Source: Actinomycetota bacterium (GTDB lineage: Bacteria > Actinomycetota > Humimicrobiia > Humimicrobiales > Humimicrobiaceae). From it: a DNA stretch of 64,000 nucleotides. Location: the NCBI GenBank assembly GCA_028698215.1, contig JAQVDY010000005.1:8108-72107 (forward strand), in the 5' to 3' direction. Of the stretch, positions 1-64,000 are shown piece by piece. Under the pieces are notes generated by a model that saw nothing but the letters and a program-made list of their open reading frames with translations, had not been told where the DNA came from and searched no databases. How positions within the stretch are numbered: the first letter of the stretch is position 1; each line of letters starts with the position of its first letter. The position numbers and the translations under genes are program-made.

Positions 1-799
1 CAAGCTGGAAGTTGACCGGAGGACTATCCGGAAGAGAATAAGCCAGCTGGAGAAAAAAATAAATCAAATAAGCACTCAGAGAAACACCCAGAGAAAAAGA
101 AGGAAAATTAGCCATACTGCCCAGGTAGCTTTAGTAGGTTACACCAATAGTGGTAAGTCTACTTTATTAAATCAATTAACTAAATCTAATGTAGAAGCTA
201 AAAATATGCTTTTTTCTACTCTGGATTCTACAGTAAGAAAACTTAAAACGGGGCATGGTAGTGAGATTCTGTTATCGGATACTGTGGGGTTTATTGAGAA
301 ACTGCCTCATCAGCTTATTGCTTCCTTTAAATCTACCTTAGAGGAAGTTAAACAATCAGATATGCTGCTTATGGTTATAGATACCAGTAATTCTAATTTT
401 GACCAGCATATGGACAGTGTAAAATCCGTATTAAAGGAAATCGGAGCTCACCATAAACCCATATTGAGTGTATTTAACAAGATAGACAAAGTAGATGGGG
501 AAGCAATTAAGAAAATTAAGCTAAAATATCCAGGGTCCATTTTTATATCTGCTTTGACTGGCCAGGGCCTCGATATGCTGATAGAAAAGGTTGAAAGCAG
601 CCTTGCCACTGATTATATTACCTTAACCGTAAAAATACCCTATAGTGAAAATAAGCTTATATCCAAGGTATTTGATCATTGCCAGGTACTGGATAAGAAA
701 TATCTGGAAGATAGTGTTTTGCTTACTTTGAGTGCAGATACTCAATTCTATTCCCAGCTTTCAGATTATATATATAAGGGGAGCCTAAGCCAGTATTAA
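1..799 (+). CDS. hflX: GTPase HflX, C-terminal part (5' end lies outside the window)
   Basis: The frame is open from nt 2. Its translation contains the G1 P-loop ...IALVGYTNSGKSTLLNQL and then runs into the listed 197-aa ORF (DTVGFI switch, NKIDK G4 motif). It sits upstream of lexA, as in many Firmicutes. Confidence 0.85.
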   Translation, partial: KLEVDRRTIRKRISQLEKKINQISTQRNTQRKRRKISHTAQVALVGYTNSGKSTLLNQLTKSNVEAKNMLFSTLDSTVRKLKTGHGSEILLSDTVGFIEKLPHQLIASFKSTLEEVKQSDMLLMVIDTSNSNFDQHMDSVKSVLKEIGAHHKPILSVFNKIDKVDGEAIKKIKLKYPGSIFISALTGQGLDMLIEKVESSLATDYITLTVKIPYSENKLISKVFDHCQVLDKKYLEDSVLLTLSADTQFYSQLSDYIYKGSLSQY

Positions 800-1440
800 A
801 AATACTTTCTAACCACACCAATTACTTTACCAATTATAGACACATTTTTAGTTATAATGGGTTGCATATGGTCGTTTTCGGGCATTAGCTTTATGTTTTT
901 GCTGGTTTTAAAATATCTTTTAACTGTAGATTCATCTTCCATTAAAGCTACTACTATTTCTCCATTGATAGCTGTGTCTTGCTTTCTAACAATAATATAG
1001 TCCCTATCTAATATGCCAGCATTAACCATACTGTCACCTCTAACCCTAAGCAGAAAAACAGGATTATTACCTTTTACAAAATCTTGGCAAAGGGGAAAAT
1101 AATCTTCAATGTTTTCTTCAGCTAAAATAGGGGTACCTGCAGCAACAGTTCCCACCAATGGAACCATAACGCTCTGGTTTATACTGGAATCTACTGCAGG
1201 ATTGATCAAATGGTTGGCTTTGGATAAAATTTCAATGGCTCTAGGCTTGCTGGGGTCTCTTTTAATGTATCCCATCTTTTCCAGCTTCTTTAAATGTGAA
1301 TAAACAGTGGCAGAAGAACTTAAACCTACAGATTTGGCTATTTCCCTTACAGTAGGCGGGTAACCGTTAGATTTTAATGAAGATAAAATAAATTCCAAAA
1401 TCAGGGTTTGCTTATCACTAATTTCTATATTTTTTCGCAT
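796..1440 (-). CDS. lexA: LexA repressor (S24 peptidase, SOS regulator)
   Basis: The 214-aa protein aligns end to end with B. subtilis LexA. It has the N-terminal wHTH (GYPPTVREIAKSVGLSSSATVYSHLKKLE), the Ala-Gly cleavage site (VAAG), and the catalytic Ser (GDSM) and Lys (VKRYFK) of the S24 dyad. No SD is evident at the annotated ATG. Confidence 0.9.
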   Translation of the reverse strand: MRKNIEISDKQTLILEFILSSLKSNGYPPTVREIAKSVGLSSSATVYSHLKKLEKMGYIKRDPSKPRAIEILSKANHLINPAVDSSINQSVMVPLVGTVAAGTPILAEENIEDYFPLCQDFVKGNNPVFLLRVRGDSMVNAGILDRDYIIVRKQDTAINGEIVVALMEDESTVKRYFKTSKNIKLMPENDHMQPIITKNVSIIGKVIGVVRKYF

Positions 1441-1484
1441 TAGGTCTAGTTCTAAGTATTAATTGTTTTGATTATAGCAGAAAA

Positions 1485-1518
1485 GCGAACCCATAGCAAA
1501 CATAGGTTCGCTTTTCTG
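1485..1518 (-). terminator. Rho-independent terminator hairpin downstream of ilvC (symmetric, U-tract on both sides)
   Basis: GCGAACC (1485-1491) pairs with GGTTCGC (1505-1511). On either strand the stem is followed by TTTTCTG. It lies 15-40 nt beyond the ilvC stop at 1526. The 3' arm of the stem is the LexA box. Confidence 0.55.
1494..1510 (-). promoter_or_regulatory. LexA (Cheo-like) box CAAACATAGGTTCG overlapping the -35 of the lexA promoter (minus strand TTGCTA-17-TATAAT)
   Basis: Box at 1497-1510. The minus-strand -35 TTGCTA is the reverse complement of 1494-1499 and the -10 TATAAT is the reverse complement of 1471-1476, with a 17-nt spacer. Two near-identical boxes occur at 2622-2635 and 2651-2664. 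Confidence 0.6.
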
Positions 1519-1525
1519 TAGTTAA

Positions 1526-2560
<1,035 letters not shown>

Positions 2561-2615
2561 TTAAAGTAATTAAGAGAAAACTTAAACCTAAATGGGATAA
2601 AAAACAAAAATTTTA

Positions 2616-2664
2616 TTGACACAAACGTATGTTCGCCTTATTATTAAATACAAACATATGTTCG
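2616..2664 (+). promoter_or_regulatory. Sigma-A promoter TTGACA-17-TATTAT with two tandem LexA (Cheo-like) boxes
   Basis: TTGACA 2616-2621, 17-nt spacer, TATTAT 2639-2644. Box 1 CAAACGTATGTTCG (2622-2635) fills the spacer. Box 2 CAAACATATGTTCG (2651-2664) covers +1 and the leader. A GGAGG SD follows at 2669-2673. Confidence 0.65.
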
Positions 2665-2677
2665 TATGGAGGTAAAA

Positions 2678-2968
2678 ATGAAGGTTTTAAATATTTTTAA
2701 GGGAACTTTGCTTCTACTGGCATTACTGGTAACTGCCATGTTTACTTTTACTGCTATTTATTTCAACATTAATAAAGTTACAGGGGTAAATGTTTCCAAG
2801 TACATCCAAATAGCGGTAGATAAGCCTGCAAAAGTTGAAGAAATTGCAGCCAGTTATTCTGATCCTGCTGCTAAACATAAGTTTATAAATGAAACCATGA
2901 GGGTCAATTCTATAAATTCAAATGGCTATATAAGCAACCGTACCATAATAGTGCCTGTATTTGAGTAA
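2678..2968 (+). CDS. Small SOS-controlled membrane protein with a degenerate LysM-like ectodomain (YneA-type candidate cell-division inhibitor)
   Basis: Start moved to the second ATG (2678), which has GGAGG 5 nt upstream. The N-terminal TM helix is LLLLALLVTAMFTFTAIYF. The C-terminal ~50 aa resemble LysM (YIQIAVDKPAKVEEIAASYSD...FINETMRVNSI...ISNRTIIVPV). The promoter is occluded by two LexA boxes. Confidence 0.5.
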   Translation: MKVLNIFKGTLLLLALLVTAMFTFTAIYFNINKVTGVNVSKYIQIAVDKPAKVEEIAASYSDPAAKHKFINETMRVNSINSNGYISNRTIIVPVFE

Positions 2969-3120
2969 GGGTTTTAGTCAAAAAATTACAAAAAATAATA
3001 GAACACACCATATAATCTTAGCCAACCCATATTATTCACTACCTTTTGGGTAGCATCCAAACTTTTCAAATGGAATAAAAAACGAAGTAATCAATTGTCA
3101 ATTTGTTAACAAACAGTATA

Positions 3121-3156
3121 AAATACTAAATAACTGTAAGTTATTTAGTATTTTGC
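3121..3156 (+). terminator. AT-rich perfect hairpin (possible terminator of the small SOS gene)
   Basis: AAATACTAAATAAC (3121-3134), a 5-nt loop, then GTTATTTAGTATTT (3140-3153), followed by TGCTATT. The stem is weak because it is all A/T. Confidence 0.3.
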
Positions 3157-3372
3157 TATTAAGAAACCCTATGTCTGGTTGTTAAAGATAGCTTTAATAT
3201 GAAACTGGCAAAATTAGCCAAATAGGGTAGAGGGGAGGCAAGGGCAGGTATTAATGCCAAGAGGGTGTAATTTTGGATACCCTTATAATTTTATTTATTT
3301 TAATAATCCCTGTTCAGCATAATAGGTTATTAGATTATTAATTACTAACTAATTAATGGAGAAAGGTTAGTT

Positions 3373-4560
3373 ATGGAAAATAAGATTAAGATAATAGAAA
3401 AAGCGCTTGAAGCTGGAAATGGTATTCTCAGGCTGAATCCAGCATGGGTAGCCAGGAATTTTTTGCCGCCTGGCAAAAGGTTGGGGCTGGCGGAAGATGC
3501 ATATGATAAAGGCCAGAGAGGATGGATTACTGAAAGATGGCTGGCATCAACCACCAAAGCTGATAATGCAATTGGTCCGGAGGATGAAGGGTTAAGCTAC
3601 CTGAATATTGAGGGAGCCAGCATTACATTAAAAGAGGCTATAGACCTGCTAGGTACCATAATTATGGGTAAAGAATATTCCCGCAGCCATAACGGGTTGG
3701 GAAGGTTGCCCAAAATTTATGATTTTGGAGACAGGATTCCTTATCACATACACCAGATGCAGAAAGATGCGGTAAAAGTTGGCAGGAAATCTAAAGATGA
3801 AGCCTATTATTTTCCAGAAGGAGTAGATGTCGGCCCTCACCCCGAAACCTTTTTTGGAGTCCACCCTTATATATATGACCAGAAAAAATTTGATATTCTT
3901 CTCCCTTACCTGGAAGATTGGAATAGCGACCTGATTTTAAAGCATTCCAGGGCCTACCAGAATACTCCAGGGGAAGGCTTTATTTTACCCAGCGGAATCC
4001 TACATGCCCCTGGTACGGCAGTCACTATTGAGCTGCAGGAGGATTCAGATGTGTTTTCAATGCTCCAGGCTCTAGCTGGAGGTAAAATAATATCTAAGGA
4101 GCTGTTGTATAAAGATATAAGCAAGCAAGATCGGGAAAAATATAAAGAGAGGGCTGTTCTGGACCAAATAAACTGGAAGGATTCTGCAGATCCCTATTTT
4201 TATGAAAACTATCACTTAGAGCCGCAATTAATAGAAGAGCAGGAAGGAGGCCGAGAATACTGGATTTATTATGGTACCAATAAATTTAGCGGCAAGAAAC
4301 TGGTTGTAGAACCGGGAGGTGAATTTACCAGTAAAGATAATGGAGTTTATAATATAGTTGCCTGGAAAGGTAAAGGAATTTATGGGGGGAATGTAATTGA
4401 AGCCGGCAATTTCGGCCTGGATGAGTTAATGGTAACCCATGACTGTGCCCTAAAACCTTTAATTATTAAGAATACGGGTAATGATGAATTAATTATATTT
4501 AAGTTCTTTGGACCCGATATAAATAAAGACCTACCTCAGCTAAAAAAATATAAACCTTAA
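3373..4560 (+). CDS. Type I phosphomannose-isomerase-like cupin protein (putative sugar-phosphate isomerase)
   Basis: 395 aa. It aligns by eye with ManA/PMI class I: RLPKIYDFGDRIPYHIHQ ~ RFPLLTKLLDVKEDTSIKVHP; KDEAYYFP ~ KTECWYII; GEGFILPSGILHAPG ~ GDFYYVPSGTLHAL. The Zn-ligand equivalents (H/Q, H, E, H) are retained. No search was run. Confidence 0.45.
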   Translation: MENKIKIIEKALEAGNGILRLNPAWVARNFLPPGKRLGLAEDAYDKGQRGWITERWLASTTKADNAIGPEDEGLSYLNIEGASITLKEAIDLLGTIIMGKEYSRSHNGLGRLPKIYDFGDRIPYHIHQMQKDAVKVGRKSKDEAYYFPEGVDVGPHPETFFGVHPYIYDQKKFDILLPYLEDWNSDLILKHSRAYQNTPGEGFILPSGILHAPGTAVTIELQEDSDVFSMLQALAGGKIISKELLYKDISKQDREKYKERAVLDQINWKDSADPYFYENYHLEPQLIEEQEGGREYWIYYGTNKFSGKKLVVEPGGEFTSKDNGVYNIVAWKGKGIYGGNVIEAGNFGLDELMVTHDCALKPLIIKNTGNDELIIFKFFGPDINKDLPQLKKYKP

Positions 4561-4752
4561 ATGTTAGGACTTAGCTAAAAGATAAACATGCTATAAAAGG
4601 TTAATAACATAGTTTAAGGTTAAACATTTAAGTAAAACTTTATAGTTATGTCTTTATAATTAATGTTTAATTTAAAGCTTAAAATATGTAATTAATACCG
4701 AAATTAGTATATTTTAATTACTTAAAACCAGGATAGAAAGGATTTCTATATA

Positions 4753-5190
4753 ATGGTAACTATTAATGTAAAATCAATTGATAAAAACGCTAAGTTTCCC
4801 ACTTACGCTCATCCCGGGGATGCTGGAATGGATCTGTACAGCAGGGTAATGATAACTTTAAAACCCATGGAAAGAAAGAAAATTCCTACCGGTATACAGG
4901 TGGCTATACCTGAAGGTTATGCCGGATTTGTGCAACCTAAATCTGGATTGGCCATTGATAATGGAATAGCGCTGGTAAACAGTCCAGGGCTAATTGATTC
5001 AGGGTTTAGGGGTGAAATATGTGCAATCTTAATTAATTTAGACCAGAAACAGGATTTTATTATAAATAAAGGCGATAAAATATGCCAGTTGGTTATACAA
5101 AAAGTAGAGAAAGCTGAAATTAAGACAGTTAGCCAACTGGATAATACCAGTAGGGGGAAGGGAGGGTTTGGCAGCACTGGAAGATTCTAA
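4753..5190 (+). CDS. dut: dUTP diphosphatase (trimeric dUTPase)
   Basis: 145 aa. Carries the dUTPase motifs AGMDL, GLIDSGFRGEI and the C-terminal GGFGSTG motif. Confidence 0.9.
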   Translation: MVTINVKSIDKNAKFPTYAHPGDAGMDLYSRVMITLKPMERKKIPTGIQVAIPEGYAGFVQPKSGLAIDNGIALVNSPGLIDSGFRGEICAILINLDQKQDFIINKGDKICQLVIQKVEKAEIKTVSQLDNTSRGKGGFGSTGRF

Positions 5191-6020
5191 TTTAGTAATA
5201 CCAAACCCAAACAGGACATTGCTTATACAAAAAGATTAATTCATTTCACCTTCAAGCGCATAAAAATTTAAAGCACATTATTTAAATTATTGCCCTGCCC
5301 CTAATGTTTACTGAGATATTTATCTATTATTATGACTACTATATATTACTAATTAGTATAAAAGATATAATTATAGATGTCTATATTGTAACATTTGTTA
5401 TAATATGAAAAGATTTATGGTAAATTATCTTATATTTTATGCCTAAACTAATGGCTTAACCTGGTTTGATAGCAAATTAACTGAATAGTTTATATACCAT
5501 CAAATTTTTTTAAAATAATGGATTCTTATACATAAATAATAATAAATTAGGACCTTGGAGAATGGCCGGTTGGGCAAGGCCATGTTATGGAGATCTGAGC
5601 TTAAGTTCCAAAAATAATATTACTAGCGCTGACAGGGTTATAGTTAATCATTTATGAAAATATAAATTAATCATCTATCAGAAACAGAAGCAATTAAAAG
5701 GTCTATATTGGCCAAAGAGAAGAAACTTAAAAACAAAATAATTGAGTTAGAATAAATAGATTATTTTATTTAAATTTTTACATTTTATAGAAGTAGGCTA
5801 GAAAGGCATGTGAAAGCGACTTTTTTAGGACAAAGGGATATAAAAGCCTGGTAATAGCTCTAAACACTAGGAAAAATATAGAATAAATATAACTACCGAT
5901 AATATATATTATGTTAACTTTTAAATATTTTAACTATTTTCCCCATCATTCCAAATACTCTACTTATATCCCCTGTAAATATTGTATTTAAAAGTTTACC
6001 AAAAATAATAAAAGCAAATA

Positions 6021-6060
6021 AAAAGTACAGGGGTATTACAATTACCCCTGTACTTTTTCC
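6021..6060 (-). terminator. Bidirectional rho-independent terminator after fucI
   Basis: Perfect 15-bp stem AAAAGTACAGGGGTA (6021-6035), loop TTACAAT, then TACCCCTGTACTTTT (6043-6057). A and T runs flank both sides. It lies 37 nt beyond the fucI stop. Confidence 0.8.
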
Positions 6061-6093
6061 AAGGACGATGTACGTGGTATAAAGAATCTTTAT

Positions 6094-7893
6094 TTAAATT
6101 TTCTTATACAGTGACCCAAAATTCCTACAGGCCCTGTAGTCAGCCCCCTCCATATCCTTGGTGCCAAAAGCAGCCCAGGCGCTAGGCCTAAACAGCTTGC
6201 TATCATCAACATTATGCATGGCCACCGGTATCCTTAGCATAGAAGCCAAGGTTATAAGCAAAGCTCCAATGTGACCATAACTGAATACTGCATGGTTTAC
6301 TCCCCAGTTGTTCATAAGGGTATAAGTATCGTTAAAGGGAATCTTACCGGTTATTTTAGGAGCAAACCAGGTATTGGGCCAGGTTGGGTCGGTTCTGTCA
6401 CTTAAAATCTGGCCAACTTTTTCCGGTAAAGAAACGGAATAGCCTTCTGCAATTTGAAGTACAGGGCCCAGTCCCTTGATAAGGTTTATCCTGAACATGG
6501 TTACCGGCATATCACCTTTAGTTACAAAGTTAGCAGAAAAGCCGCCGCCCCTGAAGTATTCAACGTTTGCTGGCCTAAACTGGGAATTGGCCAAGGTAGC
6601 CTTAACTTCATCTTCAGTGATATCCCAGTATGGCTTCATGGCAGGTTTTCCGTCTATGCTTTGCTGACCTGTTCCGTCTAATGCTGCTGAACCTGAATTT
6701 ATCAGATGTATAATACCAGTTTTGCCATAGCCCTCTAAATCATACCCGGTTACCCTTTTTACTGCCTCTGGGCTCCAGAAGGTTCTTACATCAGCAAATA
6801 CCTGTGCGGTATTGGTTAAGAGATGTCCAAAAATCATGGGGACGCCATTTAAGGCATCGTTTTCTGTAGCCACCAGGTAAGGCTGTCTTATGCCGTTCCA
6901 GTCAAAGGAAGTGTTTAGCATGGTTTCAGTAAAATCACCATTGGGGAAATGATCAGTCCACTGGCGCTGTCCCTGAAATCCGGATGCTAAAGCATTATGG
7001 CCCATAGCTTCTTCCTTAAAATCAATATCGGCCAGTTTTGGATTTCCTACCATAAGATCTCTTACAATTAAAGTCATTTTAACCACAAATTCCCAATCAG
7101 CATCTTTTTGTGCCCTGGTTTTCTGAATGGCAGGCGAGTTATTATCTGGTCCTTCTGTAAGGTTTTTCTTTACCCAATCCAGTGCTTTGCTGTATTCCTG
7201 GTGGTCATAGATGTTCTCTTCTATTCTCCTGATTATTTCAGTGGAATCAACATATTCACATCTCATTCCCAGATAATCTTCAAAGAAATTGGGATCTACT
7301 ATGGATCCGGCAATACCCATAGAGGTATTACCTATGGAAAGATAGGATTTACCCCTCATGGCTGCCACGGCTAGGCCGGCCTGGGCAAATTGAAGCAATT
7401 TCTGGGCTACATCTGAAGGTATGGAGGTATCATCTGCATCCTGCACGTCTTTACCGTATATGCCAAAAGCAGGAAGGCCTTTTTGGGCATGTGCTGCCAG
7501 AACTGCTGCCAGATATACTGCTCCCGGCCTTTCACTGCCGTTAAAACCCCAAACTGCTTTGGGCCTGGTGGGATGCATATCCATGGTTTCAGAGCCATAA
7601 CACCAGCTGGGAGTAACGGTAATGGTTAGGCCTACCCCTTCCCTGGCAAATTTATCATCGGCCATGGTAGCTTCTGCTACTCCGCCTATAGTGGTGTCCG
7701 CAATAACGCACTCCACTTGATCCCCGCAAGGGTGCCTTAAGTTTTCTGAAATTAGTTTAGCGGCAGATTTAGCCATGTTCATGGTCTGGGTTTCCAGAGA
7801 TTCCCTTACCCCCTTCCTTCTGCCATCGATGGTAGGCCTGATGCCTATTTTGGGCAAGGTACCTATTAACCTGTTTTTGGTTGAATCGCTCAT
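6094..7893 (-). CDS. fucI: L-fucose isomerase
   Basis: 599 aa. Near-collinear identity to E. coli FucI throughout, for example [55 protein letters not shown] and [29 protein letters not shown] lies 9 nt upstream. Confidence 0.95.
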
Positions 7894-7923
7894 GCTTTGG
7901 TGCTCCTTTATGTATTATTGTTT

Positions 7924-9168
7924 TTAATATTTTCCATACTCATAAGCTGCTTCCAGCATAGCTATAACATTCTGGGGAGGCACATCTGCCAAAATATTAT
8001 GTATTTGATTAAATACCATACCCCCACCCTCCCCTAAAATTTCAATTCTTTTTTTAACATCCTGCCTGATTTGTTCAGGGGTTCCCTTGGCCAGCACCTC
8101 TTGGGTATTACAGCCTCCACCCCAGAAAACCAGGTCATTTTTAAATTCTTTCTTAAGTTTTTCCGGTTCCATATCCCTGGCAGTGGTTTGAACTGGGTTT
8201 AATACATCTAAACCTGCATCAATTAATCCTGGTAAAAGCTCATAAATAGAGCCGCAAGAATGTAAAAATACCTTGCAGCTGCTGTTTTCATGTACAAAAT
8301 CCCACATTTTTTTATGGCGGGGCTTAAACACTTCATCATAGATTTCAGGTGACATGAATGGACCATCCTGTCCTCCCAGGTCATCACCAAACTGCAGCAA
8401 GTCAACATACTTCCCTACTCCATCAATAACCTTCTTTAACTTTACCAGATTTCTTTCTACCAGGGTGTCCAGCAGATACATGGTTTTCTTTTTATCGGTA
8501 TAAACATCCATCATAAAATTTGCCAGTCCCCTTAAAAATGTACCGGTTTCAAACATATTGCAGCCTACTGATAAAACTATGGAATAATCAGTCTCCTCAT
8601 ATAGCTTTTTAATGCCTTCCACAAACCGGTTAAATTGTTTAGGGTCAAATATGTTTAGATGCCAGGGCGGCGAAGGAATTGCCCACATATGCTTATCTAA
8701 ATCTTCATCATTGAATTCATCAGGGATAGATGGAAGGTTTTGGTAAATCCAAAAACACTGGTCTACGTAAAGGGAGGATGCTGGTTTCTTGCCCAGCCTG
8801 GTACCATTTTCATCTGAAACATATACGGTGTTTTTTTCATCAATTTCCACATTTAAAAATTGTGGTATTAAGCATTTAGACCCATCATTTAAGGTCCAGG
8901 TCCTCCAATCGTGTTCCGAGAGTAAGAACCCCTGTCCGGCATCAATGGCATCTATGTGGAAGTGTTTCATAATATCGCGTTGTGGAAAAGCAAGCTGCTG
9001 TATAAAGTCATACATCTTAGCCTGGCCACTTTCCTTTCCAAGCTCCTTTAACAGCTTATTGTAAGCAATAGTAGAAATACCTGAAGATCTCATGCTGCCC
9101 AGGTCAATGGGTATCCTGTCAGCGGTTTTATGTTCTAATATAGCCCTAATTCTTTGTCTGGAATTCAT
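7924..9168 (-). CDS. URO-D (uroporphyrinogen decarboxylase / MtaA-like methyltransferase) family protein, paralog 2
   Basis: Start trimmed to the internal Met (MNSRQRIRAIL...). It has SD GGGGAG 5 nt upstream and begins right after the stop of the upstream paralog. Family hallmarks are R-I-P-I-D-L-G near the N-terminus and the (beta/alpha)8 spacing. It parallels paralog 1 (TSYDRVIASLEHREPDRVPFDLGG). Confidence 0.6.
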   Translation of the reverse strand: MNSRQRIRAILEHKTADRIPIDLGSMRSSGISTIAYNKLLKELGKESGQAKMYDFIQQLAFPQRDIMKHFHIDAIDAGQGFLLSEHDWRTWTLNDGSKCLIPQFLNVEIDEKNTVYVSDENGTRLGKKPASSLYVDQCFWIYQNLPSIPDEFNDEDLDKHMWAIPSPPWHLNIFDPKQFNRFVEGIKKLYEETDYSIVLSVGCNMFETGTFLRGLANFMMDVYTDKKKTMYLLDTLVERNLVKLKKVIDGVGKYVDLLQFGDDLGGQDGPFMSPEIYDEVFKPRHKKMWDFVHENSSCKVFLHSCGSIYELLPGLIDAGLDVLNPVQTTARDMEPEKLKKEFKNDLVFWGGGCNTQEVLAKGTPEQIRQDVKKRIEILGEGGGMVFNQIHNILADVPPQNVIAMLEAAYEYGKY

Positions 9169-9181
9169 TTGGACTCCCCTG

Positions 9182-10345
9182 TTAGTATTTGCCAAAATCT
9201 TTTAATGTTTGCCACCAGGCCATGATATTTTCTGCAGGTACCGAGCTCTGTATGATGTGGATGGGAGAAAATATAAAGCCTCCTCCCGGAGCCAGGTCAT
9301 CAATTCTTCTTTTAGTTTCCTCTCTTACCTGTTGAGGAGTGCCAAAAGACATGATATTGTTATCACAGGAACCGCCCCAGAAGGTAAGATCTTGGCCAAA
9401 TTCTTTTTTAAGGGTTTTGGTATCCATTCCCTTGCAGTTAACCTGTACCGGGTTAAGGATATCCACTCCTGCTTCTAGGAGTAAAGGTATAGCCTCTTTT
9501 ATGGCTCCATCACAGTGGAAAAATATATAAACTTTGGATTTAGCCTTCTTTTTTATAAATTCAAACAGTTTTTTATGATAAGGCCAGATCAATTCCCGGT
9601 AGAGGTCCAGAGATACCAGCAAGCTGTCTTTATTGCCTAAATCATCAGCGGCAGATACCACCAATACATTATCCCCAACTGTTTCTAAAGCCTTCTGCCA
9701 ATAAGCCATTTTTATCTCCAGAAACTTGTCCATAATGGCCTGTACCATCTTTTTATTACATAGCATATCCATAAAAAATTGTTCATAGCCCCTCATCCAC
9801 ATGGCATTTTCCCACATCCCGGCACTCATTCTTTCTAAAAAATAAGCCCTCTTTTCCTCTTTTACTATCTGATCCGCTTTTTCTTTCAATTCTTCAAACC
9901 GGGCTGCATCAATTGGGTCCGGCCAGGGATAATTTTCTATGTCCGTAATAGTTTCGGCCTGCTGCAGGGGGCTTTGATAAATATCATAATAATGGCCTCC
10001 CTCTACCGGCATCCTGTATTCTATCCCGAACTCATCTATTAATCCGCAGTAATTATCTTTAATTCCCAAGTTCCGGTATAAACCTGGATTTTTTGGAGGA
10101 TTAGGAGCTACATTTTTAATATCAATTTCTAATTGTTCTATGATGTCCTGTTCCATTTTACCCAGTTGAGTAATGGTATCCCAGACTTCAGCCCGGCCCT
10201 TCAAGCCCAAAAAGTTTCTAAGATTATTTAGGGCCTTTATATTTATGCCCGCCACCAAGGCTCCACCCAGATCAAATGGAACCCTGTCCGGCTCCCTATG
10301 CTCAAGTGAAGCAATTACCCTGTCATAGCTTGTATATTTATCCAA
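9182..10345 (-). CDS. URO-D family protein, paralog 1 (probable TTG start, translationally coupled to AOR)
   Basis: The tool ORF (to 10567) overlaps the AOR 3' end in another frame. The homologous N-terminus starts at LDKYTSYDRVIASLEHREPDRVPFDLGG. The only start codon after the AOR stop (10356) is TTG at 10345. The C-terminus (VLNPVQ...FWGG...PGGGFIF) parallels paralog 2. Confidence 0.55.
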   Translation of the reverse strand: MDKYTSYDRVIASLEHREPDRVPFDLGGALVAGINIKALNNLRNFLGLKGRAEVWDTITQLGKMEQDIIEQLEIDIKNVAPNPPKNPGLYRNLGIKDNYCGLIDEFGIEYRMPVEGGHYYDIYQSPLQQAETITDIENYPWPDPIDAARFEELKEKADQIVKEEKRAYFLERMSAGMWENAMWMRGYEQFFMDMLCNKKMVQAIMDKFLEIKMAYWQKALETVGDNVLVVSAADDLGNKDSLLVSLDLYRELIWPYHKKLFEFIKKKAKSKVYIFFHCDGAIKEAIPLLLEAGVDILNPVQVNCKGMDTKTLKKEFGQDLTFWGGSCDNNIMSFGTPQQVREETKRRIDDLAPGGGFIFSPIHIIQSSVPAENIMAWWQTLKDFGKY

Positions 10346-10355
10346 TTTTTTAACT

Positions 10356-12239
10356 TTATTTATTTTTAAATTCAGTAAGTTCCAATTCCAGTAACTTGTG
10401 ATCGGTGGGTTTTCCCCCAGTATCCCACCCTGCCAGTTGATAGTAAAGCTGTTTGGCCTCCATAAACTGTTTTTTATCCAGGTGCATCCCTTGGTTCGGG
10501 CCATTTTCAATAGGTTCAAATATCCTGTCTGGCAGAATATCTTCTCCAACCTCTTCCCGCAGGGCAAACAACTTATACATATTTATCCTTTTTTCTCCAA
10601 TCTTAACCAGCTCAAACAAAGAAGTTTCCCATCCAGTCACCGCATCTATTATATCTACCAGATACTGAAAATTAAAAAATCTAACTGGGGAAAAGGCAAA
10701 AATACAGCCGCATAGTGCATCCAGCATAGAAAAAGCCGGCTGCAGTAAAAAAAACATCCTCACTTTGTCTTGATTTAGTGAATCTGCTGGTAACCGGTCA
10801 TATACGGTAAGTGGCGCCACCTTGTCCATAAACATTTGGTTTGCCTGAAAATCAAAGTCAGTATCATGTTCAACCACAGTATAGTAAGGGCCAATGGGAG
10901 AGACAGCGTAGCCTAATCCCAGCATTTGTTTAATTCTGGGTTCATGGAATGGCATTTCCATACCCTTTATATGCATCGCAAATTTTTCTGAACCCTGGAT
11001 ATGGTAGGAGGCCAGCCTTACCCCCTCGGCCAGGGTATCACCAATGGATTTTCTCTCCATAATCATGGTGGCCATCTTTAACATGGCCTGGGAATCACCC
11101 CACCTTAAACAGGTCCCCATGGTATCATCAGGGCTGATTAGCCCGTTTTCATAGCATTCCACTGCATAGCCCAATATGTTTCCCAGGGAGGTTCCGTCTA
11201 CCCCATAGTCGCAAATCATATTCCATAGCTTTAAGGTGGCTTCCATATCATCTACCAATAAATTGTAAGAGGTGGCAGCCAGGCTTTCCAGCTCGATAAG
11301 GCCGAACTCAGGATTAAGGTTAATATCCTTTACAGAAGGCAGCCTTTTTTTACACCCTCCCTGGCAGTGGGAACAGTTATGGTTCTCAGGGGCATATTTA
11401 TCAGCAATAGTGAAGCCATCTATGGATTCCGCCTTATCAAAGTAGGAATAATGAAAATTTTTAGCTGAAAGCATTCCCTGGTCAGATAATAGCTTTAGAT
11501 ACCCTGCATTGCTGGCGGGTCCATGCTGGCTTTCATTTAAGGGGTTGGTTAAAAAATTTTGCTCAAAATATTTGGAAACCTGGCCTAGCTTTTCAGGATT
11601 ACTGACCTTGATAGGTTTCTGGCCGTATACGCATAATGCTTTTAAATTCTTAGAACCCATTACTGCTCCCACACCACACCTTGAACTTATAAAACAGTTG
11701 TCTGTAATTATGGAAGCAAAACGAACCAGTTTTTCCCCTGCTGGCCCAATTAAGGCTATGCTGTGGCGGTTCAAGTCTTCCTGTTGGGTTAGAATGTTAT
11801 AAGCTTCAGAAGTTTTAAGCCCCCAAATATGATTAGCCTCTAAAAATTTTACTTCACCGTCATTTATCACTATCATGCAGGGCTTTTCAGATTTACCTTT
11901 TATAATAATAGCATCAAAACCAGATTTTTTAATCATTTCACCCAGGTAACCGGGAGTAGTAGCTTCCCCTATCAGGTTAGTTAAAGGAGACTTGGTAATT
12001 ACATTGTGCATGGCAGTTCCCGCACAATCCACTCCTGTAATGGGGGAAGTGGAAAAAATAAGGATATTATCCGGGGATAAGGGATCAGTTTTGGGCTTTA
12101 AATTCTTAAGTAAAAAGTAAGCTGCCAAGCAGGCCCCACCAATATATCTGCGGTAAAATTTATCATCTAACTTTATTGATTCTACCTGCTTATCGGTTAA
12201 ATCTATTTGTAAAACTTTGCCATTGTAACCAAAAGACAT
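10356..12239 (-). CDS. Aldehyde:ferredoxin oxidoreductase family protein (tungsten/molybdopterin, [4Fe-4S])
   Basis: 627 aa. AOR N-terminal signature MSFGYNGKVLQIDLT plus the conserved tungstopterin-binding and Cys-cluster regions. The ATG lies 4 nt after the ABC ATPase stop. Confidence 0.85.
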   Translation of the reverse strand: MSFGYNGKVLQIDLTDKQVESIKLDDKFYRRYIGGACLAAYFLLKNLKPKTDPLSPDNILIFSTSPITGVDCAGTAMHNVITKSPLTNLIGEATTPGYLGEMIKKSGFDAIIIKGKSEKPCMIVINDGEVKFLEANHIWGLKTSEAYNILTQQEDLNRHSIALIGPAGEKLVRFASIITDNCFISSRCGVGAVMGSKNLKALCVYGQKPIKVSNPEKLGQVSKYFEQNFLTNPLNESQHGPASNAGYLKLLSDQGMLSAKNFHYSYFDKAESIDGFTIADKYAPENHNCSHCQGGCKKRLPSVKDINLNPEFGLIELESLAATSYNLLVDDMEATLKLWNMICDYGVDGTSLGNILGYAVECYENGLISPDDTMGTCLRWGDSQAMLKMATMIMERKSIGDTLAEGVRLASYHIQGSEKFAMHIKGMEMPFHEPRIKQMLGLGYAVSPIGPYYTVVEHDTDFDFQANQMFMDKVAPLTVYDRLPADSLNQDKVRMFFLLQPAFSMLDALCGCIFAFSPVRFFNFQYLVDIIDAVTGWETSLFELVKIGEKRINMYKLFALREEVGEDILPDRIFEPIENGPNQGMHLDKKQFMEAKQLYYQLAGWDTGGKPTDHKLLELELTEFKNK

Positions 12240-12243
12240 AATA

Positions 12244-13752
12244 TTAAATATAATAGCTTCCTATTTCTTTACTAACTATATTGTAGCTATCTGCATCCTT
12301 GTTCACGTTTTCAATTTCCCCTACGATTTTTTTGTCCCTGAATATATATATTCTATTAGCCAGCTTAATAATCTCCGGCATATCCGAAGATATTAATATG
12401 ATAGATTTTCCAGACTTATGGGCCAGGTTATATATAAGTTGGTGGATGTATTCCTTGGCCCCTACATCCACGCCTATGGTAGGTTCATCAAATATAATGA
12501 TATCGCAGTCCGCTACCAGCCATTTGGCGATACTGACTTTCTGCTGATTTCCACCACTTAGCTTTCCTGCTATTTGGTTGAGCCCGGTAGTACGGATATC
12601 TAGGTTATCCACCATATCTTGGGCATGCTTCCTTTCTTTGTTGCCGTCAATAAACCTCAATATTTTGCTGGCTATCCTAGGCCAGATGGTAATACTGATA
12701 TTGGTTTGCAAGGTACTGCCCAGCAGAAGGCCTTCTTCCTTTCTATTTTCAGTAACATAACCCATCCGGTACCTGTATAGGCTATCAGCTATGGACCGGG
12801 GATTGATTTTTTTGCCTTTTAAGAATACTTCCCCAGACTGCCTCCGGTCCTCTCCAATGACAAGCCTGGCTAACTCGGTTCTGCCAGCACCTACCAATCC
12901 ATAAAAACCTAAAACTTCACCCGGGTAAAGTTTAAAGCTAACATCTTCAGCCTTGTGCTCCTTATAGATATTTTTTGCTTCCAATAAGGCTTTTCCGTTA
13001 TCCAGGGATTCAAACTTGAATGATTCAATCTTTTCTTCCCTGCCTATCATCATCTTTACCAAATCCTGTTTATCTACTTCGCTGATGGGTCTGGTTCCAA
13101 TTTTTTTACCATCCCTTAGTACGGTAACCATATCGCATACCATAAACACTTCTTCCAGTTTATGGGTAACAAACAAAATGATTATGCCTTTTTCCCTTAG
13201 ACCTTTTAGTATTGAAAAAAGCTTTTCTGCCTCGCCTTCAGAAATTGAAGAGGTAGGTTCGTCCAGAAGTAAAATTTTGGATTTGGAAGCCAATGATTTG
13301 GCTATCTCCACCATCTGTTTCTGGGCAACACTAAGCTCGCCAATAGGTTTGGTAGGGGGAACTTCTAATCCTACCATATCTAGATATTTCTTAGCAGTTT
13401 GATTAATTTTTTTCCAGTTAAGTACACCGGTCTTACCGTAAGTTACCATTTTGTCCAGCATAATATTTTCAGCCACACTATATCTGGGCAAAACCTGTAG
13501 CTCCTGGTTAACCACACTGATTTCTTTTTTCAAAGCATCTATGTAGTTTTCCACTACCAGTTCGTTAGAATTAAGATACATCTTACCGCTATCAGGCATG
13601 TGCACACCACAAATTACTTTAATTAAAGTGGATTTGCCTGCACCATTCTCCCCTAAAAGAGCATGTATCTGGCCCTGTCCAAATTCAACCGACACATCAT
13701 CTAACGCCTTTACTCCCGGAAAAGACTTACTTATGTTTTCTAACCTTAACAC
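12244..13752 (-). CDS. Sugar ABC transporter ATP-binding protein (RbsA/MglA-type, duplicated ATPase)
   Basis: 502 aa with two NBDs. Walker A GENGAGKST, LSGGNQQK signature, second NBD GLVGAGRTEL. GTG start with SD GGGGGA 8 nt upstream. Confidence 0.9.
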   Translation of the reverse strand: MLRLENISKSFPGVKALDDVSVEFGQGQIHALLGENGAGKSTLIKVICGVHMPDSGKMYLNSNELVVENYIDALKKEISVVNQELQVLPRYSVAENIMLDKMVTYGKTGVLNWKKINQTAKKYLDMVGLEVPPTKPIGELSVAQKQMVEIAKSLASKSKILLLDEPTSSISEGEAEKLFSILKGLREKGIIILFVTHKLEEVFMVCDMVTVLRDGKKIGTRPISEVDKQDLVKMMIGREEKIESFKFESLDNGKALLEAKNIYKEHKAEDVSFKLYPGEVLGFYGLVGAGRTELARLVIGEDRRQSGEVFLKGKKINPRSIADSLYRYRMGYVTENRKEEGLLLGSTLQTNISITIWPRIASKILRFIDGNKERKHAQDMVDNLDIRTTGLNQIAGKLSGGNQQKVSIAKWLVADCDIIIFDEPTIGVDVGAKEYIHQLIYNLAHKSGKSIILISSDMPEIIKLANRIYIFRDKKIVGEIENVNKDADSYNIVSKEIGSYYI

Positions 13753-13782
13753 CTTTTAGTTCCCCCTACCCTTCATATAATT

Positions 13783-14913
13783 TTATTTAAAATACTCTGT
13801 TTTGGCGCTTTCAGCTAAATCAAAAGCAGCCTGCCAAAGCTCATCCATGAAAGTATCAATATTATCCTGGGTAATAACTACACCAAAAGTATCGATAAAT
13901 GTATGGTCAGCCTTGGGCTCCAATCCATCTATCAGGTATTCCAGCAATAAAGGAGTAACATAACCCTGGCAGTATGGATTCTGGCCAAAGGTACCGGTAA
14001 TATAACCCTGCTCAACAGCCTTAAGTACAGCAGGATCATCATCAATACCAACAAAGGCTATACTGTCATTTTCCATTTCAGTAAGTATCTGAGCAACAGC
14101 TACAGTAGGATTGTATCCGGTGGTAACTATACCATTAATAGAATCTCCGCCAGCAGCTAATGCATTACTTACCTTTTCTATACATTCTTCCAGTTCATTC
14201 ATGTCACCTATGGTTTGCACTATTTCTACATCTGGATATTTGGCAGCAACTTCCTCCACGCCTTCTTTTCTGAGAATGGTGTTTGGATCGGTTACTACTT
14301 CCAGGACATTCAGTATTCCGCCTTTATAATCCATAGCTTCACATACTCTTTCAGCAGCTTCCATGGCAGCAGCCTTAACATCGGTAGCCACGGTAAAAGA
14401 TGCAGGAGTAGGCTCTTGGGTCTGAGCACCATAATTACATACCGGAACGCCTTGATCTACTACCTCTTGATATAAAGCATTAGCTCCAGCTGCATCCAGC
14501 GGGAAAACCATAAGTCCATTATAGCCCTGGGCTATTAATGCTTCTACCTGCTCATTTTCAGTAGGCTGGGTCCAGTCTGTACCTATTTGGGAATAAACTT
14601 CTACCCCGAAATCCTCAGCATGTTTAGCCAGGCCCTTTTTTACGGACTCATAGTATGGGTGAACTGCCGGCCAATAAGAACCCAACTTGTATTTGCTGGT
14701 ATCTACTGCTTCTTCAGCAGCCTCTTCAGCTTCTTCCACTACCGCTTCAGCAGCCTCTTCAGTTTCTTCCACTACCGCTTCAGCAGCCTCTTGAACTTCC
14801 TGGGCTGCTTGCTCTACTGTCTCTGCAGCGCCGGCGCAACCGCTAAGCGGAAGAGCCACTGCTAGTGACAATACCAGCAGGACCATTATAATTTTTGATA
14901 AATGCCTCTTCAT
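13783..14913 (-). CDS. Sugar-binding lipoprotein (ABC periplasmic binding protein, RbsB/PBP1 fold) with an acidic repeat linker
   Basis: Signal peptide with lipobox LSGC-AG. An Ala/Glu-rich linker (EAAEAVVEE x3) is followed by a periplasmic-binding-protein type I fold. SD AGGTGA. Confidence 0.8.
   Translation of the reverse strand: MKRHLSKIIMVLLVLSLAVALPLSGCAGAAETVEQAAQEVQEAAEAVVEETEEAAEAVVEEAEEAAEEAVDTSKYKLGSYWPAVHPYYESVKKGLAKHAEDFGVEVYSQIGTDWTQPTENEQVEALIAQGYNGLMVFPLDAAGANALYQEVVDQGVPVCNYGAQTQEPTPASFTVATDVKAAAMEAAERVCEAMDYKGGILNVLEVVTDPNTILRKEGVEEVAAKYPDVEIVQTIGDMNELEECIEKVSNALAAGGDSINGIVTTGYNPTVAVAQILTEMENDSIAFVGIDDDPAVLKAVEQGYITGTFGQNPYCQGYVTPLLLEYLIDGLEPKADHTFIDTFGVVITQDNIDTFMDELWQAAFDLAESAKTEYFK
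14712..14800. repeat. 33-bp in-frame tandem repeat (about 2.7 copies) encoding the AVVEEAEEAAE linker
   Basis: CTTCAGCAGCCTCTTCAG(C/T)TTCTTCCACTACCG occurs at 14712-14744 and 14745-14777, with a partial copy at 14778-14800. Confidence 0.85.
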
Positions 14914-14995
14914 TTACTATCACCTTTCTTTATGGTTTTATTGATAATACAGTTCTAATTTATTGCCACTACATAACCCCTCACCTCCATTTTTT

Positions 14996-15964
14996 TTATT
15001 CTATCAACCTTCTTTGATTGTATATATTTCTAACTCTGTCAATGGCTACTGCCAGCAGAATCAATAGTCCCAGGTATGCCTGTTCCCAATAAACATTGGT
15101 CTGCAGTATAATAAGACCGTTTTTAATCATTACCATAATAGCCCCACCTAAAAGAAGCCCGAATGCGGTAATAGAACCACCACTAAGAGCAGTACCTCCC
15201 AGAATAGCTACGGCAAAAGATATGATCAACCAGTCTTGTCCGGTAACCGGAGGTGCTGTACCCATTCTGGATATATAAAGTACTGCAGCCAGGGCGGCAA
15301 CAAAACCCGATAGTATATGGCTGAGTAATTTTATTTTGTCTGTATTTATACCTGAAAACTTGGAAGCTTCCAGGTTTTCTCCTACGGCCAGTATCCTTCT
15401 ACCTACTAAAGTATATTTAAAAAAGAGAAACATGATTATAAGGGCAAAAAGAGTGAAGATAAAAATATAGGGAATCCCAAACACTTTGCCTTTCCCCAAT
15501 ATGGTAAAAGTTAAGGGGATATTTACAAAAGAAAAACCTTGGGTAAAACCAAAATTTATACCAGTAAAGATAAATGAAGTAGCCAGGGTAACAATGAAAG
15601 CGTTTATGCCAAACTTGGCAGTAATAACCCCGTTTATGGCTCCGCAGGCTATACCTACCACTAATGCGGCAATAGTAGCTACTGCTCCATGTATTCCATG
15701 GATATCCATCAGGTATCCTGCAGTAATGGTAGCCAGACCGCCTATAGCACCCACTGATAGGTTCATGTCACCCACTACCAAGACCAATCCTTGAGCCAGC
15801 CCTATAAATACATATAAAGACAGCGTTCGGCCGGTAGTATACATGTTAAAAGGTGTCAGAAAACTGTCAGAAAAAATTGAAAGTATGGCAAATAATATCA
15901 TGGTTGCTATAAACAACCCAAAGTTTCCGCTGGTCAATATGTCTCTTATGTAGTTTTTTTTCAA
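14996..15964 (-). CDS. Sugar ABC transporter permease (RbsC/BPD-TM family)
   Basis: 322 aa, about 10 TM segments typical of RbsC. TTG start with SD GGGGAG 7 nt upstream. Confidence 0.85.
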   Translation of the reverse strand: MKKNYIRDILTSGNFGLFIATMILFAILSIFSDSFLTPFNMYTTGRTLSLYVFIGLAQGLVLVVGDMNLSVGAIGGLATITAGYLMDIHGIHGAVATIAALVVGIACGAINGVITAKFGINAFIVTLATSFIFTGINFGFTQGFSFVNIPLTFTILGKGKVFGIPYIFIFTLFALIIMFLFFKYTLVGRRILAVGENLEASKFSGINTDKIKLLSHILSGFVAALAAVLYISRMGTAPPVTGQDWLIISFAVAILGGTALSGGSITAFGLLLGGAIMVMIKNGLIILQTNVYWEQAYLGLLILLAVAIDRVRNIYNQRRLIE

Positions 15965-16016
15965 TTTCTTACTCCCCTTTGTTTGTTAAAGGATTTATTA
16001 AAAACTATATTGTTTT

Positions 16017-16760
16017 TCAGCTGCTTAATATTTCATCCTGTTTTTGGGAACTTTGTATCTGGCTATAGTTATTTTTTACAAATTCCAGGTGCTCTCTGAT
16101 ACTGGTTACTGCTTCATATTGTTTTTTATTTTTTATATTATTAAAAATAGTTCTGTGATCCTGCAAAGTGTTTTGCATTACCCCTGGTATTTCAGTAGTT
16201 TTAATAAGTATTTCAGTCATACAATATTTCAGGAGAGGAAAAATGATATCAAAATATTTTTTAATTACCTGGTTATGGGATGCTTCTGACAGCTTCTGGT
16301 GAAATTCATAATCCAGCCTTACGAACTCTTCGCTATTTTGCTTCCTAATATAGAAATCAGTAAGTTCCAGGTTTTCTTCCATTCCCTTTAAATCACTCTC
16401 ATTAGCGTGGTCAATGGCTGCCTGCACAGCAATTGACTCAAATAATTCCCTGAATTCCAAGAGGTCGGGCACTATCTTTTCATCCGGTTTAAAGGTGATA
16501 CGGGCCGGGTTAAAAAAAGAATTAATGGAAAAATCCTTGATATATGCCCCTACTCCAGGTTTGATTTCAATTACATCTACCAGCTCCAGTGCCTGAAGGG
16601 CTTCCCTTACGCTTCCCCTGCCGGTTTGATAGATGCGGCAGAGCTCATTTTGAGAAGGTAGAAGCTGGCCTGAGTTTAATTTACCTTGCCCAATATCTTC
16701 CAAAATCCGGTCAATAATAATTCTAGGAGCTTTCTTTTTTACACTCATCATACCTGTCAT
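16017..16760 (-). CDS. GntR-family transcriptional regulator (FadR/FCD subfamily)
   Basis: N-terminal GntR wHTH (LPSQNELCRIYQTGRGSVREALQALE) plus a C-terminal all-helical FCD-like domain. It sits 52 bp upstream of the permease and is co-oriented, so it is likely the first gene of the operon. Confidence 0.8.
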   Translation of the reverse strand: MTGMMSVKKKAPRIIIDRILEDIGQGKLNSGQLLPSQNELCRIYQTGRGSVREALQALELVDVIEIKPGVGAYIKDFSINSFFNPARITFKPDEKIVPDLLEFRELFESIAVQAAIDHANESDLKGMEENLELTDFYIRKQNSEEFVRLDYEFHQKLSEASHNQVIKKYFDIIFPLLKYCMTEILIKTTEIPGVMQNTLQDHRTIFNNIKNKKQYEAVTSIREHLEFVKNNYSQIQSSQKQDEILSS

Positions 16761-16848
16761 ACAAGTGTTATTGTTTTTAAATATTAGGCAACATTTAAAT
16801 AAAAGTCAATATAAAACTGCTAAAAAAAGAAATTAAAACAATTATTAT

Positions 16849-16888
16849 TGTTAACGTTTACATTATTAAAAAACAATTAATTTGTCAA
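16849..16888 (-). promoter_or_regulatory. Operon promoter (minus strand TTGACA-17-TAATGT) overlapped by a cre/LacI-type operator TGTTAACGTTTACA
   Basis: -35 is the reverse complement of 16883-16888 and -10 the reverse complement of 16860-16865. The 14-bp palindrome-like operator at 16849-16862 fits WTGNAANCGNWNNCW with one mismatch and overlaps -10/+1. Confidence 0.55.
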
Positions 16889-16897
16889 GTTTTTTCG

Positions 16898-17908
16898 CTA
16901 AGAAGTAGAGCTCCTGATTACAAGGTGTGTTCCCAGCCTGATAATTAAAGGCGGCTCATTTCTGTAATTTGATGGTTTGTTAATTTTTTTTATGATAAGC
17001 TCGGCTGCAGTATTGCCCATACTGTACACCGGTTGATTTATGGTGGTGATGGGAGGATCGGTTATCTGGGTCCAGTCCGGGTTGTCAAAACTTAATATGC
17101 CAATATCCCGGGGAATGTGCAAACCTTTGTTTTTTATGGCCAAAACCGCTCCTAGTGCCATATCCAGGTTAGTAACAAATATAACTTCCGGTCTTGGGTC
17201 GGCCTCCACTAGTTCGGTTGCTAAATTTATTCCACTTCTTTTTTTAAAATTACCAGTTTTTATTAAACCAGGGTCAATATTTATGTTTGCCTCAGTCAAA
17301 GCCCGCTTATAGCCCTCCAGCCGCTCTGCCCCCGTAGTCCGGTCAGGAAAACCATTAATAATAGCAATTCTTTTATATCCCCTGCTGATAAGGTATTTTA
17401 TTGCTTCATATGAGCCTTTTTCATTATCTACCAGGACTGCATCATTTTCCAATCCGGGTACTAGTCTGTCTACCAGTACTATCTGCATCCCTGATTTTTT
17501 TAAAAAATCAATATAGCTGGCATTCTTTCCGGTAGGAGTCAATATTATGCCGTCAACCCGGTTGGCTTTTAAAATCCTTAAATACTTTAGTTCTTTTTGG
17601 GGATTATCATCCCCATTGCATAAAATAAGGCTGTAACCCTCCTCTATGGCCACATCCTCTACTGCTTTAGCTAAAGTTGAATAAAATTGTGACAGCACAT
17701 TTCCTACAATAATACCCAGGGTATTGGTCTTTTCTCTTCTAAGGCTGCTGGCCACTGCGTTTATTTCATAATTGAATTGGGAGGCCACCTTCAGGACTTT
17801 TTTTTTGGTTTCCTCTTTTACTCCAGGATAATTGTGCATTACCCTGGACACCGTAGCGGTGGAAACACCTGCTTTACTGGCTATGGTTTTTATATTAATT
17901 TTTTTCAT
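16898..17908 (-). CDS. LacI-family transcriptional regulator
   Basis: Start placed at MKKINIKTIASKAGVSTATVSRVM (LacI HTH). A periplasmic-binding-protein-like effector domain follows. The longer tool ORF reads through the upstream operator. Confidence 0.85.
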   Translation of the reverse strand: MKKINIKTIASKAGVSTATVSRVMHNYPGVKEETKKKVLKVASQFNYEINAVASSLRREKTNTLGIIVGNVLSQFYSTLAKAVEDVAIEEGYSLILCNGDDNPQKELKYLRILKANRVDGIILTPTGKNASYIDFLKKSGMQIVLVDRLVPGLENDAVLVDNEKGSYEAIKYLISRGYKRIAIINGFPDRTTGAERLEGYKRALTEANINIDPGLIKTGNFKKRSGINLATELVEADPRPEVIFVTNLDMALGAVLAIKNKGLHIPRDIGILSFDNPDWTQITDPPITTINQPVYSMGNTAAELIIKKINKPSNYRNEPPLIIRLGTHLVIRSSTS

Positions 17909-17919
17909 GGCTTTATTTA

Positions 17920-17933
17920 TGTTAACGTTTACA
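17920..17933 (-). promoter_or_regulatory. Second copy of the operator TGTTAACGTTTACA, just upstream of the LacI start
   Basis: The 15-mer TGTTAACGTTTACAT is identical to 16849-16863. It lies 12 nt upstream of the LacI ATG, a geometry consistent with autoregulation. Confidence 0.5.
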
Positions 17934-17965
17934 TAATAAGCTAAAAAAAACATAAAATCAATAAG

Positions 17966-18523
17966 CTATGTCGATTTCTTAACTTCAGCCGGATTCCCGA
18001 AAGCCAAGCAGTTGGGGGGTATGGATTTTAACACCAGGGAATGGGCCCCAATAGTAGTATTTTCCCCTATTTTTACAGGTCCCAGTGCAGTTACACCGGT
18101 ATACAGGATAACATTATTTTCAACTACCGGATAACCTGGTTGGCCATGGTGGAACATGGAATGCCCCAAGCCTCCCAGCACCACATTGGAAAAAATACTG
18201 ACATTGTCTCCCAGCTTTACTCCCCTGCCTATGACCACTCCAGAAGAATGCCATATCCTGCACCCTGAACCAATTTCTGCCCCAGGGTCAATTTCCGCTC
18301 CGGTAAACCAGAAATTAATACGGCAGCATATTTCTGCCAACAGAGCCAGCCTTATCTTATAGAGACGGTGGTAAAATCTATAAAAAACTAAAGCTTGAAC
18401 CCCCGGCTTAACCAGTATGATCCTAACCGCCCCCCAAAAGGAAGGCCTGCCCTTTAAAGTTCCATATTTACTAAAAAGGCGCCTTACATCTCCTACCAGG
18501 CTGCCCTGTTTAGTGTTTGCCAT
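17966..18523 (-). CDS. Serine O-acetyltransferase-like hexapeptide-repeat acyltransferase (short CysE type)
   Basis: YRFYHRLYKIR...GAEIDPGAEIGSGCRIWHSSGVVIG...GDNVSIFSNVVLGG matches the CysE left-handed beta-helix core. The gene is not next to any cys genes. Confidence 0.65.
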   Translation of the reverse strand: MANTKQGSLVGDVRRLFSKYGTLKGRPSFWGAVRIILVKPGVQALVFYRFYHRLYKIRLALLAEICCRINFWFTGAEIDPGAEIGSGCRIWHSSGVVIGRGVKLGDNVSIFSNVVLGGLGHSMFHHGQPGYPVVENNVILYTGVTALGPVKIGENTTIGAHSLVLKSIPPNCLAFGNPAEVKKST

Positions 18524-18535
18524 ATCGATTATTGA

Positions 18536-18928
18536 TTATTTGTTTAGATATTTAAATACCAGACTGTGAAAATCCCGTTTATAGAAAAGTTTTATATTGA
18601 TATGGGGATAAAGCTCCTTAATTCTTTTAATCTTCCGGTTTTTTTTGGTAACCAGCTTCTGGTTCATGGTAGTAAGCTCTATGAACAAGTCATAATCACT
18701 TAAATAGAAATCAGGAGTAAAGCTCTCCAATACATTTCCTTGGCTATCCCAGCTCAGAGGGAAAGTTTTGGGCTCATACTCCCATTTTATTCTGTAATAA
18801 TCCAATATTTTGGCAAATTCCTTTTCACTTTCATGGGCAAACTTTATTTTTTCAGCATTAATAAAAAGTGAATCGGGTTTATTGGCTTTATTAATATTGT
18901 CTATTACTTCTGGTTTATTTCCCTTCAT
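18536..18928 (-). CDS. Hypothetical protein, possible PD-(D/E)xK nuclease fold
   Basis: 130 aa. HESEKEF ... TPDFYL ... DLFIELT..K resembles an E / PD / ExK arrangement. The start overlaps the upstream stop (TAATG). Confidence 0.35.
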   Translation of the reverse strand: MKGNKPEVIDNINKANKPDSLFINAEKIKFAHESEKEFAKILDYYRIKWEYEPKTFPLSWDSQGNVLESFTPDFYLSDYDLFIELTTMNQKLVTKKNRKIKRIKELYPHINIKLFYKRDFHSLVFKYLNK

Positions 18929-19428
18929 TATTCTTCTTGCTTAAAATCATCAGGAGTTACATGTTCCAAAAAATCTTTAAACTGAGCCACTTCATCTTCA
19001 ATGGTTTGAATTTCCAGTCCTGCATTTTCAATTACATGATCTGCGGCATAAATATCACATTTGCTTCTAACAGCCAAAGCTATGGCATCCGAAGGCCGGG
19101 AATCAATCTTTAGCTGGCCTAGATTTTTAGTTTTCATATCTATAAAGGCATAGAAAGTGTTATCTTTAATATCGAATATTTCAATTTGAGTTATATTACA
19201 GTTTAGTTTCTCCAGTATATTGATAACCAGATCATGTGTCATAGGGCGGGGAGTTTTTATATTGGATAACTCCAGGGCAATGGCAGTAGCCTCAAAAGCG
19301 CCAATCCAAATAGGCAGATACCGGTTACCGTTTTCCTCTTTTAGCAGGATTATAGGCTTCTGTGAAGGAAGTTCTATTCTAACTCCCTCCAAGGTCATTT
19401 TTATCATTTTTTTATTCTTATCCAGCAT
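18928..19428 (-). CDS. Bifunctional nuclease family protein (DUF151/BFN domain)
   Basis: 166 aa. RYLPIWIGAFEATAIALEL and DSRPSDAIALAVR are the BFN-domain hallmarks. The C-terminal tail is acidic. Confidence 0.7.
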   Translation of the reverse strand: MLDKNKKMIKMTLEGVRIELPSQKPIILLKEENGNRYLPIWIGAFEATAIALELSNIKTPRPMTHDLVINILEKLNCNITQIEIFDIKDNTFYAFIDMKTKNLGQLKIDSRPSDAIALAVRSKCDIYAADHVIENAGLEIQTIEDEVAQFKDFLEHVTPDDFKQEE

Positions 19429-19500
19429 AAATTAACTATAAATTTTACCTTTAAATATTATAACACCTATAAGGTTATTATCATACCGGGCCGGGTATGA

Positions 19501-20109
19501 TTAAGGCCTGGAGTCGCCATTTAGGGATTGTTCGATATCTTTTTTTACAGTATCAATATTTAATTCATAAATAGAATCAAGGTTCCTAAAATGTTGTTTG
19601 TAGTCAAGACCATAGCCTACAATATATTTTTCTCCTATGCTGAAGCCTTTATACTTTATCTCTACATCTACCATTCTTCTAGTATCCCGGTCCAGAAGGG
19701 TGCATATCTCTATGCTTTTGGGGTATCTGGATTTTAAGTTTCTTAACAAATAGCTTATGGTCAGGCCGGTGTCAATTATATCTTCGGCAATCAGTACGTC
19801 CTTTTCTTCAATGGAGTCTTCCAAATCCTTGGTTATCCTTACTACCCCTCCCCCTGTATCTGATATTCCATAAGTAGATATACCCATAAAGTCAATGCTT
19901 AGAGGTAGGTTGATTTGCCTGATAAGGTCGGTTAAGAAAATTACACCACCACGCAGTATACTTATTACCAGCAAGTTCTTCCGGGCATAATCCCTTGTTA
20001 TCTGCTGGCCCAGCTCAGCTATGCGGTTCTGGATATCTGAACTGGAAAACACTACCTTTCCAATTACGCTTTCTGTTCCGGGTTTAGCTTGTAAGTCCTG
20101 TAATTCCAA
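19501..20109 (-). CDS. hpt: Hypoxanthine-guanine phosphoribosyltransferase
   Basis: PRPP-binding motif VLIAEDIIDTGLT. Also SIDFMGISTYG and the flexible-loop region. The N-terminus may be shorter than the tool ORF. Confidence 0.85.
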   Translation of the reverse strand: MELQDLQAKPGTESVIGKVVFSSSDIQNRIAELGQQITRDYARKNLLVISILRGGVIFLTDLIRQINLPLSIDFMGISTYGISDTGGGVVRITKDLEDSIEEKDVLIAEDIIDTGLTISYLLRNLKSRYPKSIEICTLLDRDTRRMVDVEIKYKGFSIGEKYIVGYGLDYKQHFRNLDSIYELNIDTVKKDIEQSLNGDSRP

Positions 20110-20114
20110 TTTAA

Positions 20115-21281
20115 TTAATAAATCACCCTGTCTATGCTTTCCACCATGGAAATCCAGGTGGTGCCCCTATTAAACAGTATATCGTTTCCTTCGCTGTCTT
20201 TAAATTCAAAAGGTTCAGAAATGCTTTGCCTGTCCCAGGTTCCTTCGATTACCTGGCCGTCCATGAAATAAAAAGCCTTTCCGCCATTGGTAGTCCTTAC
20301 AATCATATGTCCGGCAGCATCACCAGAATTGGCAATATCAGTGATAAGCACCACTATATTATTAGCTATCAGCTGCTCACCTGATTCCCTGTCTATTTGG
20401 GGTGAACCTCCTACTGATTTCAAATAAAAATTATTTTCACGCTCATATTGGTAGCCGGCCTTATATTGTTCATAGGAAAAATCTACGGTAACTTGATCAA
20501 CGCTGCCCTTTTCTGAATCAGAAGCATCCAACTTAAACATAAATGGAGACTGCCCCCCCTCCAGAGCGTAACCCAGCCTCTGAGCATCTTCCTTGAGCTG
20601 CAGGGTGGACATGTATCCATTATGGGGTGCAGCCCTGCCTTCATCCCTCCAATGGGAAGCCTGGGCAGTAATAGAACTATTACCACTTTGATCCCCTAAA
20701 ACGCTTAATACATCCATTCCCATATTTTCAATTATCTTATAGCCTTCAGGATAGGTCCCCCAAAATGCATATATGGGGTCAAAACCGCAAGCAACCTCTC
20801 CATAGTACTGCCTGGCACTTCTTACCGGCCCCAGTATTTCAGTATCATAAGAAGAGTAAATAGCCACATACCTGGTAACTCCGCCTTCATCTACAATTTC
20901 CACAATTACATCCGCTAAATCCAAACCAGTTTGAGGCCTGGCATCAGGGCTATTCTCTATCATAACAGCAATAGGCCGGCTGTCTTCTACCTGCTCAGAG
21001 ATCTGCAAGCCGGACAATATATTTATATTGCCGGTTATAATTTTTTGAAGCAATCCTCCACTATTTTCTTCCTGCTGCTGCTCTTCGACGGGTTTTTCAG
21101 GCTCTGCCGGCTCATCTGCCGGTTGTTCTTCCTGAGGTGCTTGCTCCACTGCTTCCTGTTTGGAACAGCCATATACACTAAAGGTAAAGATTATGGATAT
21201 GGTTAAAATAAAAATTAGAAACTTGAAAAAGGCAGATTTGCTTGTTAAATGCAATTTACTTCCCTCCGGATATTTATACAT
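20115..21281 (-). CDS. DUF3048-family lipoprotein (YerB-like)
   Basis: Signal/TM region plus a Cys (VYGCS). A Pro/Glu-rich linker is followed by the conserved DUF3048 core (RPIAVMIENSPDARPQTGL...VRSARQYY). Confidence 0.55.
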   Translation of the reverse strand: MYKYPEGSKLHLTSKSAFFKFLIFILTISIIFTFSVYGCSKQEAVEQAPQEEQPADEPAEPEKPVEEQQQEENSGGLLQKIITGNINILSGLQISEQVEDSRPIAVMIENSPDARPQTGLDLADVIVEIVDEGGVTRYVAIYSSYDTEILGPVRSARQYYGEVACGFDPIYAFWGTYPEGYKIIENMGMDVLSVLGDQSGNSSITAQASHWRDEGRAAPHNGYMSTLQLKEDAQRLGYALEGGQSPFMFKLDASDSEKGSVDQVTVDFSYEQYKAGYQYERENNFYLKSVGGSPQIDRESGEQLIANNIVVLITDIANSGDAAGHMIVRTTNGGKAFYFMDGQVIEGTWDRQSISEPFEFKDSEGNDILFNRGTTWISMVESIDRVIY

Positions 21282-22521
21282 AAAACTTTGTCTTAAAAAA
21301 TAAATTCTTAACTATTATAAATATAAAAACTAAAAAGTAAAATCCAATAGCAAAAAACATGACCTTTTTATTGGTATCCGGACGGGTGGAAACCAGGTGT
21401 TGCTCTATATTGGGTCCCTCTACCGCTTCAGTGCTCACCAGGGGAATTTCTTCCACAAACTGCCCATTTATATACACTTCAAGATTACCCAGGTTTTGGT
21501 TTTTGCTAACCGGCAGCACTATATTATGGTTAACTGAATATTTAAAATCTATATCGTCTTCTGAACTGTTTACAAACTGGTAATAGCTCCGGCCGGGATA
21601 TAGGTCTATTTTGGTTTTGGTTAAACCCCCGGTATCAACTGTATCTACCTTAAGGTTTTGATCTACTACCTGGGCAAAACCGTAATTTCTTTCTACATAA
21701 TTTATCAGGGTCACGGCATCTTCTTCCCTGCTGTCGCTGGTACTGTTTAGAATAACGGTAATCAGGTCCAGTTTAGCGGAATCAGAATAAGTTACAATAC
21801 AGTAGCCAGCATTAGCAGTAAATCCTGTTTTTATGCCTTTGATATGGTTCAATTGTAGCAAATGATTGGTATTATTGATCTCCACTTCATTCTCCCCTAT
21901 GGTAATAATGTCCTCTTCTGTGTTGACAATTTGGGCAAACAAGGGATTATTCAAACAATATTTGGCTATGATAGCCAGGTCTCTGGCAGTAGTCCTGTGG
22001 TAAGGATAGTCAGAATCCAGGCCGTTGGTGTTCTGGAAAAAAGTATCATAAGCTCCTATATGCCTGGCTTTAATGTTCATGGTTTCTACAAAATCCTTTT
22101 CGCTGCCCGATATATGCTCCGCCAAGGCAATAGTAGCATTGTTGTGGGAACAAATCAGGGAAGCTTTAATCAAATCTAAAACAGAAACCTTATCCCCTTG
22201 CTTGAAACTGAATGCAGAATGATTTCTTCCCGCGGCATTTTCAGAAATTTCTGCCAACTGGCTTAAATCAGTTAAGCTTTCTATGGCAATAATAGCGGTG
22301 AGCATCTTGGTAGTACTAGCCGGATACATGCTTTGCTGGCTATTTTTTTCCCATAACACAGCACCTGTTTGTTTTTCCATTACCAATGCAGACTCTGCAG
22401 CTATTTGGGGATAATCTTCTGCTTCCAACCGGGGTGTAGCATAACCATAATAAAGCACTACCAATATGAAGACAGCCAAACCTATCAGGATTTTTTTAAG
22501 CATTACCTTGCAATCAATCAT
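21274..22521 (-). CDS. D-alanyl-D-alanine carboxypeptidase (low-MW PBP, class A serine peptidase S11)
   Basis: SxxK STTK, SxN SHN, KTG KTGFT, plus a C-terminal PBP5-like domain and TM anchor. Confidence 0.8.
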   Translation of the reverse strand: MIDCKVMLKKILIGLAVFILVVLYYGYATPRLEAEDYPQIAAESALVMEKQTGAVLWEKNSQQSMYPASTTKMLTAIIAIESLTDLSQLAEISENAAGRNHSAFSFKQGDKVSVLDLIKASLICSHNNATIALAEHISGSEKDFVETMNIKARHIGAYDTFFQNTNGLDSDYPYHRTTARDLAIIAKYCLNNPLFAQIVNTEEDIITIGENEVEINNTNHLLQLNHIKGIKTGFTANAGYCIVTYSDSAKLDLITVILNSTSDSREEDAVTLINYVERNYGFAQVVDQNLKVDTVDTGGLTKTKIDLYPGRSYYQFVNSSEDDIDFKYSVNHNIVLPVSKNQNLGNLEVYINGQFVEEIPLVSTEAVEGPNIEQHLVSTRPDTNKKVMFFAIGFYFLVFIFIIVKNLFFKTKFYV

Positions 22522-23240
22522 TTATGCTTGTCCAAGAATTCCCTGTTTTTTCTTTTAACCAGCAAATTATATAAATTACTTAGCAGTGAATCCAGCTGGT
22601 TTAAAATTTTTTGGCCGTTCCTGTGAGATTCTTTATTGGAAGATAAAAATAAAGGGAGTACTATCTGTTGAATAAAAGATGCATGCCTGGTAGCAAAATT
22701 GTCAAACATCTTTAAATGCTTAATATGTATGCCATATTTTTCCAGCTGGGCCGCTATTTTTATTATCTCCAAATCCTCGCTGGCTATAATATCCCTTTCG
22801 CCATCTTTTTTGGTTTCAATTATGCTATCTTCCACCAGTTCATTGATGTAGGAAGCGCTAATGCTGTATTTATCTGCAGCTTCTCCCAGAGACAGGGACT
22901 TGGGTTCCAATTCTTCAAACTGCTCTCCCAGCTTTAGCTGCATTTCTTTTATGGCCTTGCTCTCATCGGGCTGGGACGAGAAATCAACCGTATCCAGTTT
23001 CTCTTTTACTACATCCAACGGCATATAATAGTCTTTTTGCATTTTTAATATAAAGTTAATTTTCTTGATGTCTTGGCTGTCATATACACGGTATTTATTA
23101 TCTGCCCGGCCAGGGTTTAATAAACCCCGTGATTCCAAGAAACGAAGCTTGCTGGAACTGATATCCGGATACGTTTTTTTTAGGTAATCCACCAGTTCCC
23201 CGATAGTAAAATATTTTTTATTGTTATCCATATTAATCAT
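22518..23240 (-). CDS. MerR-family transcriptional regulator
   Basis: N-terminal MerR HTH (YFTIGELVDYLKKTYPDISSSKLRFLESRGLL). Its start overlaps the stop of the upstream FHA gene. Confidence 0.7.
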   Translation of the reverse strand: MINMDNNKKYFTIGELVDYLKKTYPDISSSKLRFLESRGLLNPGRADNKYRVYDSQDIKKINFILKMQKDYYMPLDVVKEKLDTVDFSSQPDESKAIKEMQLKLGEQFEELEPKSLSLGEAADKYSISASYINELVEDSIIETKKDGERDIIASEDLEIIKIAAQLEKYGIHIKHLKMFDNFATRHASFIQQIVLPLFLSSNKESHRNGQKILNQLDSLLSNLYNLLVKRKNREFLDKHK

Positions 23241-23635
23241 TAAGTAGTAAAATATATAAAAACATATTTGCCTATCTGAACCCTATCCCCGTGGGTAAGC
23301 ATACACTTCTCTACCCTTTTTCCATTTACATAACTGCCATTTAAACTGCCAGAATCTTCAATAGCAACCCCACCAGGTTCATTTACTATGGCCGCATGTT
23401 GCCTGGATACAGTAACATCATCTAAAAATATATCAGATTCAGAGCTTCGGCCTATAGTTATGGATGGTTTGTTTAAAAAAAACTTTTCCCCAATATTGGG
23501 TCCTTTTATAACCAAGAAACCATTTTTCCCCTTGGGAACTTGTTTAAGACCGTCAATGATGCTAGTCTTAACTTCATCGGGTAGGTCGAACTGCTGTTCT
23601 CTTATGGATTCTGTATTATTAATATCTTGATTCAT
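23240..23635 (-). CDS. FHA-domain protein
   Basis: ITIGRSSESDIFLDDVTVSRQHAAI...GSLNGSYVNGKRV...HGDRVQIG is a canonical FHA core (G-R, S-xx-H, N-G). Confidence 0.75.
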   Translation of the reverse strand: MNQDINNTESIREQQFDLPDEVKTSIIDGLKQVPKGKNGFLVIKGPNIGEKFFLNKPSITIGRSSESDIFLDDVTVSRQHAAIVNEPGGVAIEDSGSLNGSYVNGKRVEKCMLTHGDRVQIGKYVFIYFTT

Positions 23636-23693
23636 AGCACTTCTAGGTTATTGTTAATATACATTATATATCATTTTACCCTAAAACTATAAT

Positions 23694-25142
23694 TTATTTT
23701 ATTAGATTGTTAATGTTTTGTTCAACAAAATTTTTAATTAAATTAAAATTGTGCTGATCCGTGGTTTCAATATAACACCTTATCAACGGCTCTGTGCCGG
23801 AAGGTCTTATCAGTAACCAGCTATCATGTTTGTCCATCAGTAGTTTTATACCATCTGCAGAGTTTATCTCAGTTACCGTGCCTTTTCCTATGCTGGTATC
23901 CCTTAAGCTCCTAAAAAAATCCATTACTTTTGCCTTTTTATCTTCCGGAATATTTAGATCCAGCCTGGTGTTATAAAAAGTCCCATACCTGGCATAAATT
24001 TCACCAAGATAATCAGAAAGATATGGCCCTAATCCTTTTATATTTATATAGGACTGTATCTCTAATAGCAATAGATTAGCCAGCAAGCCGTCTTTTTCTG
24101 GAATATGGCCTTTTATGCTAAGGCCGCCGCTTTCCTCTCCCCCTATTAAGACATTGCCCTCTACCATAGCTTGGCCGATATATTTGAATCCAACCGGTGT
24201 TTCCTTGACTTCAAGCTGAAAGTCTTTACAAATTTTATCTACAAGGTGGGTAGTAGCTACAGTTCTAACCACCATATCACCATTTTTGAATCTATTTTCC
24301 CGGGCCAGGTAATAAAGGATGATGCATATTACATTATTGGGGCTTATGTATTTGCCTTTAGCATCAATTGCCCCAAACCGGTCAGCATCGCCATCCAAAG
24401 CAAGTCCCAAGTCCAGGTGTTCTTGTTGGATTATCTGATACAGTTGGCCTAAATTATCCTGGTTGGGATCAGGAAGCTTTCCTCCAAACAAAGGATCCCG
24501 CCAGTTGTTGATAACCGGTGCCGCCAAGCCTAACTTTTCATTGATTAGCTGAGGAAAAATCATGCTGCCTGAGCCATACATGGTGTCTATGGCTACCCTG
24601 GGTTTAGCTTCAGATATCAAATCAGCATCGATTAGACCCATAATTTGGTCAATATAACTGCTAAAATCGCTGACTTTTTTAATTTCAGCCAAAGGGGGGC
24701 GAAGCTGTTCTGGTTCTTGGCGGGATAGAAGGCGGCTTAAATTATCCTCTATGCTTTGGGTTATTTCCTGGTCTGCCGGACCGGCATAATAAGGTATGAA
24801 CTTAATGCCGTTGTATCTGGGCGGATTATGGCTGGCTGTAAACATCAATGCTCCATCCAGCTGTAAATATTTTACCATAAAAGCAGTTAACGGGGTGGGT
24901 ACGGAGACAGAGGCCAAAAATACATTAATTCCTTCCCGGGCGATAGTCTCTGCTGCCCTTTGGGCAAAATCTTCTGATAGAAAACGGTTGTCATAACCTA
25001 TAAAAAGGCCTTTTTTACCCTGGCCGCTGCCAAAAAGATGCCCGCATATAGCTTTGGTTACCAGTTCCACATTATCAAAGGTAAAATCATCGGCAATAAT
25101 GGACCGCCAGCCGTCTGTTCCGAATTTTATACCCTTAGCCAT
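23694..25142 (-). CDS. Phosphoglucomutase/phosphomannomutase (alpha-D-phosphohexomutase)
   Basis: Active-site Ser loop TASHNPPRYNG, Mg-binding DGDADR and GEESGG sugar-binding loop. Confidence 0.85.
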   Translation of the reverse strand: MAKGIKFGTDGWRSIIADDFTFDNVELVTKAICGHLFGSGQGKKGLFIGYDNRFLSEDFAQRAAETIAREGINVFLASVSVPTPLTAFMVKYLQLDGALMFTASHNPPRYNGIKFIPYYAGPADQEITQSIEDNLSRLLSRQEPEQLRPPLAEIKKVSDFSSYIDQIMGLIDADLISEAKPRVAIDTMYGSGSMIFPQLINEKLGLAAPVINNWRDPLFGGKLPDPNQDNLGQLYQIIQQEHLDLGLALDGDADRFGAIDAKGKYISPNNVICIILYYLARENRFKNGDMVVRTVATTHLVDKICKDFQLEVKETPVGFKYIGQAMVEGNVLIGGEESGGLSIKGHIPEKDGLLANLLLLEIQSYINIKGLGPYLSDYLGEIYARYGTFYNTRLDLNIPEDKKAKVMDFFRSLRDTSIGKGTVTEINSADGIKLLMDKHDSWLLIRPSGTEPLIRCYIETTDQHNFNLIKNFVEQNINNLIK

Positions 25143-25167
25143 AAATATTTAAAAATTAAAAAATAAA

Positions 25168-25245
25168 TGGTCGGGACGAGAGGATTTGAACCTCCGACCC
25201 CCAGTACCCCATACTGGTGCGCTAGCCAAACTGCGCCACGTCCCG
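25168..25245 (-). tRNA. tRNA-Pro (anticodon GGG), CCA encoded
   Basis: Hand-folded cloverleaf. Acceptor CGGGACG/CGTCCCG, D-stem GCGC/GCGC, anticodon stem CCAGT/ACTGG with loop AUGGGGU (anticodon GGG), T-stem GGAGG/CCTCT with loop TTCAAAT, discriminator A, then CCA. Confidence 0.85.
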
Positions 25246-25297
25246 GAATCAATCATTATTGTAAGATATAAAAGTTCAATAGTAAAGTAAAACCAGA

Positions 25298-26329
25298 TTA
25301 AAAATGCTCAATTTCAGGTTTAAACTTTCTGTTCATAAGCTTAAATACGCTATCCCTCGGAGGGGAGTTATTATAGAGAATATCATAAGTGCAGAAAGCA
25401 ATAGGCATCTCCAGGCCTAGCTGTTGGCTCAGGTTGAATACTGCTTTAGTAGTGTTAAAACCTTCGGCTACCATGAACATTTGCTGGTATAAGTTTTGGG
25501 GATTGGCACCCTGTGCAATTTCCTGGCCGAATAAACGATTCCTGCTGTGGGGGCTAAAACAAGTAGTGATAAGGTCCCCCATTCCTGAAATTCCCGAGAA
25601 AGTCTGGGATCTGGCCCCCATTTTTACTCCCAGCCTGGTAATCTCATACAATCCCCTGGTAACCAGGGAAGCTTTGGTATTGGTACCGAATCCCAAACCG
25701 TCGGATATACCGGCAGCTATAGCTATTATATTTTTTACTGCCCCTCCTATCTCCACCCCTACCAGGTCCTTGTTGGTATAAACCCGGAAATAATCAGTGC
25801 TAAGCCTGGGCTGCAGCCATTGCATCACCTTTTGGTTGGATGAAGCTATGGTGGACACGCTGGGCAATTTTTTGGCTATCTCTGAACTAATGTTGGGGCC
25901 TGATAATACCGCAATCTTATTCTTTAATGCCAAAGGTAGTGTTTGGGACAGTACTTCAGAAAGCCTTAAATTGGTATCAACCTCCAAACCTTTGGCCGCA
26001 TTCACTATTGCCTGTAGCATTTTTTGTGTTTTCAACACAGGTAAAAATACCTGGACTGTGCTCCTTAAGGCATGCGAAGGTACGGCAAAAATTACTATCC
26101 CCAGGCCGGAAGGCAAATCAGCCAAGGAATGAAAAGCCTGCACGGTGGAAGGCAAAACCAAATCGGCTGTGTATTTTTTATTTTTACCTTCCTTCAATAT
26201 TGAGTTTAAGGTTTCTATATTTCTGGCCCACAGCCATACATGATGGCCTTTTTGACCCAGAACCGCAGCCAGTGTGGTTCCCCAGCTCCCAGCCCCTATG
26301 ATTAGAATATTGCTAGCTGCATCTTTCAA
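25298..26329 (-). CDS. gpsA: NAD(P)H-dependent glycerol-3-phosphate dehydrogenase
   Basis: N-terminal Rossmann ILIIGAGSWGTTLA, overall GpsA collinearity, and a 4-nt overlap with der. Confidence 0.9.
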   Translation of the reverse strand: MKDAASNILIIGAGSWGTTLAAVLGQKGHHVWLWARNIETLNSILKEGKNKKYTADLVLPSTVQAFHSLADLPSGLGIVIFAVPSHALRSTVQVFLPVLKTQKMLQAIVNAAKGLEVDTNLRLSEVLSQTLPLALKNKIAVLSGPNISSEIAKKLPSVSTIASSNQKVMQWLQPRLSTDYFRVYTNKDLVGVEIGGAVKNIIAIAAGISDGLGFGTNTKASLVTRGLYEITRLGVKMGARSQTFSGISGMGDLITTCFSPHSRNRLFGQEIAQGANPQNLYQQMFMVAEGFNTTKAVFNLSQQLGLEMPIAFCTYDILYNNSPPRDSVFKLMNRKFKPEIEHF

Positions 26330-27642
26330 TTTTTAGTCCTAATTATAATTGGAGTGCCGGTAAATCCGAAATTATCCCTTATATTATTTTCAATATACCT
26401 TTTAATATTGGTTTTTTTACCAATATTGATATTGGAAAACACAAAGAACACAGGAGGCGCTTGTTTGGTTTGCCTTATAAACTTGATTTTGAATTTCTTT
26501 CCTTTGGAATAAAGCGCACTCTCCGGCTCCAGTTCTTTAAATAATTTCATCAATTTGTTTTCCGGTATTCTTTTTTGCCTTTCTTCCATTAAAAGATCTA
26601 TAGTACTGATTATCTCTTTAATGCCTTTCTTGTTTAAGGCACTGATTTTTAGAAATGGTATATAGGAAGCAAAATCAAGCTTGTGGTCCAAATCTGTTAT
26701 AAGCTTTTTTAGGGCCTGGTTATCTACCAGATCAATTTTATTGATTACTACACATATGCTTACCCCTTTTTCGATACAGGATTCAATTATTTTTAAGTCC
26801 TGTTTGCTGGCTCCCTGGAGGGCATCTATAAGTACCAGGCTTATATCCGAATAGTCAATCGCCCTTAAACTCCTAAGCTTACTGTAATATTCCAGGTCCT
26901 GCTGCTTCTGCTTGTCTCTTTTAATCCCCGCAGTATCGATAAACTTATACTGCTTCTCCTCTATGGCTACAATGCTGTCAATACTGTCCCTGGTAGTCCC
27001 CTCTACCTGGTCTACTATAGCCCTTTCCTGGCCCACTATACTGTTAAACAGGGTTGATTTGCCCACATTTGGTTTGCCTAAAATGGATATCCTGGGTATA
27101 TTATCCTCATTTATTACATCTTGGGGTTCGGGGTGTATTTTGAGGATACTGTTCACAATTTCATCCAGCAGGTCGCCAATTCCTATGCCCTGTATAGCTG
27201 ATACTTTATAAGGGTAATTAAAGCCGAACTTAAGATAGTCCTCGGTAAAATAGGAGCCATCAGGATTATCCCATTTATTAGCTGCCATTATAACCTCTTT
27301 ACCGGTTTTTCTAATAATTTGGGCAATCTCCTGGTCCAGGGAAGATACAGGCTGGGTTATATCTACCACAAATAATATTATGCTGGCTTCATTTATGGCC
27401 TGCTGGGCCTGCATAAAAATTTGAAGGGCTAGTTTTTGCTTGGAGCCTAAATCTATTCCACCGGTATCCATAACATAGAAACTTATCCCGTTCCAGTCAG
27501 TAGAATAATATTTTCTGTCCCTGGTAATCATGGGCTGCGCTGAAATAATAGCATCCCTGGTCTGGCAGATTCGGTTAATTAAGGTGGATTTACCCACATT
27601 GGGCTTGCCCACCACAGCTATCCTGGGTATATCTTTATCCAT
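26326..27642 (-). CDS. der: Ribosome-associated GTPase Der/EngA (tandem GTPase plus KH domain)
   Basis: Two G-domains (GKPNVGKSTL twice, DTGG/DTAG, NKWD/NKID). Confidence 0.95.
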   Translation of the reverse strand: MDKDIPRIAVVGKPNVGKSTLINRICQTRDAIISAQPMITRDRKYYSTDWNGISFYVMDTGGIDLGSKQKLALQIFMQAQQAINEASIILFVVDITQPVSSLDQEIAQIIRKTGKEVIMAANKWDNPDGSYFTEDYLKFGFNYPYKVSAIQGIGIGDLLDEIVNSILKIHPEPQDVINEDNIPRISILGKPNVGKSTLFNSIVGQERAIVDQVEGTTRDSIDSIVAIEEKQYKFIDTAGIKRDKQKQQDLEYYSKLRSLRAIDYSDISLVLIDALQGASKQDLKIIESCIEKGVSICVVINKIDLVDNQALKKLITDLDHKLDFASYIPFLKISALNKKGIKEIISTIDLLMEERQKRIPENKLMKLFKELEPESALYSKGKKFKIKFIRQTKQAPPVFFVFSNINIGKKTNIKRYIENNIRDNFGFTGTPIIIRTKN

Positions 27643-27644
27643 AT

Positions 27645-28670
27645 TCAGTAAAGCTCTCCTATCAGCTCTTTGGCGTTTTCTTTAATTATCCTTAGTTTAT
27701 CATTAATGCTTAAAATATTCTCTTTTTTATATCCGTCCAGGGTAAGCCCCTGTTCATTGAATATACAGTCAGGCAATATTACCACAGAATAACGGTCAAA
27801 GTTAATTTTCTTAAGCTGGTTTATTATATCAGCTCCGCAAAGCAGACCGGTAGCCTTAATGGAAGTGCCCAGAAAATTATTTTTTACTGTCAATAACGGC
27901 AGCCTGCCCTTCATTTCTATTTCCTGGTAAAGCTGATTAAAAACATAACTGCCATATTCGGAAGATACTATCAAAGCCCTGGTTTTCAGGCTGGATGGTG
28001 CCAACCTTTTAAAGCTTTCCATAAAATCCCTGCTTTTGCCGATGCCATTATTTATCTGAAAAAACTTAGAATAATACTGGTAAGAAGGAAAGCTCTTGCC
28101 AGCAATGATATAAAACTCATCGGATAAAAAAACTTTATTTTCCACCTTCTTTAATTTAGTAAACCCGGTTACCGTATCCAGGGTTTCTTGTGCCTGTTTA
28201 GCGGTAAAGGGTTTAAGGCTAGTGTGGCGGTTATATTTGGTTAAACCTACCGGCACCAGGCCTATGGATTTTACACTGGGATATGATAAAACCAATTCAT
28301 CCAGAGTCTCTATCAAGCGGTCCCCATCATTTATATGAGGACAAACGACAATCTGTACATGCATACTGATTTGGTTCTGTGCCAACTCCTTAAAATTTTT
28401 CAGCCCCTTTAAATGCCGGCCTGTGCCAAAGATTTGTTTTCTAACCTGCATATCCAGGCTATGAAGTGAAACATATAAAGGTTCCAGCCTGGATTTAATA
28501 ATTTTTTGTATATGGAGCTCACTCAGATTGGAAAGGGTTATAAAATTTCCATACATAAAAGACATTAAGAAATCATCATCTTTTATATATAAGGATGATC
28601 TTAATCCAGAAGGTAGCTGATCCACAAAGCAAAATATACATCTATTATTACAGGTCTTGATGCTGCTCAT
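27645..28670 (-). CDS. Radical-SAM-like / DUF512-family protein
   Basis: N-terminal CNNRCIFC (CxxxCxxC). Sits immediately upstream of der, the usual position of DUF512 proteins in Firmicutes. Confidence 0.5.
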   Translation of the reverse strand: MSSIKTCNNRCIFCFVDQLPSGLRSSLYIKDDDFLMSFMYGNFITLSNLSELHIQKIIKSRLEPLYVSLHSLDMQVRKQIFGTGRHLKGLKNFKELAQNQISMHVQIVVCPHINDGDRLIETLDELVLSYPSVKSIGLVPVGLTKYNRHTSLKPFTAKQAQETLDTVTGFTKLKKVENKVFLSDEFYIIAGKSFPSYQYYSKFFQINNGIGKSRDFMESFKRLAPSSLKTRALIVSSEYGSYVFNQLYQEIEMKGRLPLLTVKNNFLGTSIKATGLLCGADIINQLKKINFDRYSVVILPDCIFNEQGLTLDGYKKENILSINDKLRIIKENAKELIGELY

Positions 28671-29516
28671 TTACAGTGCCTCTAAAAAATTTTTAACCTC
28701 TAGTATATGGCTGCGGGGAGTGGAAGCACCTCCAGAAAGCCCTACCTTGCCTACCCCTTTTAGCCATTTCTCCTCTATTTCCTTATAGCTTTGAATATGG
28801 TAGGTATGGGGATTTACTTCTCTGGCCAGCTGGGCTAAATGTGTTGTATTGGCACTGTTTTTTCCACCTATTACTAACATCAGGTCTACGGTTGAGGCTA
28901 GTTTACGGGTTTCATGCTGCCTGCGTTTGGTGGTATTGCAAATAGTGTTAATGATTTTAAGCTCCCTGGCCTTCTCCAATAAAGGGACTACTATAGCTTT
29001 AAGGCATTCCAGGGTTTGGGTGGTTTGAACTATTACTCCAATTTTTTTCCGGGATGGAGGCAGATTGGCTAAATCTTCAGGTTTTTCTGCTATTAATACC
29101 GACGTTTGGTCTATTTGCTCTGCTATGCCTATGACTTCCGGATGATTGCTGGTACCTACCAAAACCACAAAATAGCCTTCAGACTCAAGTTCCCGTATCT
29201 TTTTATGGGCAGTCTTTACAAAGGGACAGGTAGCATCCACAGTAGAAATATTTTTCTTTTCCAGCATATTGGTAGTAGAGGGTGGAAGACCATGGGACCT
29301 GATAATCACAATGCTTTTTTCAGGAATATGGTCAGCACTTTCTACAGAATGAATTCCTTGATCGTCCAGCTCTTTTACTACCTGGGGATTATGAATAATT
29401 TGCCCCACAGTATAGATGTTTTTACCTTTTTTTTGAACAAGTGTCTCTTCGGCTATGGCCAGGGCCCGTTTTACCCCAAAACAATACCCGGCCAATTCTG
29501 CAATTTCAATCTTCAT
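28671..29516 (-). CDS. ispH: 4-hydroxy-3-methylbut-2-enyl diphosphate reductase
   Basis: GYCFGVKRA, HNP, and three conserved Cys (C12, C97-like ATCPFV, NTIC). Confidence 0.9.
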   Translation of the reverse strand: MKIEIAELAGYCFGVKRALAIAEETLVQKKGKNIYTVGQIIHNPQVVKELDDQGIHSVESADHIPEKSIVIIRSHGLPPSTTNMLEKKNISTVDATCPFVKTAHKKIRELESEGYFVVLVGTSNHPEVIGIAEQIDQTSVLIAEKPEDLANLPPSRKKIGVIVQTTQTLECLKAIVVPLLEKARELKIINTICNTTKRRQHETRKLASTVDLMLVIGGKNSANTTHLAQLAREVNPHTYHIQSYKEIEEKWLKGVGKVGLSGGASTPRSHILEVKNFLEAL

Positions 29517-30159
29517 TTAATTCCTTTAATAGGTTTTTAATTGACTCCATAACCTGGTCTACTATAATCTGCATGGCTTTTTTGCGCCCATATTGTTCTT
29601 TTATTTTTTTTACATCTATGATTTCACCGGCCATCAAGGATATACGGGGAAAAAACAGCCTTTTATGGGGCTTCTGGATGATTTTATTAGCACCAGTAAT
29701 AGCAATAGGTATTATGGGAGCATCAGACATTACTGCCAGCAGCCCCACTCCTTTTTTGCCTTCCTTTACAATACCGTCTACCGACCTGGTACCTTCTGGA
29801 AACAGGCCAAGAGCCTGTTGGCTTTCCAGTATCCTTAAAGCAGTTCTAATAGCGCTGGTATCTCCATGGTGCCGGTTTATGGGGAAAGCATTAAAGAAAG
29901 TTACCAGCCGTGATAAAAAACGGTTGCTGAACAGCTCACGCTTAGCCATAAAATAGACATAGCGCTTAATATAGGATCCTATTACTAACGGGTCAACATA
30001 GCTTATATGATTGGAACATATTATTAGCTTTCCCCCCAGGGGTATATTTTCAAAATTATAGGTTTTTACCCTAAACAGAAACCTAAGTAACCAGTTTATG
30101 GCCTGTAGTATTATAATGTAAAAAAATTTGTATATCTTTCCATGGTTAGTTTTTAGCAT
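29506..30159 (-). CDS. plsC: 1-acyl-sn-glycerol-3-phosphate acyltransferase
   Basis: HxxxxD acyltransferase motif NHISYVD and the FPEGTRS motif. Confidence 0.8.
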   Translation of the reverse strand: MLKTNHGKIYKFFYIIILQAINWLLRFLFRVKTYNFENIPLGGKLIICSNHISYVDPLVIGSYIKRYVYFMAKRELFSNRFLSRLVTFFNAFPINRHHGDTSAIRTALRILESQQALGLFPEGTRSVDGIVKEGKKGVGLLAVMSDAPIIPIAITGANKIIQKPHKRLFFPRISLMAGEIIDVKKIKEQYGRKKAMQIIVDQVMESIKNLLKELNED

Positions 30160-30838
30160 TGATCCTGTCTGTATATATGTCTTTTATTTGGTCCACTACT
30201 TCCCTGATAGTCATGCCGGTGGTGTCTATGACGACTCCATCTTCCGGTACTTTAAGCGGGCTGTCTTTACGGGTGCTGTCAATATGGTCCCTGGTTTTAA
30301 TTTCCTGCTCAATTTGTCCTAAATCCGGGTTTTGATTCTTTTTAGATATCTGCAGTGCCCTTCTTCTAATTCTTTCTTTCAGGCTGGCGGTTAAAAATAT
30401 TTTTACCAGAGCCTGGGGACAGACCACGCTCCCTATATCCCTGCCTTCCAGTACTGCCGGATCCTGGGAAGCCATTTCCCTTTGCATCTTTACCAGGTGA
30501 CTTCTTACTGGTGACAGTTTGGATACTATGGATACCGCATTTCCTACTTGGTCGCTTCTTATTGCTTCTGTAACTTCGAAGCCGTCGATGGTTACAGTGG
30601 TATATTTATATTCATCAGAGGCCGAGTTATCAAGGTCTATATGGGATTTTTTAAGCAGCTTCACTATGCCGTCTGCATCATTTAAATCTAGTTGATGGTT
30701 CAAGGCCAGCAAGGTAGCTGCCCTGTACATAGCCCCTGTATCTATATATTTTAATTTTAGTTCCTTGGCCAAAAGCTTGGCTACCGTACTTTTTCCACTG
30801 CCAGCAGGCCCGTCAATAGCTATGATATTATTTCCCAT
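30146..30838 (-). CDS. cmk: Cytidylate kinase
   Basis: IAIDGPAGSGKST P-loop. Collinear with Cmk. Confidence 0.9.
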   Translation of the reverse strand: MGNNIIAIDGPAGSGKSTVAKLLAKELKLKYIDTGAMYRAATLLALNHQLDLNDADGIVKLLKKSHIDLDNSASDEYKYTTVTIDGFEVTEAIRSDQVGNAVSIVSKLSPVRSHLVKMQREMASQDPAVLEGRDIGSVVCPQALVKIFLTASLKERIRRRALQISKKNQNPDLGQIEQEIKTRDHIDSTRKDSPLKVPEDGVVIDTTGMTIREVVDQIKDIYTDRINAKN

Positions 30839-30845
30839 AATTTAT

Positions 30846-32147
30846 TCACCTTGTGTGTTTGTTTAATATTTCAAAAAAATTAGGAAAAGAGGTGCTTACG
30901 CAATCAGCATCATTTATGGTTACTGGACCCGAGGCCAAAAGGGCCAGCACGGATTGGGCCATGGCAATGCGATGGTCGCCAAAACTGGAAAGCTGAGCTG
31001 ATTTCGGCTGTAAACCAGGATTGCCTTCAATAATTAAGCCATCCGGTTGGGGAGCAATATTTATCCCCAGCTTTAAGAATTGGCTGTATAAGGCTGCAAT
31101 ACGGTCACTTTCCTTATGCCTTAACTCCCCTGCCCCTTTTATTATGGTCTTGCCTTCAGCTTTGGCGGCTGCAGCACAGAGAACAGGAATTTCATCAATT
31201 ATATTGGGTATTTGGCCAGGAGGGATTTCTACTGCTTTAAGGGGGCTGGAAAATACTTCCAGGTCAGCTAAAGGCTCATTGTTGACCATCCTTTTATTTT
31301 TAACCCTAATATCTGCACCCATGCTGGATAGTATATTTAAAATATAGCTTCTGGTTTCATTTATGCCTATATTTTTGAGCAGGATATGTGAATCTTTTAA
31401 TATGAGGCAGGCTACTATGAAGTAAGCCGCCGATGAAATATCTGCAGGTATAAACAAATCCCTGCCCAATATTTTTTTACGGGGATTCAGTTCTGATTGC
31501 TGACCGTCATACTGGATATCTGCTCCAAAATATTCCAGCATCCTTTCCGTGTGGTCCCGGGATACTGCCGGCTGGCTTATCCTGGTGTCTCCTTCAGCGC
31601 TGAGGGCAGCTAACAGCAAACAGGATTTTACCTGGGCACTAGCTACCGGTATATTAAGGTGCCCTCCGGCCAGCCTGTCTTTTCCCATTATCACCAAAGG
31701 GGCAAAATGATTGTCAGCCCTGCCATATATGCAGGTCCCCATTTGCTTAAGGGGTATTATAATCCTGTCCATGGGCCGCCGGTTAATAGAGTGGTCCCCA
31801 CTTAAAACAGACATGAAAGGGACCCCGGCCAACAAACCGCTAAGAAGTCTTATGGTGGTGCCGGAATTACCCACATACAATATATCATGGGGCTCAGACA
31901 AACCCTGCAGGCCTTTACCGTGCACTATAACTGACTGGTTCTCAATATTAATTTTTACCCCCAGTTTTTTTAGAACCTCCAGGGTATGCATGCAGTCCTG
32001 GCTGAATAAAAAATTATCAATTCGAACAGTTTGGCTGGTGATGGCTGCCAGGATAGCGCCTCTGTGGGATATAGACTTATCTCCAGGTATATCTATGGTA
32101 CCTTCAATTTTCTGGGCCCTTTTAATTTCCATAATACTATTCCCCAA
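30846..32147 (-). CDS. aroA: 3-phosphoshikimate 1-carboxyvinyltransferase (EPSP synthase)
   Basis: LPGDKSISHRG and the two-domain inside-out alpha/beta architecture. Length 433 aa. Confidence 0.9.
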   Translation of the reverse strand: MGNSIMEIKRAQKIEGTIDIPGDKSISHRGAILAAITSQTVRIDNFLFSQDCMHTLEVLKKLGVKINIENQSVIVHGKGLQGLSEPHDILYVGNSGTTIRLLSGLLAGVPFMSVLSGDHSINRRPMDRIIIPLKQMGTCIYGRADNHFAPLVIMGKDRLAGGHLNIPVASAQVKSCLLLAALSAEGDTRISQPAVSRDHTERMLEYFGADIQYDGQQSELNPRKKILGRDLFIPADISSAAYFIVACLILKDSHILLKNIGINETRSYILNILSSMGADIRVKNKRMVNNEPLADLEVFSSPLKAVEIPPGQIPNIIDEIPVLCAAAAKAEGKTIIKGAGELRHKESDRIAALYSQFLKLGINIAPQPDGLIIEGNPGLQPKSAQLSSFGDHRIAMAQSVLALLASGPVTINDADCVSTSFPNFFEILNKHTR

Positions 32148-33258
32148 TTACTTTCTTAACGCTGGCCTGGTAACCTTGACGGGATATAGCATCTTTAACT
32201 ATATTGCCGGCATCTAAACCTTGTACCAGAACTTTTAGGATACCTCCTCCGGTGTATTCAGTAGAATGAAATATAGAGATATCTTCAATATTGATGCCGC
32301 TGGAGCTTATAGCCAGGGTAATATCACTTAAAACCCCAGGAGTATCGGTCATGGCAATTCTTACTTCATAGAGGTTAGATATATCTTTTTCCACATATTT
32401 AGGCAGGTTCATTCTGGCTTCTTTAGCTTTCAAGTAATGATCTCGGATATAGTCAGAATCCTTGGCAGCCAGGCTTTGCTTAAAATTTACTAAATATTTT
32501 ATGTACCCATCTATTACATTAATTATTTCTTCCTTGTTTTCCAAAGTGATATCTACCCACATTTTGGGATTGGAAGCCGCAATCCTGGTCATATCCCTAA
32601 AGCCGCCTGCACATAATTTAAACAAGTTCTTTAGCTTTTTTTGCTCATCATCTATAAAATCCACCAGGTTTGCGGAAAGCACATGAGGCATATGGCTGAT
32701 TAGGGCTACAATCTGGTCATGTTCATGGGGAGAGATAGTTATTACTTTGGAGCCCATACGGGTAAATAGTGAATGCAGGGTCAAAAGAGGCTGGGTAGAA
32801 GTTTTATCAGTAGGAGTCAGGACATAGAAAGCGTTTCTAAAAAGTTCCGGTGTGGCACTGAGAACTCCTTCATTTTCCGAACCTGCCATGGGGTGGCCTC
32901 CTATAAATACCACCCCTTCCGGCAATATTTTTTCCATTTGTTCCACTATCTTTTTTTTGGCACTGCCTACATCGGTAACTATCGCTCCCGGCTTAAGATG
33001 GTCCTTTATCTGGCTGGCCACTTTTGTAATTTTGCTAATAGGCGTAGCAATTATAATCAAATCCGCATCCCCTACTGCATCTTCGATGCGGCTGGATATT
33101 TCATCAATGATATTTCTATATTTTGCTATGTTCATGGAATCCAGGCTGGCATCAAAACCCTTTATCTTAAAATCGTTATTTAAATTTTTTAAAGACAAGG
33201 CCAGTGATCCACCGATAAGGCCCAGCCCAATTACGCATATATTTTTTATGTCTTTCAT
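32137..33258 (-). CDS. tyrA: Prephenate dehydrogenase with C-terminal ACT domain
   Basis: Rossmann ICVIGLGLIGGSLA, the catalytic His region SHMPH, and an ACT-like C-terminal domain. Confidence 0.85.
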   Translation of the reverse strand: MKDIKNICVIGLGLIGGSLALSLKNLNNDFKIKGFDASLDSMNIAKYRNIIDEISSRIEDAVGDADLIIIATPISKITKVASQIKDHLKPGAIVTDVGSAKKKIVEQMEKILPEGVVFIGGHPMAGSENEGVLSATPELFRNAFYVLTPTDKTSTQPLLTLHSLFTRMGSKVITISPHEHDQIVALISHMPHVLSANLVDFIDDEQKKLKNLFKLCAGGFRDMTRIAASNPKMWVDITLENKEEIINVIDGYIKYLVNFKQSLAAKDSDYIRDHYLKAKEARMNLPKYVEKDISNLYEVRIAMTDTPGVLSDITLAISSSGINIEDISIFHSTEYTGGGILKVLVQGLDAGNIVKDAISRQGYQASVKKVIGE

Positions 33259-33351
33259 GATGTCCTTTTGACTTTTGAATAGTATTTACATAATAGATAG
33301 AATATTATACTTTTTAACCTTAAAAAAATAAACACATTACCAAAATATATA

Positions 33352-33558
33352 TTGACAAAGAACATTTATTCTGATAATTTATAATTATTCTTAACGCAGG
33401 AGGCAACCTCTAAGAGAAGCTTGTTATTTTGACTGAAAAGAAAAAATACGAGTTAAAATCTTGGAGAGTCCCTAAGAAAAGCTTTAAGAGGGGCCCCGAG
33501 GTGTTTAGTAGCCTAAGGCTTTTAGCTAAGGCCAAAGATAACTCGGGGTTTTTATTTG
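33352..33558 (+). ncRNA. Candidate small RNA transcription unit (promoter plus strong terminator, no credible ORF)
   Basis: TTGACA (33352-33357), a 16-nt spacer, then ATAATT. Terminator CCCCGAG (33494-33500) ... CTCGGGG (33542-33548) followed by TTTTTATTT. The only ORF starts with TTG 25 nt after the AGGAGG and runs through the terminator into the convergent gene. Confidence 0.35.
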
Positions 33559-35618
33559 CCCAGAATCTGTGTCATCATTTCATCTACATTTCTAGTGGGA
33601 AATTTACAATCAAAATCACTGCACACATAGGCAGTAGCTTGATTTTGAAAACAATTGTAACTCTCGGTAAAACCGGTTAATTTGTCCAATTCAGCATTAT
33701 CCTGCGAGCAAGGTTTAAATATCAGGTTGACCTCAGGTAAATATTTCCGGTTTAACTGTCCCAGCAGTTCCCTGCTGTCTGGAGCATGATTTTGTCCGCA
33801 AATAATCACTTCCCTGGTTTCATAGTGCAGCAGAAAATAAGAATAAAGCATGAAGGTATAATATTGCGGATTTTGTTTTATGCTATATGAAAAAGACTCC
33901 AGTATTTTTTCCGCCAGCTGGGTTAATTTAGGATTATTAGTTAACTTAGACAGCCTTACCAGGTTCATCAAGCTAACCGAATTACCAGAAGGCAGCGATA
34001 CATCGCTGGCCTCTTTTTGCCTATAAATAACTGCCTCAGTATTAGAAGGGGTATAATATAAACCGCCCTGGCCCGAATCCAAAAATAGATTTAAGGTTTT
34101 TTGGTTTAATTGAATAGCAGCTTTTAGGTATCTGAGGTTAAAAGTGGCCTGATATAGCTCCAGCAGTCCCCACACTAAATAGGAATAATCATCAATTGTG
34201 GATGGAGCAGAAGACAAGCCATCATGCCAGCAGTGGTAAAGACCTTCTTCGGTCAGCATATGGTCCAAAATAAAATCTGCCCCCTTTTTAGCTGCTTCTA
34301 TATACAGCGGCCTTTCCAGCACCCTGCCCCCCTTGGCCAAGGCAGCCACCATAAGGCCATTCCAGTCAGCCAATATTTTCTGGTCTATGCAGGGATGAGG
34401 CCTTTTTTTCCGGGCAGAAAATAGTTTTCTAATAATGTCGGTAATCATATCTTCCAGCTGTTGAGGGTAAACCTTTAGCTTTTCAGCCAATTGACTCTTG
34501 CCCTGGCTAATATGAAGTATACCGGGCTCGCCCTTGTCATCCTTACAATCAATATTAAACACTGCTGCAGCTACTGAAGCCAACTCAGCACCCAAAGCCT
34601 TCTCCAGCTGTTGATAGCTCCAAAGATAGTAAATACCCTCCTCCCCCTGGCTGTCAGCATCAATTGATGAAAAAAACCCGCCCTTGTCGCTGGTTAAATC
34701 ACTCAATACGAAACTGAATATATCTTTGGCAGTAAGAGCGTAAGATTGGTTTCCTGTAACTAAAAAAGCGTCCAGATAAACAATGGACAGCAGGGCCTGA
34801 TCGTATAACATCTTTTCAAAATGGGGCGTTAGCCACTGCTGGTCTGTAGAGTAACGATGAAAGCCATACCCTACATGATCCCATATTCCCCCATTTCTCA
34901 TATTATCAAGGGTATTAGTAACCATGCCTATGGCAGGCTGGTACTGGTGTTTGGTGCCATACCTTAGCAAAAAAATTAAATTAGAAACCTGGGGGAATTT
35001 AGGATGTATGCCAAATCCTCCGTTCTGTTTATCAAACCAGTTTTCAAGCTGTTGTAAGGCATCTTTAAAAATATATTCATCCAGGCTGGCCTTATTCTCA
35101 TATTTTGAGGCTTTTTGGAGGGCCTGTGTTATCTTGCCCGCCGATTTTTCAATTTCATCCCTTTTGCTTTCCCAAATTTGACTGATTTGGGGCAGTAATT
35201 TTAACAGGCCTACCCTTCCGTAACGGTCATGTTTGGGTATATAGGTAGCAGCAAAGAAAGGTTTACCTTCAGGAGTCATTACTACAGTCAGGGGCCAGCC
35301 TGAGCTGTCAGAAAGAATCTGGGCCACTGCCATATAGGTTTTGTCTATATCCGGCCTTTCTTCCCGGTCAACCTTTATGCTTATGTAGCTTTCATTTAGC
35401 AGCTGGGCTACCTGCTCATCTTCAAAACTTTCTTTTTCCATTACATGGCACCAATGGCAGGCGGAATAGCCAATGGATAAAAAAATGGGCTTATCTTGCT
35501 TGCGGGCAGCCTTAAAAGCTTTATCCCCCCAAGGATACCAACGCACGGGATTGGAGGCATGTTGAACCAAATAAGGACTTTTTTCATTTGCTAAAAAATT
35601 AGATTTATGTTTAGACAT
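33552..35618 (-). CDS. Thioredoxin-domain protein (DUF255/YyaL-like, with alpha/alpha-toroid C-terminal domain)
   Basis: N-terminal thioredoxin-like region with CHWCH. The long C-terminal domain resembles N-acylglucosamine-epimerase-like six-hairpin folds. Confidence 0.7.
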
Positions 35619-35632
35619 TTTAAACCTGCCTG

Positions 35633-37597
35633 TTAACCATTATATTTTAATAATCTTGCATTTATAGCTACAATTATGGTACTTAGGGACATAAGTGCTG
35701 CCCCTACTGCCGGATTTAACAATATGCCTACGGGATAAAGGATACCGGCAGCCAGCGGAATAGCAAAAATATTGTAACCGGTTGCCCAACCCAAATTTTG
35801 CAGCATTTTCCGGTAGGTGGCTTTAGATAGACCGATTAAATCCACAATATCCTGGGGATTACTTCGAACCAGTATTATATCGGCGGTTTCAATAGCTATG
35901 TCAGTGCCTGCTCCTATAGCTATGCCTATGTCTGCTTCAGCCAATGCCGGGGCATCATTTACCCCATCACCAGTCATGGCCACGGTAAAGCCCCTTGATT
36001 TAACTTCCGCTATTTTATCTGCTTTCTCTTCAGGCAATACTTCTGCAAAAAATTCATCAATACCCAACTGGCCCGCTACCCATTGAGCTACTTTTTTCTG
36101 GTCACCGGTAAGCATCATGGATTTGATATTCATTTTTTTTAGCTGCTCTATGGCTGGTTTTGATTCATCCCTGACTATATCGGCTAAAGCTATAGCTCCT
36201 GAAAGCTTATCATCAACCAGTACAAATACAATAGTCTTGCCTTCCCCGCTTAACTGGTCCAGCTTTTCATTGTTTACTTTAATATGGTTTTCCCTCAGGT
36301 ACCCGGAGCTGACGATTTTTACCTGTTTGGACCCAATCTCTGCCTGCACCCCCTTACCGGTTATAGATTTAAAGCTGGTAATTTCTAATTTTTCATCAAC
36401 AGATTGTGCTATGGCCCGGGCAATGGGATGCTCGGATTCCAATTCCACGGAAGCGGCATACTGTAATATCTGTTTAGCCTCATATTCAGGGTTTAGCGAA
36501 ATATAATTAGTTACCCCAAATTTGCCTTTGGTAAGGGTTCCAGTTTTATCAAAAATTACAGCATCAATCTTTCTGGCTGCCTCAAAAGCAGTGCGGTCCC
36601 TTATAATAAAGCCATGGCGGGCGGAAAGCACGGTAGAAACAGCTACCACCAGAGGAATAGCCAAACCCAGGGCATGAGGGCAGGTTATAACCATAACTGT
36701 TACCGACCTTTCCAGGGAAAAAGCAAAATCTCTGCCCATAGCTACCAGCCAAATCAACAAGGTTATGGTTCCAGCAGCAATAGCAGCCAGAGTTAACCAT
36801 TGTGCAGCCCGGTTAGCCAAATCCTGTGTCCTGGATTTATTTTGCTGTGCCTGCTTTACCCTATCAATAATAAGTGATAAAAATGATTCCTTTCCTGTTT
36901 TAGCTATACTTATCTTAAGGGAACCTTCACCGTTTATAGATCCTCCTATAACCTGGTCCTGTTTATCCTTTTTTACCGGATTGGATTCTCCAGTAAGCAT
37001 GGATTCGTCAACCGTAGATTGGCCATCCAATACAATCCCATCTGCAGGTATCTTCTCCCCTGGCCTAACCAGCAGGATATCACCCTTGCCTATTTGTTCC
37101 AGGCTTACCTCCTCTACCTGCCCTTGGGAATTTATGCGATGGGCTTGTGTAGGCATTAACTGGGCCAGCTGTTCCAAAGCCCTGGATGCTCCCATCACCG
37201 ATTTCATCTCGATCCAGTGACCCAGCAGCATAATATCTATTAGCGTAGCCAACTCCCAAAAAAACATTTTGCCTTCTATGCCCAGTACTACTGCTGCACT
37301 GTAAACAAAAGCTACAGTTATAGCCAACCCTATTAAAGTCATCATGCCCGGCTGACGCTGCCGCAATTCTAAGAACAAACCCTTTAGGAAGGGCCACCCT
37401 CCATAAAAAAAGATAAAAGTACTCAAAGCCAAGAGAAAATATTGGTCATAGGGAAAACCAATTCTGCCTTCTATTCGGAGTAGCCTCTGGATTATAGGGG
37501 ATAATAGAAGTATAGGTACCGTAACTATAATCGATACCAAAAACCTTTTTTTAAACTCATGTACCATATGGTTATGATGTGAATGGTTTTCTTTCAT
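35633..37597 (-). CDS. Heavy-metal P1B-type ATPase, CopB-like (His-rich N-terminus, CPH motif)
   Basis: N-terminal [14 protein letters not shown] ([10 protein letters not shown]), DKTGTLT phosphorylation site, [12 protein letters not shown] hinge. Confidence 0.8.
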
Positions 37598-37668
37598 GCC
37601 ATCCCTTTTAAAACCATAATAATTAATATTATAATATATAATTATATTAATTTTGGGGAGGCTGTAAA

Positions 37669-39012
37669 ATTTACCCCTTAAGGCATAGGTCAGTCAAAGA
37701 AGCAAACCCTGGTTCCGGCCCGGTAGCCTACTGGATGAGCAGAGACCAGAGGGTGCAGGATAACTGGGCTCTCCTGTTTGCCCAGGAGTTGGCACTTAAG
37801 GCAGCAAAACCCCTGATAGTATTTTTTTTCTTGGACTATAGTTTTTTAGAAGCATTGCCAAAACATTATTGTTTTATGCTGGAAGGGCTGAAACAGGTCC
37901 AAAAGAACTTAGCGGCAAAAAATATATCTTTTCATATAGTCGAAAATCCACTGCATCAGGTAAAAACTTTTCTTAACCACTATAATATCACAGCCCTGGT
38001 AACCGATTTTGATCCTCTCAAACCTAAAAGAAATTGGCTGCAGCAAGTATCTTCAGCGGTTAAGACCCCGGTATTTGAAGTTGATGCCCACAACCTGGTA
38101 CCCTGCTGGCTGGCTTCAGGCAAGCAAGAGTATGCTGCCTATACTTTAAGGCCAAAACTTAACCGGTTAAAGGACCGGTATCTAAATAAATTTCCACCCT
38201 TAAAGAAACAGCCATCCCTATTTCCAGATTCCTACCACGACCCTGGCTGGGATAGTATTTATAAAAAATTAAAAATAACTAAAAACATGCTCGACAAGTT
38301 CAGGGTAAGCCCTGGAGAAAGGAAAGCTTTTAAAACCCTGGAATATTTCCTGGAAAACAAATTAGAAGATTACAGCCAAAATAGAAATGATCCCAGCCTT
38401 GATGCTACTTCCGATCTCTCCCCTTATCTGCATTTTGGCCAAATATCTGCCCAAAGGATAGTGCAGGAAACATTAAAATTTAAACCGGGCATTTCACGTG
38501 ATTCATTTTTAGAGGAACTTATAGTACGCAGGGAACTAGCTGATAATTTCTGTTATTACAACCCTAACTATAATAGGTTTAAAGGGTTTCCAAAATGGTC
38601 TCAGCAGACCTTGCTGGAACATCAGAAAGACCACCGCAGCTATATTTACAGCCTGAAACAGCTGGAGGAAGCTCAAACCCATGATATTATATGGAATGCA
38701 GCTCAGACCGAAATGCTTCTAACCGGACGCATGCATGGCTACCTCAGGATGTACTGGGCTAAACAGATACTGCAGTGGACCCCAGACCCTGCACTAGCTT
38801 TGGAATATGCCCTTTACCTAAACAACCATTATATGCTGGATGGCCGCGACCCCAATGGTTATACTGGAGTTGCTTGGAGCATAGGAGGGGTGCATGACCG
38901 GGCCTGGAACCAGAGAGAGGTCCTGGGTAAAATAAGGTATATGTCCGCAGGGGGACTAAAAAGAAAATTTGACATTGAAGCATATTTAAAAAAAATCCAA
39001 AATTTAACCTAA
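37669..39012 (+). CDS. Class II CPD photolyase, likely initiating at a non-canonical ATT codon (tool ORF starts at ATG 37735)
   Basis: The protein matches class II photolyase throughout ([14 protein letters not shown]..., C-terminal FAD domain [25 protein letters not shown]). The 66 nt upstream of the ATG are in frame and encode ...[10 protein letters not shown], matching the conserved N-terminus recalled for Methanosarcina photolyase ([14 protein letters not shown]). An in-frame ATT at 37669 lies 7 nt after SD GGGGAGG (37655-37661). No ATG, GTG or TTG lies between the TAA at 37648 and 37735. Confidence 0.8.
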
Positions 39013-39086
39013 AGAGTTAACTTAAATATTGGAATATCATATTAACAGGTCTATAATCATAGTTGTAATCATCTAATCTAAGCAAT

Positions 39087-39902
39087 ATGAGAAGGCCTTA
39101 TTCCAGGGATTTAATTAAGTTAAGCAAACTGATTTCCCTCAGAGGCAGAAAAACACTAATTACGGGGGCTGGATCGGGAATCGGAAGGGCTATTGCCAAA
39201 AGATTTGCTGAAGCCGGTTCAGACCTGATGCTTTTAGATATTGATCAACCAGGCTTAAGCCAGACCAGGGAAATCTTAAATCATTTTACCTGCCTCAAAC
39301 ACCTTTACACCATAGATTTAACCAGCAAAAAAGATATAGACAGCTACTGGGAAAGCCTGGGCACTGAATTACCGGATATCCTAATAAATAATGTTGGGAT
39401 CTACCCTTTTAAGGATTTCCTGGAGATGGAGCCGGATTACCTGCAACAGATTATGGATATAAATTTAAACTCTGCCATATGGATGTGCCAGAAATTTATA
39501 AAAAGCAGAATGAACAGGGGCGGCATAATTATAAATACCTCATCCATAGAAGCTCTCCTGCCCTTTAAAGAGCATCTGGCCCACTATAGTATAACCAAGC
39601 TGGGTATCATAGGCCTAACCAGGTCATTGGCCAGAGACTATGGGAAAATGGGATTCAGGATAAATGTTGTGCTTCCAGGGGCAATAAAAACCAAAGGTAC
39701 GGATAACCTGGTAAAATATGCTTTAAAAAAATTCAAATGGGGTTGGATTAAGACCGGCTATGATTTTCAATCCAGACTGGCATTAGGCCGCTGGGGCTAT
39801 CCGGATGAAGTGGCCAAGGTAGTCTTGTTTCTGGCTAGCGATATGGCCAGCTATATACAGGGAGTTATGCTGCCGGTAGATGGAGGTTTTTTATCTTCCT
39901 AA
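39087..39902 (+). CDS. Short-chain dehydrogenase/reductase (SDR) family oxidoreductase
   Basis: TLITGAGSGIGRA (TGxxxGxG), NNVG, and catalytic YxxxK (YSITKLG). Confidence 0.8.
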   Translation: MRRPYSRDLIKLSKLISLRGRKTLITGAGSGIGRAIAKRFAEAGSDLMLLDIDQPGLSQTREILNHFTCLKHLYTIDLTSKKDIDSYWESLGTELPDILINNVGIYPFKDFLEMEPDYLQQIMDINLNSAIWMCQKFIKSRMNRGGIIINTSSIEALLPFKEHLAHYSITKLGIIGLTRSLARDYGKMGFRINVVLPGAIKTKGTDNLVKYALKKFKWGWIKTGYDFQSRLALGRWGYPDEVAKVVLFLASDMASYIQGVMLPVDGGFLSS

Positions 39903-42286
39903 ATTTGGGTTATAATACCATCTTTTTCAAACAGGCTAATAAAAACTGCAACTATTTCAGGGTCAAATTGGGTGCCGGAACACATCTTTATTTCCTCTAA
40001 TGCTTCCTTAAAACCTAGGGCTTTGCGGTACGGCCGGTCATTGGTCATAGCATCAAAAGTGTCTACTATAGATATAATACGGGAAAGTAATGGTATTTGT
40101 ACCCCTTTTAAGCCTCTGGGATACCCGCTTCCATCCCAGTTTTCATGATGGCATAGTATAGCTTCAGCAATAATATTAAGCTCAGGGCTCTGGCTGGCAA
40201 TGCGGTACCCTATCTCAGGGTGTTTCTTTATAATATCCCACTCTTTAAGGGACAATTTATCCGGTTTTAATATTATATGATCAGCAATAGCTATCTTCCC
40301 AATATCATGAAGGGTGGCCAGCAGGCTTAGTTCATCTAAGCTTGAATCAGCCAGTCCCAGGCACCGGCCTGTCTCCCTGGCCAGCCTTTTCATTCTTTGC
40401 ATATGCTCTTCAGTTTCATAATCCCTCTCTTCCAGGGCTTTTTCCAGGGAAGAAATCATCCTGCTCCGGGCGCTTTTAGTCTCAACTAACTTATGCCTAT
40501 ACATCTGGTCTTCGGCTTCTTTGATGAGAGTTTTTAAATCAGTAGGGGCTAATTGTTTGCAGGCACACCCTAAAGATATGCTTAAGGTAAGTCGTTTTTC
40601 GCTTTCCTGGTCGCATCTTTGTTTTATTCTTTCTATTACCTTTTGGGCATCTTCTTTAGAAGTATTTGGCAATATGGCTATAAATTCATCTCCTCCCCAA
40701 CGAGCTACAATATCTTCTTTTCTAAAGCAATATTTTAGTATTCTGGCAATTTTACACAGCAACCGGTCCCCATGACTGTGCCCAAAAGTATCATTGATAA
40801 GCTTAAGGCCATTAACGTCACCAATAATGATGCTTAGGGGGAGCATTCTCCCGGTATCCAGCCTTTTTAATTCTTCTTCAAAAAAGTACCGGTTATAAAG
40901 GCCGGTTAAGCTGTCATGGAAGCTTAAGTACTTAATCTTTTTTTCTGCCAGCTTCCTATTATTTATATCTCTTACTATACCCTCAAAATAGGTATGGCCA
41001 TCCTTACCCTGCACCGACCAGATGCTGGCTTCTACCCATATTGGATTTCCGTCTTTAGTAATAAATTGAAATTCTTGCCTATGGTTATCCAAAGATTCAG
41101 ATTTTAAATTTTGGCTAATGTTTATCAACGGTAATTCTTGCTTGCTGCTGCAGTTAAAAATATTCAGCATGGACTGGTTTACTTCTATATAATTACCATC
41201 CATATCTACCCTGAAAATGCCATCCAGGGAATTTTTAAAAATAGATTTATATCTTTCTTCAGCCAGTCTTTGTTCCGTGACATCATTAAATATTAAGACT
41301 TTGCCTACAATATTTTGGTCTATATCCATAAAGGGATTAATGCTCAAGGAAAAAATGCCGGGCGTATTAGGAAGGGCAACACTATCAATAATTTCAAACC
41401 CGCTGGATACCCTGGTTCTTATTTCTGTCCACCCAGGCCAGATTTCCGGCAGTGTTTTACCTAAAGGATTACCTGAGTCGAAACCTTTTAAGGCCAGCTG
41501 GTTAGCATAGGCAATACGGTCATTTTTATCTATAGTTATTACCATATCCTGGTTATTTTCCAAATCAGGGTCTAGGCTCATAGGTATGAAATTCCCGATT
41601 TTTAACCTAACAAAACCATAAAGAAGGACAGCGCTGCCTAAAATTAAGCCCAAAGGAGTAAGTTTTAAGTCAAAACGGTTAAAGAGAGTAAAAATATCCA
41701 GCAAGCTAAATAAGGCAGGAAAGGTTAAGGCAGCAATTAAAATTATTGCATTGCCTCGAAATACTTTTTGCTTGGCTGTCAGCAGTTTGGCCAGCATAAT
41801 TAAACCTGTTAAAGTAAGTAAACCGCAATATGATACCCATACCCAGAACCAAATACCGTAATTGAAGTCAATATAGGTCAGTATTCCAATATGGTTAAAA
41901 GAAATACCGGTCCAAACCAAACCATGGTAATGATTGGTAAATACCAATAATAGAGTGGCAGCTGGAACCAAACCTAGCAGCATTATTTTTTTTATATTAA
42001 GCCATTGTGAATACCCGGTATAACATAACAGTAATAAAAAAAAGCTTAAAGGCAAAGATGTAATACCCGCATATTTTGTCATATAAAACCATAACTTTAT
42101 ATTCTCTGACAAGGTGAGCAATTCAAAATAATGGCTCAATATCCAAATAAAACTTCCAAGAAAGACAGCTATGCCAAATTTATAGCCGTAAATATTTTTG
42201 AACCTGTAAAGAAAAAATATTCCGCCCAATGTAATCATTAATCCAAACATTAAGGCAGAAATATAGGCAGTAATTGCTGGGCTCAT
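39899..42286 (-). CDS. Membrane sensor, GGDEF diguanylate cyclase plus HD-GYP phosphodiesterase (with PAS)
   Basis: N-terminal multi-TM sensor region (about 7 TM), a PAS-like segment, RWGGDEF, then an HD-GYP domain (LHDIGK ... HHENWDGSGYP). Confidence 0.8.
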   Translation of the reverse strand: MSPAITAYISALMFGLMITLGGIFFLYRFKNIYGYKFGIAVFLGSFIWILSHYFELLTLSENIKLWFYMTKYAGITSLPLSFFLLLLCYTGYSQWLNIKKIMLLGLVPAATLLLVFTNHYHGLVWTGISFNHIGILTYIDFNYGIWFWVWVSYCGLLTLTGLIMLAKLLTAKQKVFRGNAIILIAALTFPALFSLLDIFTLFNRFDLKLTPLGLILGSAVLLYGFVRLKIGNFIPMSLDPDLENNQDMVITIDKNDRIAYANQLALKGFDSGNPLGKTLPEIWPGWTEIRTRVSSGFEIIDSVALPNTPGIFSLSINPFMDIDQNIVGKVLIFNDVTEQRLAEERYKSIFKNSLDGIFRVDMDGNYIEVNQSMLNIFNCSSKQELPLINISQNLKSESLDNHRQEFQFITKDGNPIWVEASIWSVQGKDGHTYFEGIVRDINNRKLAEKKIKYLSFHDSLTGLYNRYFFEEELKRLDTGRMLPLSIIIGDVNGLKLINDTFGHSHGDRLLCKIARILKYCFRKEDIVARWGGDEFIAILPNTSKEDAQKVIERIKQRCDQESEKRLTLSISLGCACKQLAPTDLKTLIKEAEDQMYRHKLVETKSARSRMISSLEKALEERDYETEEHMQRMKRLARETGRCLGLADSSLDELSLLATLHDIGKIAIADHIILKPDKLSLKEWDIIKKHPEIGYRIASQSPELNIIAEAILCHHENWDGSGYPRGLKGVQIPLLSRIISIVDTFDAMTNDRPYRKALGFKEALEEIKMCSGTQFDPEIVAVFISLFEKDGIITQI

Positions 42287-42504
42287 TGTTGGAAAATATA
42301 TATATAATAATTCACAATATAATTATAAATTATTATATAAATAAATCAATAATATTTCTTATATATTATTGATTATAAAATAGTTTATTATTTTAGCTAT
42401 TATATTTATTTATAAAAAAGATAAAAGTAAAGGCTTAGATTAAAAAACATATAAAGACATTTATACCTAAGTTCAGCCTGCTCTTATACTTACACAGAAG
42501 CTAT

Positions 42505-43068
42505 TTATTTTAATATTTGATAAATCAAATAAACTATAATAGCTACCAGTATAAGGCCCAGGATTATTAAGCAGCCAGGGCTTTTAAGCATAGGGCCCCA
42601 GGCATCCTGGATATTGGGAGAAGTGCCGGGCACAGTGGCAGCAGGTTTAAAATCCTGATTAAGCTTGTAACCGCAATAAGGGCATAGATTGTAATCATCC
42701 TTGATAGGCTCATGGCAGTCAGGGCAGAACTCTTTACCTAATTTTTGGACAAATTCGATAGAAGATTCTATCTCCTTCTGGCCTAAGCTAAAATTATCCC
42801 TTAATTTTTTTAATAATTTTTCTTCTTTATCAGTGATCTGCCCTTCTTTCGTAAACTGCAAATAGGTTTTAGCATAGAGTTCCAGGATACTGTCCTTGTC
42901 AAATTTTTTCAGTATTTCTATTTCTTCAGGAGTAAGGTCTTTATACACCAATATATCGTCTTCAATTTTATCAAATCTCTTATCCAGCATTTCATCACAT
43001 TGTTCACAATAAGGCGATTCTGCATTTTCCGGCAGTTCCTGGCCGCATTCTTTACATTTATTAACCAC
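42505..43068 (-). CDS. Double zinc-ribbon protein with C-terminal TM anchor (hypothetical)
   Basis: CKECGQ...CEQCD and CPDCHE...CPYCG ribbons separated by a charged helical region. C-terminal TM LIILGLILVAIIVYLIY. Confidence 0.4.
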   Translation of the reverse strand: MVNKCKECGQELPENAESPYCEQCDEMLDKRFDKIEDDILVYKDLTPEEIEILKKFDKDSILELYAKTYLQFTKEGQITDKEEKLLKKLRDNFSLGQKEIESSIEFVQKLGKEFCPDCHEPIKDDYNLCPYCGYKLNQDFKPAATVPGTSPNIQDAWGPMLKSPGCLIILGLILVAIIVYLIYQILK

Positions 43069-43139
43069 GGTTGCTCTCCTGTCTAATGGTAAAATGTTTT
43101 AATCTGGTAAATTTTAAACCAGTATATCAATTACAAAGT

Positions 43140-45395
43140 TTAAAATAAACTACTAATATGTTCCAGGATGACAACTGCTGCCTGCTTATCTAATGGCTGG
43201 TTATCATTTCCGCACTTAGGGGAATAAACGCAAGCTGGGCATCCCTGGCTGCAGCTGCAATCCCTTACCAGTTCATAAGCCATACCAGACCATGAACCAA
43301 AAACATAAAAACCTTTTTCCGACAAGCCTATTCCTCCCGGATAAGCGTCATATATAAATATAGCTGGCTGTCTTTCGGGGGGATAATAAGTATAGGAAAC
43401 CCCGCCTATATCCCAGCGGTCGCACATAACCAGAAGAGGCATTATGGATATCATGCTATGTTCTGTACCATGGATTCCTCCCCCGAAATCTAATCCCATA
43501 TGGTCTAATTTTTTTCTTAAGTGGTCCGGTAGATTAAACCAAAGCCCTAATGTATCGAATTCCACAGGAGGAAGATTTAGCTTCGGGGTGGCCAATGTTC
43601 GATCGTCTTTTATAATTTTATAGGCATGATAAGTCTCTTTAACCGATATCCTGCCATAATTAATTTCAACCAGCCCCAGGTTTTGCTGGCTGATGCTATT
43701 TATAATATTTATTTCAGTGGTTTTTAAGGGGCGGGTATAATAATCTACTGGTTGTGACTTTATTTCTATTATAAATTGCTCCATATCAAAATTATTGACT
43801 ATGTAGGTTTCACCCTGATGCACCATTACTGCCCCTGGATGAGCTTCACCATAGGCCTGGGATAGGCTCATGGTTTCAATTACCTTTCCCTCATTTAGGA
43901 TATTGAAAGAGGGCTGGCCTAAATTTTGCAGGTCAACTATATGGCTGGGGGGCTTTTTCCCGCTGTATATCCAGCCATGGACAGTATCTTTTAATAAACC
44001 GCTATGCCCGTAATCCTGAAGGTATGGTTTAAGTTTAAACCCAAAATGCTGCTCATCTTTATCCTTTAAGGGCAGTTCTGCTGATGCGCAAAGCAGCTGA
44101 CCGGCATTGATATAGGTATTGGCCAGGTCAATTACAGCATGCTCGGGAGAGCTTTTGAAAATATAGTCAGGATGGCCGGCCAGGTATTGGTCCAGGGGAT
44201 TATTAAACATAACCATAACTACCAGCGAAGGATCGCTTCTCCTCCCTGCCCTTCCCGCCTGTTGCCAGGTAGAAATAATAGTACCTGGAAAACCTGAAAT
44301 GATTACCGCATCCAGGTTACCGATGTCTATACCTACCTCCAGGGCATTGGTAGACACCACTCCTAATAGGCTTCCATCCTTAATGGATGATTCAATGTCT
44401 CTTCTCTGCTCAGGCATATACCCAGCCTTATAGGATGAAATCCTAAGCCCCAGCTGGCTGCCGCTTTCCTTTAATTTATCCTTGGCCCATTTGGCAATCA
44501 ATTCTGCCATTTTCCGGGAAGAGGTAAAACATAGTACCTGTAGGCCTTGGCGAACCAAATACATCAAAAGATCTACTGTTTCCTGGTGGGTGGACATAAT
44601 ATCCTGGTAAGCTGTGAATGGATTATAAAGAAAGAAATATTTATCCCCGTGAGGGGAGCCGTCTTCTTCCACCAGCTCAAATTCCCTGCCAGTGAGTTTC
44701 GTGCTGAATTCAACCGGATTGGCCAAAGTAGCAGTAGATACAACAAACTGTGGTTTAGCCCCGTAATAATCTAAAATTCGGTTAATCCTTCTGATAAGCA
44801 GGGCAATATGGGATCCGAATACACCCCGGTACTGGTGAGCTTCATCTAGTATTATAAAGCTTAAGTTCTTAAAGAACCTTTCCCACTTCCAATGCTGGTT
44901 TAAACTATGGTGCATTTGGTAAGGATTACTTAAAATAATCCTGGATCTGGAAAGTATAAGGGATTTTTTGCTCCCGTTGGTATCTCCATCATAAATACTG
45001 GCGGACAGGTCTATGCCGGAGTCCTTCTCCAATTCCAAAATTGTCTTTAGCTGGTCATTGGCTAATGCTTTAGTGGGATAAAGGTAGAGTGCTGTGGCCT
45101 GAGGATCATTTTTTAATTTTTCTATCACCGGCAAATTGAAAGCCAGGGTTTTTCCGGAAGCAGTAGCAGTGGTAATTAGAAGGTTCCTGCCTTGCTGCAG
45201 GATAGTTACCGCCTGGCATTGATGGGTATATAACCTTAAGCCTTTAGCTTTCAGATAATGTTTAATCCAGGAAGATTCAACATTTATATTGCCATATCGG
45301 GGAGGCTGGCAGGGCAATATTTTCTGGTATACTATCCTGGAGCCAAAACGACCAGAATTACCTAGCTTTTCTACAATATCTATGAGCTTTTCCAT
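43140..45395 (-). CDS. DEAD/DEAH-box helicase with C-terminal DUF1998 zinc domain (MrfA/YprA-like)
   Basis: Helicase motifs TATASGKT (I), DEAH (II), SAT (III), QQAGRAGR (VI). The C-terminus carries CSCSQGCPACVYSPKCGN, a 4-Cys cluster typical of DUF1998. Confidence 0.75.
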   Translation of the reverse strand: MEKLIDIVEKLGNSGRFGSRIVYQKILPCQPPRYGNINVESSWIKHYLKAKGLRLYTHQCQAVTILQQGRNLLITTATASGKTLAFNLPVIEKLKNDPQATALYLYPTKALANDQLKTILELEKDSGIDLSASIYDGDTNGSKKSLILSRSRIILSNPYQMHHSLNQHWKWERFFKNLSFIILDEAHQYRGVFGSHIALLIRRINRILDYYGAKPQFVVSTATLANPVEFSTKLTGREFELVEEDGSPHGDKYFFLYNPFTAYQDIMSTHQETVDLLMYLVRQGLQVLCFTSSRKMAELIAKWAKDKLKESGSQLGLRISSYKAGYMPEQRRDIESSIKDGSLLGVVSTNALEVGIDIGNLDAVIISGFPGTIISTWQQAGRAGRRSDPSLVVMVMFNNPLDQYLAGHPDYIFKSSPEHAVIDLANTYINAGQLLCASAELPLKDKDEQHFGFKLKPYLQDYGHSGLLKDTVHGWIYSGKKPPSHIVDLQNLGQPSFNILNEGKVIETMSLSQAYGEAHPGAVMVHQGETYIVNNFDMEQFIIEIKSQPVDYYTRPLKTTEINIINSISQQNLGLVEINYGRISVKETYHAYKIIKDDRTLATPKLNLPPVEFDTLGLWFNLPDHLRKKLDHMGLDFGGGIHGTEHSMISIMPLLVMCDRWDIGGVSYTYYPPERQPAIFIYDAYPGGIGLSEKGFYVFGSWSGMAYELVRDCSCSQGCPACVYSPKCGNDNQPLDKQAAVVILEHISSLF

Positions 45396-46453
45396 TTTTG
45401 TTGCAATAAGGAGAATAATTTACCTAAAGAAAAAATATCCTGCTGGTTATGCCTTATTACTGGAATAAGGGTGCCAATATTGCCGGTTTGGATATAGCGC
45501 TGGTAAAACTGAGGGACCATAAATCCCGGTAAATCTTGATCCCTGCCTATACCCAGTATATTTTGCTCCAGTGAGCTTAATCTAAAACTATCTAACTTGT
45601 GTTTCCAAAAACCACGGCATAGCGGCAACAGGTCCAAATGAATTCTATCCAGGTCATGGTTCAAGCCATAGTAGCAAAGCCGCTGCCTAATCATTGGTAT
45701 ATCAAACATGCGTCCATTAAAAGTGATAAATGCCGTATGTGAAGATATATGGTGTTTAAGCAGGTACAGTACTGCAGCTTCTTCTTCCAGGCCCCTGGCC
45801 AGGTATTGCTTCACGGTAATAGAGCCTTTTTTAATCTTACCTACACCTATTAAAATAATAGGCATGTTATATAAGCCCATAGTTTCTATATCCAATAGCA
45901 GAAAATCCTTTAAATCTATAAATGAAGAAAGAAGAAGATGATGGGGGTGGGAACAAGAATACCATCGGGAAATCAGGCTACTAAGCTTTTCTAGTTCTTT
46001 TTTTTGCATAGAATCAATGAACTGCCTGGCTTGATGCCCGAACCTGGGATGGGAAGCCAAATCTTCCATGCTCCGGTAACCTTCTTTTTTTAGCTGGGAT
46101 TCAGTTATAGAACCAATGCCATAGATAAGTTTTAAATCTTTTCCCAGAAAATCTCCTGCCTGACCAGCAGCCAATCTATGTAAATCCATGGATTTAGACT
46201 CAGTTACTAAAAAACAGTTTCCTTTGCTAGTTCTAATCTGGTTTCCCTTTAAAACATCACTAATTTGTTGGCCCTGGTGCTTTTGGGTCAGGTATTTAGC
46301 CTGCTTTTGCATAAACTCCCATATATCCTGCTGGTTTTGGGCTGCTTTGCTCAGCCGGTCAATATAACGGGTCCTTCCCGATATGAGGGCTCCACAGCTA
46401 TGACAGTAATTTTGAATAATATCTATTTTAATACCACAACCAGGGCAGTACAT
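45380..46453 (-). CDS. RNase-H-like 3'-5' exonuclease with N-terminal zinc ribbon (MrfB/YprB-like)
   Basis: N-terminal CPGCG...CHSCG. Exo motif I LLLDIETMGL. Overlaps the helicase gene by 16 nt. Confidence 0.55.
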   Translation of the reverse strand: MYCPGCGIKIDIIQNYCHSCGALISGRTRYIDRLSKAAQNQQDIWEFMQKQAKYLTQKHQGQQISDVLKGNQIRTSKGNCFLVTESKSMDLHRLAAGQAGDFLGKDLKLIYGIGSITESQLKKEGYRSMEDLASHPRFGHQARQFIDSMQKKELEKLSSLISRWYSCSHPHHLLLSSFIDLKDFLLLDIETMGLYNMPIILIGVGKIKKGSITVKQYLARGLEEEAAVLYLLKHHISSHTAFITFNGRMFDIPMIRQRLCYYGLNHDLDRIHLDLLPLCRGFWKHKLDSFRLSSLEQNILGIGRDQDLPGFMVPQFYQRYIQTGNIGTLIPVIRHNQQDIFSLGKLFSLLQQKWKSS

Positions 46454-46561
46454 TAAATCCTTCCCTAAAAAATAAGGTAAACTTTATTAAAAAACACTTT
46501 TTTATCCGATAGTATAAAAAAAGATACTATTATAAATCAATGAACCATGATAGTCCCTTAA

Positions 46562-48394
46562 CTATTCCACAATTTTCTTAACCTGGTCCACTATGGCTTG
46601 GCTAGAGATACCTTCAAAATCCATAAGTTGTTCAGGGTTGCCGCTTTTTGGCATTTTTTCTACAGCCATTAGGTAGATGGGGACGTCATGCTGGCTTAAG
46701 GCGCTTAGAACAGCCTCTCCCAAGCCACCCTCCCGATAGTGGTCTTCCACTGTAATTATGGCTTTGGTTTCTTGTTGCGCTTTCAGTAAGGCCGGGTAGT
46801 CCACTGGCTTTATGCTATAGACATCTACTATTCTTATGGCAATACCCTCTTTTTTTAAACTGTAATAGGCTTTTACAGCTTGATGCAGGGTTATTCCAGC
46901 GGCACATACCGTAACCTGGTCCTGGGGGCTGCTTTTAACGGTCTGGCTGCCGCCAATTATAAAATCTGTATCCTGGTCATAAATTATGGGAGTATCCATT
47001 CTGGTGGTCCTAATATATACATTACCTTTATGCCTGGCTGCCTGCTCTATTAGTTTTACGGTAGACACGGCATCGCTAGGATAAAGCACCACACCTTCTA
47101 GATTAGTCCTAAACATGGCAATATCCTCCAGTCCCATTTGTGAAGGACCGTCTTCCCCGATGGATACCCCAGCATGTGAACCTATAAATTTAATATTGGA
47201 ATTAGAATACTGGCTCATTCTTATCTGGTCAAAAGCGCGGGTAAGAAAAGCCGCAAAGGATGATACAAATGGAATTTTGCCCCTCAAGCTTAATCCCAAA
47301 GCCACCCCTACCATATTTTGTTCCGCAATAAACATTTCAAAATAATGGTTAGGATAATGATTTTTAAAAGTTTCGGAATAAGTAGAGTTGCTCACTTCTC
47401 CATCCAGAGCTACTATATGGGGAAACCGGTGAAATATATTAACTAATCCTATGCCATATGCTTTCCTGGTAGCCATTTTATTTTGGTCCAAAGCGATAAC
47501 AGGCACATTATTTTTGTTGGCTTGATAGGGTTGGAGGTCTTCAGGCTGGTTAAGCTCTGCAGTGATCTTATATTTAATTTCACCCAGCTCCGACAGTGCT
47601 TCCCTTAATTGTTTTTCATTTAAGGCCTTGCCGTGCCAACCCAATTTATCGGCCAAAAAACTAATACCCTTACCTTTTGAGGTTTTGGCAATAATCATTA
47701 CCGGCTTGTCTTTGGCATCTATTGCCGCATTATAGGCGCCTAAAACTTCTTCCAGGTTATGCCCGTTAATTTGTATGGTTTGCCACCCAAACGAAGTTAG
47801 CAAATCAGTATAAGCCTGAGTTTGATGGCCATGCATGGTCCATCCGCTTTGGCCCAGCCCGTTAACGTCAATAATACCGACCAAATTATCCAAATGGTAA
47901 TGGCTGGCCAGCTGAACTGCTTCCCAAATGCTGCCTTCCGCCATTTCACTGTCTCCCAACAACACAAAAGTCTTATAAGGGAGCATATCCAGGTATTTAG
48001 CATTTAAAGCCATACCTACCCCTATGCTTAAGCCCTGGCCCAGGGAGCCGGTAGCTGCTTCCCCATATTTAAAGGATTTAGTGGGATGGCCTTCCAGGTT
48101 ACTTTCAAATTGCCTTAATTGCCACAACTGTTCTTCTTTTATTGCTCCAGCCACCGTCCACAGGGCATAAAGTAAAGGACTGGCATGGCCTTTGGAAAAA
48201 ATGAGACGGTCATTATTAGCAAAATCAGGATCCTGTACCCTGTATTTGAAAAAACCTCCAAACATTAGGCCGGCAGTAAGCTCAACTGCGGACAAGGAAG
48301 AGGTGGGGTGGCCAGAACCAGCTAGGGTGGTTGATTTTAAAATATAATACCTGATTAGTTTACATATCTCCTGTAATTTATCCATATTATTCAT
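46562..48394 (-). CDS. tkt: Transketolase (fused N/C)
   Basis: TPP motif GDSEMAEG/GSGHPTSS, GHPTKSF, and a C-terminal pyrimidine-binding domain. Start trimmed to ATG 48394 (MNNMDKLQ), which has SD GGGGAGGAG 7 nt upstream. The tool's TTG extension is unsupported. Confidence 0.9.
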   Translation of the reverse strand: MNNMDKLQEICKLIRYYILKSTTLAGSGHPTSSLSAVELTAGLMFGGFFKYRVQDPDFANNDRLIFSKGHASPLLYALWTVAGAIKEEQLWQLRQFESNLEGHPTKSFKYGEAATGSLGQGLSIGVGMALNAKYLDMLPYKTFVLLGDSEMAEGSIWEAVQLASHYHLDNLVGIIDVNGLGQSGWTMHGHQTQAYTDLLTSFGWQTIQINGHNLEEVLGAYNAAIDAKDKPVMIIAKTSKGKGISFLADKLGWHGKALNEKQLREALSELGEIKYKITAELNQPEDLQPYQANKNNVPVIALDQNKMATRKAYGIGLVNIFHRFPHIVALDGEVSNSTYSETFKNHYPNHYFEMFIAEQNMVGVALGLSLRGKIPFVSSFAAFLTRAFDQIRMSQYSNSNIKFIGSHAGVSIGEDGPSQMGLEDIAMFRTNLEGVVLYPSDAVSTVKLIEQAARHKGNVYIRTTRMDTPIIYDQDTDFIIGGSQTVKSSPQDQVTVCAAGITLHQAVKAYYSLKKEGIAIRIVDVYSIKPVDYPALLKAQQETKAIITVEDHYREGGLGEAVLSALSQHDVPIYLMAVEKMPKSGNPEQLMDFEGISSQAIVDQVKKIVE

Positions 48395-48530
48395 TTTTAT
48401 TCTCCTCCCCGGAGGTGTATTGATGTTCCCCAAACATATATCTTAAGGCAGATAATACCTTTTTATTAATCATAGGGTTGCTGCTGCAATACCATCTTGC
48501 CCAAGCCTATAAAACTCAGCTTTTTCATGA

Positions 48531-49322
48531 TTAGTTTTTTAATATATATTGATAAATAGCCTTCCCCACTCCGCCTTCTAGATTGCTCCCTGTAATAATA
48601 TCTGCAGATTCAGCCAGGTTTTGATGAGCATTGCTAACAGCAATTTTTAAGCCTGCCTGCTCAAACATACTAAGATCGTTAATATTATCTCCAAAAACAG
48701 CTACTTCCTGCCGGTTCAACCCTAAACCATCAATAATGCTTTTAAGTGCCCTACCTTTGGAAACTTGTGCTGGTAATATAGTGACAAAGGTTTTCCAAGG
48801 TCTGTTAATCTTTACAGGAGCAGCCATAAATTCTTTTTCAATAACAGGCCCAAATTGCTCATCCTGGTATAACAGGCTTATGGATATTGCATGATTTTTA
48901 AAATTATCAGTGGTCAGGCTTACAGCCTGGCTTAATTTCTCTCCAGTTTGTTTTATATATTCAACCACCTTGGTGTGGGTATCGTAATACATAATATTAT
49001 CTTCCAGGGTTACCAAGGGATGGCATCCATTGTTTTTTATAAATTCTATAATCTTTAGGTAGGTTTCTCCCTCCAGGTGGAAAGCCTTATGAACCCTTAG
49101 GCTTGAATCTATCAGGGTGGCTCCCTCGGCAGTAATCTGGGGCATAGCCAATTTTAATGGTTTGATTATGGGAAGTAGCGAATAGATTAATTTGCCTGTA
49201 GCCAATATAACTTTTATGCCTGCTTTTTTGCATTCATTAAGGGCCTCCATGTTGACCTGGGGAATACTGTATTTATCATCGATTAAGGTTCCATCCACAT
49301 CAGATACAATTAATTTAATCAT
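48531..49322 (-). CDS. HAD-IIB (Cof-type) phosphatase
   Basis: DVDGTL motif I. Cof-like cap and motif IV GDNINDLSMF. Confidence 0.75.
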   Translation of the reverse strand: MIKLIVSDVDGTLIDDKYSIPQVNMEALNECKKAGIKVILATGKLIYSLLPIIKPLKLAMPQITAEGATLIDSSLRVHKAFHLEGETYLKIIEFIKNNGCHPLVTLEDNIMYYDTHTKVVEYIKQTGEKLSQAVSLTTDNFKNHAISISLLYQDEQFGPVIEKEFMAAPVKINRPWKTFVTILPAQVSKGRALKSIIDGLGLNRQEVAVFGDNINDLSMFEQAGLKIAVSNAHQNLAESADIITGSNLEGGVGKAIYQYILKN

Positions 49323-49436
49323 GCTTTAGTCCTTTAGCTATTACCATATCAATTAAAATTTATTTTTACCAATAACTACTTTTTATTTTCTAATAATTTG
49401 TTACTATTAGAATAATATAAATAGGCAAAAATATAT

Positions 49437-50300
49437 ATGAATAAAATTGCCTTAGTAACAGACAGTTCATCAGATATACCACCGCAAATTGCCCGCCAGC
49501 TGGGGATAACTATTTTACCCATGTACATCAATGTAGAGGGCCAGGCCTATAAGGAAGGCAAAGAAATAAATAATGACAAGGTATACCAAGCCCTGGAAGA
49601 CGGCCACATCGTTCGCACCTCCGGCCCTTCTGTGGCTGATTTTTTGGAGGAATATGCCAGGTTGCTGGGCAACCAGGTAGAAAAAATCTATACCATATGC
49701 TTAAGCTCAAAACTATCCAGCACCCTTAATTCAGCCCTGGTTGCCAAAAGGAATTTTAAGGATGAGCTAATAGAGGTTATAGATTCTAAGAATACCACTA
49801 TCAGCATGGGTTTAATAGTTACTGAGATAGCCAGACTAGCCCAGGCAGGGCTGCCTGAGCCTGAGCTGAAGTCAATAATGGCCGGTTTGATTGCTGAAAC
49901 CAGTTTTTATGCCGCTATTGAGAATTTCAAATATGTGTTTAGAAGCGGCAGGACTCCTTTTTTGGGCCGATTTTTAAGCAAGGCCTTAATTTTTAAGCCA
50001 GTGGTTTCTGTAAATTTGGCGGGGAAAATATATTTGAAAAGTTTTTCTAAAAGCAAAACCAAAGCTATTATGCAATTATATAAACAGACCATGGCCAGTA
50101 TTGATAAAACGAAAAAGTGGCGGATAGGCATATTTTATGGAAACCAGATAGAACCAGCCCTAGAACTGCAGCAAAGGTTTGATCAAATTAAAACTGAAGC
50201 TAATATAGAAGAGATAATCCTATCAGAGGTTACAACGGTAATAAGTGCTCACACAGGCCCCGGTATCTGGGGTGTAGCCTATAGTCCTGTTTACTATTAA
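49437..50300 (+). CDS. DegV-family fatty-acid-binding protein
   Basis: N-terminal IALVTDSSSDIP. DegV fold and length. Confidence 0.85.
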   Translation: MNKIALVTDSSSDIPPQIARQLGITILPMYINVEGQAYKEGKEINNDKVYQALEDGHIVRTSGPSVADFLEEYARLLGNQVEKIYTICLSSKLSSTLNSALVAKRNFKDELIEVIDSKNTTISMGLIVTEIARLAQAGLPEPELKSIMAGLIAETSFYAAIENFKYVFRSGRTPFLGRFLSKALIFKPVVSVNLAGKIYLKSFSKSKTKAIMQLYKQTMASIDKTKKWRIGIFYGNQIEPALELQQRFDQIKTEANIEEIILSEVTTVISAHTGPGIWGVAYSPVYY

Positions 50301-50446
50301 TATTATTTTAAACCATATTTTTAATAAAAAATTATCCCCTTAAAAACCCACTAAAGTTTGGTTACCCTAATTTTTAAAATATTGTTTAACTATTTTAAAT
50401 ATGGTAACATTCCTCTTTAAATAATTTGTTCCACAAAGGAGTTTAC

Positions 50447-51235
50447 ATGGATATAGTGGTGTGCATAAAACAGGTTCCAGGGACCTCGAAAGTGAAGATA
50501 GATCCCAAAACCGGTGTGCTTATTCGTAGTGGTATTGATACCAAGATGAACCCCTATGATTTATTTGCCCTGGAAACGGCCATAAGGATAAAAGAAGAAA
50601 AAGGCGGTACCATAAAAGTCATAAGTATGGGCCCTCCCCAGGCTACGGATGTAATCAAGGAAGCATACATGATGGGAGCCGATGAAGGGATTTTGCTTTC
50701 AGATAAAAGTTTTGCCGGGGCAGACGTATTAGCCACTTCCTATACCCTTTCCCAGGGTATAGAGAAACTTAAACCCTACCATTTAATTATTTGCGGTAAG
50801 CAAACTACAGATGGTGATACTGCCCAGGTAGGACCGGAAATAGCAGAATTTTTACAGATACCCCATATAGCTAATGTTTTAAATATTTTAGAAATAAGGG
50901 ATGACAATATGGTAGTAGAAATGGATATGCCTAACACCATAGAAGTGGCCAGGATTAGTTATCCCTGCCTTATAACCGTAGAAAAAGACATATTTGAGCC
51001 CCGCCTCCCCTCTTTTAAGAAAAAAGTTTCCACCCGGGATAAAGAGATAAAGATACTGGGCTTAAGAGATTTCAAGGACCAGGATACCGGCAGGTATGGG
51101 CTGAATGGCTCCCCTACCCAGGTAGAAAAGGTATTTCCACCTCCAGAAGATAACAGCCAGGAAAAATGGAAAGGAAATCCGGAAGAAACAGCCATAAGGA
51201 TTGCTGAAAAACTTAAAGAATTAAAGTATATATAA
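50447..51235 (+). CDS. etfB: Electron transfer flavoprotein beta subunit (LctB-like)
   Basis: MDIVVCIKQVP start with SD AAAGGAG 5 nt upstream. EtfB AMP-binding signature throughout. Confidence 0.85.
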   Translation: MDIVVCIKQVPGTSKVKIDPKTGVLIRSGIDTKMNPYDLFALETAIRIKEEKGGTIKVISMGPPQATDVIKEAYMMGADEGILLSDKSFAGADVLATSYTLSQGIEKLKPYHLIICGKQTTDGDTAQVGPEIAEFLQIPHIANVLNILEIRDDNMVVEMDMPNTIEVARISYPCLITVEKDIFEPRLPSFKKKVSTRDKEIKILGLRDFKDQDTGRYGLNGSPTQVEKVFPPPEDNSQEKWKGNPEETAIRIAEKLKELKYI

Positions 51236-51247
51236 GAGGTGTAGCTG

Positions 51248-52471
51248 ATGGGAAGATTAAAAATAAACCAGGAAAAAGTAAATAAACAAACTGCTGAAAA
51301 ATTAATAGATATATGCCCCTTTGGCAGCATCAGCCTAAAAAATGGCCAGCTGGAAATAGACTCCGGTTGTAAAATGTGCAAGATTTGCGTTAAAAAAGGT
51401 CCTAAGGGAGTCATAGAATTTATTGAAGATAAGAAGCCAACGGTTGATAAAAGCCAATGGAAAGATATAACTGTATATGTTGATCATATTGATGGACAAA
51501 TACACCCGGTCACCTATGAGCTAATAGGAAAAGCAAAAGAGCTGGCCCAGAAAGTTGGTTATAAGGTGAATTGCCTGTTCATTGGCCACCATATTACGGA
51601 CCAGGCCAGCCAATTGTTAGAATATGGAGTAAACCAGGTATTTGTATATGACGACCAGCATCTCAAGGATTTCCGCATAGAGCCCTATACATTGGCCTTT
51701 GAACACCATATAAAGCAGCAGAGACCTTCTGTGATACTGGTAGGGGCCACCACTATTGGCCGGTCACTGGCTCCCAGGGTTGCGGGTAGGTTCAGGACAG
51801 GCCTTACTGCGGATTGCACGGTTCTGGATATTAAGCAAAACACAGACCTGATTCAAATCAGGCCAGCATTCGGGGGCAATATAATGGCTAAGATTGTTAC
51901 CCCTAATTCCAGGCCTCAATTTGCCACGGTAAGATATAAGGTTATGGATGCTGCACCCAGATGCGGAGACCAGGGAGGAAAAATCACCCATATCGATATT
52001 AGCAAACTTAACTTTAAATCCGGGATTGAAGTATTAAACATTACGGAAAAAGAATTGGAAGAAAATATCTCTGATGCAGATACAATTATTGCGGTAGGCA
52101 AAGCTGTAAAAGACAATAAACAGATGGACTTAATAAAAGAGCTGGCCCAGTTGTTGGGAGCACAAATCGCAGGAACCAGGCCTCTTATAGAGAGCGGCTT
52201 GATAGAGCCACAAAAACAAATTGGATTAAGCGGAAGAACCGTTAAGCCAAAGCTGATTATTACCTTGGGAATATCAGGTGCAGTACAATTTATAGCGGGA
52301 ATGAGCGGCTCTGAACATATTTTTGCTGTAAACAAAGATCCGCAGGCGCCTATATTCAATGTGGCCAATTACAGCATTGTAGGTGATATTTTCGAGGTAG
52401 TCCCCCTGCTGATTGCAGAGATTAAAAAACATAAAGGAACTGATGTCAAAGAGTGTGTTGGAGTAAGATAA
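51248..52471 (+). CDS. etfA: Electron transfer flavoprotein alpha subunit with N-terminal [4Fe-4S] ferredoxin domain (LctC-like)
   Basis: N-terminal CPFG...CKMCKIC. EtfA FAD-binding C-terminus ([12 protein letters not shown]). Confidence 0.85.
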
Positions 52472-52482
52472 GGAGTAATGAT

Positions 52483-53904
52483 ATGAAAAAAGTATTAATA
52501 GATAATGATTACAAAAAGATTGACCTTAAGGATGTAGACTACCTGGCTGCTGTAGTAGGCAGGGATAATATATATTTGGGTGAAGATATACATGAAGATT
52601 TCTGCCACGATGAATTATTCAGCATAAGCCAGATGCCGGAAGTTTTAGTAGAAGTTCACAGTACTGAACAGATTTCAGCAATAATGAAGTATGCCCATGA
52701 GCAAAAAATACCGGTAGTAGTCAGGGGTTCAGGAACAGGCCTGGTAGGCGGTGCAGTCCCTATTTTTGGAGGTATACTTATAAATATAACCAAGATGGAT
52801 AAAATCATAAGCTTGGATGAGGAAAACCTGGCACTTACGGTGGAAGCAGGGGCCCTATTGATGGATATAGCCAAGTATGTAGAAGAAAGAGATCTTTTCT
52901 ATCCTCCAGATCCTGGTGAAAAATCTGCTACCATCGGAGGCAATATAAGTACTAATGCCGGGGGGATGAGGGCTTTAAAATATGGAGTTACCCGGGATTA
53001 TGTGCTGGGTCTGGAAGTGGTATTGCCTACAGGAGAGATATTCAACCTGGGAGGCAAGGTAGTTAAAAACTGTTCAGGATACAGCTTAAAGGACCTATTT
53101 TGCGGATCTGAAGGCACATTGGGTATAATTACCAAGGCTATTTTGAAATTAATTCCCCTTCCCAAGAAATCTATAAGCCTATTGGTGCCCTTCCCTGATC
53201 TAGACAGTGCGATTGCAGCAGTACCCAAAATTTTAAAGCTGAAAATAGTGCCCACAGCTATAGAATTTATGCAGAAAGAGGTATTAAAATCAGCTGAGGA
53301 ATACCTGGGCAAAAGTATTCCGGACAACACCGGGGCAGCTTCTTACCTTTTGTTCACCTTTGACGGCAACAGCAAGGAAGAAATTGAAAAAGAATATGAA
53401 AAAGTAGCTAAAGCCTGCATAGAAAATGGTGCCTTTGATGCCTATATAGTAGATACGGATGAGAGAAAGGAAATGGTTTGGTCGGCTCGAAGCACATTGC
53501 TGGAAGCAGTTAAGGCTTCTACTACGGAAATGGATGAATGCGATGTGGTATTACCCCGGACCAAGATAGCTGAATTTGTTGATTACCTGGATCATATAGA
53601 AGAAGAAGTAGATATAAGGATCAGAAGTTTCGGACATGCCGGAGACGGCAACCTCCATGTTTACGTATTAAGGGATAATCTTTCAGAAAGCGAATGGCAG
53701 GGCAAGCTAGAGGCTGCTTTTAACTTGATGTATAACAAAGCCATTGAACTGAAAGGCTTGGTATCCGGTGAGCATGGAATAGGTTATGCCAAGAAATCTT
53801 ACCTGGAGAACCAGTACGGCCATCAATATATGGAAATCATGAATAATATAAAGAGAGTATTTGATCCCAACAACATACTTAATCCGGGAAAAGTCTGTCA
53901 ATAA
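52483..53904 (+). CDS. FAD-linked oxidase, GlcD-type (LctD-like lactate dehydrogenase)
   Basis: FAD-binding PCMH domain ([16 protein letters not shown]) plus a C-terminal 4-oxidase domain. Start MKKVLID with SD AAGGAG. Confidence 0.8.
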
Positions 53905-53916
53905 AATCTAGGGGAT

Positions 53917-54630
53917 TTAGACAGAGGTAAGCTGGTTGATTTGCCGGGTGTTTAGCACCTTATATTTGCCTTCCGGTAAGTCCCCTAAACAAAAGCTACC
54001 AATTTTGGTCCTCTGTAAATCCAACAGCTGGTAGCCTAGTTTTTTAAATACCCTTCTTATTATTCTTTTTCTTCCTTCCACCAAAGCGAGCATTAGCTCG
54101 GAAGATTGTAAACTGCTTTGGGTTACCCGGGTAGATACTATTGCCACTTCCCTATCTTCTATGCTTATGCCTTTATCTATTTTGTTTAAATCCTTCTTGC
54201 TTAAAAGGCCTTTGACCTTAACCTTATAGGTTTTAGGGATATTAAATTTAGGATGGGTAATGCGGTAGGCCAAGTAGCCGTTATTAGTCATTATTAAAAG
54301 TCCCCTGGAATTGTAGTCCAGCCTGCCTACGGGATACAACCTTAAATCATTATCCAGTAAATCTGTTACCTTTTTGCGGTTAAAATCATCTTTGACTGTG
54401 GAAAGATAACCTGCAGGCTTATTTAAAGCAATCACTATTTTAGGTTCAGGATTTACCGGTTTGCCTTCCAACAGAACCTGGTCTTGGCTGCTGACCTTAT
54501 AAAAAAGTTCCTTTACCGGGTCGCCATTTACAGTAACTTTTCCTTCCAGCACCAGGTTTTCACATTTTCTTCTGGAGCCTAAACCACAATCTGCCAGGTA
54601 TTTAGAAATTCTAATCTTGTTCACTTTCAA
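53917..54630 (-). CDS. Pseudouridine synthase (RsuA/RluB family) with S4 domain
   Basis: S4 N-terminus (ISKYLADCGLGSRRKCENLV). Catalytic Asp in GRLDYNSRGLL. Confidence 0.8.
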   Translation of the reverse strand: MKVNKIRISKYLADCGLGSRRKCENLVLEGKVTVNGDPVKELFYKVSSQDQVLLEGKPVNPEPKIVIALNKPAGYLSTVKDDFNRKKVTDLLDNDLRLYPVGRLDYNSRGLLIMTNNGYLAYRITHPKFNIPKTYKVKVKGLLSKKDLNKIDKGISIEDREVAIVSTRVTQSSLQSSELMLALVEGRKRIIRRVFKKLGYQLLDLQRTKIGSFCLGDLPEGKYKVLNTRQINQLTSV

Positions 54631-55177
54631 TCTGTTCCAAGGGTGGTAATTGATTTAAATTATCAATACCTAATAATTCCAAAAATTTTTCAGTGGTGTT
54701 GTAAATAATAGGGTTTCCAGGCTCTTTTAATCTTCCAGCTTCTTTTAACAGCCCTTTTTCTACCAGGGTTAAAACTACACTATCGGTCCTTACTCCCCTA
54801 ATCTCAGCAATCTGGGTCCTGGTTACTGGCTGCTTATAAGCGGTAATGGCAAGGGTTTCTAAAGCAGCCTGGGAAAGATGGGACCTGATATTGGATTTTA
54901 CAAAATCCTTTATATGTTCGCTGATGGCAGGATTGGAGTAGAAGCGAAACCCACCGGCTACTTTCCTAATTATAAAACCGCGGCAGGAATCAACATATTC
55001 CTCCTTAAGGTTTTCAATGATCTTTTGCACATCTTTAGGCTCTAATCCTAAAGAATCTGAAATATCTTTTACTTTCACCGGCTGTTCGGAGATAAACAAC
55101 ATGCCTTCAATACAAGCCTTAACTAAAACGCCGTCTGAATCCAGCAAGTTAAATTTTTTATTAATTTTTTGGTTCAT
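54611..55177 (-). CDS. scpB: Segregation and condensation protein B
   Basis: Tandem wHTH ScpB fold (QPVTRTQIAEIRGV). Located downstream of scpA. Confidence 0.85.
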   Translation of the reverse strand: MNQKINKKFNLLDSDGVLVKACIEGMLFISEQPVKVKDISDSLGLEPKDVQKIIENLKEEYVDSCRGFIIRKVAGGFRFYSNPAISEHIKDFVKSNIRSHLSQAALETLAITAYKQPVTRTQIAEIRGVRTDSVVLTLVEKGLLKEAGRLKEPGNPIIYNTTEKFLELLGIDNLNQLPPLEQIESEQD

Positions 55178-55916
55178 TTTTTTTGGTTCTCTTTATAATT
55201 ATATTGCCAAAATTTTCAAATTGTATAATTTCTATCTGTTCATTCTTGTAAAGCTCAAGTATGGATAAAAAACAAATAATGATATCCAGCACTTCTTTAA
55301 AATCTAAGGTCAGCTGCTTAAATGTGACCTCTTCTTTTTGGCTTAAATTAGTTTTAATCCTTTCCATTTCATCATAGATAGACCTTATATTGCGATGATT
55401 ATAAGCTATATCAAACCCCAGCTGTACCGGTTCACCTTTTAGCATATTTCTAGCTAGCAGGGCTATATCAAATTTATTTATACCCTCCAAAAAATTGGGC
55501 ATAATATCTAAAAACTGCTTTTCTACAGCTGCTTCCCTTACAAAGAACAATTCCTCTGTTTCCAGAGATTTTTCCAAGTATAAAGCTATTTTTTTAAATA
55601 TTTTATACTCCTGTTCCCTTAACCTTAAAATCTCCTGGCTGATTTCCTGCTGTTGTTCAACCTGCACATTCTTGGAGGGAAGCAGTGACCTTGATTTAAT
55701 TTCCAGCAGCACGGAAGCCGTATAAATAAAGCTGGAAATGGTATCAATGGCTACGCTTTCATAACGGTTAATAAAATCCATAAAACCGGCGATAATGTCA
55801 TTTATGCTTATGTTGTAAATATCAGCTTTCTTGGATTGGACCAATTCAAGCAGGAATTTAATGGGACCTGTCTGGTTTTGATAAGAAACTATGTATTGAT
55901 GGGGATTATCAGTCAA
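55161..55916 (-). CDS. scpA: Segregation and condensation protein A
   Basis: ScpA kleisin N-terminus (FEGPLDLLLxL-type, FLLELVQSKKADIYNISINDI). Confidence 0.8.
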   Translation of the reverse strand: MTDNPHQYIVSYQNQTGPIKFLLELVQSKKADIYNISINDIIAGFMDFINRYESVAIDTISSFIYTASVLLEIKSRSLLPSKNVQVEQQQEISQEILRLREQEYKIFKKIALYLEKSLETEELFFVREAAVEKQFLDIMPNFLEGINKFDIALLARNMLKGEPVQLGFDIAYNHRNIRSIYDEMERIKTNLSQKEEVTFKQLTLDFKEVLDIIICFLSILELYKNEQIEIIQFENFGNIIIKRTKKNEPKN

Positions 55917-56892
55917 TTCCTATCTTTTCCCTTACCTGTTTTATAGTTAATTTAGAAATTTTTCTGACCTGGTTTTTACCTTCCTCCAGTATCTTGTAGA
56001 TACTTTGGGGATCTTTTTCCAGTTCTTGCCTCCTGCCTTGAAAATCCTTTAGTGATTCATATATTATATCTGCCAGTTCAGATTTACAGGCAGTGCAGCC
56101 AATATCTGCATTCCTGCACCTGTGTTCAATATTTTTTATATCCTGTTTCTTATAAATATTGTAGAAAGTAAAAACATTACAGACTTCAGGATGACCTGGA
56201 TCCTTTAGCTTTATCCTTTGAGGGTCGGTAATCATCATTTTTACTTTTTTGGTTATGGTTTCATGGTCATCGGTAAGGTAGATAGCGTTACCATAGCTTT
56301 TAGACATTTTCCGCCCGTCAGTGCCAGGAACCCTGGTGGATTGTGAAAGCAACTCCTGTGGTTCATTGAAATACTGGCCATAAAGATAATTGAATCTCCG
56401 GGCTATTTCTCTGGTAATTTCCAGATGGGGCAGCTGGTCCTCCCCTACGGGGACAATATTGGCATTAACTATTAAAATATCTGCAGCCATAATCACTGGA
56501 TAAGAAAGAAAGCCCAAGGTAGACAGGTCCTTTGATTTGAGCTGGTTAATCTGTTCTTTATAGGTGGGGCATCTTTCCAGCCAGCTTAAGGGAGTAATCA
56601 TGGAAAAATAAAGGGTAAGTTCGGTAATTTCAGGTATATCAGATTGACGGTATAGATGAGTTAGCTTTGGATCCACTCCCAGTGCAATCAAATCAATCAC
56701 ACAATCCAATAAATTCTTTTTAATATTAACCGGATTCTGGTACTCAGTAGACAATGCATGCCAATCCACTAAAAAAAAGAAGTTTTCATATTCATGCTGG
56801 TGTTTTATCATATTCATGATATTACCATGTAAATGCCCCAGGTGAAGTTTACCTGTTGGCCTGAAACCGGTTAGCATTTTTACTTTTTCCAT
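55909..56892 (-). CDS. trpS: Tryptophan--tRNA ligase
   Basis: HIGH (TGKLHLGHLHG) and KMSKS motifs. TrpRS length. Confidence 0.9.
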   Translation of the reverse strand: MEKVKMLTGFRPTGKLHLGHLHGNIMNMIKHQHEYENFFFLVDWHALSTEYQNPVNIKKNLLDCVIDLIALGVDPKLTHLYRQSDIPEITELTLYFSMITPLSWLERCPTYKEQINQLKSKDLSTLGFLSYPVIMAADILIVNANIVPVGEDQLPHLEITREIARRFNYLYGQYFNEPQELLSQSTRVPGTDGRKMSKSYGNAIYLTDDHETITKKVKMMITDPQRIKLKDPGHPEVCNVFTFYNIYKKQDIKNIEHRCRNADIGCTACKSELADIIYESLKDFQGRRQELEKDPQSIYKILEEGKNQVRKISKLTIKQVREKIGID

Positions 56893-56919
56893 TTTTAATC
56901 CTTTAAAGAACTAGCATTT

Positions 56920-57603
56920 CTATAATAAATATTGCCACCAAAGGCAGATATTATAAATAAATCTTATTGCTGGAGAAATAATATTCCACAAAAAGGTTCT
57001 TCCTAAAAAAAGTATTACAAAGATAAATATAAAACCAAATCTTCCCAAGCTCAAATATTTATACATGGCACTGTCAGGCAAAAAGGAAGCCAGCACCTTG
57101 GAGCCATCCAAAGGTGGTATGGGTATGAGGTTAAATATCGCTAAAAATATATTAATATAAATAGTATTCTTAAAAATATCAGCAATAAACATGATAGTAT
57201 TGGAATAATAATTCCTGGTAAAAAAAACATATAAACCAAAAATAGAGCCCATGATAAAAGCTAATAGCAGGTTGGTTACTATTCCTGCCAGCGAGGTATA
57301 TCTAATCCCCCTTCTGAAATTTTTAAAATAATAGGTGTTTATGGGGACTGGTTTTGCATAGCCAAATACTATTCCGGAACGGAGCAGTATAAGCAGTATG
57401 GGCAGTAAAATAGTTCCAAAAATATCAATATGGGCCAAGGGATTAAGGGTGAGCCTACCCATGTTTTTTGCGGTAGGGTCTCCCTGCCGGTAAGCAATAT
57501 AGCCATGTGCATATTCATGAAGGGTAACTCCCAAAATAAGGCCGGGAGCCCAAGTTACTATATCTTTTAAAAAATCTATAAAAGTATTAAATAAATTTTC
57601 CAT
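56920..57603 (-). CDS. M50-family (site-2-protease-like) membrane metallopeptidase
   Basis: HEYAHG in a TM helix plus a downstream LDGS-type motif (PPLDGSKV). Polytopic. Confidence 0.65.
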   Translation of the reverse strand: MENLFNTFIDFLKDIVTWAPGLILGVTLHEYAHGYIAYRQGDPTAKNMGRLTLNPLAHIDIFGTILLPILLILLRSGIVFGYAKPVPINTYYFKNFRRGIRYTSLAGIVTNLLLAFIMGSIFGLYVFFTRNYYSNTIMFIADIFKNTIYINIFLAIFNLIPIPPLDGSKVLASFLPDSAMYKYLSLGRFGFIFIFVILFLGRTFLWNIISPAIRFIYNICLWWQYLL

Positions 57604-57711
57604 AATTTACTGCCGTTTTTTTAAGATAATAATCCTATCTTTTAGATTATGACCTTATACCTTAACAAAATATCGCAAATTTGCAAATATTAAAACCCTA
57701 TGTAAACCAAA

Positions 57712-58608
57712 CTATTTTTCCCGGGGATGGTACTTGAAATATATTTTTTTTAAATGAGTTTTGGTAACAGTGGTATAAATTTCAGTAGTAGATATGCTGC
57801 TGTGTCCCAGCAATTCCTGGACCGTCCTGAGATCAGCGCCCCTTTCCAGCATATGGGTCGCAAAACTATGTCTTAGGATATGGGGATAAAGCTTCTTTTT
57901 TATACCAGCCAGCTTTCCATATTTTTTCATAATTTTCCATAAAGATTGCCTGGATATCTGTTTGCCAAATTTATTTAAGAAAACAAATTCCTGCCCATAC
58001 TGGGCTATTACGCGTCTTTCCTCATTAACATAGGTAATCAGGGAATCGACAGCTTTCTGGCCTATGGGGGTAATTCTTTCCTTATTTCCTTTACCAATAA
58101 GCACTAATAAATTTTCTTCAAAATCAATATTTTTTAGCTTCAGGCCCACTAGCTCGCTGGCTCTTAAACCGCAGGAATAAAGCAGTTCAAACATGGCTAT
58201 GTCTCTTTGTTTTAATTTTTTGGCTACCTGGCTCAAAAATAGGTCCACCTCGGATTCGCTCAGGACATCTACCAGCCTGCGGGGAAGTTTGGGATTACTG
58301 GTATCAGCAAAAGGGTTAACATTTATTTTCTGCTCCCTGGCCAAAAACCTATAAAAACCTCTAATAGAAGATAGAATCCGGGATATGGAGTTGGATTCAT
58401 AATGCAGGCGAAGATATTTTAAAAAATTGATTATATCCTGGTCGTTTAAGTCTAGATGATTTAGTCCTTCCTGATTCAAAAAATCAGAATATCTACGCAG
58501 GTCTCTTTGGTAAGAAAGCTGGGTATTAGCACTAAGCATTCTTTCAAATCTTATATAATCTAAAAAATTTTGAATATCCTGCTTAAAATTCTCAGGTTTG
58601 ATGTTCAT
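57712..58608 (-). CDS. xerD: Tyrosine recombinase XerD/XerC (chromosome dimer resolution)
   Basis: R...K...HxxR...Y catalytic set (RHSFATHMLERGADLRTVQELLGHSSISTTEIYT). Confidence 0.8.
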   Translation of the reverse strand: MNIKPENFKQDIQNFLDYIRFERMLSANTQLSYQRDLRRYSDFLNQEGLNHLDLNDQDIINFLKYLRLHYESNSISRILSSIRGFYRFLAREQKINVNPFADTSNPKLPRRLVDVLSESEVDLFLSQVAKKLKQRDIAMFELLYSCGLRASELVGLKLKNIDFEENLLVLIGKGNKERITPIGQKAVDSLITYVNEERRVIAQYGQEFVFLNKFGKQISRQSLWKIMKKYGKLAGIKKKLYPHILRHSFATHMLERGADLRTVQELLGHSSISTTEIYTTVTKTHLKKIYFKYHPREK

Positions 58609-59143
58609 TTAGGTAATCCCTGGCCAGCATTAATCCAATAATAGTTTTTGCATCCTGTATTTCGCCTGTTTTAATCATAGAAATAGCATCATCAAGTTTA
58701 AATTTTAATATATGAAGAAACTCATCTTCGTCTAAGTTGTTATTTGAAACCTTAAAGCCTGAGGCAAGATACATGTGTAAAAGCTCATCACAGAAGCCGG
58801 GGGTGGTATAGAAGGAAGTCAGCTTAACTAATTGACTGTCTTCTGCCCCTACCTCCTCTTTAAGTTCCCTCCTGGCGCAATTTACAGGGTCTTCACCCTT
58901 ATCCAGTTTACCGGCAGGGATTTCAATTAAAGTTTGATGGGGAGGATACCTGAATTGTTTTACCAGGTATACCTGCCGCAAATTATCAACAGGCACTATT
59001 GCCACTGCCCCCGGATGAGTAACCTTTTCCCGGGAAGCTATTTTTTTATTAGGCAACTGGACCTGATCCAAATATAATCCAAGAATTTTACCCTTAAAGA
59101 TTTTTTTAGAACTAATCTTTTTCTCATACAGCTGTTGATCCAT
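58592..59143 (-). CDS. Nudix hydrolase (ADP-ribose pyrophosphatase-like)
   Basis: Nudix box GKLDKGEDPVNCARRELKEEVG. Confidence 0.8.
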   Translation of the reverse strand: MDQQLYEKKISSKKIFKGKILGLYLDQVQLPNKKIASREKVTHPGAVAIVPVDNLRQVYLVKQFRYPPHQTLIEIPAGKLDKGEDPVNCARRELKEEVGAEDSQLVKLTSFYTTPGFCDELLHMYLASGFKVSNNNLDEDEFLHILKFKLDDAISMIKTGEIQDAKTIIGLMLARDYLNEHQT

Positions 59144-59151
59144 ACCATCTC

Positions 59152-60300
59152 CTAAACATTAATGCTGGTTTTGCAAATTTCTACTACTAATGCCGCCAGA
59201 AGTATTAATTGGTCCATTTTTACAAATTCCTGGCAGGTGTGCACTTTTTCCATACCTGCAGAAAGGTTTACTGCTTTTTTACCCCTGGAGTTTATAATAT
59301 TGACATCACTTCCCCCGCCTGTAGATTTTAAGCGGGGCTTAATGCCTAAATTGCCGATAGCCTGCTTAGCAATCAGCAAAGGAACATCATTATGGGCAAT
59401 ATTGAAACCATCATATTCCCTATCTACTTTTATGTTTACCTTACCTTTATATTTTTTTTCAACGGTTTGGGCATTGGCTAAAAAGGCATCTGTTATCTGG
59501 TTGAGCTTTTCCAGGCTGAGGCTCCTGGCTTCCATCTCCATATATACTTTATGAGGCACAATATTTTTAGCAGTCCCTCCCTTAATTATACCGGCATTTG
59601 CGGTGCTTTCTTTATCCAGTCTGCCCCAATTGGACATTTGTACAAAATTAGATGACATCTCTATGGCATTTATACCCTTTTCCGGCTCCAATCCTGCATG
59701 TGCTGCCTTACCCAGGAAATCAAGATAGAAGGAATTCTGGTAAGGTGCCTGGGTGATAATGGTACCGATATCCCCGTCTGCATCAAAAGTAAACCCGTAT
59801 TTTGCAGGTACTGCTTCCAAGTCTATATATTTTGAACCAAAAATTCCGCATTCTTCTGATATGGTAAACAAAATATAAATATCCGGAGTAGGAATTTGAT
59901 TATCCATTATTACCTGCAGTGCTTCCATAACGGCTGCTACAGCAACCTTGTCATCCCCGCCCAGGATACAATCCCTATTTTTATTTTTAATCTTCCCTTC
60001 CACCAGCACCGGTTCAACATTTCCGTTAAGCTCGACCGTATCCAGATGGGCATTAAGGAAAATAGGCTGGCCTCCAGAATGGTTGGAGTTGGAAAACAAG
60101 GCAGTTATATTACCAGAATTGCTCCCGAAATTTTTGCCGCTGTCGTCTATCTGGACTTTCAAACCCCAATTCTTAAATATTGCAGCTACATAATCTACTA
60201 TTTCCCTTTCATTTCTAGTTGGGCTTTTTATGGATAATAATTTAAAAAAATTATCCAATAATCTTTTTTTATTTATCAACTCACTGCTTTTTTCTTCCAT
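59152..60300 (-). CDS. M20-family metallopeptidase (peptidase T-like)
   Basis: AHLDTV, GGDDK and SEECG metal ligands. Start trimmed to MEEKSS (60300), because the longer ORF would overlap the upstream gene by 85 nt. Confidence 0.7.
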   Translation of the reverse strand: MEEKSSELINKKRLLDNFFKLLSIKSPTRNEREIVDYVAAIFKNWGLKVQIDDSGKNFGSNSGNITALFSNSNHSGGQPIFLNAHLDTVELNGNVEPVLVEGKIKNKNRDCILGGDDKVAVAAVMEALQVIMDNQIPTPDIYILFTISEECGIFGSKYIDLEAVPAKYGFTFDADGDIGTIITQAPYQNSFYLDFLGKAAHAGLEPEKGINAIEMSSNFVQMSNWGRLDKESTANAGIIKGGTAKNIVPHKVYMEMEARSLSLEKLNQITDAFLANAQTVEKKYKGKVNIKVDREYDGFNIAHNDVPLLIAKQAIGNLGIKPRLKSTGGGSDVNIINSRGKKAVNLSAGMEKVHTCQEFVKMDQLILLAALVVEICKTSINV

Positions 60301-60974
60301 AATCTTCCTATTCTTTCTGAATTTATTAAAATTATTCCCCCGCCCAGGGCAATCAACCATAAAAATCCACTGGCAGACAGCAATTTAAAAAAGTATTGGT
60401 TAAAAAACCCTAAAGGAAAAAGGGTTATAAGTAAAGAATCTTCGGGGAAGATATAGTTGCCCTGGGGGAAAAATACCTGGTGAAAATTCTCAAATAAAAC
60501 TACAAAGTTTTGGCTGAACAACAATAGCAGAGCCAGCAGTATCAGGATCAGGCAGGCACCTGAGAGGAGTATAATGCCTATTGACCGTGCGAAGATAACC
60601 CAGGGTTTATGTAACAATAATATTATAGTAATTATAAAAAGGGCCAAAGACAGGTAAAAAGCAAACAGTAACCAGTTAATCAATATTCTAACATCTTCTA
60701 AATGGCTTATTTCGTCCAGGGTAAATGGCCCAGTTTCTCCCTGTGGATCATATACTTCTATCTTTGCCCTATTTTGAAAAAATTCAATAAGGTTTTGTGT
60801 AATATATTCCAGATCATTTAAATTTAACCGTGAAGTGACCCCATTTTGACGGTAAAGCTGCATATAATTATTTTCATTATATAGATAAAAGGACAAGGGG
60901 GCCAAAAGTATAATAACCACCAGGGTTATGGCGGCCAGGGCCATTAAGGTTTTTTGTACTGCAGGGTTTTTCAT
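60276..60974 (-). CDS. Polytopic membrane protein (TIGR01906/DUF1461-like)
   Basis: Four hydrophobic segments and the conserved FFPQGNY.F loop. Confidence 0.5.
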   Translation of the reverse strand: MKNPAVQKTLMALAAITLVVIILLAPLSFYLYNENNYMQLYRQNGVTSRLNLNDLEYITQNLIEFFQNRAKIEVYDPQGETGPFTLDEISHLEDVRILINWLLFAFYLSLALFIITIILLLHKPWVIFARSIGIILLSGACLILILLALLLLFSQNFVVLFENFHQVFFPQGNYIFPEDSLLITLFPLGFFNQYFFKLLSASGFLWLIALGGGIILINSERIGRLWKKKAVS

Positions 60975-60982
60975 TTAATTGA

Positions 60983-62581
60983 TTACTTATTTTTTGCATA
61001 TTTTAAGGCTGCGCCAATGAAATCCCTGAATAAGGGATGTGGCCGGTCTGGCCTGGATTTAAATTCAGGATGAAATTGGACCGCTACAAACCAGGGATGG
61101 TCCCTTAACTCCACTATTTCTACCAGGTCCTGGTCAGGATTTATTCCCGATATAATCATTCCCGCCTCTGCTAAATCATCGCGGTATTGATTATTAAGTT
61201 CATATCGATGCCTATGTCTTTCAAATATCAAATCCATTCCATAAGCTTGATAGGCCAAAGAGCCAGGGTGTAAGCGGCAAGGATATTTACCCAACCTCAT
61301 AGTTCCGCCCTTGGCCGATAACCCTTTTTGGTCAACCATTAAATCAATTACAGGATGAGCAGTACCAGAATCAAACTCTGTACTATTGGCATCAGATAAG
61401 CCTAGTTTATTGCGGGCAAATTCAGTAACAGCGCATTGCATTCCCAGGCAAATTCCCAAATACGGTACCTTGTTTTCCCTAGCGAAAGTGATAGCATTAA
61501 TTTTGCCATCTATGCCCCTTAGCCCGAAGCCTCCCGGTACCAAAATACCATCAACCTGGTTTAGAACTTTGGAGTTAAGCTGTTCTGAATTTATCCAAAT
61601 TATTTCAACTTTTTTCTTGTAATAATAGCCGCTATGGCTCAAAGCTTCCACGATACTCAAATAAGCATCTTTTAGACTGGTATATTTACCCACCATTCCG
61701 ATTGTTACCTTACCTTGGAGATGATGAATACGGTTTACCATCTGCTTCCACTGGGAGAGATTGGACCGGCGCTGAGCTAGACCCAGTTTTTCCAATACAA
61801 TGGTATCCAGTTTTTCTTTTTGCAGCATTAAAGGGACTTCATATATATGCCGGGCGTCTGGAGCATTGATGGTAGCTTCCTTTTCAATATCGCAGAAAAG
61901 CCCGATTTTAGCTTTAAGATGGTCATCTAGGGCTATCTCGCTGCGGCATATTATGATATCAGGCTGAATTCCAATGCTTCTAAGTTCTTTAACGCTATGC
62001 TGGGTAGGCTTGGTTTTAAGTTCCTCGGTTGTTTTTAGATAAGGTACATAGGTCACGTGAAGATACAGTACATTATTTCGGCCCACATCTTTTTTAATTT
62101 GCCTTATAGCTTCCAAAAAAGGAAGGCTTTCAATATCCCCTACTGTTCCCCCTATTTCAGTAATAACTATATCTACTTTACGTTTTTCCAAGGTTTTTTT
62201 TATGCTGGCTTTAATCTGGTCAGTTATATGGGGGATTACCTGAACAGTTGAACCTAAATATAACCCCTGCCTTTCATTATCTATTACCGCCTTATAAATT
62301 TTACCCGATGTAAAATTATTGTATTTGGATAATTCTTCATCAATAAACCTTTCATAATGGCCCAGATCCAAGTCAGTTTCACCACCGTCTTCGGTAACAA
62401 AAACCTCCCCGTGCTGTATGGGGTTCATGGTGCCGGGATCTATGTTTATATAAGGGTCAAATTTTTGAATGGTTACACTATATCCCCTTGATTTGAGTAG
62501 TCTACCCAAAGAAGCGGCACAAATACCCTTGCCCAATGAAGAAAGTACACCACCTGTAACGAATATAAATTTAGTATCCAA
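60983..62581 (-). CDS. pyrG: CTP synthase
   Basis: N-terminal synthetase ([13 protein letters not shown]) and C-terminal GATase (GICLGMQ, Cys-His-Glu). Confidence 0.95.
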
Positions 62582-62594
62582 TTTAACCCTTCCC

Positions 62595-64000
62595 TTATTT
62601 CCTTTTTATGGTTTCGGCCGCATTAATTAACTCTTCAGCATGTTTTAATGATATATCGCTATTTTTAATTCCACTTAACATTCTGGCAATTTCTGTTGCT
62701 CTTTGCCCTTCATTAAGCTGGTTAATCCTTATTTTTGTTTTCCCTGACTGATTAAATTTTTCAATAGCATAATGATATTGAGCAAAAGCTGCAATCTGGG
62801 CTAGGTGAGTTATACATATTACCTGGCAGCCAGTAGAAATTTTATATAATTTCTGGCCTACGGTCAAAGATACGGCTCCCCCGATACCTGCATCTATTTC
62901 GTCAAAAATCATAGTAGAAATTGAATCAATTGAACCAATGATGCTTTTTAAAGCCAGCATTACCCTGGATACTTCTCCCCCGGAAGCAATCTTGGCCAAT
63001 GGTTTGGCTTGCTGGCCCAGGTTTAAGGAAATTAAGAATTCGATACCATCAATACCTTCAAAGGTTAACCTGACTTTCTGATTATTTAAGCCTATTTGTT
63101 CTTCCCCTGGTAAATAGTCCTGCCTGATTTTAAAACAAACATTCTTAAAACTTAAATCCTGCAACTCTGCAGTAATCATTTTTTCCAGCGTCTTTCCTAC
63201 ATCTTTTCTTGATTGGCTAAGCTGCAATGCTTTTTCCAATGCTTCCTTTTGCTTTTTTTGCAGCTCCAATTCCATATCTTCAATCTGCTGATCCAGGCTG
63301 TCATAATTTTCTATTTGCTGCTTTAATTTTAATGCATATTGATTAATCTCTTCCAGGCTCATTGAATATTTACCTTTTATTTCTTCCAGTTTAAATAACC
63401 GTTCCTGCAGGTTATCCAGCCTTTGGGGGCTGTATTCAAAATCGGAAAGGTAGCTGTTAAGAAAGTGGCTAAGATCATCTAAAACACCATTCATCCCTGA
63501 TACATCATTTAAAAATGGCATGAAACGTCCATCAATTCCTGACAGTTGGCTGAGATTTTTCTGCAGTATTCCCATATTATCCACCAAGGACTGATTATGG
63601 TCATCATCCCCTTTTAGCAGTTGGACAGAATCAGATACATATTGGAAAATTTTCTGGTAGTTTTTTAGAATTTTTAATTCCTGCTCCAGTGCTTCCTGTT
63701 CGCCTTCTTTAACGTTTAGGGCTTCAATCTCCCCTACCCTGTATCTCAAGTCGTTTAACTGTTCTTCCTTAACCTTTTCTTTGCTTTTAAGGTGGTTTAA
63801 CTTATTCTGGACCTGTAAGAATTTATTAAAACAGTTTTGGTATTCCTCCTTTATGTTTTGGATGCTCTTTTTTCCAAATTTATCTATTATTTGCATATGA
63901 TGTTTGGAATCCAATAGGTATTGGTGATCATGTTGACCGTGTATATCTATAAAAATCGACCCCAGTTCTTTCAAGATGGAGACCTGTACAAAAATACCAT
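62595..64000 (-). CDS. recN: DNA repair protein RecN (C-terminal about 460 aa; 5' end beyond window)
   Basis: SMC-like coiled-coil then signature LSGGE-type ([12 protein letters not shown]) and Walker B (IFDEID). Frame open to the window edge. Confidence 0.85.

Follow-up and report, generated by a model that had tools for sequence, protein, structure and literature searches.

A conserved Actinomycetota operon joins an L-fucose isomerase, an AOR-family oxidoreductase and two URO-D-fold proteins, with a tentative role in the catabolism of a decorated sugar

Results

Gene order and regulatory sites

We analyzed a 64-kb stretch of DNA from an uncultured, anaerobic member of the Actinomycetota (the window), in which eight genes running in the same direction on the minus strand are arranged in the order gntR, permease, SBP, ATPase, AOR, URO-D, URO-D and fucI (Table 1). 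A lacI gene is located upstream of this gntR-led operon, and a terminator follows at the 3' side of fucI. All nine genes, the operon architecture and the terminator were found at the positions given in the original prediction. Going from fucI to lacI, the gaps measure 30, 13, 10, 4, 30, 82, 52 and 137 nt, with the AOR gene starting 4 nt past the ATPase stop. The spacing predicted originally (4-52 nt or overlapping genes) thus comes close, failing at the 82-nt gap between the SBP and permease genes.

Table 1. Positions of genes and sequence signals within the window
Feature	Position	Strand	Evidence or description
LacI-family regulator gene	16898..17908	-	Pfam LacI HTH and Peripla_BP_1/3
GntR/FCD-family regulator, operon gene 1	16017..16760	-	Pfam GntR and FCD
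CUT2-type sugar ABC permease	14996..15964	-	Pfam BPD_transp_2
CUT2 sugar-binding lipoprotein (SBP)	13783..14913	-	Pfam Peripla_BP_4
Fused double ABC ATPase	12244..13752	-	two ABC_tran domains
AOR-family tungsto- or molybdopterin oxidoreductase, Tyr-variant sugar-locus clade	10356..12239	-	AFOR_N and AFOR_C
UROD2, URO-D-fold, 387 aa, TTG start	9182..10345	-	Pfam URO-D, 82 bits
UROD1, URO-D-fold, 414 aa, core partner of fucI	7924..9168	-	
FucI, L-fucose/D-arabinose isomerase	6094..7893	-	NCBIfam equivalogs
Intrinsic terminator 3' of fucI	6020..6058	-	16-bp stem, 6 GC pairs, 7-nt loop, T-rich tail
LacI/cre-type palindromic operator TGTAAACGTTAACA, upstream of lacI	17920..17933	.	exact copy of the 16849-16862 site
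Second TGTAAACGTTAACA copy, lacI-gntR intergenic region, upstream of gntR	16849..16862	.	LacI/cre-type
Promoter-like site TTGACT-17-TAATAT, upstream of gntR	16781..16809	-	consensus scan only, 9/12 matches

The lacI start codon (ATG at 17908) agrees with 336-residue orthologs, and its product matches the NCBIfam models PurR, RbsR and CcpA below threshold. Identical copies of a 14-nt palindrome, TGTAAACGTTAACA, precede lacI and gntR. The first copy is located 12 nt ahead of the lacI start codon, directly past a -10-like TATTAT, and the second lies between a -35-like TTAATA and a -10-like AATAAT (16869-16841). Allowing at most two mismatches on both strands, the pattern occurs seven times in the window, where chance alone predicts 0.45 occurrences. 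The motif is also found upstream of lacI in two related loci (L001 and L008), and the intergenic operator recurs before catabolic genes in three: L001 has it at the corresponding location, L008 ahead of fucI and L107 ahead of the AOR gene. These LacI-type sites fit the predicted control by LacI; the GntR part of the predicted dual control is suggested by gene position alone. The best NCBIfam matches of the GntR protein, all below cutoff, are NanR, LldR, PdhR and GlcC, all of them sensors of carboxylic acids.

Importer and isomerase

The importer permease resembles AraH, GguB and RbsC, and the ATPase AraG, AlsA and RbsA, in both cases below the NCBIfam cutoffs. The SBP carries a lipobox (LSGC) within its signal peptide, together with a Glu/Ala-rich linker. 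Its best solved relatives are the Mycobacterium smegmatis CUT2 SBPs 4rs3 and 5hko, with a score of only 75 bits, and the ligand cannot be inferred from the SBP sequence.

FucI scores above cutoff with the NCBIfam equivalogs NF008220 (1078 bits; cutoff 775) and TIGR01089 (1041 bits). It matches D-arabinose isomerase (3a9r) with 974 bits and Escherichia coli FucI (1fui) with 889 bits, and its catalytic residues Glu-337, Asp-361 and His-528 are conserved. By these sequence criteria it is a true ortholog and a bona fide FucI with intact catalytic residues. A search of the window's annotated ORFs (110 amino acids or longer) revealed neither an FGGY kinase nor a class II (FucA-type) aldolase nor a B12-binding protein, and the lack of fucK and fucA had been correctly anticipated. 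In relatives, an Fe-ADH, a class II aldolase and an Aldedh lie beside the operon. A class II aldolase is found near L004, and an FGGY kinase adjoins the relative P0122. A DHDPS-type aldolase together with an Aldedh is found beside the operon in L020 only.

The AOR-family enzyme

The AOR aligns with Pyrococcus furiosus AOR (1aor) with 325 bits and retains the iron-sulfur and pterin ligands, namely CxxCxxxC, the fourth cysteine, the Glu-313 equivalent and the pterin motifs. The equivalent of the catalytic His-448 is a tyrosine (motif GPYYT), a change specific to a clade of AORs from sugar loci. Every one of the four arrangements that we examined (that of the window, L107, L106 and L109) places such a Tyr-type AOR, at least 48% identical, in a sugar-transporter locus, and no aldehyde-generating aldolase accompanies the AOR in any of them. 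The adjacency of AOR and URO-D genes recurs in L107 and L109 with different transporters and isomerases, and L106 contains only a ROK protein, an ABC transporter, the AOR and an FGGY kinase resembling xylulokinase and gluconokinase. The label "tungsten-type" in the original prediction goes too far, as the sequence cannot tell. The proposed action on lactaldehyde has a biochemical precedent in Eubacterium limosum WOR1, an AOR-family enzyme that oxidizes lactaldehyde in vitro (PMC11725836).

The two URO-D-fold proteins

UROD1 and UROD2 share 31% identity. Pfam matches their C-terminal part alone (69-82 bits), and their NCBIfam scores with MtaA/CmuA are 39-46 bits (cutoff 235), with about 40 bits for UROD2 against MtaA/MtbA (cutoffs 235-600). 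In fold, the two proteins come nearest to MtaA and HemE; among solved sequences, the corrinoid-dependent MTI CdmB is closest. Both proteins carry a conserved His-x-Cys...His site, in which the HSC motif aligns on the "HiCG" of MtaA; UROD2 contains the motifs FHCDG and WGGSC. Conserved throughout the family are Asp-263, His-303, Gln-327 and His-390; only 42% of the members have the cysteine that UROD1 carries at position 353.

By sequence, the two proteins are members of a large uncharacterised MtaA/URO-D-fold branch that occurs in carbohydrate loci across phyla. Family members neighbor GH38, GH29, a GDSL esterase, RhaM/RhaA, AGE-type mannose isomerase and sugar transporters. Aldose-ketose isomerases found directly beside UROD1-type genes represent four unrelated folds, namely FucI, AGE-type mannose isomerase, RhaA and D-lyxose isomerase, and many family members lie beside glycoside hydrolases or transporters without an isomerase or aldehyde enzyme. 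Up to 3-5 paralogs are found in some loci; such arrays are typical of substrate-specific MTIs.

Directly after a family member, L107 has a corrinoid protein and an MttB-family gene; in L020, an MttB fragment lies just upstream of gntR; and P0192 joins a UROD2-type domain (44% identical to UROD2) to a C-terminal corrinoid/B12-binding domain. A B12-binding protein is present in one of the 109 fetched loci (L107) and in the singleton fusion P0192, with no match beyond L107 in 1.09 Mb of loci including the window. The 64-kb window contains no corrinoid protein, MTII or activase. For characterised URO-D-fold MTIs, the corrinoid protein is usually encoded no more than five genes away (PMC13222342).

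Conservation of the operon

The gene order is kept in seven related loci (L001, L004, L010, L012, L014, L019 and L020), with protein identities of 54-89%, and is found in seven or more MAG lineages of the Actinomycetota (Ca. Humimicrobiaceae). It is absent from Clostridia and Halanaerobiales, where neighborhoods were to be compared according to the original prediction; the host is an Actinomycetota member (Ca. Humimicrobiaceae-like). The operon is a genuine unit under selection rather than a group of genes brought together by chance. UROD1 is fixed beside fucI in every lineage fetched (61-81% identity) and stays there where all else is missing (L008 and L009), with LacI-FucI-UROD1 as the minimal unit, present in L008. 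L004 and L020 have each lost UROD2 by deletion and retain 3' remnants of the gene, and these two independent lineage deletions indicate that it is dispensable.

Discussion

A candidate pathway for a decorated sugar

We propose that the operon most likely serves the inducible catabolism of a decorated sugar of the L-fucose/D-arabinose type, combining methyltransferase URO-D proteins with ferredoxin-linked aldehyde oxidation by the AOR; we put the probability of this reading at roughly 0.35. The sugar most likely arrives decorated, and O-methylation is our best guess for the decoration. The CUT2 ABC importer would take up the decorated sugar, with LacI repressing the operon as long as the sugar is absent and the FCD-type GntR possibly responding to a carboxylic-acid intermediate or product. 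UROD1, aided by the dispensable UROD2, may then act as a corrinoid-type methyltransferase that takes the methyl group off the imported sugar and passes it to a corrinoid protein encoded elsewhere, from which it could enter the methyl branch of the Wood-Ljungdahl pathway present in the host lineage. On the host side, this pathway is carried by the UBA1414 clade (PMC7325909). FucI would convert the freed aldose to the ketose, and the Tyr-variant AOR would oxidize a sugar-derived hydroxy-aldehyde, with L-lactaldehyde or glycolaldehyde as the likeliest substrate, to the acid, using ferredoxin as electron acceptor. A kinase and an aldolase for the steps between FucI and the AOR are missing from the window and would be encoded elsewhere or bypassed.

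Among the functions originally suggested for the URO-D proteins, methyl transfer on a methyl-sugar agrees best with the evidence from fold, motif and context; a decarboxylase finds no support, as the proteins are far from HemE and have the MtaA-type His-x-Cys motif. Sugar methyl transfer is a candidate chemistry for them. Weighing against demethylation are the absence of a corrinoid protein, MTII and activase from the window and their rarity in related loci, and, at the sequence level, the low MtaA/CmuA scores and the poorly conserved Cys-353. The local lack of fucK and fucA and the uninformative SBP sequence also count against the proposal. No precedent is known to us for the corrinoid-dependent removal of methyl groups from aliphatic sugar methyl ethers. 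Demethylation moreover leaves unexplained why the AOR clade is repeatedly adjacent to URO-D genes and aldose-ketose isomerases.

Alternative explanations

This adjacency would be accounted for by a kinase-independent route, in which the conserved metal site of UROD1 performs carbonyl/enediolate chemistry (C-C cleavage or dehydration) on the FucI ketose and the AOR oxidizes the hydroxy- or keto-aldehyde formed directly by it with ferredoxin, so that URO-D replaces FucK and FucA. The association of UROD1-type genes with four isomerase folds, the minimal unit in L008, the AOR-URO-D pairs of L107 and L109 amid varied transporters and isomerases, and loci that have an AOR, Fe-ADH or Aldedh but neither kinase nor aldolase are all consistent with such a route. 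It would also fit with a GntR whose nearest named relatives are sensors of lactate, glycolate or pyruvate, and with family conservation centered on Asp-263, His-303, Gln-327 and His-390 rather than on a Cys-rich alkyl-transfer site. We nevertheless consider it unlikely: aldol or dehydratase chemistry is without precedent in the URO-D fold, the many family members near glycoside hydrolases or transporters have no isomerase or aldehyde enzyme, an FGGY kinase and a class II aldolase do occur at P0122 and near L004, and the paralog arrays and the adjacency and fusion to corrinoid proteins would be left unexplained.

More doubtful is an AOR acting on the sugar itself as an aldose/aldonate:ferredoxin oxidoreductase, with FucI linking a ketose branch, the URO-D proteins as accessories, and the imported sugar and the sugar acid as ligands of LacI and GntR/FCD, respectively. 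Here, the gene set of L106 would complete a path from sugar to aldonate to phospho-aldonate, and the clade-specific His-to-Tyr change, the lack of an aldehyde-generating aldolase in the four arrangements and the pairing of a sugar sensor with an FCD-type acid sensor all point in this direction. The aldonate/aldose couple, at about -0.44 V, is near ferredoxin. However, FucI and an aldose-oxidizing AOR would split one substrate between two branches, an aldonate dehydratase and a KD-aldonate aldolase are absent from the window, and no AOR is known to us that oxidizes cyclic aldoses.

We judge equally improbable an ordinary L-fucose/D-arabinose pathway, with FucK and FucA encoded outside the window, the AOR taking over from AldA on lactaldehyde or glycolaldehyde, and the URO-D genes as passengers of an unrelated methyl metabolism. 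The canonical FucI, the Fe-ADH, class II aldolase and Aldedh genes beside the operon in relatives, the twofold loss of UROD2 from an otherwise retained operon and a lineage rich in methyltransferase genes (for example, MttB in L020 and L107) would agree with this. Passengers would not be expected, however, to remain fixed beside fucI in all fetched lineages at 61-81% identity, to stay with fucI alone in L008 and L009, or to recur with the same AOR clade in independently arranged loci, and the whole URO-D family sits in carbohydrate loci. Finally, a role of the URO-D genes as true HemE in tetrapyrrole synthesis can practically be dismissed, given NCBIfam matches that are weakly MtaA-type with none to HemE, Pfam coverage of the C-terminal part only (69-82 bits), 12-18% identity to HemE structures, the MtaA-type HxC motif, a consistently sugar-related context and no haem or corrin biosynthesis neighbors in about 110 loci.

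Comparison with known systems

Full-text literature searches found no paper describing the combination of FucI, an AOR and two URO-D proteins, in agreement with the original remark that no characterised pathway of this composition was known to its author. A FucI joined to a ferredoxin-linked AOR and a methyltransferase-like URO-D pair may show how anaerobes handle modified sugars.

The E. coli fuc regulon (fucPIK/fucAO) shares with our operon the FucI ortholog and the logic of a dedicated sugar-inducible uptake and isomerase unit. It differs in that FucK, FucA, FucO, FucU and FucP are absent from the operon and the 64-kb window, uptake is by a CUT2 ABC importer, LacI and GntR/FCD take the place of the DeoR-type FucR, and our operon has an AOR and two URO-D-fold genes in addition. 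The non-phosphorylative L-fucose pathway uses fucose dehydrogenase, fuconate dehydratase and a KDF dehydrogenase/hydrolase or aldolase, ends in lactate or lactaldehyde and has no FucI. It is kinase-free, as could be the case here, and its acid intermediates would suit an FCD-type GntR, yet none of its enzymes is found in the window. The sulfo-TAL and sulfo-TK pathways cleave sulfofructose without a hexose kinase, and their operons follow the order of the kinase-independent alternative, from importer to aldose-ketose isomerase to an enzyme acting on an unphosphorylated 6-substituted ketose to an aldehyde dehydrogenase or reductase. They use a transaldolase or transketolase and an NAD-dependent dehydrogenase where our operon has a URO-D fold and an AOR, and the substrate differs. 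A neighbor in L020 matches the NCBIfam SftI model.

With P. furiosus AOR and E. limosum WOR1, our AOR has in common the two-domain architecture, the 4Fe-4S cysteines, the Glu-313 equivalent and the pterin motifs. It differs by the tyrosine at the His-448 position, which is followed by an 11-residue insertion, and by being a single gene without partner subunits inside a sugar operon, a setting that to our knowledge has not been described for characterised AORs.

The TIM-barrel fold of our URO-D proteins is shared with MtaABC, MtoABCD, the MtvABC/Odm/Vdm O-demethylases and CdmBCA. CdmB is the best solved-sequence match, the HxC motif aligns with MtaA, and, as in these systems, relatives occur beside or fused to a corrinoid protein and paralog arrays are possible. 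In contrast to them, the corrinoid protein, MTII and activase are absent from the operon and from nearly all related loci, NCBIfam scores are far below cutoff, Cys-353 of UROD1 is not family-conserved, and the context is one of sugars instead of methoxy-aromatics, methylamines or halomethanes. The problem of removing a sugar methyl ether before catabolism has been solved in marine bacteria by a cytochrome P450 that demethylates 6-O-methyl-D-galactose (PMC6292453). That system depends on O2, releases formaldehyde and belongs to an unrelated enzyme family, whereas the reaction proposed here would be an anaerobic methyl transfer.

Organization and conservation of the operon

By combining an ORF listing with family scans, we found nine minus-strand genes at the positions claimed by the original prediction, and their start codons were set from the sequence and the ribosome-binding sites. 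From fucI to lacI, consecutive genes are separated by 30, 13, 10, 4, 30, 82, 52 and 137 nt, and one strong intrinsic terminator with a 16-bp stem is located 3' of fucI (6058-6020). The importer is a complete CUT2 monosaccharide ABC transporter, composed of a Peripla_BP_4 substrate-binding lipoprotein (SBP), a BPD_transp_2 permease and a fused double ATPase. An assignment of the SBP ligand by homology was dropped, as the best solved relative is too distant (75 bits) and CUT2 specificity is not assignable.

Positions of the operon genes and of an LctBCD-like gene trio in the window
Feature	Position	Strand	Basis or group
fucI	6094-7893	-	ORF listing, family scans
UROD1, URO-D-fold gene	7924-9168	-	ORF listing, family scans
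UROD2, URO-D-fold gene	9182-10345	-	ORF listing, family scans
AOR-family gene	10356-12239	-	ORF listing, family scans
Fused double ABC ATPase	12244-13752	-	ORF listing, family scans
Peripla_BP_4 lipoprotein SBP	13783-14913	-	ORF listing, family scans
BPD_transp_2 permease	14996-15964	-	ORF listing, family scans
GntR/FCD regulator	16017-16760	-	ORF listing, family scans
LacI regulator	16898-17908	-	ORF listing, family scans
EtfB	50426-51235	+	LctBCD-like trio
EtfA	51248-52471	+	LctBCD-like trio
FAD-linked oxidase, GlcD/D-lactate dehydrogenase type	52453-53904	+	LctBCD-like trio

Housekeeping genes flank the operon on both sides: those for dUTPase, KARI, LexA and HflX on one, and those for a SAT-like hexapeptide transferase, BFN, PRT, DUF3048, PBP5 and other proteins on the other. 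A 900-bp AT-rich stretch between the dUTPase gene and the fucI terminator (5191-6093; 32% GC in the 4001-6000 bin) contains no ORF of at least 80 aa and no Rfam match; its counterpart in the related locus L001 spans ~530 bp. Two ORFs in the window have no Pfam match. The product of the first (130 aa; 18536-18928, minus strand) is found with 66-85% identity beside the hexapeptide transferase in related MAGs, and the second (395 aa; 3373-4560, plus strand) stands where L001 has an MFS transporter.

We rejected an origin in Clostridia or Halanaerobiales, the groups named for comparison in the original prediction, since Actinomycetota MAGs are the source of all close loci and of the relatives, exact or near, of both UROD1 and the aldehyde:ferredoxin oxidoreductase-family protein (AOR). 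Ca. Humimicrobium oleiphilum UBA1414 and 'Ca. Humimicrobiaceae bacterium' are among these MAGs. Searches by tblastn with UROD1 and with AOR returned no close annotated relatives on plasmids. The order gntR, permease, SBP, ATPase, AOR, UROD2, UROD1, fucI is conserved in five related loci (L001, L010, L012, L014, L019) at 54-89% protein identity, and the partial contig L026 retains its AOR-to-fucI section. UROD2 is missing from the operon in L004-L007 and L020. Using tblastn, we found 3' remnants of UROD2 between the AOR gene and UROD1, 41 codons long in L004 (9848-9970) and 62 codons long in L020 (7146-7331). Their different breakpoints show two independent deletions, and UROD2 is thus dispensable. 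In a matching chromosomal neighbourhood, locus L008 has only LacI, FucI and UROD1 and no AOR. Together, fucI and UROD1 make up the invariant core. Decay of the locus is seen in L004, L020 and also in L018, where a 5'-truncated UROD1 and fucI come directly after the operator (9797-11100).

A predicted LacI operator

The LacI protein has both the HTH_LacI and the sugar-binding core domains. Twelve nt upstream of the lacI ATG, we found the exact 14-mer TGTAAACGTTAACA (17920-17933), a CG-centred palindrome of the LacI/cre type, and a second identical copy is located in the lacI-gntR spacer (16849-16862). Chance would give 0.45 matches to the operator pattern in the window (both strands, up to two mismatches); we counted seven. 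In L001 the operator is kept in front of both lacI and gntR. L008 has it ahead of lacI and, in two copies, ahead of fucI, and in L107 it precedes the AOR gene. This conservation supports control of the catabolic genes by LacI, which would act on these palindromes at its target promoters. Control by GntR is probable as well, judged only by gene position. At both operator sites (16849-16862, 17920-17933), the 15-mer ATGTAAACGTTAACA also fits the cre consensus (WTGNAANCGNWNNCW); a CcpA-like global catabolite control may operate instead of or besides the local LacI.

A canonical FucI and an AOR variant of sugar loci

FucI is, by sequence, a canonical L-fucose isomerase. It scores above the cutoffs of two equivalog models (1078 bits for NF008220, cutoff 775; 1041 bits for TIGR01089, cutoff 850) and matches the Pfam N1, N2 and C domains over its full length. 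Against solved structures it reaches 974 bits with D-arabinose isomerase (3a9r) and 889 bits with E. coli FucI (1fui). The catalytic and Mn-binding residues E337, D361 and H528 (E. coli numbering) are all identical in the alignment with 1fui.

The AOR contains the AFOR_N and AFOR_C domains (Pfam, 223 and 287 bits) and aligns end to end with Pyrococcus furiosus AOR (1aor, 325 bits). In this alignment the four [4Fe-4S] cysteines are retained, in a CxxCxxxC motif (C-SH-C-QGG-C) with the fourth Cys in DALCGC, as are the two pterin-binding Asp motifs, including CDYGVD. Glu313 and His448 are active-site residues of the P. furiosus enzyme. The equivalent of Glu313 is retained, and the His448 position has a Tyr ('GPYYT') with an insertion of 11 residues after it; a His is located within the neighbouring insertion VVEHDTD. 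When 22 homologs were aligned, all sequences with at least 48% identity had GP[YIV]Y, with Tyr at the His448 position, and most relatives with 40-45% identity had 'GADH'. By family, the AOR is a tungsto- or molybdopterin enzyme, the choice of W or Mo not being readable from sequence. We saw no tungstate transporter in the window, and an Rfam scan of the whole window returned a tRNA (25171-25245) as its sole match, with no Moco/Tuco, cobalamin or other riboswitch.

The Tyr-variant clade was found in sugar-transporter loci in all four arrangements examined. Besides the type in the window, these are L107 (LacI, AOR, FucI, CUT1 transporter, URO-D), L106 (ROK, CUT1 transporter, AOR, FGGY kinase) and L109 (ROK, D-lyxose isomerase, CUT1 transporter, AOR, URO-D, second AOR). 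A 'GADH'-type relative with 44% identity, unlike the Tyr clade, adjoins a glycyl-radical enzyme. The recurrence of aldose-ketose isomerase, AOR and URO-D genes in independently arranged loci, with varied isomerase and transporter families, argues for this triad being a functional module.

Oxidation of lactaldehyde by a member of the AOR family has a precedent (PMC11725836). An LctBCD-like trio is present on the plus strand of the window (50426-53904), 32 kb from the operon. LctBCD-type complexes oxidise lactate with reduced ferredoxin. By analogy, the trio would match an AOR that makes lactate and reduced ferredoxin.

The URO-D-fold proteins form a large, carbohydrate-associated family

UROD1 (414 aa) and UROD2 (387 aa) share 31% sequence identity. 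The Pfam URO-D model covers their C-terminal parts only (profile positions 100/151-346, 69-82 bits). With the MtaA/CmuA model TIGR01463, UROD1 scores 46 bits and UROD2 39 bits, both far under its cutoff of 235, and the NCBIfam matches to MtaA, MtbA and CmuA (~40 bits) are likewise far under cutoff. NCBIfam contains no HemE match for either protein. Given this, the C-terminal-only Pfam match, 12-18% identity to HemE structures and carbohydrate contexts throughout, we rejected the two proteins as true HemE enzymes, a function that is excluded for practical purposes. A single-sequence search of solved structures with UROD1 gave nothing closer than E ~0.03. With a UROD1 family profile, the best solved sequence is the corrinoid-dependent chloromethane methyltransferase CdmB, an MTI, at an E-value of only 5e-4.

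In the family profile, UROD1 H303-S-C305 aligns on the 'HiCG' motif of MtaA, and UROD2 has H-C-D at this position. Among 132 representatives of the family (33-49% identity), D263, H303, N324, Q327 and H390 are conserved at 91-99% (H303 at 98%, H390 at 91%), C305 at 84% and C353 at only 42%. The zinc site of MtaA is made up of a His-x-Cys motif and a distal Cys. A canonical Cys2His zinc site is only partly upheld here, as C353 lacks conservation and H390, being better conserved, makes the better candidate for a ligand. It is likely, from these alignments, that the UROD1 family has a metal site other than the classical Cys2His one.

Of the 50%-identity cluster representatives, 895 are related to UROD1 at E < 1e-30, and metagenomes contain thousands of relatives at 60-80% identity. 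UROD2 is conserved at 63-77% in Actinomycetota, Planctomycetota and Prolixibacteraceae. Together, the two families comprise hundreds of 50%-identity clusters from Actinomycetota, Planctomycetota, Bacteroidota and other phyla. Their gene contexts are consistently carbohydrate-related. UROD1 paralogs with at least 60% identity directly follow an AGE-type mannose isomerase, beside LacI and a CUT2 transporter (L016, L017, L021, L028, L032). Relatives with 41-48% identity adjoin GH38, SSF symporters with RhaM, GH29 fucosidase, GFO_IDH_MocA, xylose-isomerase-like TIM proteins and DUF4432, and the gene for the homolog P0122 lies directly beside those for an FGGY kinase, a DeoR regulator and an SBP. 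Five URO-D-fold paralogs are found in a single sugar locus on an ERZ13693099 contig (L025, 3614-17335), together with RhaM, RhaA, an Fe-ADH, a xylose-isomerase-like TIM protein, a Ru5P-epimerase-like protein and two Zn-ADHs; this locus has no rhamnulokinase and no rhamnulose-1-P aldolase. Such paralog arrays and decorated-glycan neighbours (GHs, GDSL esterase) fit substrate-specific 'decoration-removing' enzymes and speak for methyl transfer as the URO-D reaction.

Possible reactions of the URO-D-fold proteins and AOR

All parts of the unit belong to known families, and it is a sugar catabolic operon. We are fairly confident that it serves the uptake and catabolism of an L-fucose/D-arabinose-type sugar under the control of LacI, and probably also of GntR, with ferredoxin-linked oxidation of a sugar-derived aldehyde. 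The AOR would carry out this oxidation, and a URO-D protein would move a methyl group off a methylated sugar in a corrinoid-type reaction. We give methyl transfer from a methylated sugar as the URO-D step a probability of roughly one in three. It is favoured by the URO-D fold and by motif kinship to MtaA and CdmB. In L107, a gene for a B12-binding corrinoid protein comes 212 nt after the URO-D gene, with an MttB-family gene next, and in L020 an MttB fragment (3-461) lies just upstream of gntR; both count for methyl transfer. MttB-family (trimethylamine-type) genes thus stand beside AOR-FucI-URO-D clusters in two arrangements (L107 16149-19798, L020 3-461). Also in favour, the 648-aa metagenome protein P0192 contains a UROD2-type domain (44% identity over 381 residues), and its C-terminal part has B12-binding_2 and B12-binding domains with a DxHxxG motif, which match the L107 corrinoid protein (E = 1e-41). 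As a singleton from a single 6.8-kb contig, P0192 was downgraded as firm Rosetta-stone evidence: it may be a genuine fusion of the CmuA kind, or else a sequencing error has merged two neighbouring genes into one gene call. The Wood-Ljungdahl pathway is present in the UBA1414 clade (PMC7325909), which we counted for methyl transfer.

Against it, none of the window ORFs with 110 aa or more encodes a B12-binding protein. Across 1.09 Mb of sequence, of which the window is part, the only match is in L107, one of 109 fetched loci, with the singleton P0192 in addition. Methyl transfer is further weakened by the URO-D scores far under curated methyltransferase cutoffs and by the fact that demethylation leaves the link to AOR unexplained.

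One rival is a kinase-independent ketose route, in which the URO-D proteins perform carbonyl or enediolate chemistry on the ketose and the product feeds AOR. Such a route fits the pattern of isomerase, AOR and GntR but has no known precedent in the URO-D fold, and we consider it unlikely. The same pattern fits an AOR that acts as an aldose/aldonate:ferredoxin oxidoreductase on the sugar itself, an activity that has no known precedent in the AOR fold and that we regard as improbable. Similarly improbable is a canonical fucose pathway with fucK and fucA encoded elsewhere. The absence of these two genes from the window, as noted originally, held for ORFs of at least 110 aa over 64 kb (no FGGY kinase, no FucA-type class II aldolase), and the 10-kb flanks of L001 have neither an FGGY kinase nor a class II aldolase.

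Combining corrinoid-type methyl transfer with the AOR data leads to a broader proposal, which we put forward as doubtful. The UROD1 and UROD2 families in carbohydrate loci would be unrecognised anaerobic sugar O-demethylases of the corrinoid type, taking methyl ethers off fucose, rhamnose, mannose and related sugars into C1 metabolism, and the co-travelling His-to-Tyr AOR clade would serve specifically to oxidise or reduce, with ferredoxin, sugar-derived aldehydes or aldoses. In anoxic sediments and the subsurface, the URO-D families and this AOR clade would together make up a low-potential route for modified deoxy-sugars that spares kinases. Glycans of algae, plants and bacteria commonly contain deoxy-sugars that are methylated or decorated in other ways. 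No sugar demethylase is known to us that works without O2. The P450 sugar demethylases depend on it (PMC6292453). Rieske-type oxygenases need it as well. The operon is thus a testable entry to anaerobic methyl-sugar demethylation, as it ties a certain sugar enzyme, FucI, to a URO-D family and an AOR subclade. It is of interest for a very large, unannotated, carbohydrate-tied URO-D-fold family and for an AOR subclade whose active site is altered and which is dedicated to sugar loci, and it points to a role of tungsto-/molybdopterin AORs in sugar catabolism that yields low-potential electrons. Should the demethylase idea fail, it still holds that 'uroporphyrinogen decarboxylase' or 'methyltransferase' genes in carbohydrate loci are mis- or under-annotated by the thousands, and the AOR variant would still merit biochemical study.

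Comparison with known systems

In line with the original remark that no characterised pathway is known to have this composition, a full-text literature search found no paper on the URO-D/FucI/AOR combination, and none on URO-D-fold proteins in sugar loci. Among window ORFs of at least 110 aa, the operon has no counterpart of FucK or FucA, unlike the canonical fuc regulon, in which both are encoded with FucI. It also has no corrinoid protein in the window, unlike corrinoid methyltransferase systems (MTI, corrinoid protein, MTII and activase), in which the cognate corrinoid protein is close by; for characterised URO-D-fold MTIs, the corrinoid protein is usually found within about five genes, and the second methyltransferase, MTII, is normally a few genes away too (PMC13222342).

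Follow-up and report, generated by a model that had tools for sequence, protein, structure and literature searches.

Two genes for proteins resembling uroporphyrinogen decarboxylase (URO-D), here called URO-D1 and URO-D2, lie on the minus strand between the genes for an aldehyde:ferredoxin oxidoreductase (AOR) and a bona fide L-fucose isomerase (FucI) in the window, i.e., the whole 64-kb stretch of DNA that was analysed. As judged from their sequences, both proteins are members of a large uncharacterised family and are neither HemE nor MtaA. The function that we favour, at a probability slightly short of even, is that of substrate:corrinoid methyltransferases which remove the methyl group from O-methyl-fucose-type sugars before FucI acts. 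Somewhat more tentatively, they may represent a large, widespread and undescribed family of corrinoid-dependent sugar O-demethylases, which in this lineage would be translationally chained to a tungsten AOR as the source of low-potential electrons. The role of the pair in a sugar operon had been called unexplained. This is no longer wholly so, since the comparative gene context points to corrinoid-dependent demethylation of methylated sugars, although the explanation has the tentative standing given above.

Operon anatomy and gene starts

The operon is read in the order GntR regulator, sugar ABC importer, AOR, URO-D1, URO-D2, FucI and terminator, and all features described here lie on the minus strand. 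Its first gene encodes a GntR/FCD-family regulator (16017..16760; Pfam GntR and FCD), which is found at the same position in the related loci L004, L007, L092 and L097. The importer consists of a monosaccharide (CUT2-type) ABC permease (14996..15964; PF02653), whose best NCBIfam resemblance, to AraH/RbsC, stays below the cut-offs, a sugar-binding lipoprotein with an acidic, Ala/Glu-rich linker (13783..14913; Peripla_BP_4, PF13407, E 4.7e-45), for which no NCBIfam equivalog was reached, and a sugar ABC ATPase with a double ABC_tran domain (12244..13752). The AOR (10356..12239) is of the tungsten type, with AFOR_N and AFOR_C domains (PF02730 and PF01314) and a CxxCxxxC motif in the translation, and its closest solved structure is the P. 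furiosus AOR (1AOR, E 6.7e-96). URO-D1 (9182..10345) and URO-D2 (7924..9168) are followed by FucI (6094..7893), which scores 1078 bits against NF008220 (cut-off 775) and 1041 bits against TIGR01089 (cut-off 850). An intrinsic terminator with a 16-bp stem and a T-run (6020..6058) ends the operon.

A LacI-family regulator (16898..17953; Pfam LacI and Peripla_BP_1/3) is encoded next to the operon, and its position beside FucI/URO-D2 is also kept in the relatives L010 and L092. A LacI-type operator-like 14-mer, TGTAAACGTTAACA, occurs just 5' of the likely true LacI start (17920..17933) and, as an exact repeat, 5' of the operon between the LacI stop and a promoter-like site (16849..16862). Seven matches to this 14-mer with at most two mismatches were found against 0.45 expected, and none of 100 shuffles reached seven. 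The promoter-like site, TTGACT-17-TAATAT (16781..16809), lies 5' of the GntR gene and is a pattern match from a consensus scan in which the region-wide count of such sites was not above that of shuffles. Based on this anatomy, the operon would be expressed as a single transcript from the promoter 5' of the GntR gene to the terminator past FucI, under the control of the GntR and LacI regulators. Rfam gives one tRNA as the only RNA element in the 64-kb window, with no cobalamin riboswitch. Fuculokinase (FucK) and fuculose-1-phosphate aldolase (FucA) were looked for among the window ORFs, where no FGGY kinase or class II aldolase was found, and the route to lactaldehyde is therefore assumed. An FGGY kinase is present 5' in L004 and L097, and a class II aldolase is present in L007.

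URO-D1 runs from a TTG at 10345 to a stop at 9182-9184 and encodes 387 aa, and URO-D2 runs from an ATG at 9168 to a stop at 7924-7926 and encodes 414 aa. The earlier note had placed the URO-D1 start at a TTG 10 nt past the AOR stop with no Shine-Dalgarno (SD) sequence, and direct reading of the A-rich junction (10346..10355), TAA-AGTTAAAAAA-TTG, agrees with this. The SD GGGGAG that had been reported before URO-D2 is also present, 5 nt from the ATG, in the junction TAA-CAGGGGAGTCCAA-ATG (9169..9181), but this spacer is 13 nt long and not 11 nt as given before. Between the ABC ATPase and AOR, the junction TAA-TATT-ATG leaves 4 nt between stop and start and carries no SD, and the 30 nt between URO-D2 and FucI contain AAGGAG. 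From sequence comparison, the TTG is the best-supported start of URO-D1: its homologues are 386-389 aa long and line up with it at the N-terminus, L or V being the called start in several, and TTG-GAT-AAA is kept in L092/L093, 8 nt past the AOR stop and again without an SD. The arrangement is lineage-specific, as L004 shows: there the spacer measures 77 nt, and both an AAGGTGG SD and an ATG start are present. Within such limits, the operon anatomy makes termination-reinitiation at the AOR/URO-D1 junction plausible, and the translation of both AOR and URO-D1 would be coupled to that of the gene before, over junctions of 4 and 10 nt that lack an SD.

A gene with neither ATG nor SD could instead be an untranslated or poorly translated decaying copy, leaving URO-D2 as the only functional paralog. 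The TTG start and the missing SD would fit such decay, as would the loss of the gene from the related operon L007/L008, in which a 53-aa ORF remains, and an L092 orthologue that was shortened to 275 aa by one annotation pipeline. Decay is nevertheless very improbable: the frame is intact over its full length, the predicted model has a pLDDT of 94.7, identity to orthologues across phyla is 63-77%, and 94 positions are conserved in at least 98% of 121 sequences. The conserved TTG-GAT-AAA in L092/L093 and the recurrence of non-ATG starts at the same position in the family also speak against it.

Family membership and putative metal site

Both proteins match the Pfam URO-D family (PF01208; cut-off 23.9 bits), URO-D1 with an E-value of 2.6e-23 (83 bits) and URO-D2 with 3.3e-19 (69.5 bits). 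The match begins at position 100 or 151 of the 346 profile positions, leaving the N-terminal part unmatched. The predicted models are confident and have the URO-D-type (beta/alpha)8 barrel, with URO-D and MtaA as the closest structural matches and with extra beta strands between about residues 85 and 130. A PDB sequence search with both proteins and the family profiles gave marginal matches to URO-D, CdmB and MtaA (E 0.002-0.3), which are useful for motif placement only.

The earlier note had described two URO-D-fold genes with shared N- and C-terminal blocks, flanked by AOR and FucI, as diverged paralogs within one sugar operon. The blocks are present in the alignment of the 387- and 414-aa proteins, the flanking genes are as described (by the 1AOR match and the NF008220 score), and the divergence is borne out by an end-to-end alignment with 31% identity (E 2e-67) and by the operon anatomy. 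The term tandem paralogs holds in the sense of adjacent and diverged copies but not in that of a local duplication, because each copy belongs to its own orthologous group (fam1 for URO-D1, fam2 for URO-D2), 60-81% identical across phyla. The URO-D1 type occurs alone in L001-L006 and the URO-D2 type alone in most loci. When clustered at 50% identity, the family (E <= 1e-30) numbers at least 895 clusters, and it is spread over Chloroflexota, Planctomycetota, Bacteroidales, Spirochaetota and Actinomycetota, far beyond acetogens. No literature on this family was found in a search for URO-D-like proteins in fucose or sugar loci or for corrinoid demethylation of methylated sugars. A paper on Actinobacteria with the Wood-Ljungdahl pathway (PMC7325909) mentions hemE and AOR in passing and has no bearing on the URO-D pair.

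Both paralogs appear to keep a putative metal site at the zinc positions of MtaA, as suggested by a weak hhalign alignment (E 0.007) together with conservation. This alignment pairs H303, C305 and H390 of URO-D2 with the His, Cys and Cys ligands in an MtaA-like protein. This H303-x-C305...H390 site and D262 and D263 are found in 83/83 fam2 orthologues from 80 species. The corresponding fam1 site, H-x-D...H (H277, D279 and H363 in URO-D1), is invariant in 121 sequences. Regarding the His-x-Cys...Cys zinc triad of MtaA, which had been put forward as a point of comparison, the H-x-C part is present in URO-D2, with His in place of the third ligand, and URO-D1 has H-x-D...H, i.e., both paralogs carry variant sites. 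C353, in the FWGGxC segment of URO-D2, was dismissed as a candidate metal ligand: it occurs in only 45 of the 83 orthologues and aligns to a non-ligand position of the MtaA-like protein.

Gene context in related loci

The surroundings of the URO-D2 orthologues were surveyed in 80 species-representative loci, with ORFs chosen by a homology-weighted picker. A sugar transporter lies within three genes of the orthologue in 39 of the 80 loci, and RhaM mutarotase, GH29 fucosidase, FucI or L-fuconate-pathway genes are present in 30 (RhaM in 17 and GH29 fucosidase in 8). FucI adjoins URO-D in the window and in L004, L007, L010/L011, L092 and L097, and in L045 it is part of the same locus, with an ABC transporter between FucI and URO-D. 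Minimal loci consist of GH29-RhaM-URO-D or SSF-RhaM-URO-D. An operon shared among Chloroflexota encodes GntR, a substrate-binding protein, an SDR, a FucD-like enolase, ABC components, URO-D, a corrinoid protein, an NAD-epimerase-family protein and an FAH hydrolase, the gene complement of the non-phosphorylative L-fucose pathway. The name FucD-like goes by the enolase-superfamily Pfam domains and the look of the N-terminus. Other URO-D paralogs are present in 23 of the 80 loci, with at least six in L094, and these expansions beside sugar transporters and glycosidases resemble the MT I expansions in acetogens.

As had been stated before, no corrinoid protein is encoded near the pair. In the 64-kb window, tblastn with six corrinoid proteins and Pfam scans of window ORFs of at least 90-100 aa revealed no corrinoid protein, MT II or RACo, and none of these, nor a cobalamin riboswitch, was found within 10 kb in the closest relatives L004, L007, L092, L095, L096 and L097. 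Elsewhere in the family, an MtaC-type corrinoid protein (PF02310 and PF02607, with DxHxxG) is present in 11 of the 80 loci by ORF clustering and in 13 by tblastn. It is the next gene in six loci and occurs in about five different architectures from three phyla. These loci are not independent observations, since many are from related Chloroflexota, and the corrinoid gene is missing from about 84% of the 80 loci, although many of those without it are on short contigs. The most complete set is that of L030 (Christensenellales), in which a corrinoid protein, an MtaA-like URO-D (PF01208, 190 bits) separate from the fam2 protein, a RACo activase (PF14574), RhaM, a sugar ABC transporter and the fam2 URO-D are encoded within 11 kb on one strand. 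In no other locus is the corrinoid protein accompanied by both an MtaA-like URO-D and RACo; in the Chloroflexota operons, URO-D and the corrinoid protein occur with no MT II or activase nearby.

Candidate function and its alternatives

Both genes may encode metal-dependent MT I methyltransferases of the URO-D/MtaA fold that act on O-methylated sugars, most likely O-methyl-L-fucose or related methylated 6-deoxyhexoses. Fold, family placement, the conserved residues of the metal site, operon anatomy and gene contexts are results of the analysis; substrate, methyl transfer, corrinoid partner, AOR function and translational coupling are inferred. The proposed route is as follows. The methylated sugar would be imported by the ABC system of the operon, after which each paralog would take one regio-isomer or sugar type. 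The His/Cys(Asp)/His metal would polarise the ether oxygen, and the methyl group would be passed to the Co(I) of a corrinoid protein whose gene would lie at another site of the genome. FucI would then isomerise the released L-fucose, enzymes encoded elsewhere would carry out phosphorylation and aldol cleavage, and AOR would oxidise L-lactaldehyde to lactate, with reduced ferredoxin as a further product. This assignment draws on the PF01208 matches, the nearness of the models to URO-D and MtaA, weak NCBIfam matches to MtaA/MtbA/CmuA and a C-terminal alignment to CdmB, as well as on the conservation of the His/Cys(Asp)/His site, the corrinoid and fucose-gene neighbours and the paralog expansions. 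Its main weakness is that a corrinoid gene is absent from the 64-kb window and from most loci. Classical MT I genes normally adjoin the gene of their corrinoid protein, which counts against an MT I function, and so does chemistry, in that aryl ethers and halomethanes both donate methyl groups more readily than the alkyl methyl ethers of sugars.

The URO-D-fold MT I enzymes MtvB, OdmB, VdmB, MtoB and CdmB (PDB 9RUI; PMC13222342) have the same URO-D TIM-barrel fold and N-terminal extensions. CdmB is a proven URO-D-fold MT I, and some members of this group are zinc enzymes while others are not (PMC13222342). The C-terminal block of the family, including the terminal G-K-Y, aligns to CdmB in a marginal match (E 0.0025-0.016) that covers the last ~75 residues only. 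The MT I systems share with the family the multiplication of paralogs within genomes and, in 11-13 of the 80 loci, the adjacent corrinoid protein, joined by MT II and RACo in one locus. They differ in that their known substrates are aryl methyl ethers or halomethanes, as against a setting of sugar uptake and fucose breakdown here, and in that most family loci, including the window, are without an adjacent corrinoid protein.

O-methylated sugars such as 2-O-methyl-fucose, 2-O-methyl-xylose, 3-O-methyl-rhamnose and 6-O-methyl-galactose occur commonly in the pectin of plants, in polysaccharides of algae and cyanobacteria, and in soils and sediments. No description of the anaerobic removal of sugar methyl groups was found in the literature on methylated-sugar demethylation. 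To our knowledge, the only known sugar O-demethylase is the cytochrome P450 6-O-methyl-D-galactose demethylase of marine Bacteroidetes. It is encoded in polysaccharide-utilisation loci and feeds free sugar into catabolism, as is proposed for the URO-D pair; however, it is an O2-dependent haem monooxygenase of unrelated fold and chemistry that releases formaldehyde and is unworkable in anaerobes. If the demethylase function is correct, anaerobes, Chloroflexota, Planctomycetota and Bacteroidales would have an oxygen-independent route into the methylated sugars of plant, algal and microbial glycans. Corrinoid methyltransferase chemistry would come to include carbohydrates besides aryl ethers and C1 compounds, glycan degradation would be linked to methyl-group (C1) metabolism, and thousands of genes now called uroporphyrinogen decarboxylase or methyltransferase would be re-annotated. 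Should the corrinoid model fail, the family would still represent a conserved candidate step of fucose/6-deoxyhexose catabolism.

Other members of the fold have to be weighed against this function. That genuine HemE enzymes are sited by chance in a sugar operon has practically no probability left. The Pfam URO-D match and the URO-D structures as top structural matches would suggest it, but HemE identity was rejected in view of the 12-18% identity to URO-D structures (PDB 1J93, 3CYV, 1URO), the lack of a HemE model among the NCBIfam matches at E <= 1e-3, the unmatched N-terminal, substrate-binding part of the profile and a gene context of sugar rather than heme metabolism, with no heme or tetrapyrrole-synthesis neighbours in the window or in ~95 related loci. 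The conserved His/Cys/His site is likewise absent from URO-D alignments. The cobalamin-independent methionine synthase MetE is a much weaker match, with a double-barrel architecture and a thiol-alkylating reaction. An MtaA/MtbA-like MT II function, in which a methyl group is moved from methyl-corrinoid to a thiol or tetrahydrofolate, or in which one paralog is MT I and the other MT II, is improbable. The MtaA/MtbA/CmuA models are the best named NCBIfam matches, H-x-C of URO-D2 is on the strand equivalent to that of the methylcobamide:CoM methyltransferases MtaA/MtbA (PDB 4AY7), and the operon has two distinct URO-D types next to each other. Yet these matches reach 33.5-45.9 bits against cut-offs of 235-600 (TIGR01463, NF040654, NF041608), identity is 15-19%, the third zinc ligand is His and not Cys, and Cys is replaced by Asp in URO-D1. 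MtaA is also shorter (~340 aa) and lacks the extra beta strands, and its methanogenic context is absent from the operon. URO-D1 and URO-D2 resemble each other far more than either resembles MtaA-like proteins, and L030 has its separate canonical MtaA-like protein beside the corrinoid protein. An obligate MT I/MT II pair was rejected because fam1 and fam2 occur independently in most genomes.

The main alternative, with a probability clearly below that of the demethylase function, is that the paralogs are corrinoid-independent URO-D-fold metalloenzymes catalysing another step on free 6-deoxyhexoses or their derivatives, such as isomerisation or epimerisation, hydrolytic or lyase-type ether or ester cleavage, or sugar-acid decarboxylation, with corrinoid neighbours being secondary or unrelated. 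Most loci, including the window and its closest relatives, have no corrinoid gene, the make-up of minimal loci such as GH29-RhaM-URO-D and SSF-RhaM-URO-D suggests that catabolism beyond the mutarotase begins with URO-D, and the His/Asp/His site of fam1 is typical of Lewis-acid sugar enzymes. Such a function would leave unexplained the immediate MtaC-type neighbours in about five architectures and the full set of corrinoid protein, MtaA-like protein and RACo in L030, and many of these loci already have FucI, FucD or another of the classical first enzymes. In addition, fam2 orthologues with and without a corrinoid neighbour have the same active-site residues, which argues for one chemistry.

Operon structure and gene junctions

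The URO-D-like paralogs 1 (387 aa; 10345-9182) and 2 (414 aa; 9168-7924) were confirmed as real genes by ORFs and Pfam, and the region forms a single gene string. On the minus strand throughout, it runs from a GntR/FCD regulator (16760-16017) through a CUT2-type permease (15964-14996), a sugar-binding lipoprotein (14913-13783), a double-ABC ATPase (13752-12244) and an aldehyde:ferredoxin oxidoreductase (AOR; 12239-10356) to the two paralogs and L-fucose isomerase (FucI; 7893-6094), 3' of which lies a strong intrinsic terminator (6058-6020). A promoter-like TTGACT-17-TAATAT, a pattern match only, is present 5' of the GntR gene. Within the 64-kb window, this sugar island is surrounded by housekeeping genes only.

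The ATPase/AOR junction, TAA-TATT-ATG, leaves 4 nt (12240-12243) without a Shine-Dalgarno sequence (SD), and the AOR/paralog 1 junction, TAA-AGTTAAAAAA-TTG, is also SD-less; judging from the nucleotide sequence, these consecutive junctions look coupled and fit translational coupling. Between paralogs 1 and 2 (TAA-CAGGGGAGTCCAA-ATG), direct reading gives 13 nt instead of the 11 nt of the earlier note, and between paralog 2 and FucI, the TAA and ATG are separated by 30 nt including AAGGAG. The paralog 1 reading frame stays open 5' into AOR, and TTG 10345 is the first start codon 3' of the AOR stop. The TTG start that had been proposed for paralog 1 is backed by 120 homologues, which are mostly 386-389 aa long and start within one residue of the same alignment column, several with Leu or Val starts; by a 99% identical database protein called at 387 aa; and by a close relative with identical synteny (an Actinomycetia MAG, L092/L093), where the junction TAA-AAGATATA-TTG-GAT-AAA keeps the TTG, the short gap and the absence of an SD. 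One pipeline mis-called the orthologue in this relative as 275 aa, which shows that this type of start is awkward for gene callers. A reading of paralog 1 as a pseudogene is unlikely. In L004, a more distant operon, the start is ATG with an AAGGTGG SD and the spacer is 77 nt long; the compact junction is therefore lineage-specific.

An exact 14-mer, TGTAAACGTTAACA, occurs twice in the window (16849-16862 and 17920-17933) and is a near-palindrome resembling a LacI-family operator. One copy is located upstream of the operon promoter and the other just 5' of the likely true LacI start (MKKINIKT, about 17908), which suggests LacI autoregulation and LacI control of the operon in addition to the GntR regulator. 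In the lipoprotein, a long, acidic low-complexity linker rich in Ala, Glu and Val comes after the lipobox (AAETVEQAAQEVQEAAEAVVEETEEAAEAVVEEAEEAAEEAV) and causes a spurious apolipoprotein match in Pfam. The ~830 nt that separate the dUTPase gene from the operon terminator (5191-6019) are AT-rich and contain no ORF of >=80 aa and no Rfam match.

Family assignment and a predicted metal site

Both paralogs pass the Pfam URO-D model (83 bits for paralog 1 and 69.5 bits for paralog 2) and align with each other end to end (31% identity, E 2e-67). Despite this match, identity as HemE was rejected and is an unlikely reading: no HemE model is among the NCBIfam matches of either protein, the Pfam alignment leaves out the first 100-150 positions of the profile, the two proteins share 12-18% identity with URO-D structures, and no tetrapyrrole genes neighbour any of the ~95 loci examined. 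Membership of MtaA/MtbA/CmuA was also rejected, as those NCBIfam models give 34-46 bits against cut-offs of 235-600, and a role as methyltransferase II, taking the methyl group from a methyl-corrinoid, is also improbable.

In a profile-profile alignment of paralog 2 with a canonical MtaA-like protein from a Christensenellales locus (L030), weak (E 0.007) yet in agreement with the fold, H303 and C305 fall on the H-x-C of the MtaA-type zinc triad and H390 on its downstream Cys. These residues, together with D262 and D263, are kept in 83/83 paralog 2 orthologues (80 species), whereas C353 is kept in only 45/83. H277-x-D279...H363 is shared by paralog 1 and its 120 homologues, in which the adjacent Cys278 varies. 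The MtaA-type triad raised in the earlier note is thus matched in paralog 2 for H-x-C, but not for the third ligand, which is His, nor in paralog 1. Based on this alignment and conservation, a metal-type site with altered ligands is predicted at the MtaA zinc position in both paralogs.

Local duplication was rejected as the origin of the pair; the paralogs fall into two separate groups, both tightly conserved, with 63-77% (paralog 1) and 60-81% (paralog 2) identity to proteins of Actinomycetota, Planctomycetota, Bacteroidota and other phyla. Without paralog 2, the paralog 1 type is found beside GH127 and in Prolixibacteraceae loci that also encode lyxose isomerase, an SSF transporter, a RhaM fusion and glycosidases, while the paralog 2 type stands alone in most loci. 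Adjacent pairs are also present in L004, L097, L092/L093 and two Chloroflexia genomes (L050, L081). At 50% identity, the wider family comprises 895 clusters with E <= 1e-30 and 4514 when the threshold is relaxed to E <= 1e-10.

The island occupies a fixed chromosomal spot, after BFN-domain, 130-aa and hexapeptide-transferase genes, with varying content (6094-17953 in the window). It is LacI-GntR-ABC-AOR-URO-D1-URO-D2-FucI in the window and L092, LacI-FucI-URO-D2 in L010, and in L014 an apparent 5'-truncated URO-D2 directly after the hexapeptide gene; GntR-ABC-AOR-URO-D1 may have been inserted together, as one module. In the otherwise identical operon of L007 (9843-10004; also L008), the URO-D1 slot has shrunk to a 53-aa ORF and a ~230-nt gap between AOR and URO-D2, and URO-D1 appears to have been lost.

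Gene neighbourhoods of paralog 2 orthologues

Taking one genome per species, 80 loci from many phyla were scanned with a homology-weighted ORF picker followed by clustering, and key clusters were checked with Pfam; as many contigs are short, the counts are lower bounds. A sugar transporter is at most three genes away in 39/80 loci, and additional URO-D paralogs are present in 23/80, RhaM mutarotase in 17/80 (adjacent in 7), GH29 alpha-L-fucosidase in 8/80 and an L-fuconate-dehydratase-like enolase in 8/80. For the latter, Pfam gives enolase-superfamily domains only, and the name FucD is our own assignment from the sequence. Any fucose/6-deoxyhexose marker is found in 30/80 loci. FucI adjoins URO-D genes in the window, L004, L007, L010/L011, L092 and L097, and is in the same locus in L045.

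An MtaC-type corrinoid protein (PF02310 and PF02607, with DxHxxG) is encoded in 11/80 loci (13 by tblastn) and is the next gene in 6. Three architectures stand out. A common Chloroflexota operon contains GntR, SBP, SDR, FucD-like enolase, ABC, URO-D, corrinoid protein, NAD-epimerase-family protein and FAH hydrolase genes, which we take to be the gene set of a non-phosphorylative L-fucose route (cf. the Xanthomonas FucD pathway) with URO-D and corrinoid protein embedded. In Anaerolineae loci (L060, L067, L073), several types of URO-D are found together with RhaM and a corrinoid protein, and within 11 kb on one strand, L030 encodes a corrinoid protein, the MtaA-like URO-D (190 bits), a RACo reductive activase, RhaM, a sugar ABC system and the paralog 2 orthologue.

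In an Anaeromyxobacter MAG (L054, about 4900-7800), the URO-D2 orthologue, RhaM and sugar ABC genes are a few kb from two genes for corrinoid proteins and one for an MtaB methanol:cobalamin methyltransferase (PF12176, E 3.5e-154). L094 (1-20021) has at least six URO-D-family genes in 21 kb, among which GH38, an AXE1-type esterase and two CUT1 ABC systems are interspersed, with no corrinoid gene in view. In L001-L003 (about 6107-7531 in L002), a 474-aa fusion of CN_hydrolase and RhaM mutarotase domains is encoded in a Prolixibacteraceae sugar locus with three more CN_hydrolase genes, lyxose isomerase and a URO-D1 orthologue.

A possible role in sugar demethylation

URO-D-fold proteins are established substrate:corrinoid methyltransferases of corrinoid-dependent demethylase systems (MtvB, OdmB, VdmB, MtoB and CdmB), some of which contain zinc while others do not (PMC13222342). 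The most economical, if tentative, explanation is that the paralogs are such methyltransferases acting on O-methylated sugars, because of the fold, the conserved predicted metal site, the corrinoid adjacency, which recurs in about five different architectures and three phyla, and the consistent placement among genes for fucose/6-deoxyhexose uptake and catabolism. Demethylation would set free the plain sugar, here L-fucose for FucI. As each type also occurs without the other, the two paralogs probably accept different methyl positions or different sugars.

Our confidence stays slightly below even for several reasons. The window contains no FucK or FucA, no corrinoid protein, as the earlier note had remarked for the vicinity, and no methyltransferase II, RACo or cobalamin riboswitch; within 10 kb, the closest relatives lack these corrinoid-related elements as well. 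A corrinoid gene is absent from about 84% of loci, and since the Chloroflexota loci that have one are related, they do not count as independent cases. As methyl donors, the methyl ethers of sugars are chemically more difficult than aryl ethers, and we know of no characterised member of this family. In the same pathways, a metalloenzyme that works independently of corrinoids would need no such partner but would leave the recurring corrinoid adjacency unexplained; we consider it less likely.

A literature search found no publication on this family or on any corrinoid-dependent sugar demethylase. If sugar demethylation is correct, the corrinoid-dependent demethylases would extend to a class of substrates new to them and would be very widely distributed; otherwise, this family remains a conserved but unassigned part of the catabolism of fucose-type sugars.

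The AOR is closest to that of P. furiosus, a broad-specificity enzyme. It would plausibly oxidise L-lactaldehyde formed downstream, and its reduced ferredoxin could also help to hold a corrinoid in the reduced state. Elsewhere in the window (50426-53904), a FAD-linked oxidase gene (GlcD type) comes after EtfB-like and EtfA-like genes, an order that is reminiscent of the electron-bifurcating lactate dehydrogenase clusters found in anaerobes and that could be relevant if the operon yields lactate.

Follow-up and report, generated by a model that had tools for sequence, protein, structure and literature searches.

The window, the whole 64,000-nt stretch of DNA that was analysed, comes from an uncultured actinobacterium and encodes an AOR/WOR-family protein that has an intact set of cofactor ligands and the family fold, and that lies within a sugar operon. 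The clade to which it belongs falls outside every structurally characterised AOR, FOR and AorB in our tree. This clade is probably a dedicated part of sugar-utilisation modules with a sugar-linked job, as it is a small, undescribed branch that has a rebuilt active site and occurs almost without exception in sugar gene clusters. We propose that the protein works in the cytoplasm as a single-subunit (Class I type) oxidoreductase with a tungsto- or molybdo-pterin, and that it is a member of this uncharacterised clade. Its substrate may be a 2-hydroxyaldehyde released from a fucose-type sugar, most likely L-lactaldehyde, and we give this reading a probability of roughly one in three.

The AOR-family protein and its active site

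The AOR open reading frame is intact, begins with ATG and encodes 627 aa. AFOR_N (PF02730, E = 3.4e-66, residues 7–206) and AFOR_C (PF01314, E = 3.2e-85, residues 222–621) jointly span residues 7–621 of the product, which aligned end to end with P. furiosus AOR (PfAOR, 1aor; E = 6.7e-96, query 3–624 against chain 2–604). The AF2 model (pLDDT 91.6) has the three-domain AOR fold, matching 1aor in Foldseek with TM scores of 0.89/0.92 (E = 1e-48). All four cysteines of the [4Fe-4S] cluster are present (C289, C292, C296 and C512, for PfAOR C288, C291, C295 and C494) and were invariant in 120/120 homologues and 5/5 solved references. The preliminary description had recognised an AOR-family protein with these four ligands and had named their loss as a point against its reading; the assignment holds, and no loss was seen. 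Both pterin-contacting Asp residues of the DxxGL(C/D)x motifs were also traced, D348 (PfAOR D343) being invariant and D507 (PfAOR D489) being D or E in 23/23 of the closest homologues. We know of no protein ligand to the metal in the AOR/WOR family.

The protein would hold a bis-pyranopterin with either W or Mo, and ferredoxin is its putative electron acceptor. For the ferredoxin-reducing pathway and the tungstate or molybdate requirement suggested earlier, the window offers no support: it has no ferredoxin gene or motif anywhere and no tungstate/molybdate transporter (tup/mod) or pterin-synthesis (moa/moe) genes, and a search for Moco/Tuco riboswitches gave none. No small subunit adjoins the AOR, which resembles Class I WORs in this (PMC13328260); its neighbours are the ABC ATPase and UroD-like genes, with no WorS polyferredoxin or other redox subunit. 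A ThiS-like gene was observed adjoining the AOR in locus L013, and ThiS-like genes after the second AOR in L098.

The active site differs from that of the aldehyde-oxidising AORs sensu stricto (the clade of PfAOR, AorB and WOR1), whose known second shell comprises Thr243, Glu313, Tyr427 and His448 (PMC13328260, PMC12096430). Only one of these four, the Glu (E318), is kept, and the others are replaced by N244, H432 and Y453 (T243N, Y427H and H448Y). Y312L and Y452F are further substitutions relative to PfAOR, and all five positions are replaced in the window protein's subclade. A 13-aa insertion carries 'VEHDTDFD' at residues 455–462; it is invariant, acidic and adjoins the active-site segment. 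The equivalents of PfAOR R76 and R182, which we take to be cofactor-phosphate contacts, are Met and Phe. A small aldehyde would not call for replacement of three of the four second-shell residues with loss of the catalytic His448, and these changes hint at another substrate or mechanism. A Tyr to His change at 427 is also found in the active C. formicoaceticum AOR (PMC12096430). The non-canonical active site and the insertion go beyond the preliminary description, as do the recurrent UroD-superfamily and FucI partners and the absence of fucK and fucA described below.

In an NJ tree with 1aor, 9mqx, 9g7j, 8c0z and 1b25 as references (GAPOR, GOR and WOR4 sequences were left out), the window AOR fell within a 21-sequence clade (bootstrap 100), and the 82-sequence superclade around it (bootstrap 94) excluded all of these references. 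It did not group with the characterised aldehyde-oxidising AORs sensu stricto, and the tree check that had been suggested earlier revealed no clustering with a characterised amino-acid-aldehyde AOR. A protein search of species-representative genome contigs, a set outside which the source genome and its close relatives lie, returned only generic AORs (28–36% identity). A clade-alignment search of metagenome contigs, saturated by the generic GxGAVMGSK pattern, recovered no clade member except L030, a 'GPxY'-type AOR adjoining fucI; the remaining loci of this search formed the control AOR set (n = 49). No clade member was found on sequenced plasmids. The GC content of the region (0.40–0.42) is the same as that of the whole window, so recent transfer is not indicated. 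The NCBI name of the protein is that of the family only.

The sugar operon and related loci

The operon runs in the order gntR(FCD)-permease-SBP-ATPase-AOR-UROD1-UROD2-fucI and is followed by a strong hairpin (Table 1). Intergenic gaps across it range from 4 to 82 nt, and those checked on the sequence were 4 nt (ATPase-AOR), 10 nt (AOR-UROD1), 13 nt (UROD1-UROD2) and 30 nt (UROD2-fucI). The last base of the ATPase stop codon is 12244 and the AOR start codon (ATG) lies at 12239, which bears out the gap of exactly 4 nt noted earlier; the translational coupling read from this close spacing is putative. No strong terminator was found within the operon, the strong one lying after fucI. The automatic ORF 9182..10567 overlaps the AOR gene, and the sequence and the 386-aa L001 orthologue indicate the TTG at 10345 as the likeliest UROD1 start.

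Table 1 Features of the AOR operon and its flanks, in window positions; L numbers denote related loci.
Feature	Position	Strand	Basis
LacI-family regulator, upstream; operon membership uncertain	16898..17953	-	Pfam LacI + Peripla_BP_1/3; LacI neighbour likewise in L001, L014
Sigma-70-like promoter candidate TTGACT-17-TAATAT, upstream of the gntR-type gene	16781..16809	-	consensus match only; matches in the region not above shuffled expectation
GntR/FCD-family regulator, operon gene 1	16017..16760	-	Pfam GntR + FCD; conserved in L001-L003
CUT2 sugar ABC permease	14996..15964	-	Pfam BPD_transp_2 5e-37; AraH/RbsC-like
CUT2 sugar-binding protein (SBP)	13783..14913	-	Pfam Peripla_BP_4 4.7e-45
Sugar ABC ATPase, two ABC domains	12244..13752	-	Pfam ABC_tran x2, 6e-59; AraG-like, 497 bits
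AOR/WOR-family large subunit (Class I type, WorL only)	10356..12239	-	Pfam, 1aor alignment, fold, residue checks
UroD-superfamily protein 1 (UROD1), 387 aa	9182..10345	-	Pfam URO-D 4.7e-23; 'FHCDG' motif; TTG start 10 nt past AOR stop
UroD-superfamily protein 2 (UROD2), 414 aa	7924..9168	-	MtaA-like H-x-C motif 'LHSCG'
L-fucose (D-arabinose) isomerase FucI, last operon gene	6094..7893	-	NCBIfam equivalog NF008220, all three FucI Pfam domains
Intrinsic-terminator-like hairpin	6020..6058	-	16-bp stem then T run, 36 nt past fucI stop

The best NCBIfam models for the GntR/FCD regulator (NanR, LldR, PdhR and GlcC types) and for the ATPase (AraG, AlsA and RbsA) all scored below their cut-offs. The SBP best matched the CUT2 SBPs 4rs3 and 5hko in the PDB (E = 6e-20), and neither its NCBIfam nor its PDB comparisons pointed to a ligand. 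FucI scored 1078 bits against its equivalog model (cut-off 775). With two UroD-superfamily genes and fucI downstream of the importer, this is more than an uptake operon. FucI is the only part of a canonical L-fucose catabolic operon (FucI, fuculokinase and fuculose-1-phosphate aldolase) that is present: fucK and fucA are absent from the window and from every related locus sampled, class II aldolase genes (PF00596) from the window and all clade loci, and FGGY kinase genes from the window. EtfBA and a GlcD-like dehydrogenase are encoded elsewhere in the same window and could carry lactate or glycolate onward.

The UroD subfamily of the operon has >4000 database matches, many of them in sugar loci. 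Its profile matched the corrinoid methyltransferases CdmB and MtaA (E about 1e-5), and a single-sequence PDB search with the UroD-like proteins gave no match. The zinc-site H-x-C of MtaA aligned with an invariant His and a conserved Cys, and the fold of the predicted model matched UroD and MtaA. The superfamily includes O-demethylase MT I enzymes as well as members with unknown substrates (PMC13222342). The other components of a corrinoid O-demethylase/methyltransferase system, i.e., a corrinoid/B12-binding protein, an activase and MT II or a methyl-THF methyltransferase, were not found in the 64-kb window, although other parts of the genome may encode them, and are absent from most clade loci. 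To our knowledge, no association of the UroD superfamily with sugar importers and FucI has been described. A UroD-type reaction that makes pentoses by decarboxylating uronic or aldonic acids was considered and rejected, as it has no electron sink and the MtaA-type H-x-C motif is kept.

The same operon is kept in orthologues at 60–69% identity (61–64% for those of L001–L003), and AORs of the wider clade (43–51% identity, with the signature 'VEHDTDFD' insertion) occur in other sugar loci (L004, L011, L012, L013, L030, L097 and L099). Fisher tests were used to compare nine clade context types with the 49 control AOR loci. A sugar ABC importer was found beside the AOR in 8/9 types against 3/49 controls (p = 7e-7), FucI in the locus in 4/9 against 0/49 (p = 3e-4), UroD-like genes in 5/9 against 4/49 (p = 0.003), and a LacI/ROK regulator in 6/9 against 1/49. 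This conservation and enrichment, with the CUT2 ABC genes upstream, bear out the earlier view that the AOR is embedded in a carbohydrate operon. Literature on AOR and fucose isomerase, on AOR, UroD and sugar, on tungsten and aldonic acid, and on anaerobic sugar demethylation did not describe the association.

FucI is the commonest enzymatic partner of the clade AORs, and an aldose-ketose isomerase is adjacent to or 1–2 genes from the AOR in five of the nine types (FucI in the window type, L011, L030 and L097; LyxI in L012). Several clade loci are without a deoxy-sugar enzyme: L012, with its lyxose/mannose isomerase; L004, with only an FGGY kinase, which the AOR overlaps and which scores near-equally as xylulokinase and gluconokinase; and L013, with GH42 and GH116. 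A DUF4432 protein is joined to the AOR by a 4-nt overlap in L030, and the clade member of L098 pairs with a glycyl-radical enzyme and its activase. An Fe-ADH gene adjoins fucI in L002/L003 (weak lactaldehyde-reductase match) and follows the ABC permeases in L015, in the slot held by the AOR in L004 and L012. The related locus L014 retains the ABC/UroD/FucI set without an AOR, which suggests that the AOR is an add-on; compared with it, the window block gntR-ABC-AOR-UROD1 resembles a unit set upstream of UROD2-fucI.

The AOR has an immediate UroD-like neighbour in the window, L001, L002/L003, L012, L097 and L099 (where it is sandwiched between two), and shares its locus with one in L011, where the UroD gene is followed by genes for a corrinoid protein and an MttB-family protein. 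The AOR is found with no UroD gene in L004, L013 and L030, and UROD2 orthologues are common in sugar loci without an AOR (L014–L016). The UroD proteins encoded next to AORs are 13–51% identical and do not make up a single orthologous group.

Candidate substrates and reactions

Lactaldehyde, formaldehyde and an aldose or aldonic aldehyde had all been offered as substrates in the preliminary description, and the sequence singled out none of them. Under the tentative 2-hydroxyaldehyde reading, the sugar imported by the CUT2 ABC system would be of the fucose type (L-fucose or D-arabinose configuration) and might be O-methylated, and the two UroD-superfamily proteins, homologues of corrinoid-dependent methyltransferases, would pre-process it. 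FucI would convert the aldose to the ketose, enzymes encoded elsewhere would cleave the ketose, and the AOR would oxidise the released 2-hydroxyaldehyde to the acid, passing two electrons via its [4Fe-4S] cluster to ferredoxin. A 6-deoxyhexose would give L-lactaldehyde as this aldehyde, and D-arabinose would give glycolaldehyde; the AOR would stand in for an NAD-dependent lactaldehyde dehydrogenase or a lactaldehyde reductase. We infer the identity of the sugar, that of the aldehyde and the direction of the reaction.

This reading draws on FucI, which besides being the commonest partner is the hallmark of lactaldehyde- or glycolaldehyde-yielding pathways, and on the Fe-ADH genes found beside fucI and in the AOR slot. 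The L098 pairing is consistent with it, many members of the glycyl-radical enzyme family producing short-chain aldehydes. The regulator is nearest to NanR and to the lactate/glycolate/pyruvate sensors LldR, GlcC and PdhR (below cut-off), and EtfBA and the GlcD-like dehydrogenase of the window also fit. Moreover, the AOR-family WOR1 of E. limosum oxidises lactaldehyde in vitro (PMC11725836). On the other side, the operon and the sampled clade loci contain no fuculokinase, fuculose-phosphate aldolase or other cleaving enzyme, so lactaldehyde formation is unsupported by context, and the lack of fucK and fucA in every related locus weakens a simple origin of lactaldehyde from fucose cleavage. Also arguing against it are the clade loci without a deoxy-sugar enzyme, the repeated position of the AOR beside UroD-like and transporter genes instead of end-of-pathway genes, L014 with no AOR, and the Met and Phe at the presumed phosphate-contact positions.

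Possible, though rather unlikely, is that the AOR acts on the sugar itself, taking an aldose or its cyclic hemiacetal to the aldonic acid or aldonolactone, or back, with ferredoxin. In the reducing direction, the cell would import an aldonate or lactone (of the L-fuconate, L-galactonate, D-arabinonate or D-lyxonate type) and the AOR would turn it into the aldose for FucI or LyxI; in the oxidising direction, the aldose would become an aldonate that a gluconokinase-like FGGY kinase then phosphorylates. The close isomerases in five of nine types favour this, and the L004 AOR with its overlapping kinase would make a complete aldose-to-phospho-aldonate route. DUF4432, overlapping the AOR in L030, has a mutarotase-like fold, and GntR/FCD regulators usually sense carboxylates. 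The lack of an aldolase in any clade locus and the block-like look of gntR-ABC-AOR-UROD1 against L014 also count for it. A polyhydroxylated or cyclic substrate would suit the remodelled second shell (Asn, His and Tyr) and the acidic insertion, and the gluconate/glucose couple, near -0.45 to -0.49 V as computed from textbook free energies, is ferredoxin-accessible in both directions. The only other clade with comparable divergence of the Tyr/His region is the sugar-phosphate-specific GAPOR (PMC12096430). However, literature on tungsten, aldehyde oxidoreductase and aldonic acid yielded nothing, no aldonate dehydratase or lactonase family for the oxidative direction occurs in the loci, it is not evident what the cell would gain by using up reduced ferredoxin to reduce aldonates, and the UroD-like partners are left unexplained. 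We know of no AOR-family enzyme that acts on cyclised aldoses or aldonates, and the CUT1/CUT2 importers and LacI/ROK regulators of the loci are typical of neutral sugars.

We consider it improbable that the AOR works with the UroD-superfamily proteins in the anaerobic processing of O-methylated or otherwise alkylated sugars, where it could remove a C1 compound or an aldehyde that they form, or where low-potential electrons from an aldehyde could keep a corrinoid partner as Co(I). The enrichment of UroD-like genes, their profile, motif and fold matches, and the L011 gene content point that way, as does the presence of O-demethylase MT I enzymes in the superfamily (PMC13222342). The only sugar demethylation system found in the literature is aerobic, a P450 releasing formaldehyde (PMC6292453); the search turned up no anaerobic one. 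Against this stand the missing corrinoid components, the occurrence of AOR and UroD genes without each other, and the lack of a single orthologous group; furthermore, corrinoid methyl transfer yields no aldehyde. AOR-catalysed methyl-ether hydroxylation was rejected, being thermodynamically unfavourable with a ferredoxin acceptor by our own estimate. Stated more broadly, the clade could be a sugar-level W/Mo enzyme, either a ferredoxin-dependent aldose/aldonolactone oxidoreductase or a redox partner of the UroD-type homologues in an anaerobic route for modified sugars (fucose-, arabinose- or lyxose-type, e.g., O-methylated), which is plausible at well under even odds.

Equally hard to favour is a departure from aldehyde chemistry, as in BamB and WOR5/ASOR, towards another two-electron reaction on a sugar derivative, or abnormal cofactor binding. 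The replaced His448, Tyr427, Thr243, Tyr312 and Tyr452, the lost Arg pair and the invariant acidic insertion would suit it, and the family already holds non-aldehyde enzymes (PMC13328260, PMC12096430). But the Glu313, Asp343 and Asp489 equivalents, the four Cys and the overall fold are kept, the change at 427 is tolerated in the active C. formicoaceticum enzyme, and no neighbouring gene points to an alternative reaction. A general aldehyde-detoxifying or acetate-reducing AOR, whose place in a sugar operon has no pathway meaning, is very improbable: actinobacterial AORs of the source group are annotated generically as acetate/acetaldehyde enzymes (PMC7325909), in keeping with the family-level NCBI name, but the position is conserved across the orthologues, the association has arisen anew in at least eight sugar loci of differing organisation, the spacing is tight and the active site divergent.

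Relation to known systems and implications

The window AOR shares AFOR_N/AFOR_C, the four Cys and the Glu and Asp residues with PfAOR and the bacterial AORs (9g7j of C. autoethanogenum, the bifurcating WOR 9mqx and AorB, 8c0z), but it is only 32–36% identical to them, and differs in tree position, substituted residues and insertion; they belong to peptide or aromatic aldehyde metabolism, whereas it lies in a sugar operon. GAPOR and GOR are likewise AOR-family enzymes dedicated to carbohydrate catabolism, and GAPOR also misses the canonical Tyr/His region (PMC12096430). However, the window AOR has no subfamily-level relation to GAPOR (30 bits against a cut-off of 1300 for the NCBIfam equivalog model), GOR requires a small subunit, and both serve central glycolysis, not a peripheral import/isomerase operon. 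P. furiosus FOR (1b25) has a segment of similar length past the active-site glycine and a similar 'S-x-I-G' motif, but identity is 28%, its Tyr416 and His437 are His and Tyr in the window AOR, and the two do not cluster. E. limosum WOR1, W-dependent and active on other short aldehydes too, belongs to clade 87, has the canonical residues and is a bifurcating Class IV enzyme of five subunits; it serves to detoxify during growth on lactate, and its paper ties the genes to no sugar operon (PMC11725836).

The UroD-like proteins have the fold and His-x-Cys motif of MtaA but are very distant from the MtaA, CdmB and O-demethylase MT I systems, whose corrinoid protein, MT II and activase the window lacks. 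The canonical L-fucose regulon of E. coli and similar bacteria comprises fucPIK, fucA and fucO, with AldA. The window shares with it a bona fide FucI in an inducible sugar operon, and a lactaldehyde-disposing AOR would be the analogue of AldA/FucO; it differs in lacking fucK, fucA, fucU and fucP, in CUT2 ABC import, in its two UroD-superfamily genes, and in an oxidoreductase of metallopterin/FeS and not NAD type.

A defined physiological role has been assigned to 5 of 92 AOR/WOR clades, and the 2026 classification makes no mention of sugars, ABC transporters or isomerases (PMC13328260). The present clade is well delimited: Tyr427 replaced by His, His448 lost and the VEHDTDFD insertion make up its diagnostic motif, and its genes reproducibly keep company with those of a sugar ABC importer, of FucI or LyxI, and of UroD-superfamily proteins. 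Motif and partnership together offer a concrete, testable entry to a new function in the family. If lactaldehyde is the substrate, fermentation of fucose-type sugars in these subsurface Actinomycetota would reduce ferredoxin, which could yield H2 or power a confurcating oxidation of lactate, and the organisms would need tungstate or molybdate to grow on the sugar. If instead the AOR acts on the sugar itself or with the UroD proteins, this would be new anaerobic carbohydrate chemistry, with a physiological role and a class of substrates new to the AOR/WOR family; it would also give a function to an orphan UroD subfamily that is very widespread, and a first handle on anaerobic sugar demethylation.

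The AOR-family gene and its operon

Both Pfam domains of the AOR family are present in the AOR gene product (AFOR_N, 3.4e-66; AFOR_C, 3.2e-85), and its top structural-reference match was P. furiosus AOR (PfAOR; 1aor), aligned over the whole length (E = 6.7e-96). Lower-ranking matches were 9mqx (5e-84), C. autoethanogenum AOR (9g7j; 1.9e-73) and FOR (1b25; 1.4e-69), followed by AorB (8c0z; 3.2e-58), WOR5 (1.1e-57) and BamB (4.5e-42). An AlphaFold2 model with 31 clade sequences as input (pLDDT 91.6) superposed on 1aor with TM scores of 0.89/0.92. The cofactor ligands are intact, both the four [4Fe-4S] cysteines, as the preliminary description presumed, and the residues corresponding to Glu313, Asp343 and Asp489. 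Domains, ligands and fold make the protein part of the AOR/WOR family, its gene context assigns it to Class I WOR, and residues, tree and model scores place it outside AOR sensu stricto, FOR and GAPOR. The window comes from an Actinomycetota MAG; NCBI record MDD3776498.1 labels the protein only 'aldehyde ferredoxin oxidoreductase family protein', and its nearest homologues are from 'Candidatus Humimicrobiaceae'. The database protein P0001, reported as 100% identical, has one residue changed (window '...LPADSL...', P0001 '...LPAYSL...'), and the exact window sequence may be cluster member P0243 (the same NCBI record).

The preliminary description had placed an AOR-family gene in a sugar operon, and this is borne out by the ORF, both domains, the full-length 1aor alignment and the upstream sugar-type ABC ATPase. 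Of the translational coupling proposed for these two genes, the 4-nt gap from stop to ATG stood, the coupling itself being read from the spacing only. Gaps between operon genes are 4 to 82 nt, and a LacI-family gene lies immediately upstream. The operon is flanked by housekeeping genes on both sides (dUTPase, KARI and LexA on one, hexapeptide transferase, BFN, PRTase, DUF3048 and PBP5 on the other). The tungstate or molybdate requirement also proposed found no counterpart within the 64-kb window, which has no tungstate or molybdate transporter, pterin-biosynthesis gene or ferredoxin motif; a search for a Moco/Tuco riboswitch found none. The window also lacks a corrinoid protein, a fuculokinase and a fuculose-phosphate aldolase. 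The locus is thus not a canonical fucose regulon, which has fucK and fucA, nor, since the corrinoid protein is absent, a complete corrinoid methyltransferase system.

Features of the operon and of the rest of the window
Feature	Position	Strand	Remarks
ORFs	2666-2968, 3373-4560	+	no Pfam match
AT-rich stretch	5190-6094		downstream of fucI; GC 0.317 at 4001-6000; operon terminator inside
Hairpin	6058-6020		3' of fucI; 16-bp stem, T run
L-fucose isomerase (fucI)	6094-7893	-	NCBIfam equivalog, 1078 bits (cut-off 775)
UroD-superfamily protein 2 (UroD-2)	7924-9168	-	414 aa; start set by identical database protein P0121
UroD-superfamily protein 1 (UroD-1)	9182-10345	-	TTG start, 387 aa
AOR	10356-12239	-	ATG start, 627 aa
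ABC ATPase, two-domain, sugar-type	12244-13752	-
CUT2 binding protein	13783-14913	-
CUT2 permease	14996-15964	-
GntR/FCD regulator	16017-16760	-	first operon gene
LacI-family gene	16898-17953
Signalling protein, large	39899-42286	-	7TM receptor region, PAS, GGDEF, HD-GYP; suggests c-di-GMP is both made and broken down
DEAD-box helicase with C-terminal MrfA zinc-binding domain	43140-46453	-	16-nt overlap with downstream RNase_H_2-superfamily gene; presumably an MrfA/MrfB DNA-repair pair
EtfB, EtfA, GlcD-like FAD-linked oxidase	50426-53904	+	consecutive

Clade placement and conservation of the sugar context

In a neighbour-joining tree (132 sequences, 100 bootstraps, five PDB reference sequences taken from HMMER alignments), the window AOR fell in a 21-member clade (bootstrap 100) holding all sugar-locus AORs with the motif 'G-P-x-Y'. 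This is nested in a 35-member clade with the common insertion 'VEHDTDFD' (bootstrap 67) and in turn in an 82-member superclade (bootstrap 94). None of the five references with a characterised structure falls within the superclade, so the window AOR does not cluster with a characterised amino-acid-aldehyde AOR. Of 2122 AOR-family proteins at E<=1e-30 in a library of 1.84 billion cluster representatives, the best 150 include only 12 with the insertion motif, and the clade is therefore small. In one database protein (P0290, 1034 aa), an AOR module (401-1017) is fused to a ~400-aa N-terminal extension.

The same operon is kept around orthologues at 61-64% identity in three other assemblies, although UroD-1 has been lost in L002/L003, and clade relatives at 43-51% identity lie in sugar loci of different build.

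Arrangement of sampled homologue loci
Locus	Arrangement	Remarks
L011	LacI-AOR-FucI-CUT1 ABC-UroD-(corrinoid protein, MttB)
L012	ROK-lyxose/mannose isomerase-CUT1 ABC-AOR-UroD-AOR2-SDR
L004	ROK-CUT1 ABC-AOR-FGGY kinase	kinase overlaps AOR
L013	CUT1 ABC-GH42-GH116-AOR-ThiS-like
L097	LacI-CUT1 ABC-UroD-FucI-AOR-UroD-further ABC systems
L099	CUT2 ABC-CUT1 ABC-UroD-AOR-UroD-LacI-FGGY
L030	CUT1 permeases-Zn-ADH-DUF4432-AOR-FucI
L098	glycyl-radical enzyme and activase-AOR-AOR2	sole exception to sugar context
L014	LacI-FucI-UroD...UroD-CUT2 ABC-UroD-GDSL esterase	no AOR; flanking genes as in window
L015	UroD-2 orthologue in sugar locus	no AOR
L016	LacI-CUT1 ABC-UroD	no AOR

Compared with 49 generic AOR loci from a metagenome scan (at least 8 kb of flank), the nine clade context types more often had nearby sugar ABC components (8/9 vs 3/49, Fisher p = 7e-7), LacI/ROK regulators (6/9 vs 1/49, p = 1e-5), FucI (4/9 vs 0/49, p = 3e-4) and UroD-like genes (5/9 vs 4/49, p = 0.003); the queries for neighbours were drawn from clade loci, which biases detection toward these, and ABC components were still found at 25-35% identity. 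The exceptional locus (L098:4510-12124, Clostridiales MAG PH28_bin88) has a clade AOR with the catalytic His kept directly after the glycyl-radical enzyme and activase, then a second divergent AOR, ThiS-like genes and a GntR/FCD regulator, and no sugar importer context. Side-by-side AOR-family paralogues occur at L012:9156-11006 (one sugar-clade type, the other 'RGACH' type), L019:8680-13845, L061, L076 and L093.

Active site

The second-shell hallmark of aldehyde oxidisers comprises Thr243, Glu313, Tyr427 and His448, with Tyr312 and Tyr452 as an extension (PMC13328260, PMC12096430). The window subclade departs from this set, reading Asn, Glu, His and Tyr at the first four positions and Leu and Phe at the two added ones. 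The change of Tyr427 to His runs through the entire superclade, His448 is lost only in the 'GPxY' subclade, and a 13-residue insertion with an invariant EHDTDFD, where model confidence is lowest (pLDDT 66-71), directly follows the His448 region. Met and Phe stand at the positions of PfAOR R76 and R182, which we take to be cofactor-phosphate contacts, making the change a lead only. The only characterised clade comparably divergent in the Tyr/His region is GAPOR, a sugar-phosphate specialist (PMC12096430).

Candidate functions

We tentatively propose, at a probability of about 0.35, that the AOR oxidises a 2-hydroxyaldehyde released from an imported fucose/arabinose-type sugar; the candidate aldehyde is L-lactaldehyde (glycolaldehyde if the sugar is D-arabinose), and electrons would pass to ferredoxin. 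Pointing this way, FucI is the most frequent enzymatic partner, Fe-ADH genes, of a family that includes lactaldehyde reductases, adjoin or replace the AOR in related loci, the clade member in L098 has as its partner a glycyl-radical enzyme, from a family in which many enzymes have aldehydes as products, and the closest models of the FCD regulator include lactate and glycolate sensors. Lactaldehyde is also oxidised in vitro by an AOR-family enzyme (PMC11725836). The EtfBA and GlcD-like dehydrogenase, a row resembling the electron-confurcating lactate/glycolate dehydrogenase-Etf complexes of anaerobes, could oxidise the product; in this candidate role, 38 kb from the operon, the set could consume AOR-made lactate or glycolate and reduced ferredoxin. 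Against 2-hydroxyaldehyde oxidation, a kinase/aldolase or other cleaving enzyme occurs in none of the clade loci, three of them (L012, L004, L013) have no deoxy-sugar enzyme, the closest neighbours of the AOR are transporter and UroD genes, and the active site is rebuilt.

That polar remodelling is accounted for if the sugar itself is instead the substrate of the AOR, which would convert aldose or hemiacetal to aldonate or lactone and back, as are the pairing with isomerases and FGGY and the DUF4432 coupling in L030. This main rival is possible but doubtful, having neither precedent nor an obvious physiological rationale and giving no account of the UroD genes.

If AOR and UroD proteins acted jointly to process methylated sugars anaerobically, the adjacency of the two would be explained, but the window has no corrinoid protein and some AOR loci have no UroD gene, and we consider such a function unlikely. 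Anaerobic O-demethylase MT I enzymes belong to the UroD superfamily, along with many proteins whose substrate is unknown (PMC13222342). UroD genes adjoining AORs are highly diverse (13-51% identity), so the link holds at family level, and either partner can occur alone; UroD-2 has abundant orthologues at 60-80% identity, often in sugar loci without an AOR. The subfamily of both window proteins, with an MtaA-like H-x-C motif, gave >4000 matches at E<=1e-10 (the best 120 cluster representatives all at least 60% identical) and recurs beside sugar ABC importers and FucI, also in loci that lack AOR and corrinoid protein (L014, L015, L016). One possible reading of this orphan subfamily is an anaerobic sugar demethylase; our literature search on sugar demethylation found only an aerobic P450 system, which releases formaldehyde (PMC6292453). 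L011 is the only sampled locus pairing the module with a corrinoid protein: at 15149-17893, immediately 3' of the AOR-FucI-ABC cluster, a UroD-like gene precedes a corrinoid protein (MtgC/MtbC-like, 184-207 bits) and an MttB-superfamily gene.

Non-aldehyde chemistry by the AOR is similarly improbable, and an incidental position in the sugar operon is very unlikely.

Our literature search found no paper in which sugar importers, FucI or UroD proteins are connected with an AOR clade. Here the association with sugar loci and the clade signature are robust, while the function of the window AOR is what we infer from them; there is solid ground to conclude that the genes for import and isomerisation of a fucose/arabinose-type sugar share a transcript and an evolutionary tie with a metallopterin/[4Fe-4S] oxidoreductase.

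Follow-up and report, generated by a model that had tools for sequence, protein, structure and literature searches.

Local, autoregulated sugar repressors of the LacI/GalR family, of which RbsR and PurR are examples, combine a helix-turn-helix (HTH) with a sugar-binding core, recognize an even palindrome with a central CG, and have sites before their own gene and before an adjacent catabolic or transport operon (Ravcheev et al. 2014, PMC4052901). Within the family, autoregulation applies to 72% of the regulators studied, and 1173 of 1303 have an even palindrome with a central CG (PMC4052901). The locus described here lies in a 64-kb stretch of DNA, referred to as the window, and shares with them the HTH, the sugar-binding core, the palindrome, and both site positions, with tandem sites also being seen in its relatives. 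It differs from the RbsR and PurR type in three respects: the window protein scores under the equivalog cut-offs of both (220.7 versus 382 for RbsR, 223.5 versus 501 for PurR), the tandem sites of its relatives are 16 bp apart as opposed to the peaks at 13, 22, and 32 bp reported for the LacI family, and the operator is here fused to the last base of the -10 element.

Three further systems provide points of comparison. With the CcpA-cre system of Bacillus megaterium and Bacillus subtilis (PDB 1rzr and 3oqm), the locus has in common the best solved structure, a near-identical recognition helix, and a fit to the cre consensus, whereas two contact residues are exchanged, the score is below the model cut-off, and in the loci sampled the sites lie beside the regulator gene. 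FucR, which is listed with "Fucose" for Bifidobacterium (PMC4746261), is likewise a predicted sugar-specific regulator linked to fucose utilization in a member of the Actinomycetota. Regulators of the GntR family with an FCD domain, i.e., the FadR/FCD group (NanR, LldR, and PdhR-like proteins), share with the second regulator of the window a GntR HTH, the FCD domain, and a GT-N-AC inverted repeat before their own gene; the window GntR protein differs in being an equivalog of no named member, with the NanR subfamily as its best NCBIfam match (115.5 bits against a cut-off of 260).

Placed beside these systems, the LacI operator pair reads as ordinary, textbook LacI-type repression, here in an uncultured lineage, and a literature search found no published regulon work on this Humimicrobiia-like Actinomycetota lineage among the titles listed. 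The interest of the locus lies mainly in that lineage, in the nested two-regulator operon, in the 16-bp operator arrays, and in an uncharacterized set of aldehyde:ferredoxin oxidoreductase (AOR), URO-D-like, and fucI genes. The window has a G+C content of 39.5%, which is low for Actinomycetota, and the source labels of close relatives (P0001, P0088, and P0113) disagree, most being given as Actinomycetota and others as Actinomycetia, as Candidatus Humimicrobiaceae or, for one 59% relative, as Candidatus Atribacteria.

The first-pass annotation had noted an exactly duplicated 15-mer before a LacI-family gene and before the promoter of the neighboring operon, and both copies were recovered at the positions given in Table 1. 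All genes of the region are on the minus strand, and in that reading the 15-mer is ATGTAAACGTTAACA, which is an A followed by the 14-bp TGTAAACGTTAACA, a LacI-type near-palindrome (TGTAAAC followed by GTTAACA) with a central CG and symmetry at six of seven positions. The sequence common to the two copies ends at the borders of the 15-mer, with zero extra identical bases on either side, which excludes a longer segmental duplication. Both copies are intergenic, bracket the LacI-family gene, and each lie on the -10 element of a sigma-70-like promoter. A fit to a generic LacI/cre pattern had been proposed. Such a pattern, TGNNANCGNTNNCA, matches these two positions and nothing else in the 64 kb, and when up to one mismatch to the symmetric consensus TGTAAACGTTTACA is allowed, the same window gives 2 matches against 0.025 expected (200 block shuffles). 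A second, adjacent operator at 16 bp was not found, there being no other match with up to three mismatches near either site. A near match at 5912 was taken as chance, having two mismatches and no central CG and lying beyond the fucI terminator.

Table 1. Positions of regulatory elements and genes in the window (all coordinates are those of the window)
Feature	Position	Strand	Remarks
15-mer TGTTAACGTTTACAT	16849-16863 and 17920-17934	+ (reading)	Exact duplicate
Operator O_lacI, TGTAAACGTTAACA	17920-17933		The 15-mer adds base 17934; exact in L006 and L007
Operator O_P1, TGTAAACGTTAACA	16849-16862		Identical to O_lacI; exact in L006 and L007; equivalents between lacI and fucI in positional orthologues
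P_lacI -35, TTGATT	17956-17961	-	22 nt before operator base 1, the modal distance in relatives
P_lacI -10, TATTAT	17933-17938	-	Final T is operator base 1
P1 -35, TTGACA	16883-16888	-	Kept in L006 and in lacI-fucI spacers of relatives
P1 -10 candidate, TAATGT	16860-16865	-	17-nt spacer; overlaps operator bases 1 to 3
P2	16781-16809	-	TTGACT (16809-16804), 17-nt spacer, TAATAT (16786-16781); promoter of the GntR module
Putative GntR/FadR-type operator, ACTTGTATGACAGGT	16752-16766		Inverted repeat ACWTGT-N3-ACAKGT; abuts the gntR start codon
Hexapeptide acyltransferase gene	Stop at 17966	-	Upstream neighbor of lacI
LacI-family regulator gene (lacI)	16898-17908	-	336 aa; recognition helix VSTATVSRV
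GntR regulator with FCD domain (gntR)	16017-16751	-	First operon gene; PF00392 52 bits, PF07729 79.5 bits; start at 16751 set by comparison with orthologues
Sugar-type ABC transporter	12244-15964	-	BPD_transp_2, Peripla_BP_4, two ABC_tran domains
ABC permease	14996-15964	-	
ABC binding protein	13783-14913	-	
ABC double ATPase	12244-13752	-	
AOR gene	10356-12239	-	Pfam AFOR_N and AFOR_C
Two URO-D/MtaA-CmuA-like genes	7924-10345 (9182-10345, 7924-9168)	-	Pfam URO-D; starts set by comparison with L007
L-fucose isomerase gene (fucI)	6094-7893	-	Last operon gene; 1078 bits with the fucI equivalog of NCBIfam (cut-off 775)
Terminator-like hairpin	6016-6053	-	11-bp stem GTACAGGGGTA/TACCCCTGTAC, then TTTTTATTT; read from sequence

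The protein encoded between the two sites has the domains of a sugar-responsive LacI-family regulator. A LacI-type HTH is found at residues 6 to 48 (PF00356, 55.9 bits, cut-off 27) and is followed by a type I periplasmic-binding-protein-like effector core (Peripla_BP_1/3; PF00532, 111.8 bits, and PF13377, 103.4 bits). Leu56 is invariant in 40 homologues and aligns with the hinge leucine of CcpA (ARGL versus ASSL), and it is the candidate for the leucine that the hinge helix would insert at the central CpG. The protein is under the cut-off of every NCBIfam equivalog model, and against a collection of genome contigs it gave only matches of 26 to 35% identity, from unrelated phyla. A form of the protein with 351 aa (P0148), which falls in the same cluster, is on record from a 460-kb contig.

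Evidence for a function of the sites comes from related loci. A metagenome-assembled genome contig, L006 (GCA_022396035.1; also L007), is fully syntenic and encodes a LacI protein that is 82% identical; both 15-mers and the -35 hexamers are kept exactly in these contigs, while the spacers and the downstream bases differ. In a wider sample of 78 non-redundant metagenome loci encoding LacI homologues of 57 to 65% identity, 110 matches to TGTAAACGTTTACA with up to two mismatches were found. Of these, 108 fall within the 20.5 kb that directly flanks the lacI genes and 2 within the remaining 557.6 kb, corresponding to an enrichment of about 1,460-fold beside the homologous lacI genes; the loci were chosen for encoding such a homologue, and sites remote from these genes fall outside the sample. 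A site is present within 140 bp upstream of lacI in 60 of the 76 loci having at least 100 bp of upstream sequence. Positional orthologues, which have the same upstream housekeeping genes and the order hexapeptide transferase, lacI, and fucI, also carry one or more sites between lacI and fucI.

The relatives further share a stereotyped arrangement of promoter and operator, in which TTGACA and a 17-nt spacer precede TATAAT or TAAAAT, the last T of which is operator base 1; this fusion is found in 42 of 74 related promoter regions. The operator consensus of the clade is TGTAAWCGWTWACA. Tandem operators, two or three in number, occur in relatives (L028-L083 and L102) at 16 bp from start to start in 32 of 33 pairs, and the window carries a single operator per promoter with no tandem array. 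Sequence changes in the reading head of the protein are matched by changes in the site. The helix VSTATVSRV is paired with TGTAAWCG, the helix VS[AT]TTVSRV of a sub-clade is paired with TGAAATCG or TGGTATCG, and the helix VSSATVSAV of a positional orthologue with 52% identity (L096) is paired with TCTATACGTATAGC. Recognition helix and operator co-vary across orthologues, with the operator being conserved alongside its regulator, and conservation, linkage, and co-variation are the standard comparative-genomic criteria for assigning a LacI-family operator.

At the promoter level, P_lacI fits the stereotyped architecture exactly, with 17 nt between TTGATT and TATTAT. The promoter that had been proposed before the operon, TTGACA and TAATGT at a 17-nt spacing, was found as described. 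Its -10 is a weak match to the consensus (three of six positions), and an alternative, AATAAT at 16867-16862, would have a spacer of 15 nt; as the P1 -35 lies two bases closer than in the stereotyped architecture, TAATGT is taken as the best candidate. O_P1 lies 35 bp beyond the stop codon of lacI. The ATG of this gene occupies 17908-17906, with 11 nt between the start codon and the 15-mer, and the leader from operator to ATG is just 11 to 12 nt, AAATAAAGCC in the window (17909-17919) and TATTTTAAACT in L006 (9990-10001). No clear Shine-Dalgarno sequence was found in the lacI leader of the window or of L006, and the lacI leaders of more distant relatives are 40 to 60 nt long.

From the observed sequences, their conservation, their linkage, and their co-variation, we infer that the LacI-family protein binds the 14-bp operator at both P_lacI and P1 and represses its own gene as well as the operon, a reading that we consider very probable. 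The suggestion that one repressor combines autoregulation with control of the operon is upheld by orthologue conservation, motif enrichment, the stereotyped architecture, and the matched variation of helix and operator. In this model, a dimer of the protein would occupy both operators. At P_lacI the operator would cover the last base of the -10 element and the transcription start, and at P1 it would cover the -10 element and the start of the gntR-ABC-AOR-2x URO-D-like-fucI operon; bound repressor would exclude RNA polymerase, giving negative autoregulation together with repression of the operon. As inspection of the stretch from lacI to P1 revealed no terminator-like site, it is conceivable that the P1 operator additionally blocks read-through from lacI. 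Release of the repressor would follow from binding of a sugar effector in its periplasmic-binding-protein-like core. No other gene is linked to the regulator as constantly as fucI, and for this reason the effector may be fucose-related, although this is a guess from gene linkage to which we give somewhat less than even weight.

Other modes of action at these sites were considered and set aside. DNA looping between the two window operators, which are spaced 1,071 bp apart, is unlikely because the 336-aa protein appears from its alignment to be of the dimeric type, matching dimeric proteins of the CcpA/PurR type over its full length and having no C-terminal extension. A role as an activator was rejected, since each of the two sites overlaps the -10 element and the transcription start. 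An RNA element at the sites is also unlikely, as an Rfam search of the region returned no family at gathering thresholds.

The significance of the duplicated 15-mer could be questioned, as the same 64-kb window contains about a dozen other, unrelated pairs of exact 15-mers and exact duplication alone is consequently weak evidence. The two copies could then lack any regulatory role and be a coincidence or the remnant of a promoter duplication. The comparative data effectively refute this reading, which we regard as extremely improbable: the copies form a palindrome with a central CG that is present far above shuffled expectation, both are kept in L006 despite diverged flanks, and the motif is strongly enriched beside homologous lacI genes. 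If the sites are functional, they could instead be cre boxes for a global CcpA-type regulator acting with HPr-Ser-P in carbon catabolite repression, as the first-pass annotation had also raised. ATGTAAACGTTAACA indeed agrees with the cre consensus WTGNAANCGNWNNCW, CcpA bound to cre comes closest among solved structures (1rzr, E 1.5e-62), and the recognition helix VSTATVSRV is close to the VSMATVSRV of CcpA, an almost complete identity that accounts for the resemblance. The CcpA equivalog model TIGR01481, however, gives 211.9 bits against a cut-off of 442.35. The arginine that contacts HPr-Ser46-P (R304 in B. subtilis, R303 in B. megaterium; for the role of R304 in B. subtilis CcpA, see PMC4591507) is aligned to Glu303, a residue that hardly varies within the clade, and the cre-contacting Met17 is replaced by Thr17. 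The motif is moreover tied to lacI paralogues, with 2 of 110 matches in 578 kb lying away from lacI genes (in loci chosen around lacI homologues) and with other catabolic operons on the same contigs, such as IclR-DHDPS and the FGGY/ADH genes, lacking it. The CcpA/HPr-kinase system is characteristic of Bacillota, and the source labels put the lineage in Actinomycetota. A cre pair is accordingly disfavored and, in our judgment, very unlikely.

A rival of a different kind accepts LacI-type operators and proposes that several close LacI paralogues, possibly as heterodimers, bind the same sites, so that the operon would integrate several sugar signals. One locus, L102, stems from the same sequencing project as contigs with the exact protein of the window and encodes two LacI paralogues that are 66% identical and have the same helix, VSTATVSRV. 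In L102 the first lacI is preceded by TGTAAACGTTAACA, the second by AGTAAACGATAACA, an FGGY gene by TGTAATCGTTTATA, and fucI by a tandem array of three sites (11064-11109); the sites before the first lacI and before fucI are exactly the window operator. With two paralogues having the same helix and operator, the adjacent LacI protein need not be the sole binder, and cross-binding between LacI paralogues is plausible on sequence grounds. Homologues heading fucI, TRAP-transporter, and ABC-transporter operons likewise use the same operator pair. Placing L102 in the genome of the window is nevertheless an assumption, orthologues that have been rearranged, and not paralogues, may account for some of the differing contexts, and small differences at positions 6, 9, and 11 or in the flanks could give specificity; we therefore hold shared occupancy to be possible but not the likely arrangement. 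Broader still, and rather unlikely, would be an expanded set of LacI paralogues (57 to 66% identical, with identical helices) acting on one operator and one promoter cassette, in which the -10 is fused to the operator and one to three sites are 16 bp apart, and on which their sensors would converge. If this were true, the sugar operons would be cross-regulated collectively and not by one regulator per operon. As a separate observation, L102 also encodes a TIR_2-domain protein (408-1058) and a PemK-family toxin together with a small partner encoded upstream of it (5442-6001).

Repression of both promoters by the adjacent LacI-family protein remains our preferred reading, and to it a second, nested control can be added. 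The proposal that the GntR regulator acts as a second input is supported, and it can be refined in that this regulator is served by a promoter of its own, P2, and by a conserved inverted repeat just upstream of gntR. An inverted repeat with a GT-Nx-AC core is typical of GntR-family operators, and the ACTTGTATGACAGGT element has a single occurrence in the window. Orthologues of the GntR protein, at 52 to 100% identity, always have a TTGACT-type -35 followed about 40 nt on by ACWTGT-ATG-ACAKGT, which occurs once per locus and directly upstream of gntR in seven independent contexts. In L099 this putative operator is a perfect palindrome, ACATGTATGACATGT, and both the ACWTGT-ATG-ACAKGT element and P2 are also present upstream of gntR in the LacI-free operons of L099 and L101. 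P2 and ACTTGTATGACAGGT, which lie 50 to 100 bp further downstream, would belong to the GntR/FCD regulator, which would separately gate P2 and may hinder transcripts from P1.

The operon of the window is composite, since its GntR-ABC-AOR-URO-D-URO-D module is found in three settings. It stands alone, without lacI, in L099 and L101; it lies behind a different LacI protein, a B12-binding protein, and an MttB-family methyltransferase in L094 and L097; and it lies behind the fucI-type LacI protein in the window, L006, and L096. The operon can be read as a LacI-controlled P1, ancestrally or elsewhere the promoter of fucI, then the GntR module with its own promoter and predicted repressor, then fucI, the direction of the rearrangement being one that we infer. 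The B12-binding and MttB neighbors in L094 and L097 hint that a sugar-like substrate, once transported, may be subject to corrinoid-dependent methyl transfer.

The operon behind P1 comprises nine genes, from gntR to fucI. The URO-D genes give weak MtaA/CmuA matches, far under the cut-off. The association of URO-D-like genes with fucI is independent of the GntR module, as four loci (L090, L092, L041, and L046) have URO-D-like genes beside fucI and TRAP or ABC sugar transporters in the absence of that module. That the regulator is linked to fucI, AOR, and URO-D/MtaA-like genes suggests an uncharacterized catabolic route, the inducer of which could be found through the LacI-family repressor. The operator consensus, the promoter architecture, the nested regulators, and the operon with its terminator together constitute a testable regulatory model for a sugar locus of an uncultured low-GC lineage, and the motif is usable for finding the regulon in metagenome-assembled genomes of this group.

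The remainder of the 64-kb window is housekeeping in character, with a tRNA at 25171-25245 and no other sugar operon. Open reading frames at 18536-18928 and 3373-4560 have no Pfam match, and the position of the one that encodes 130 aa is kept across many related contigs, in the order BFN domain gene, hyp130, hexapeptide transferase. Within the operon, the 5' part of the ABC binding-protein gene contains about 2.5 tandem copies of a 33-bp unit (window 14712-14792), which show as repeated 15-mers at 14712, 14745, and 14778 and represent a repetitive N-terminal linker that is the source of a spurious Apolipoprotein Pfam match.
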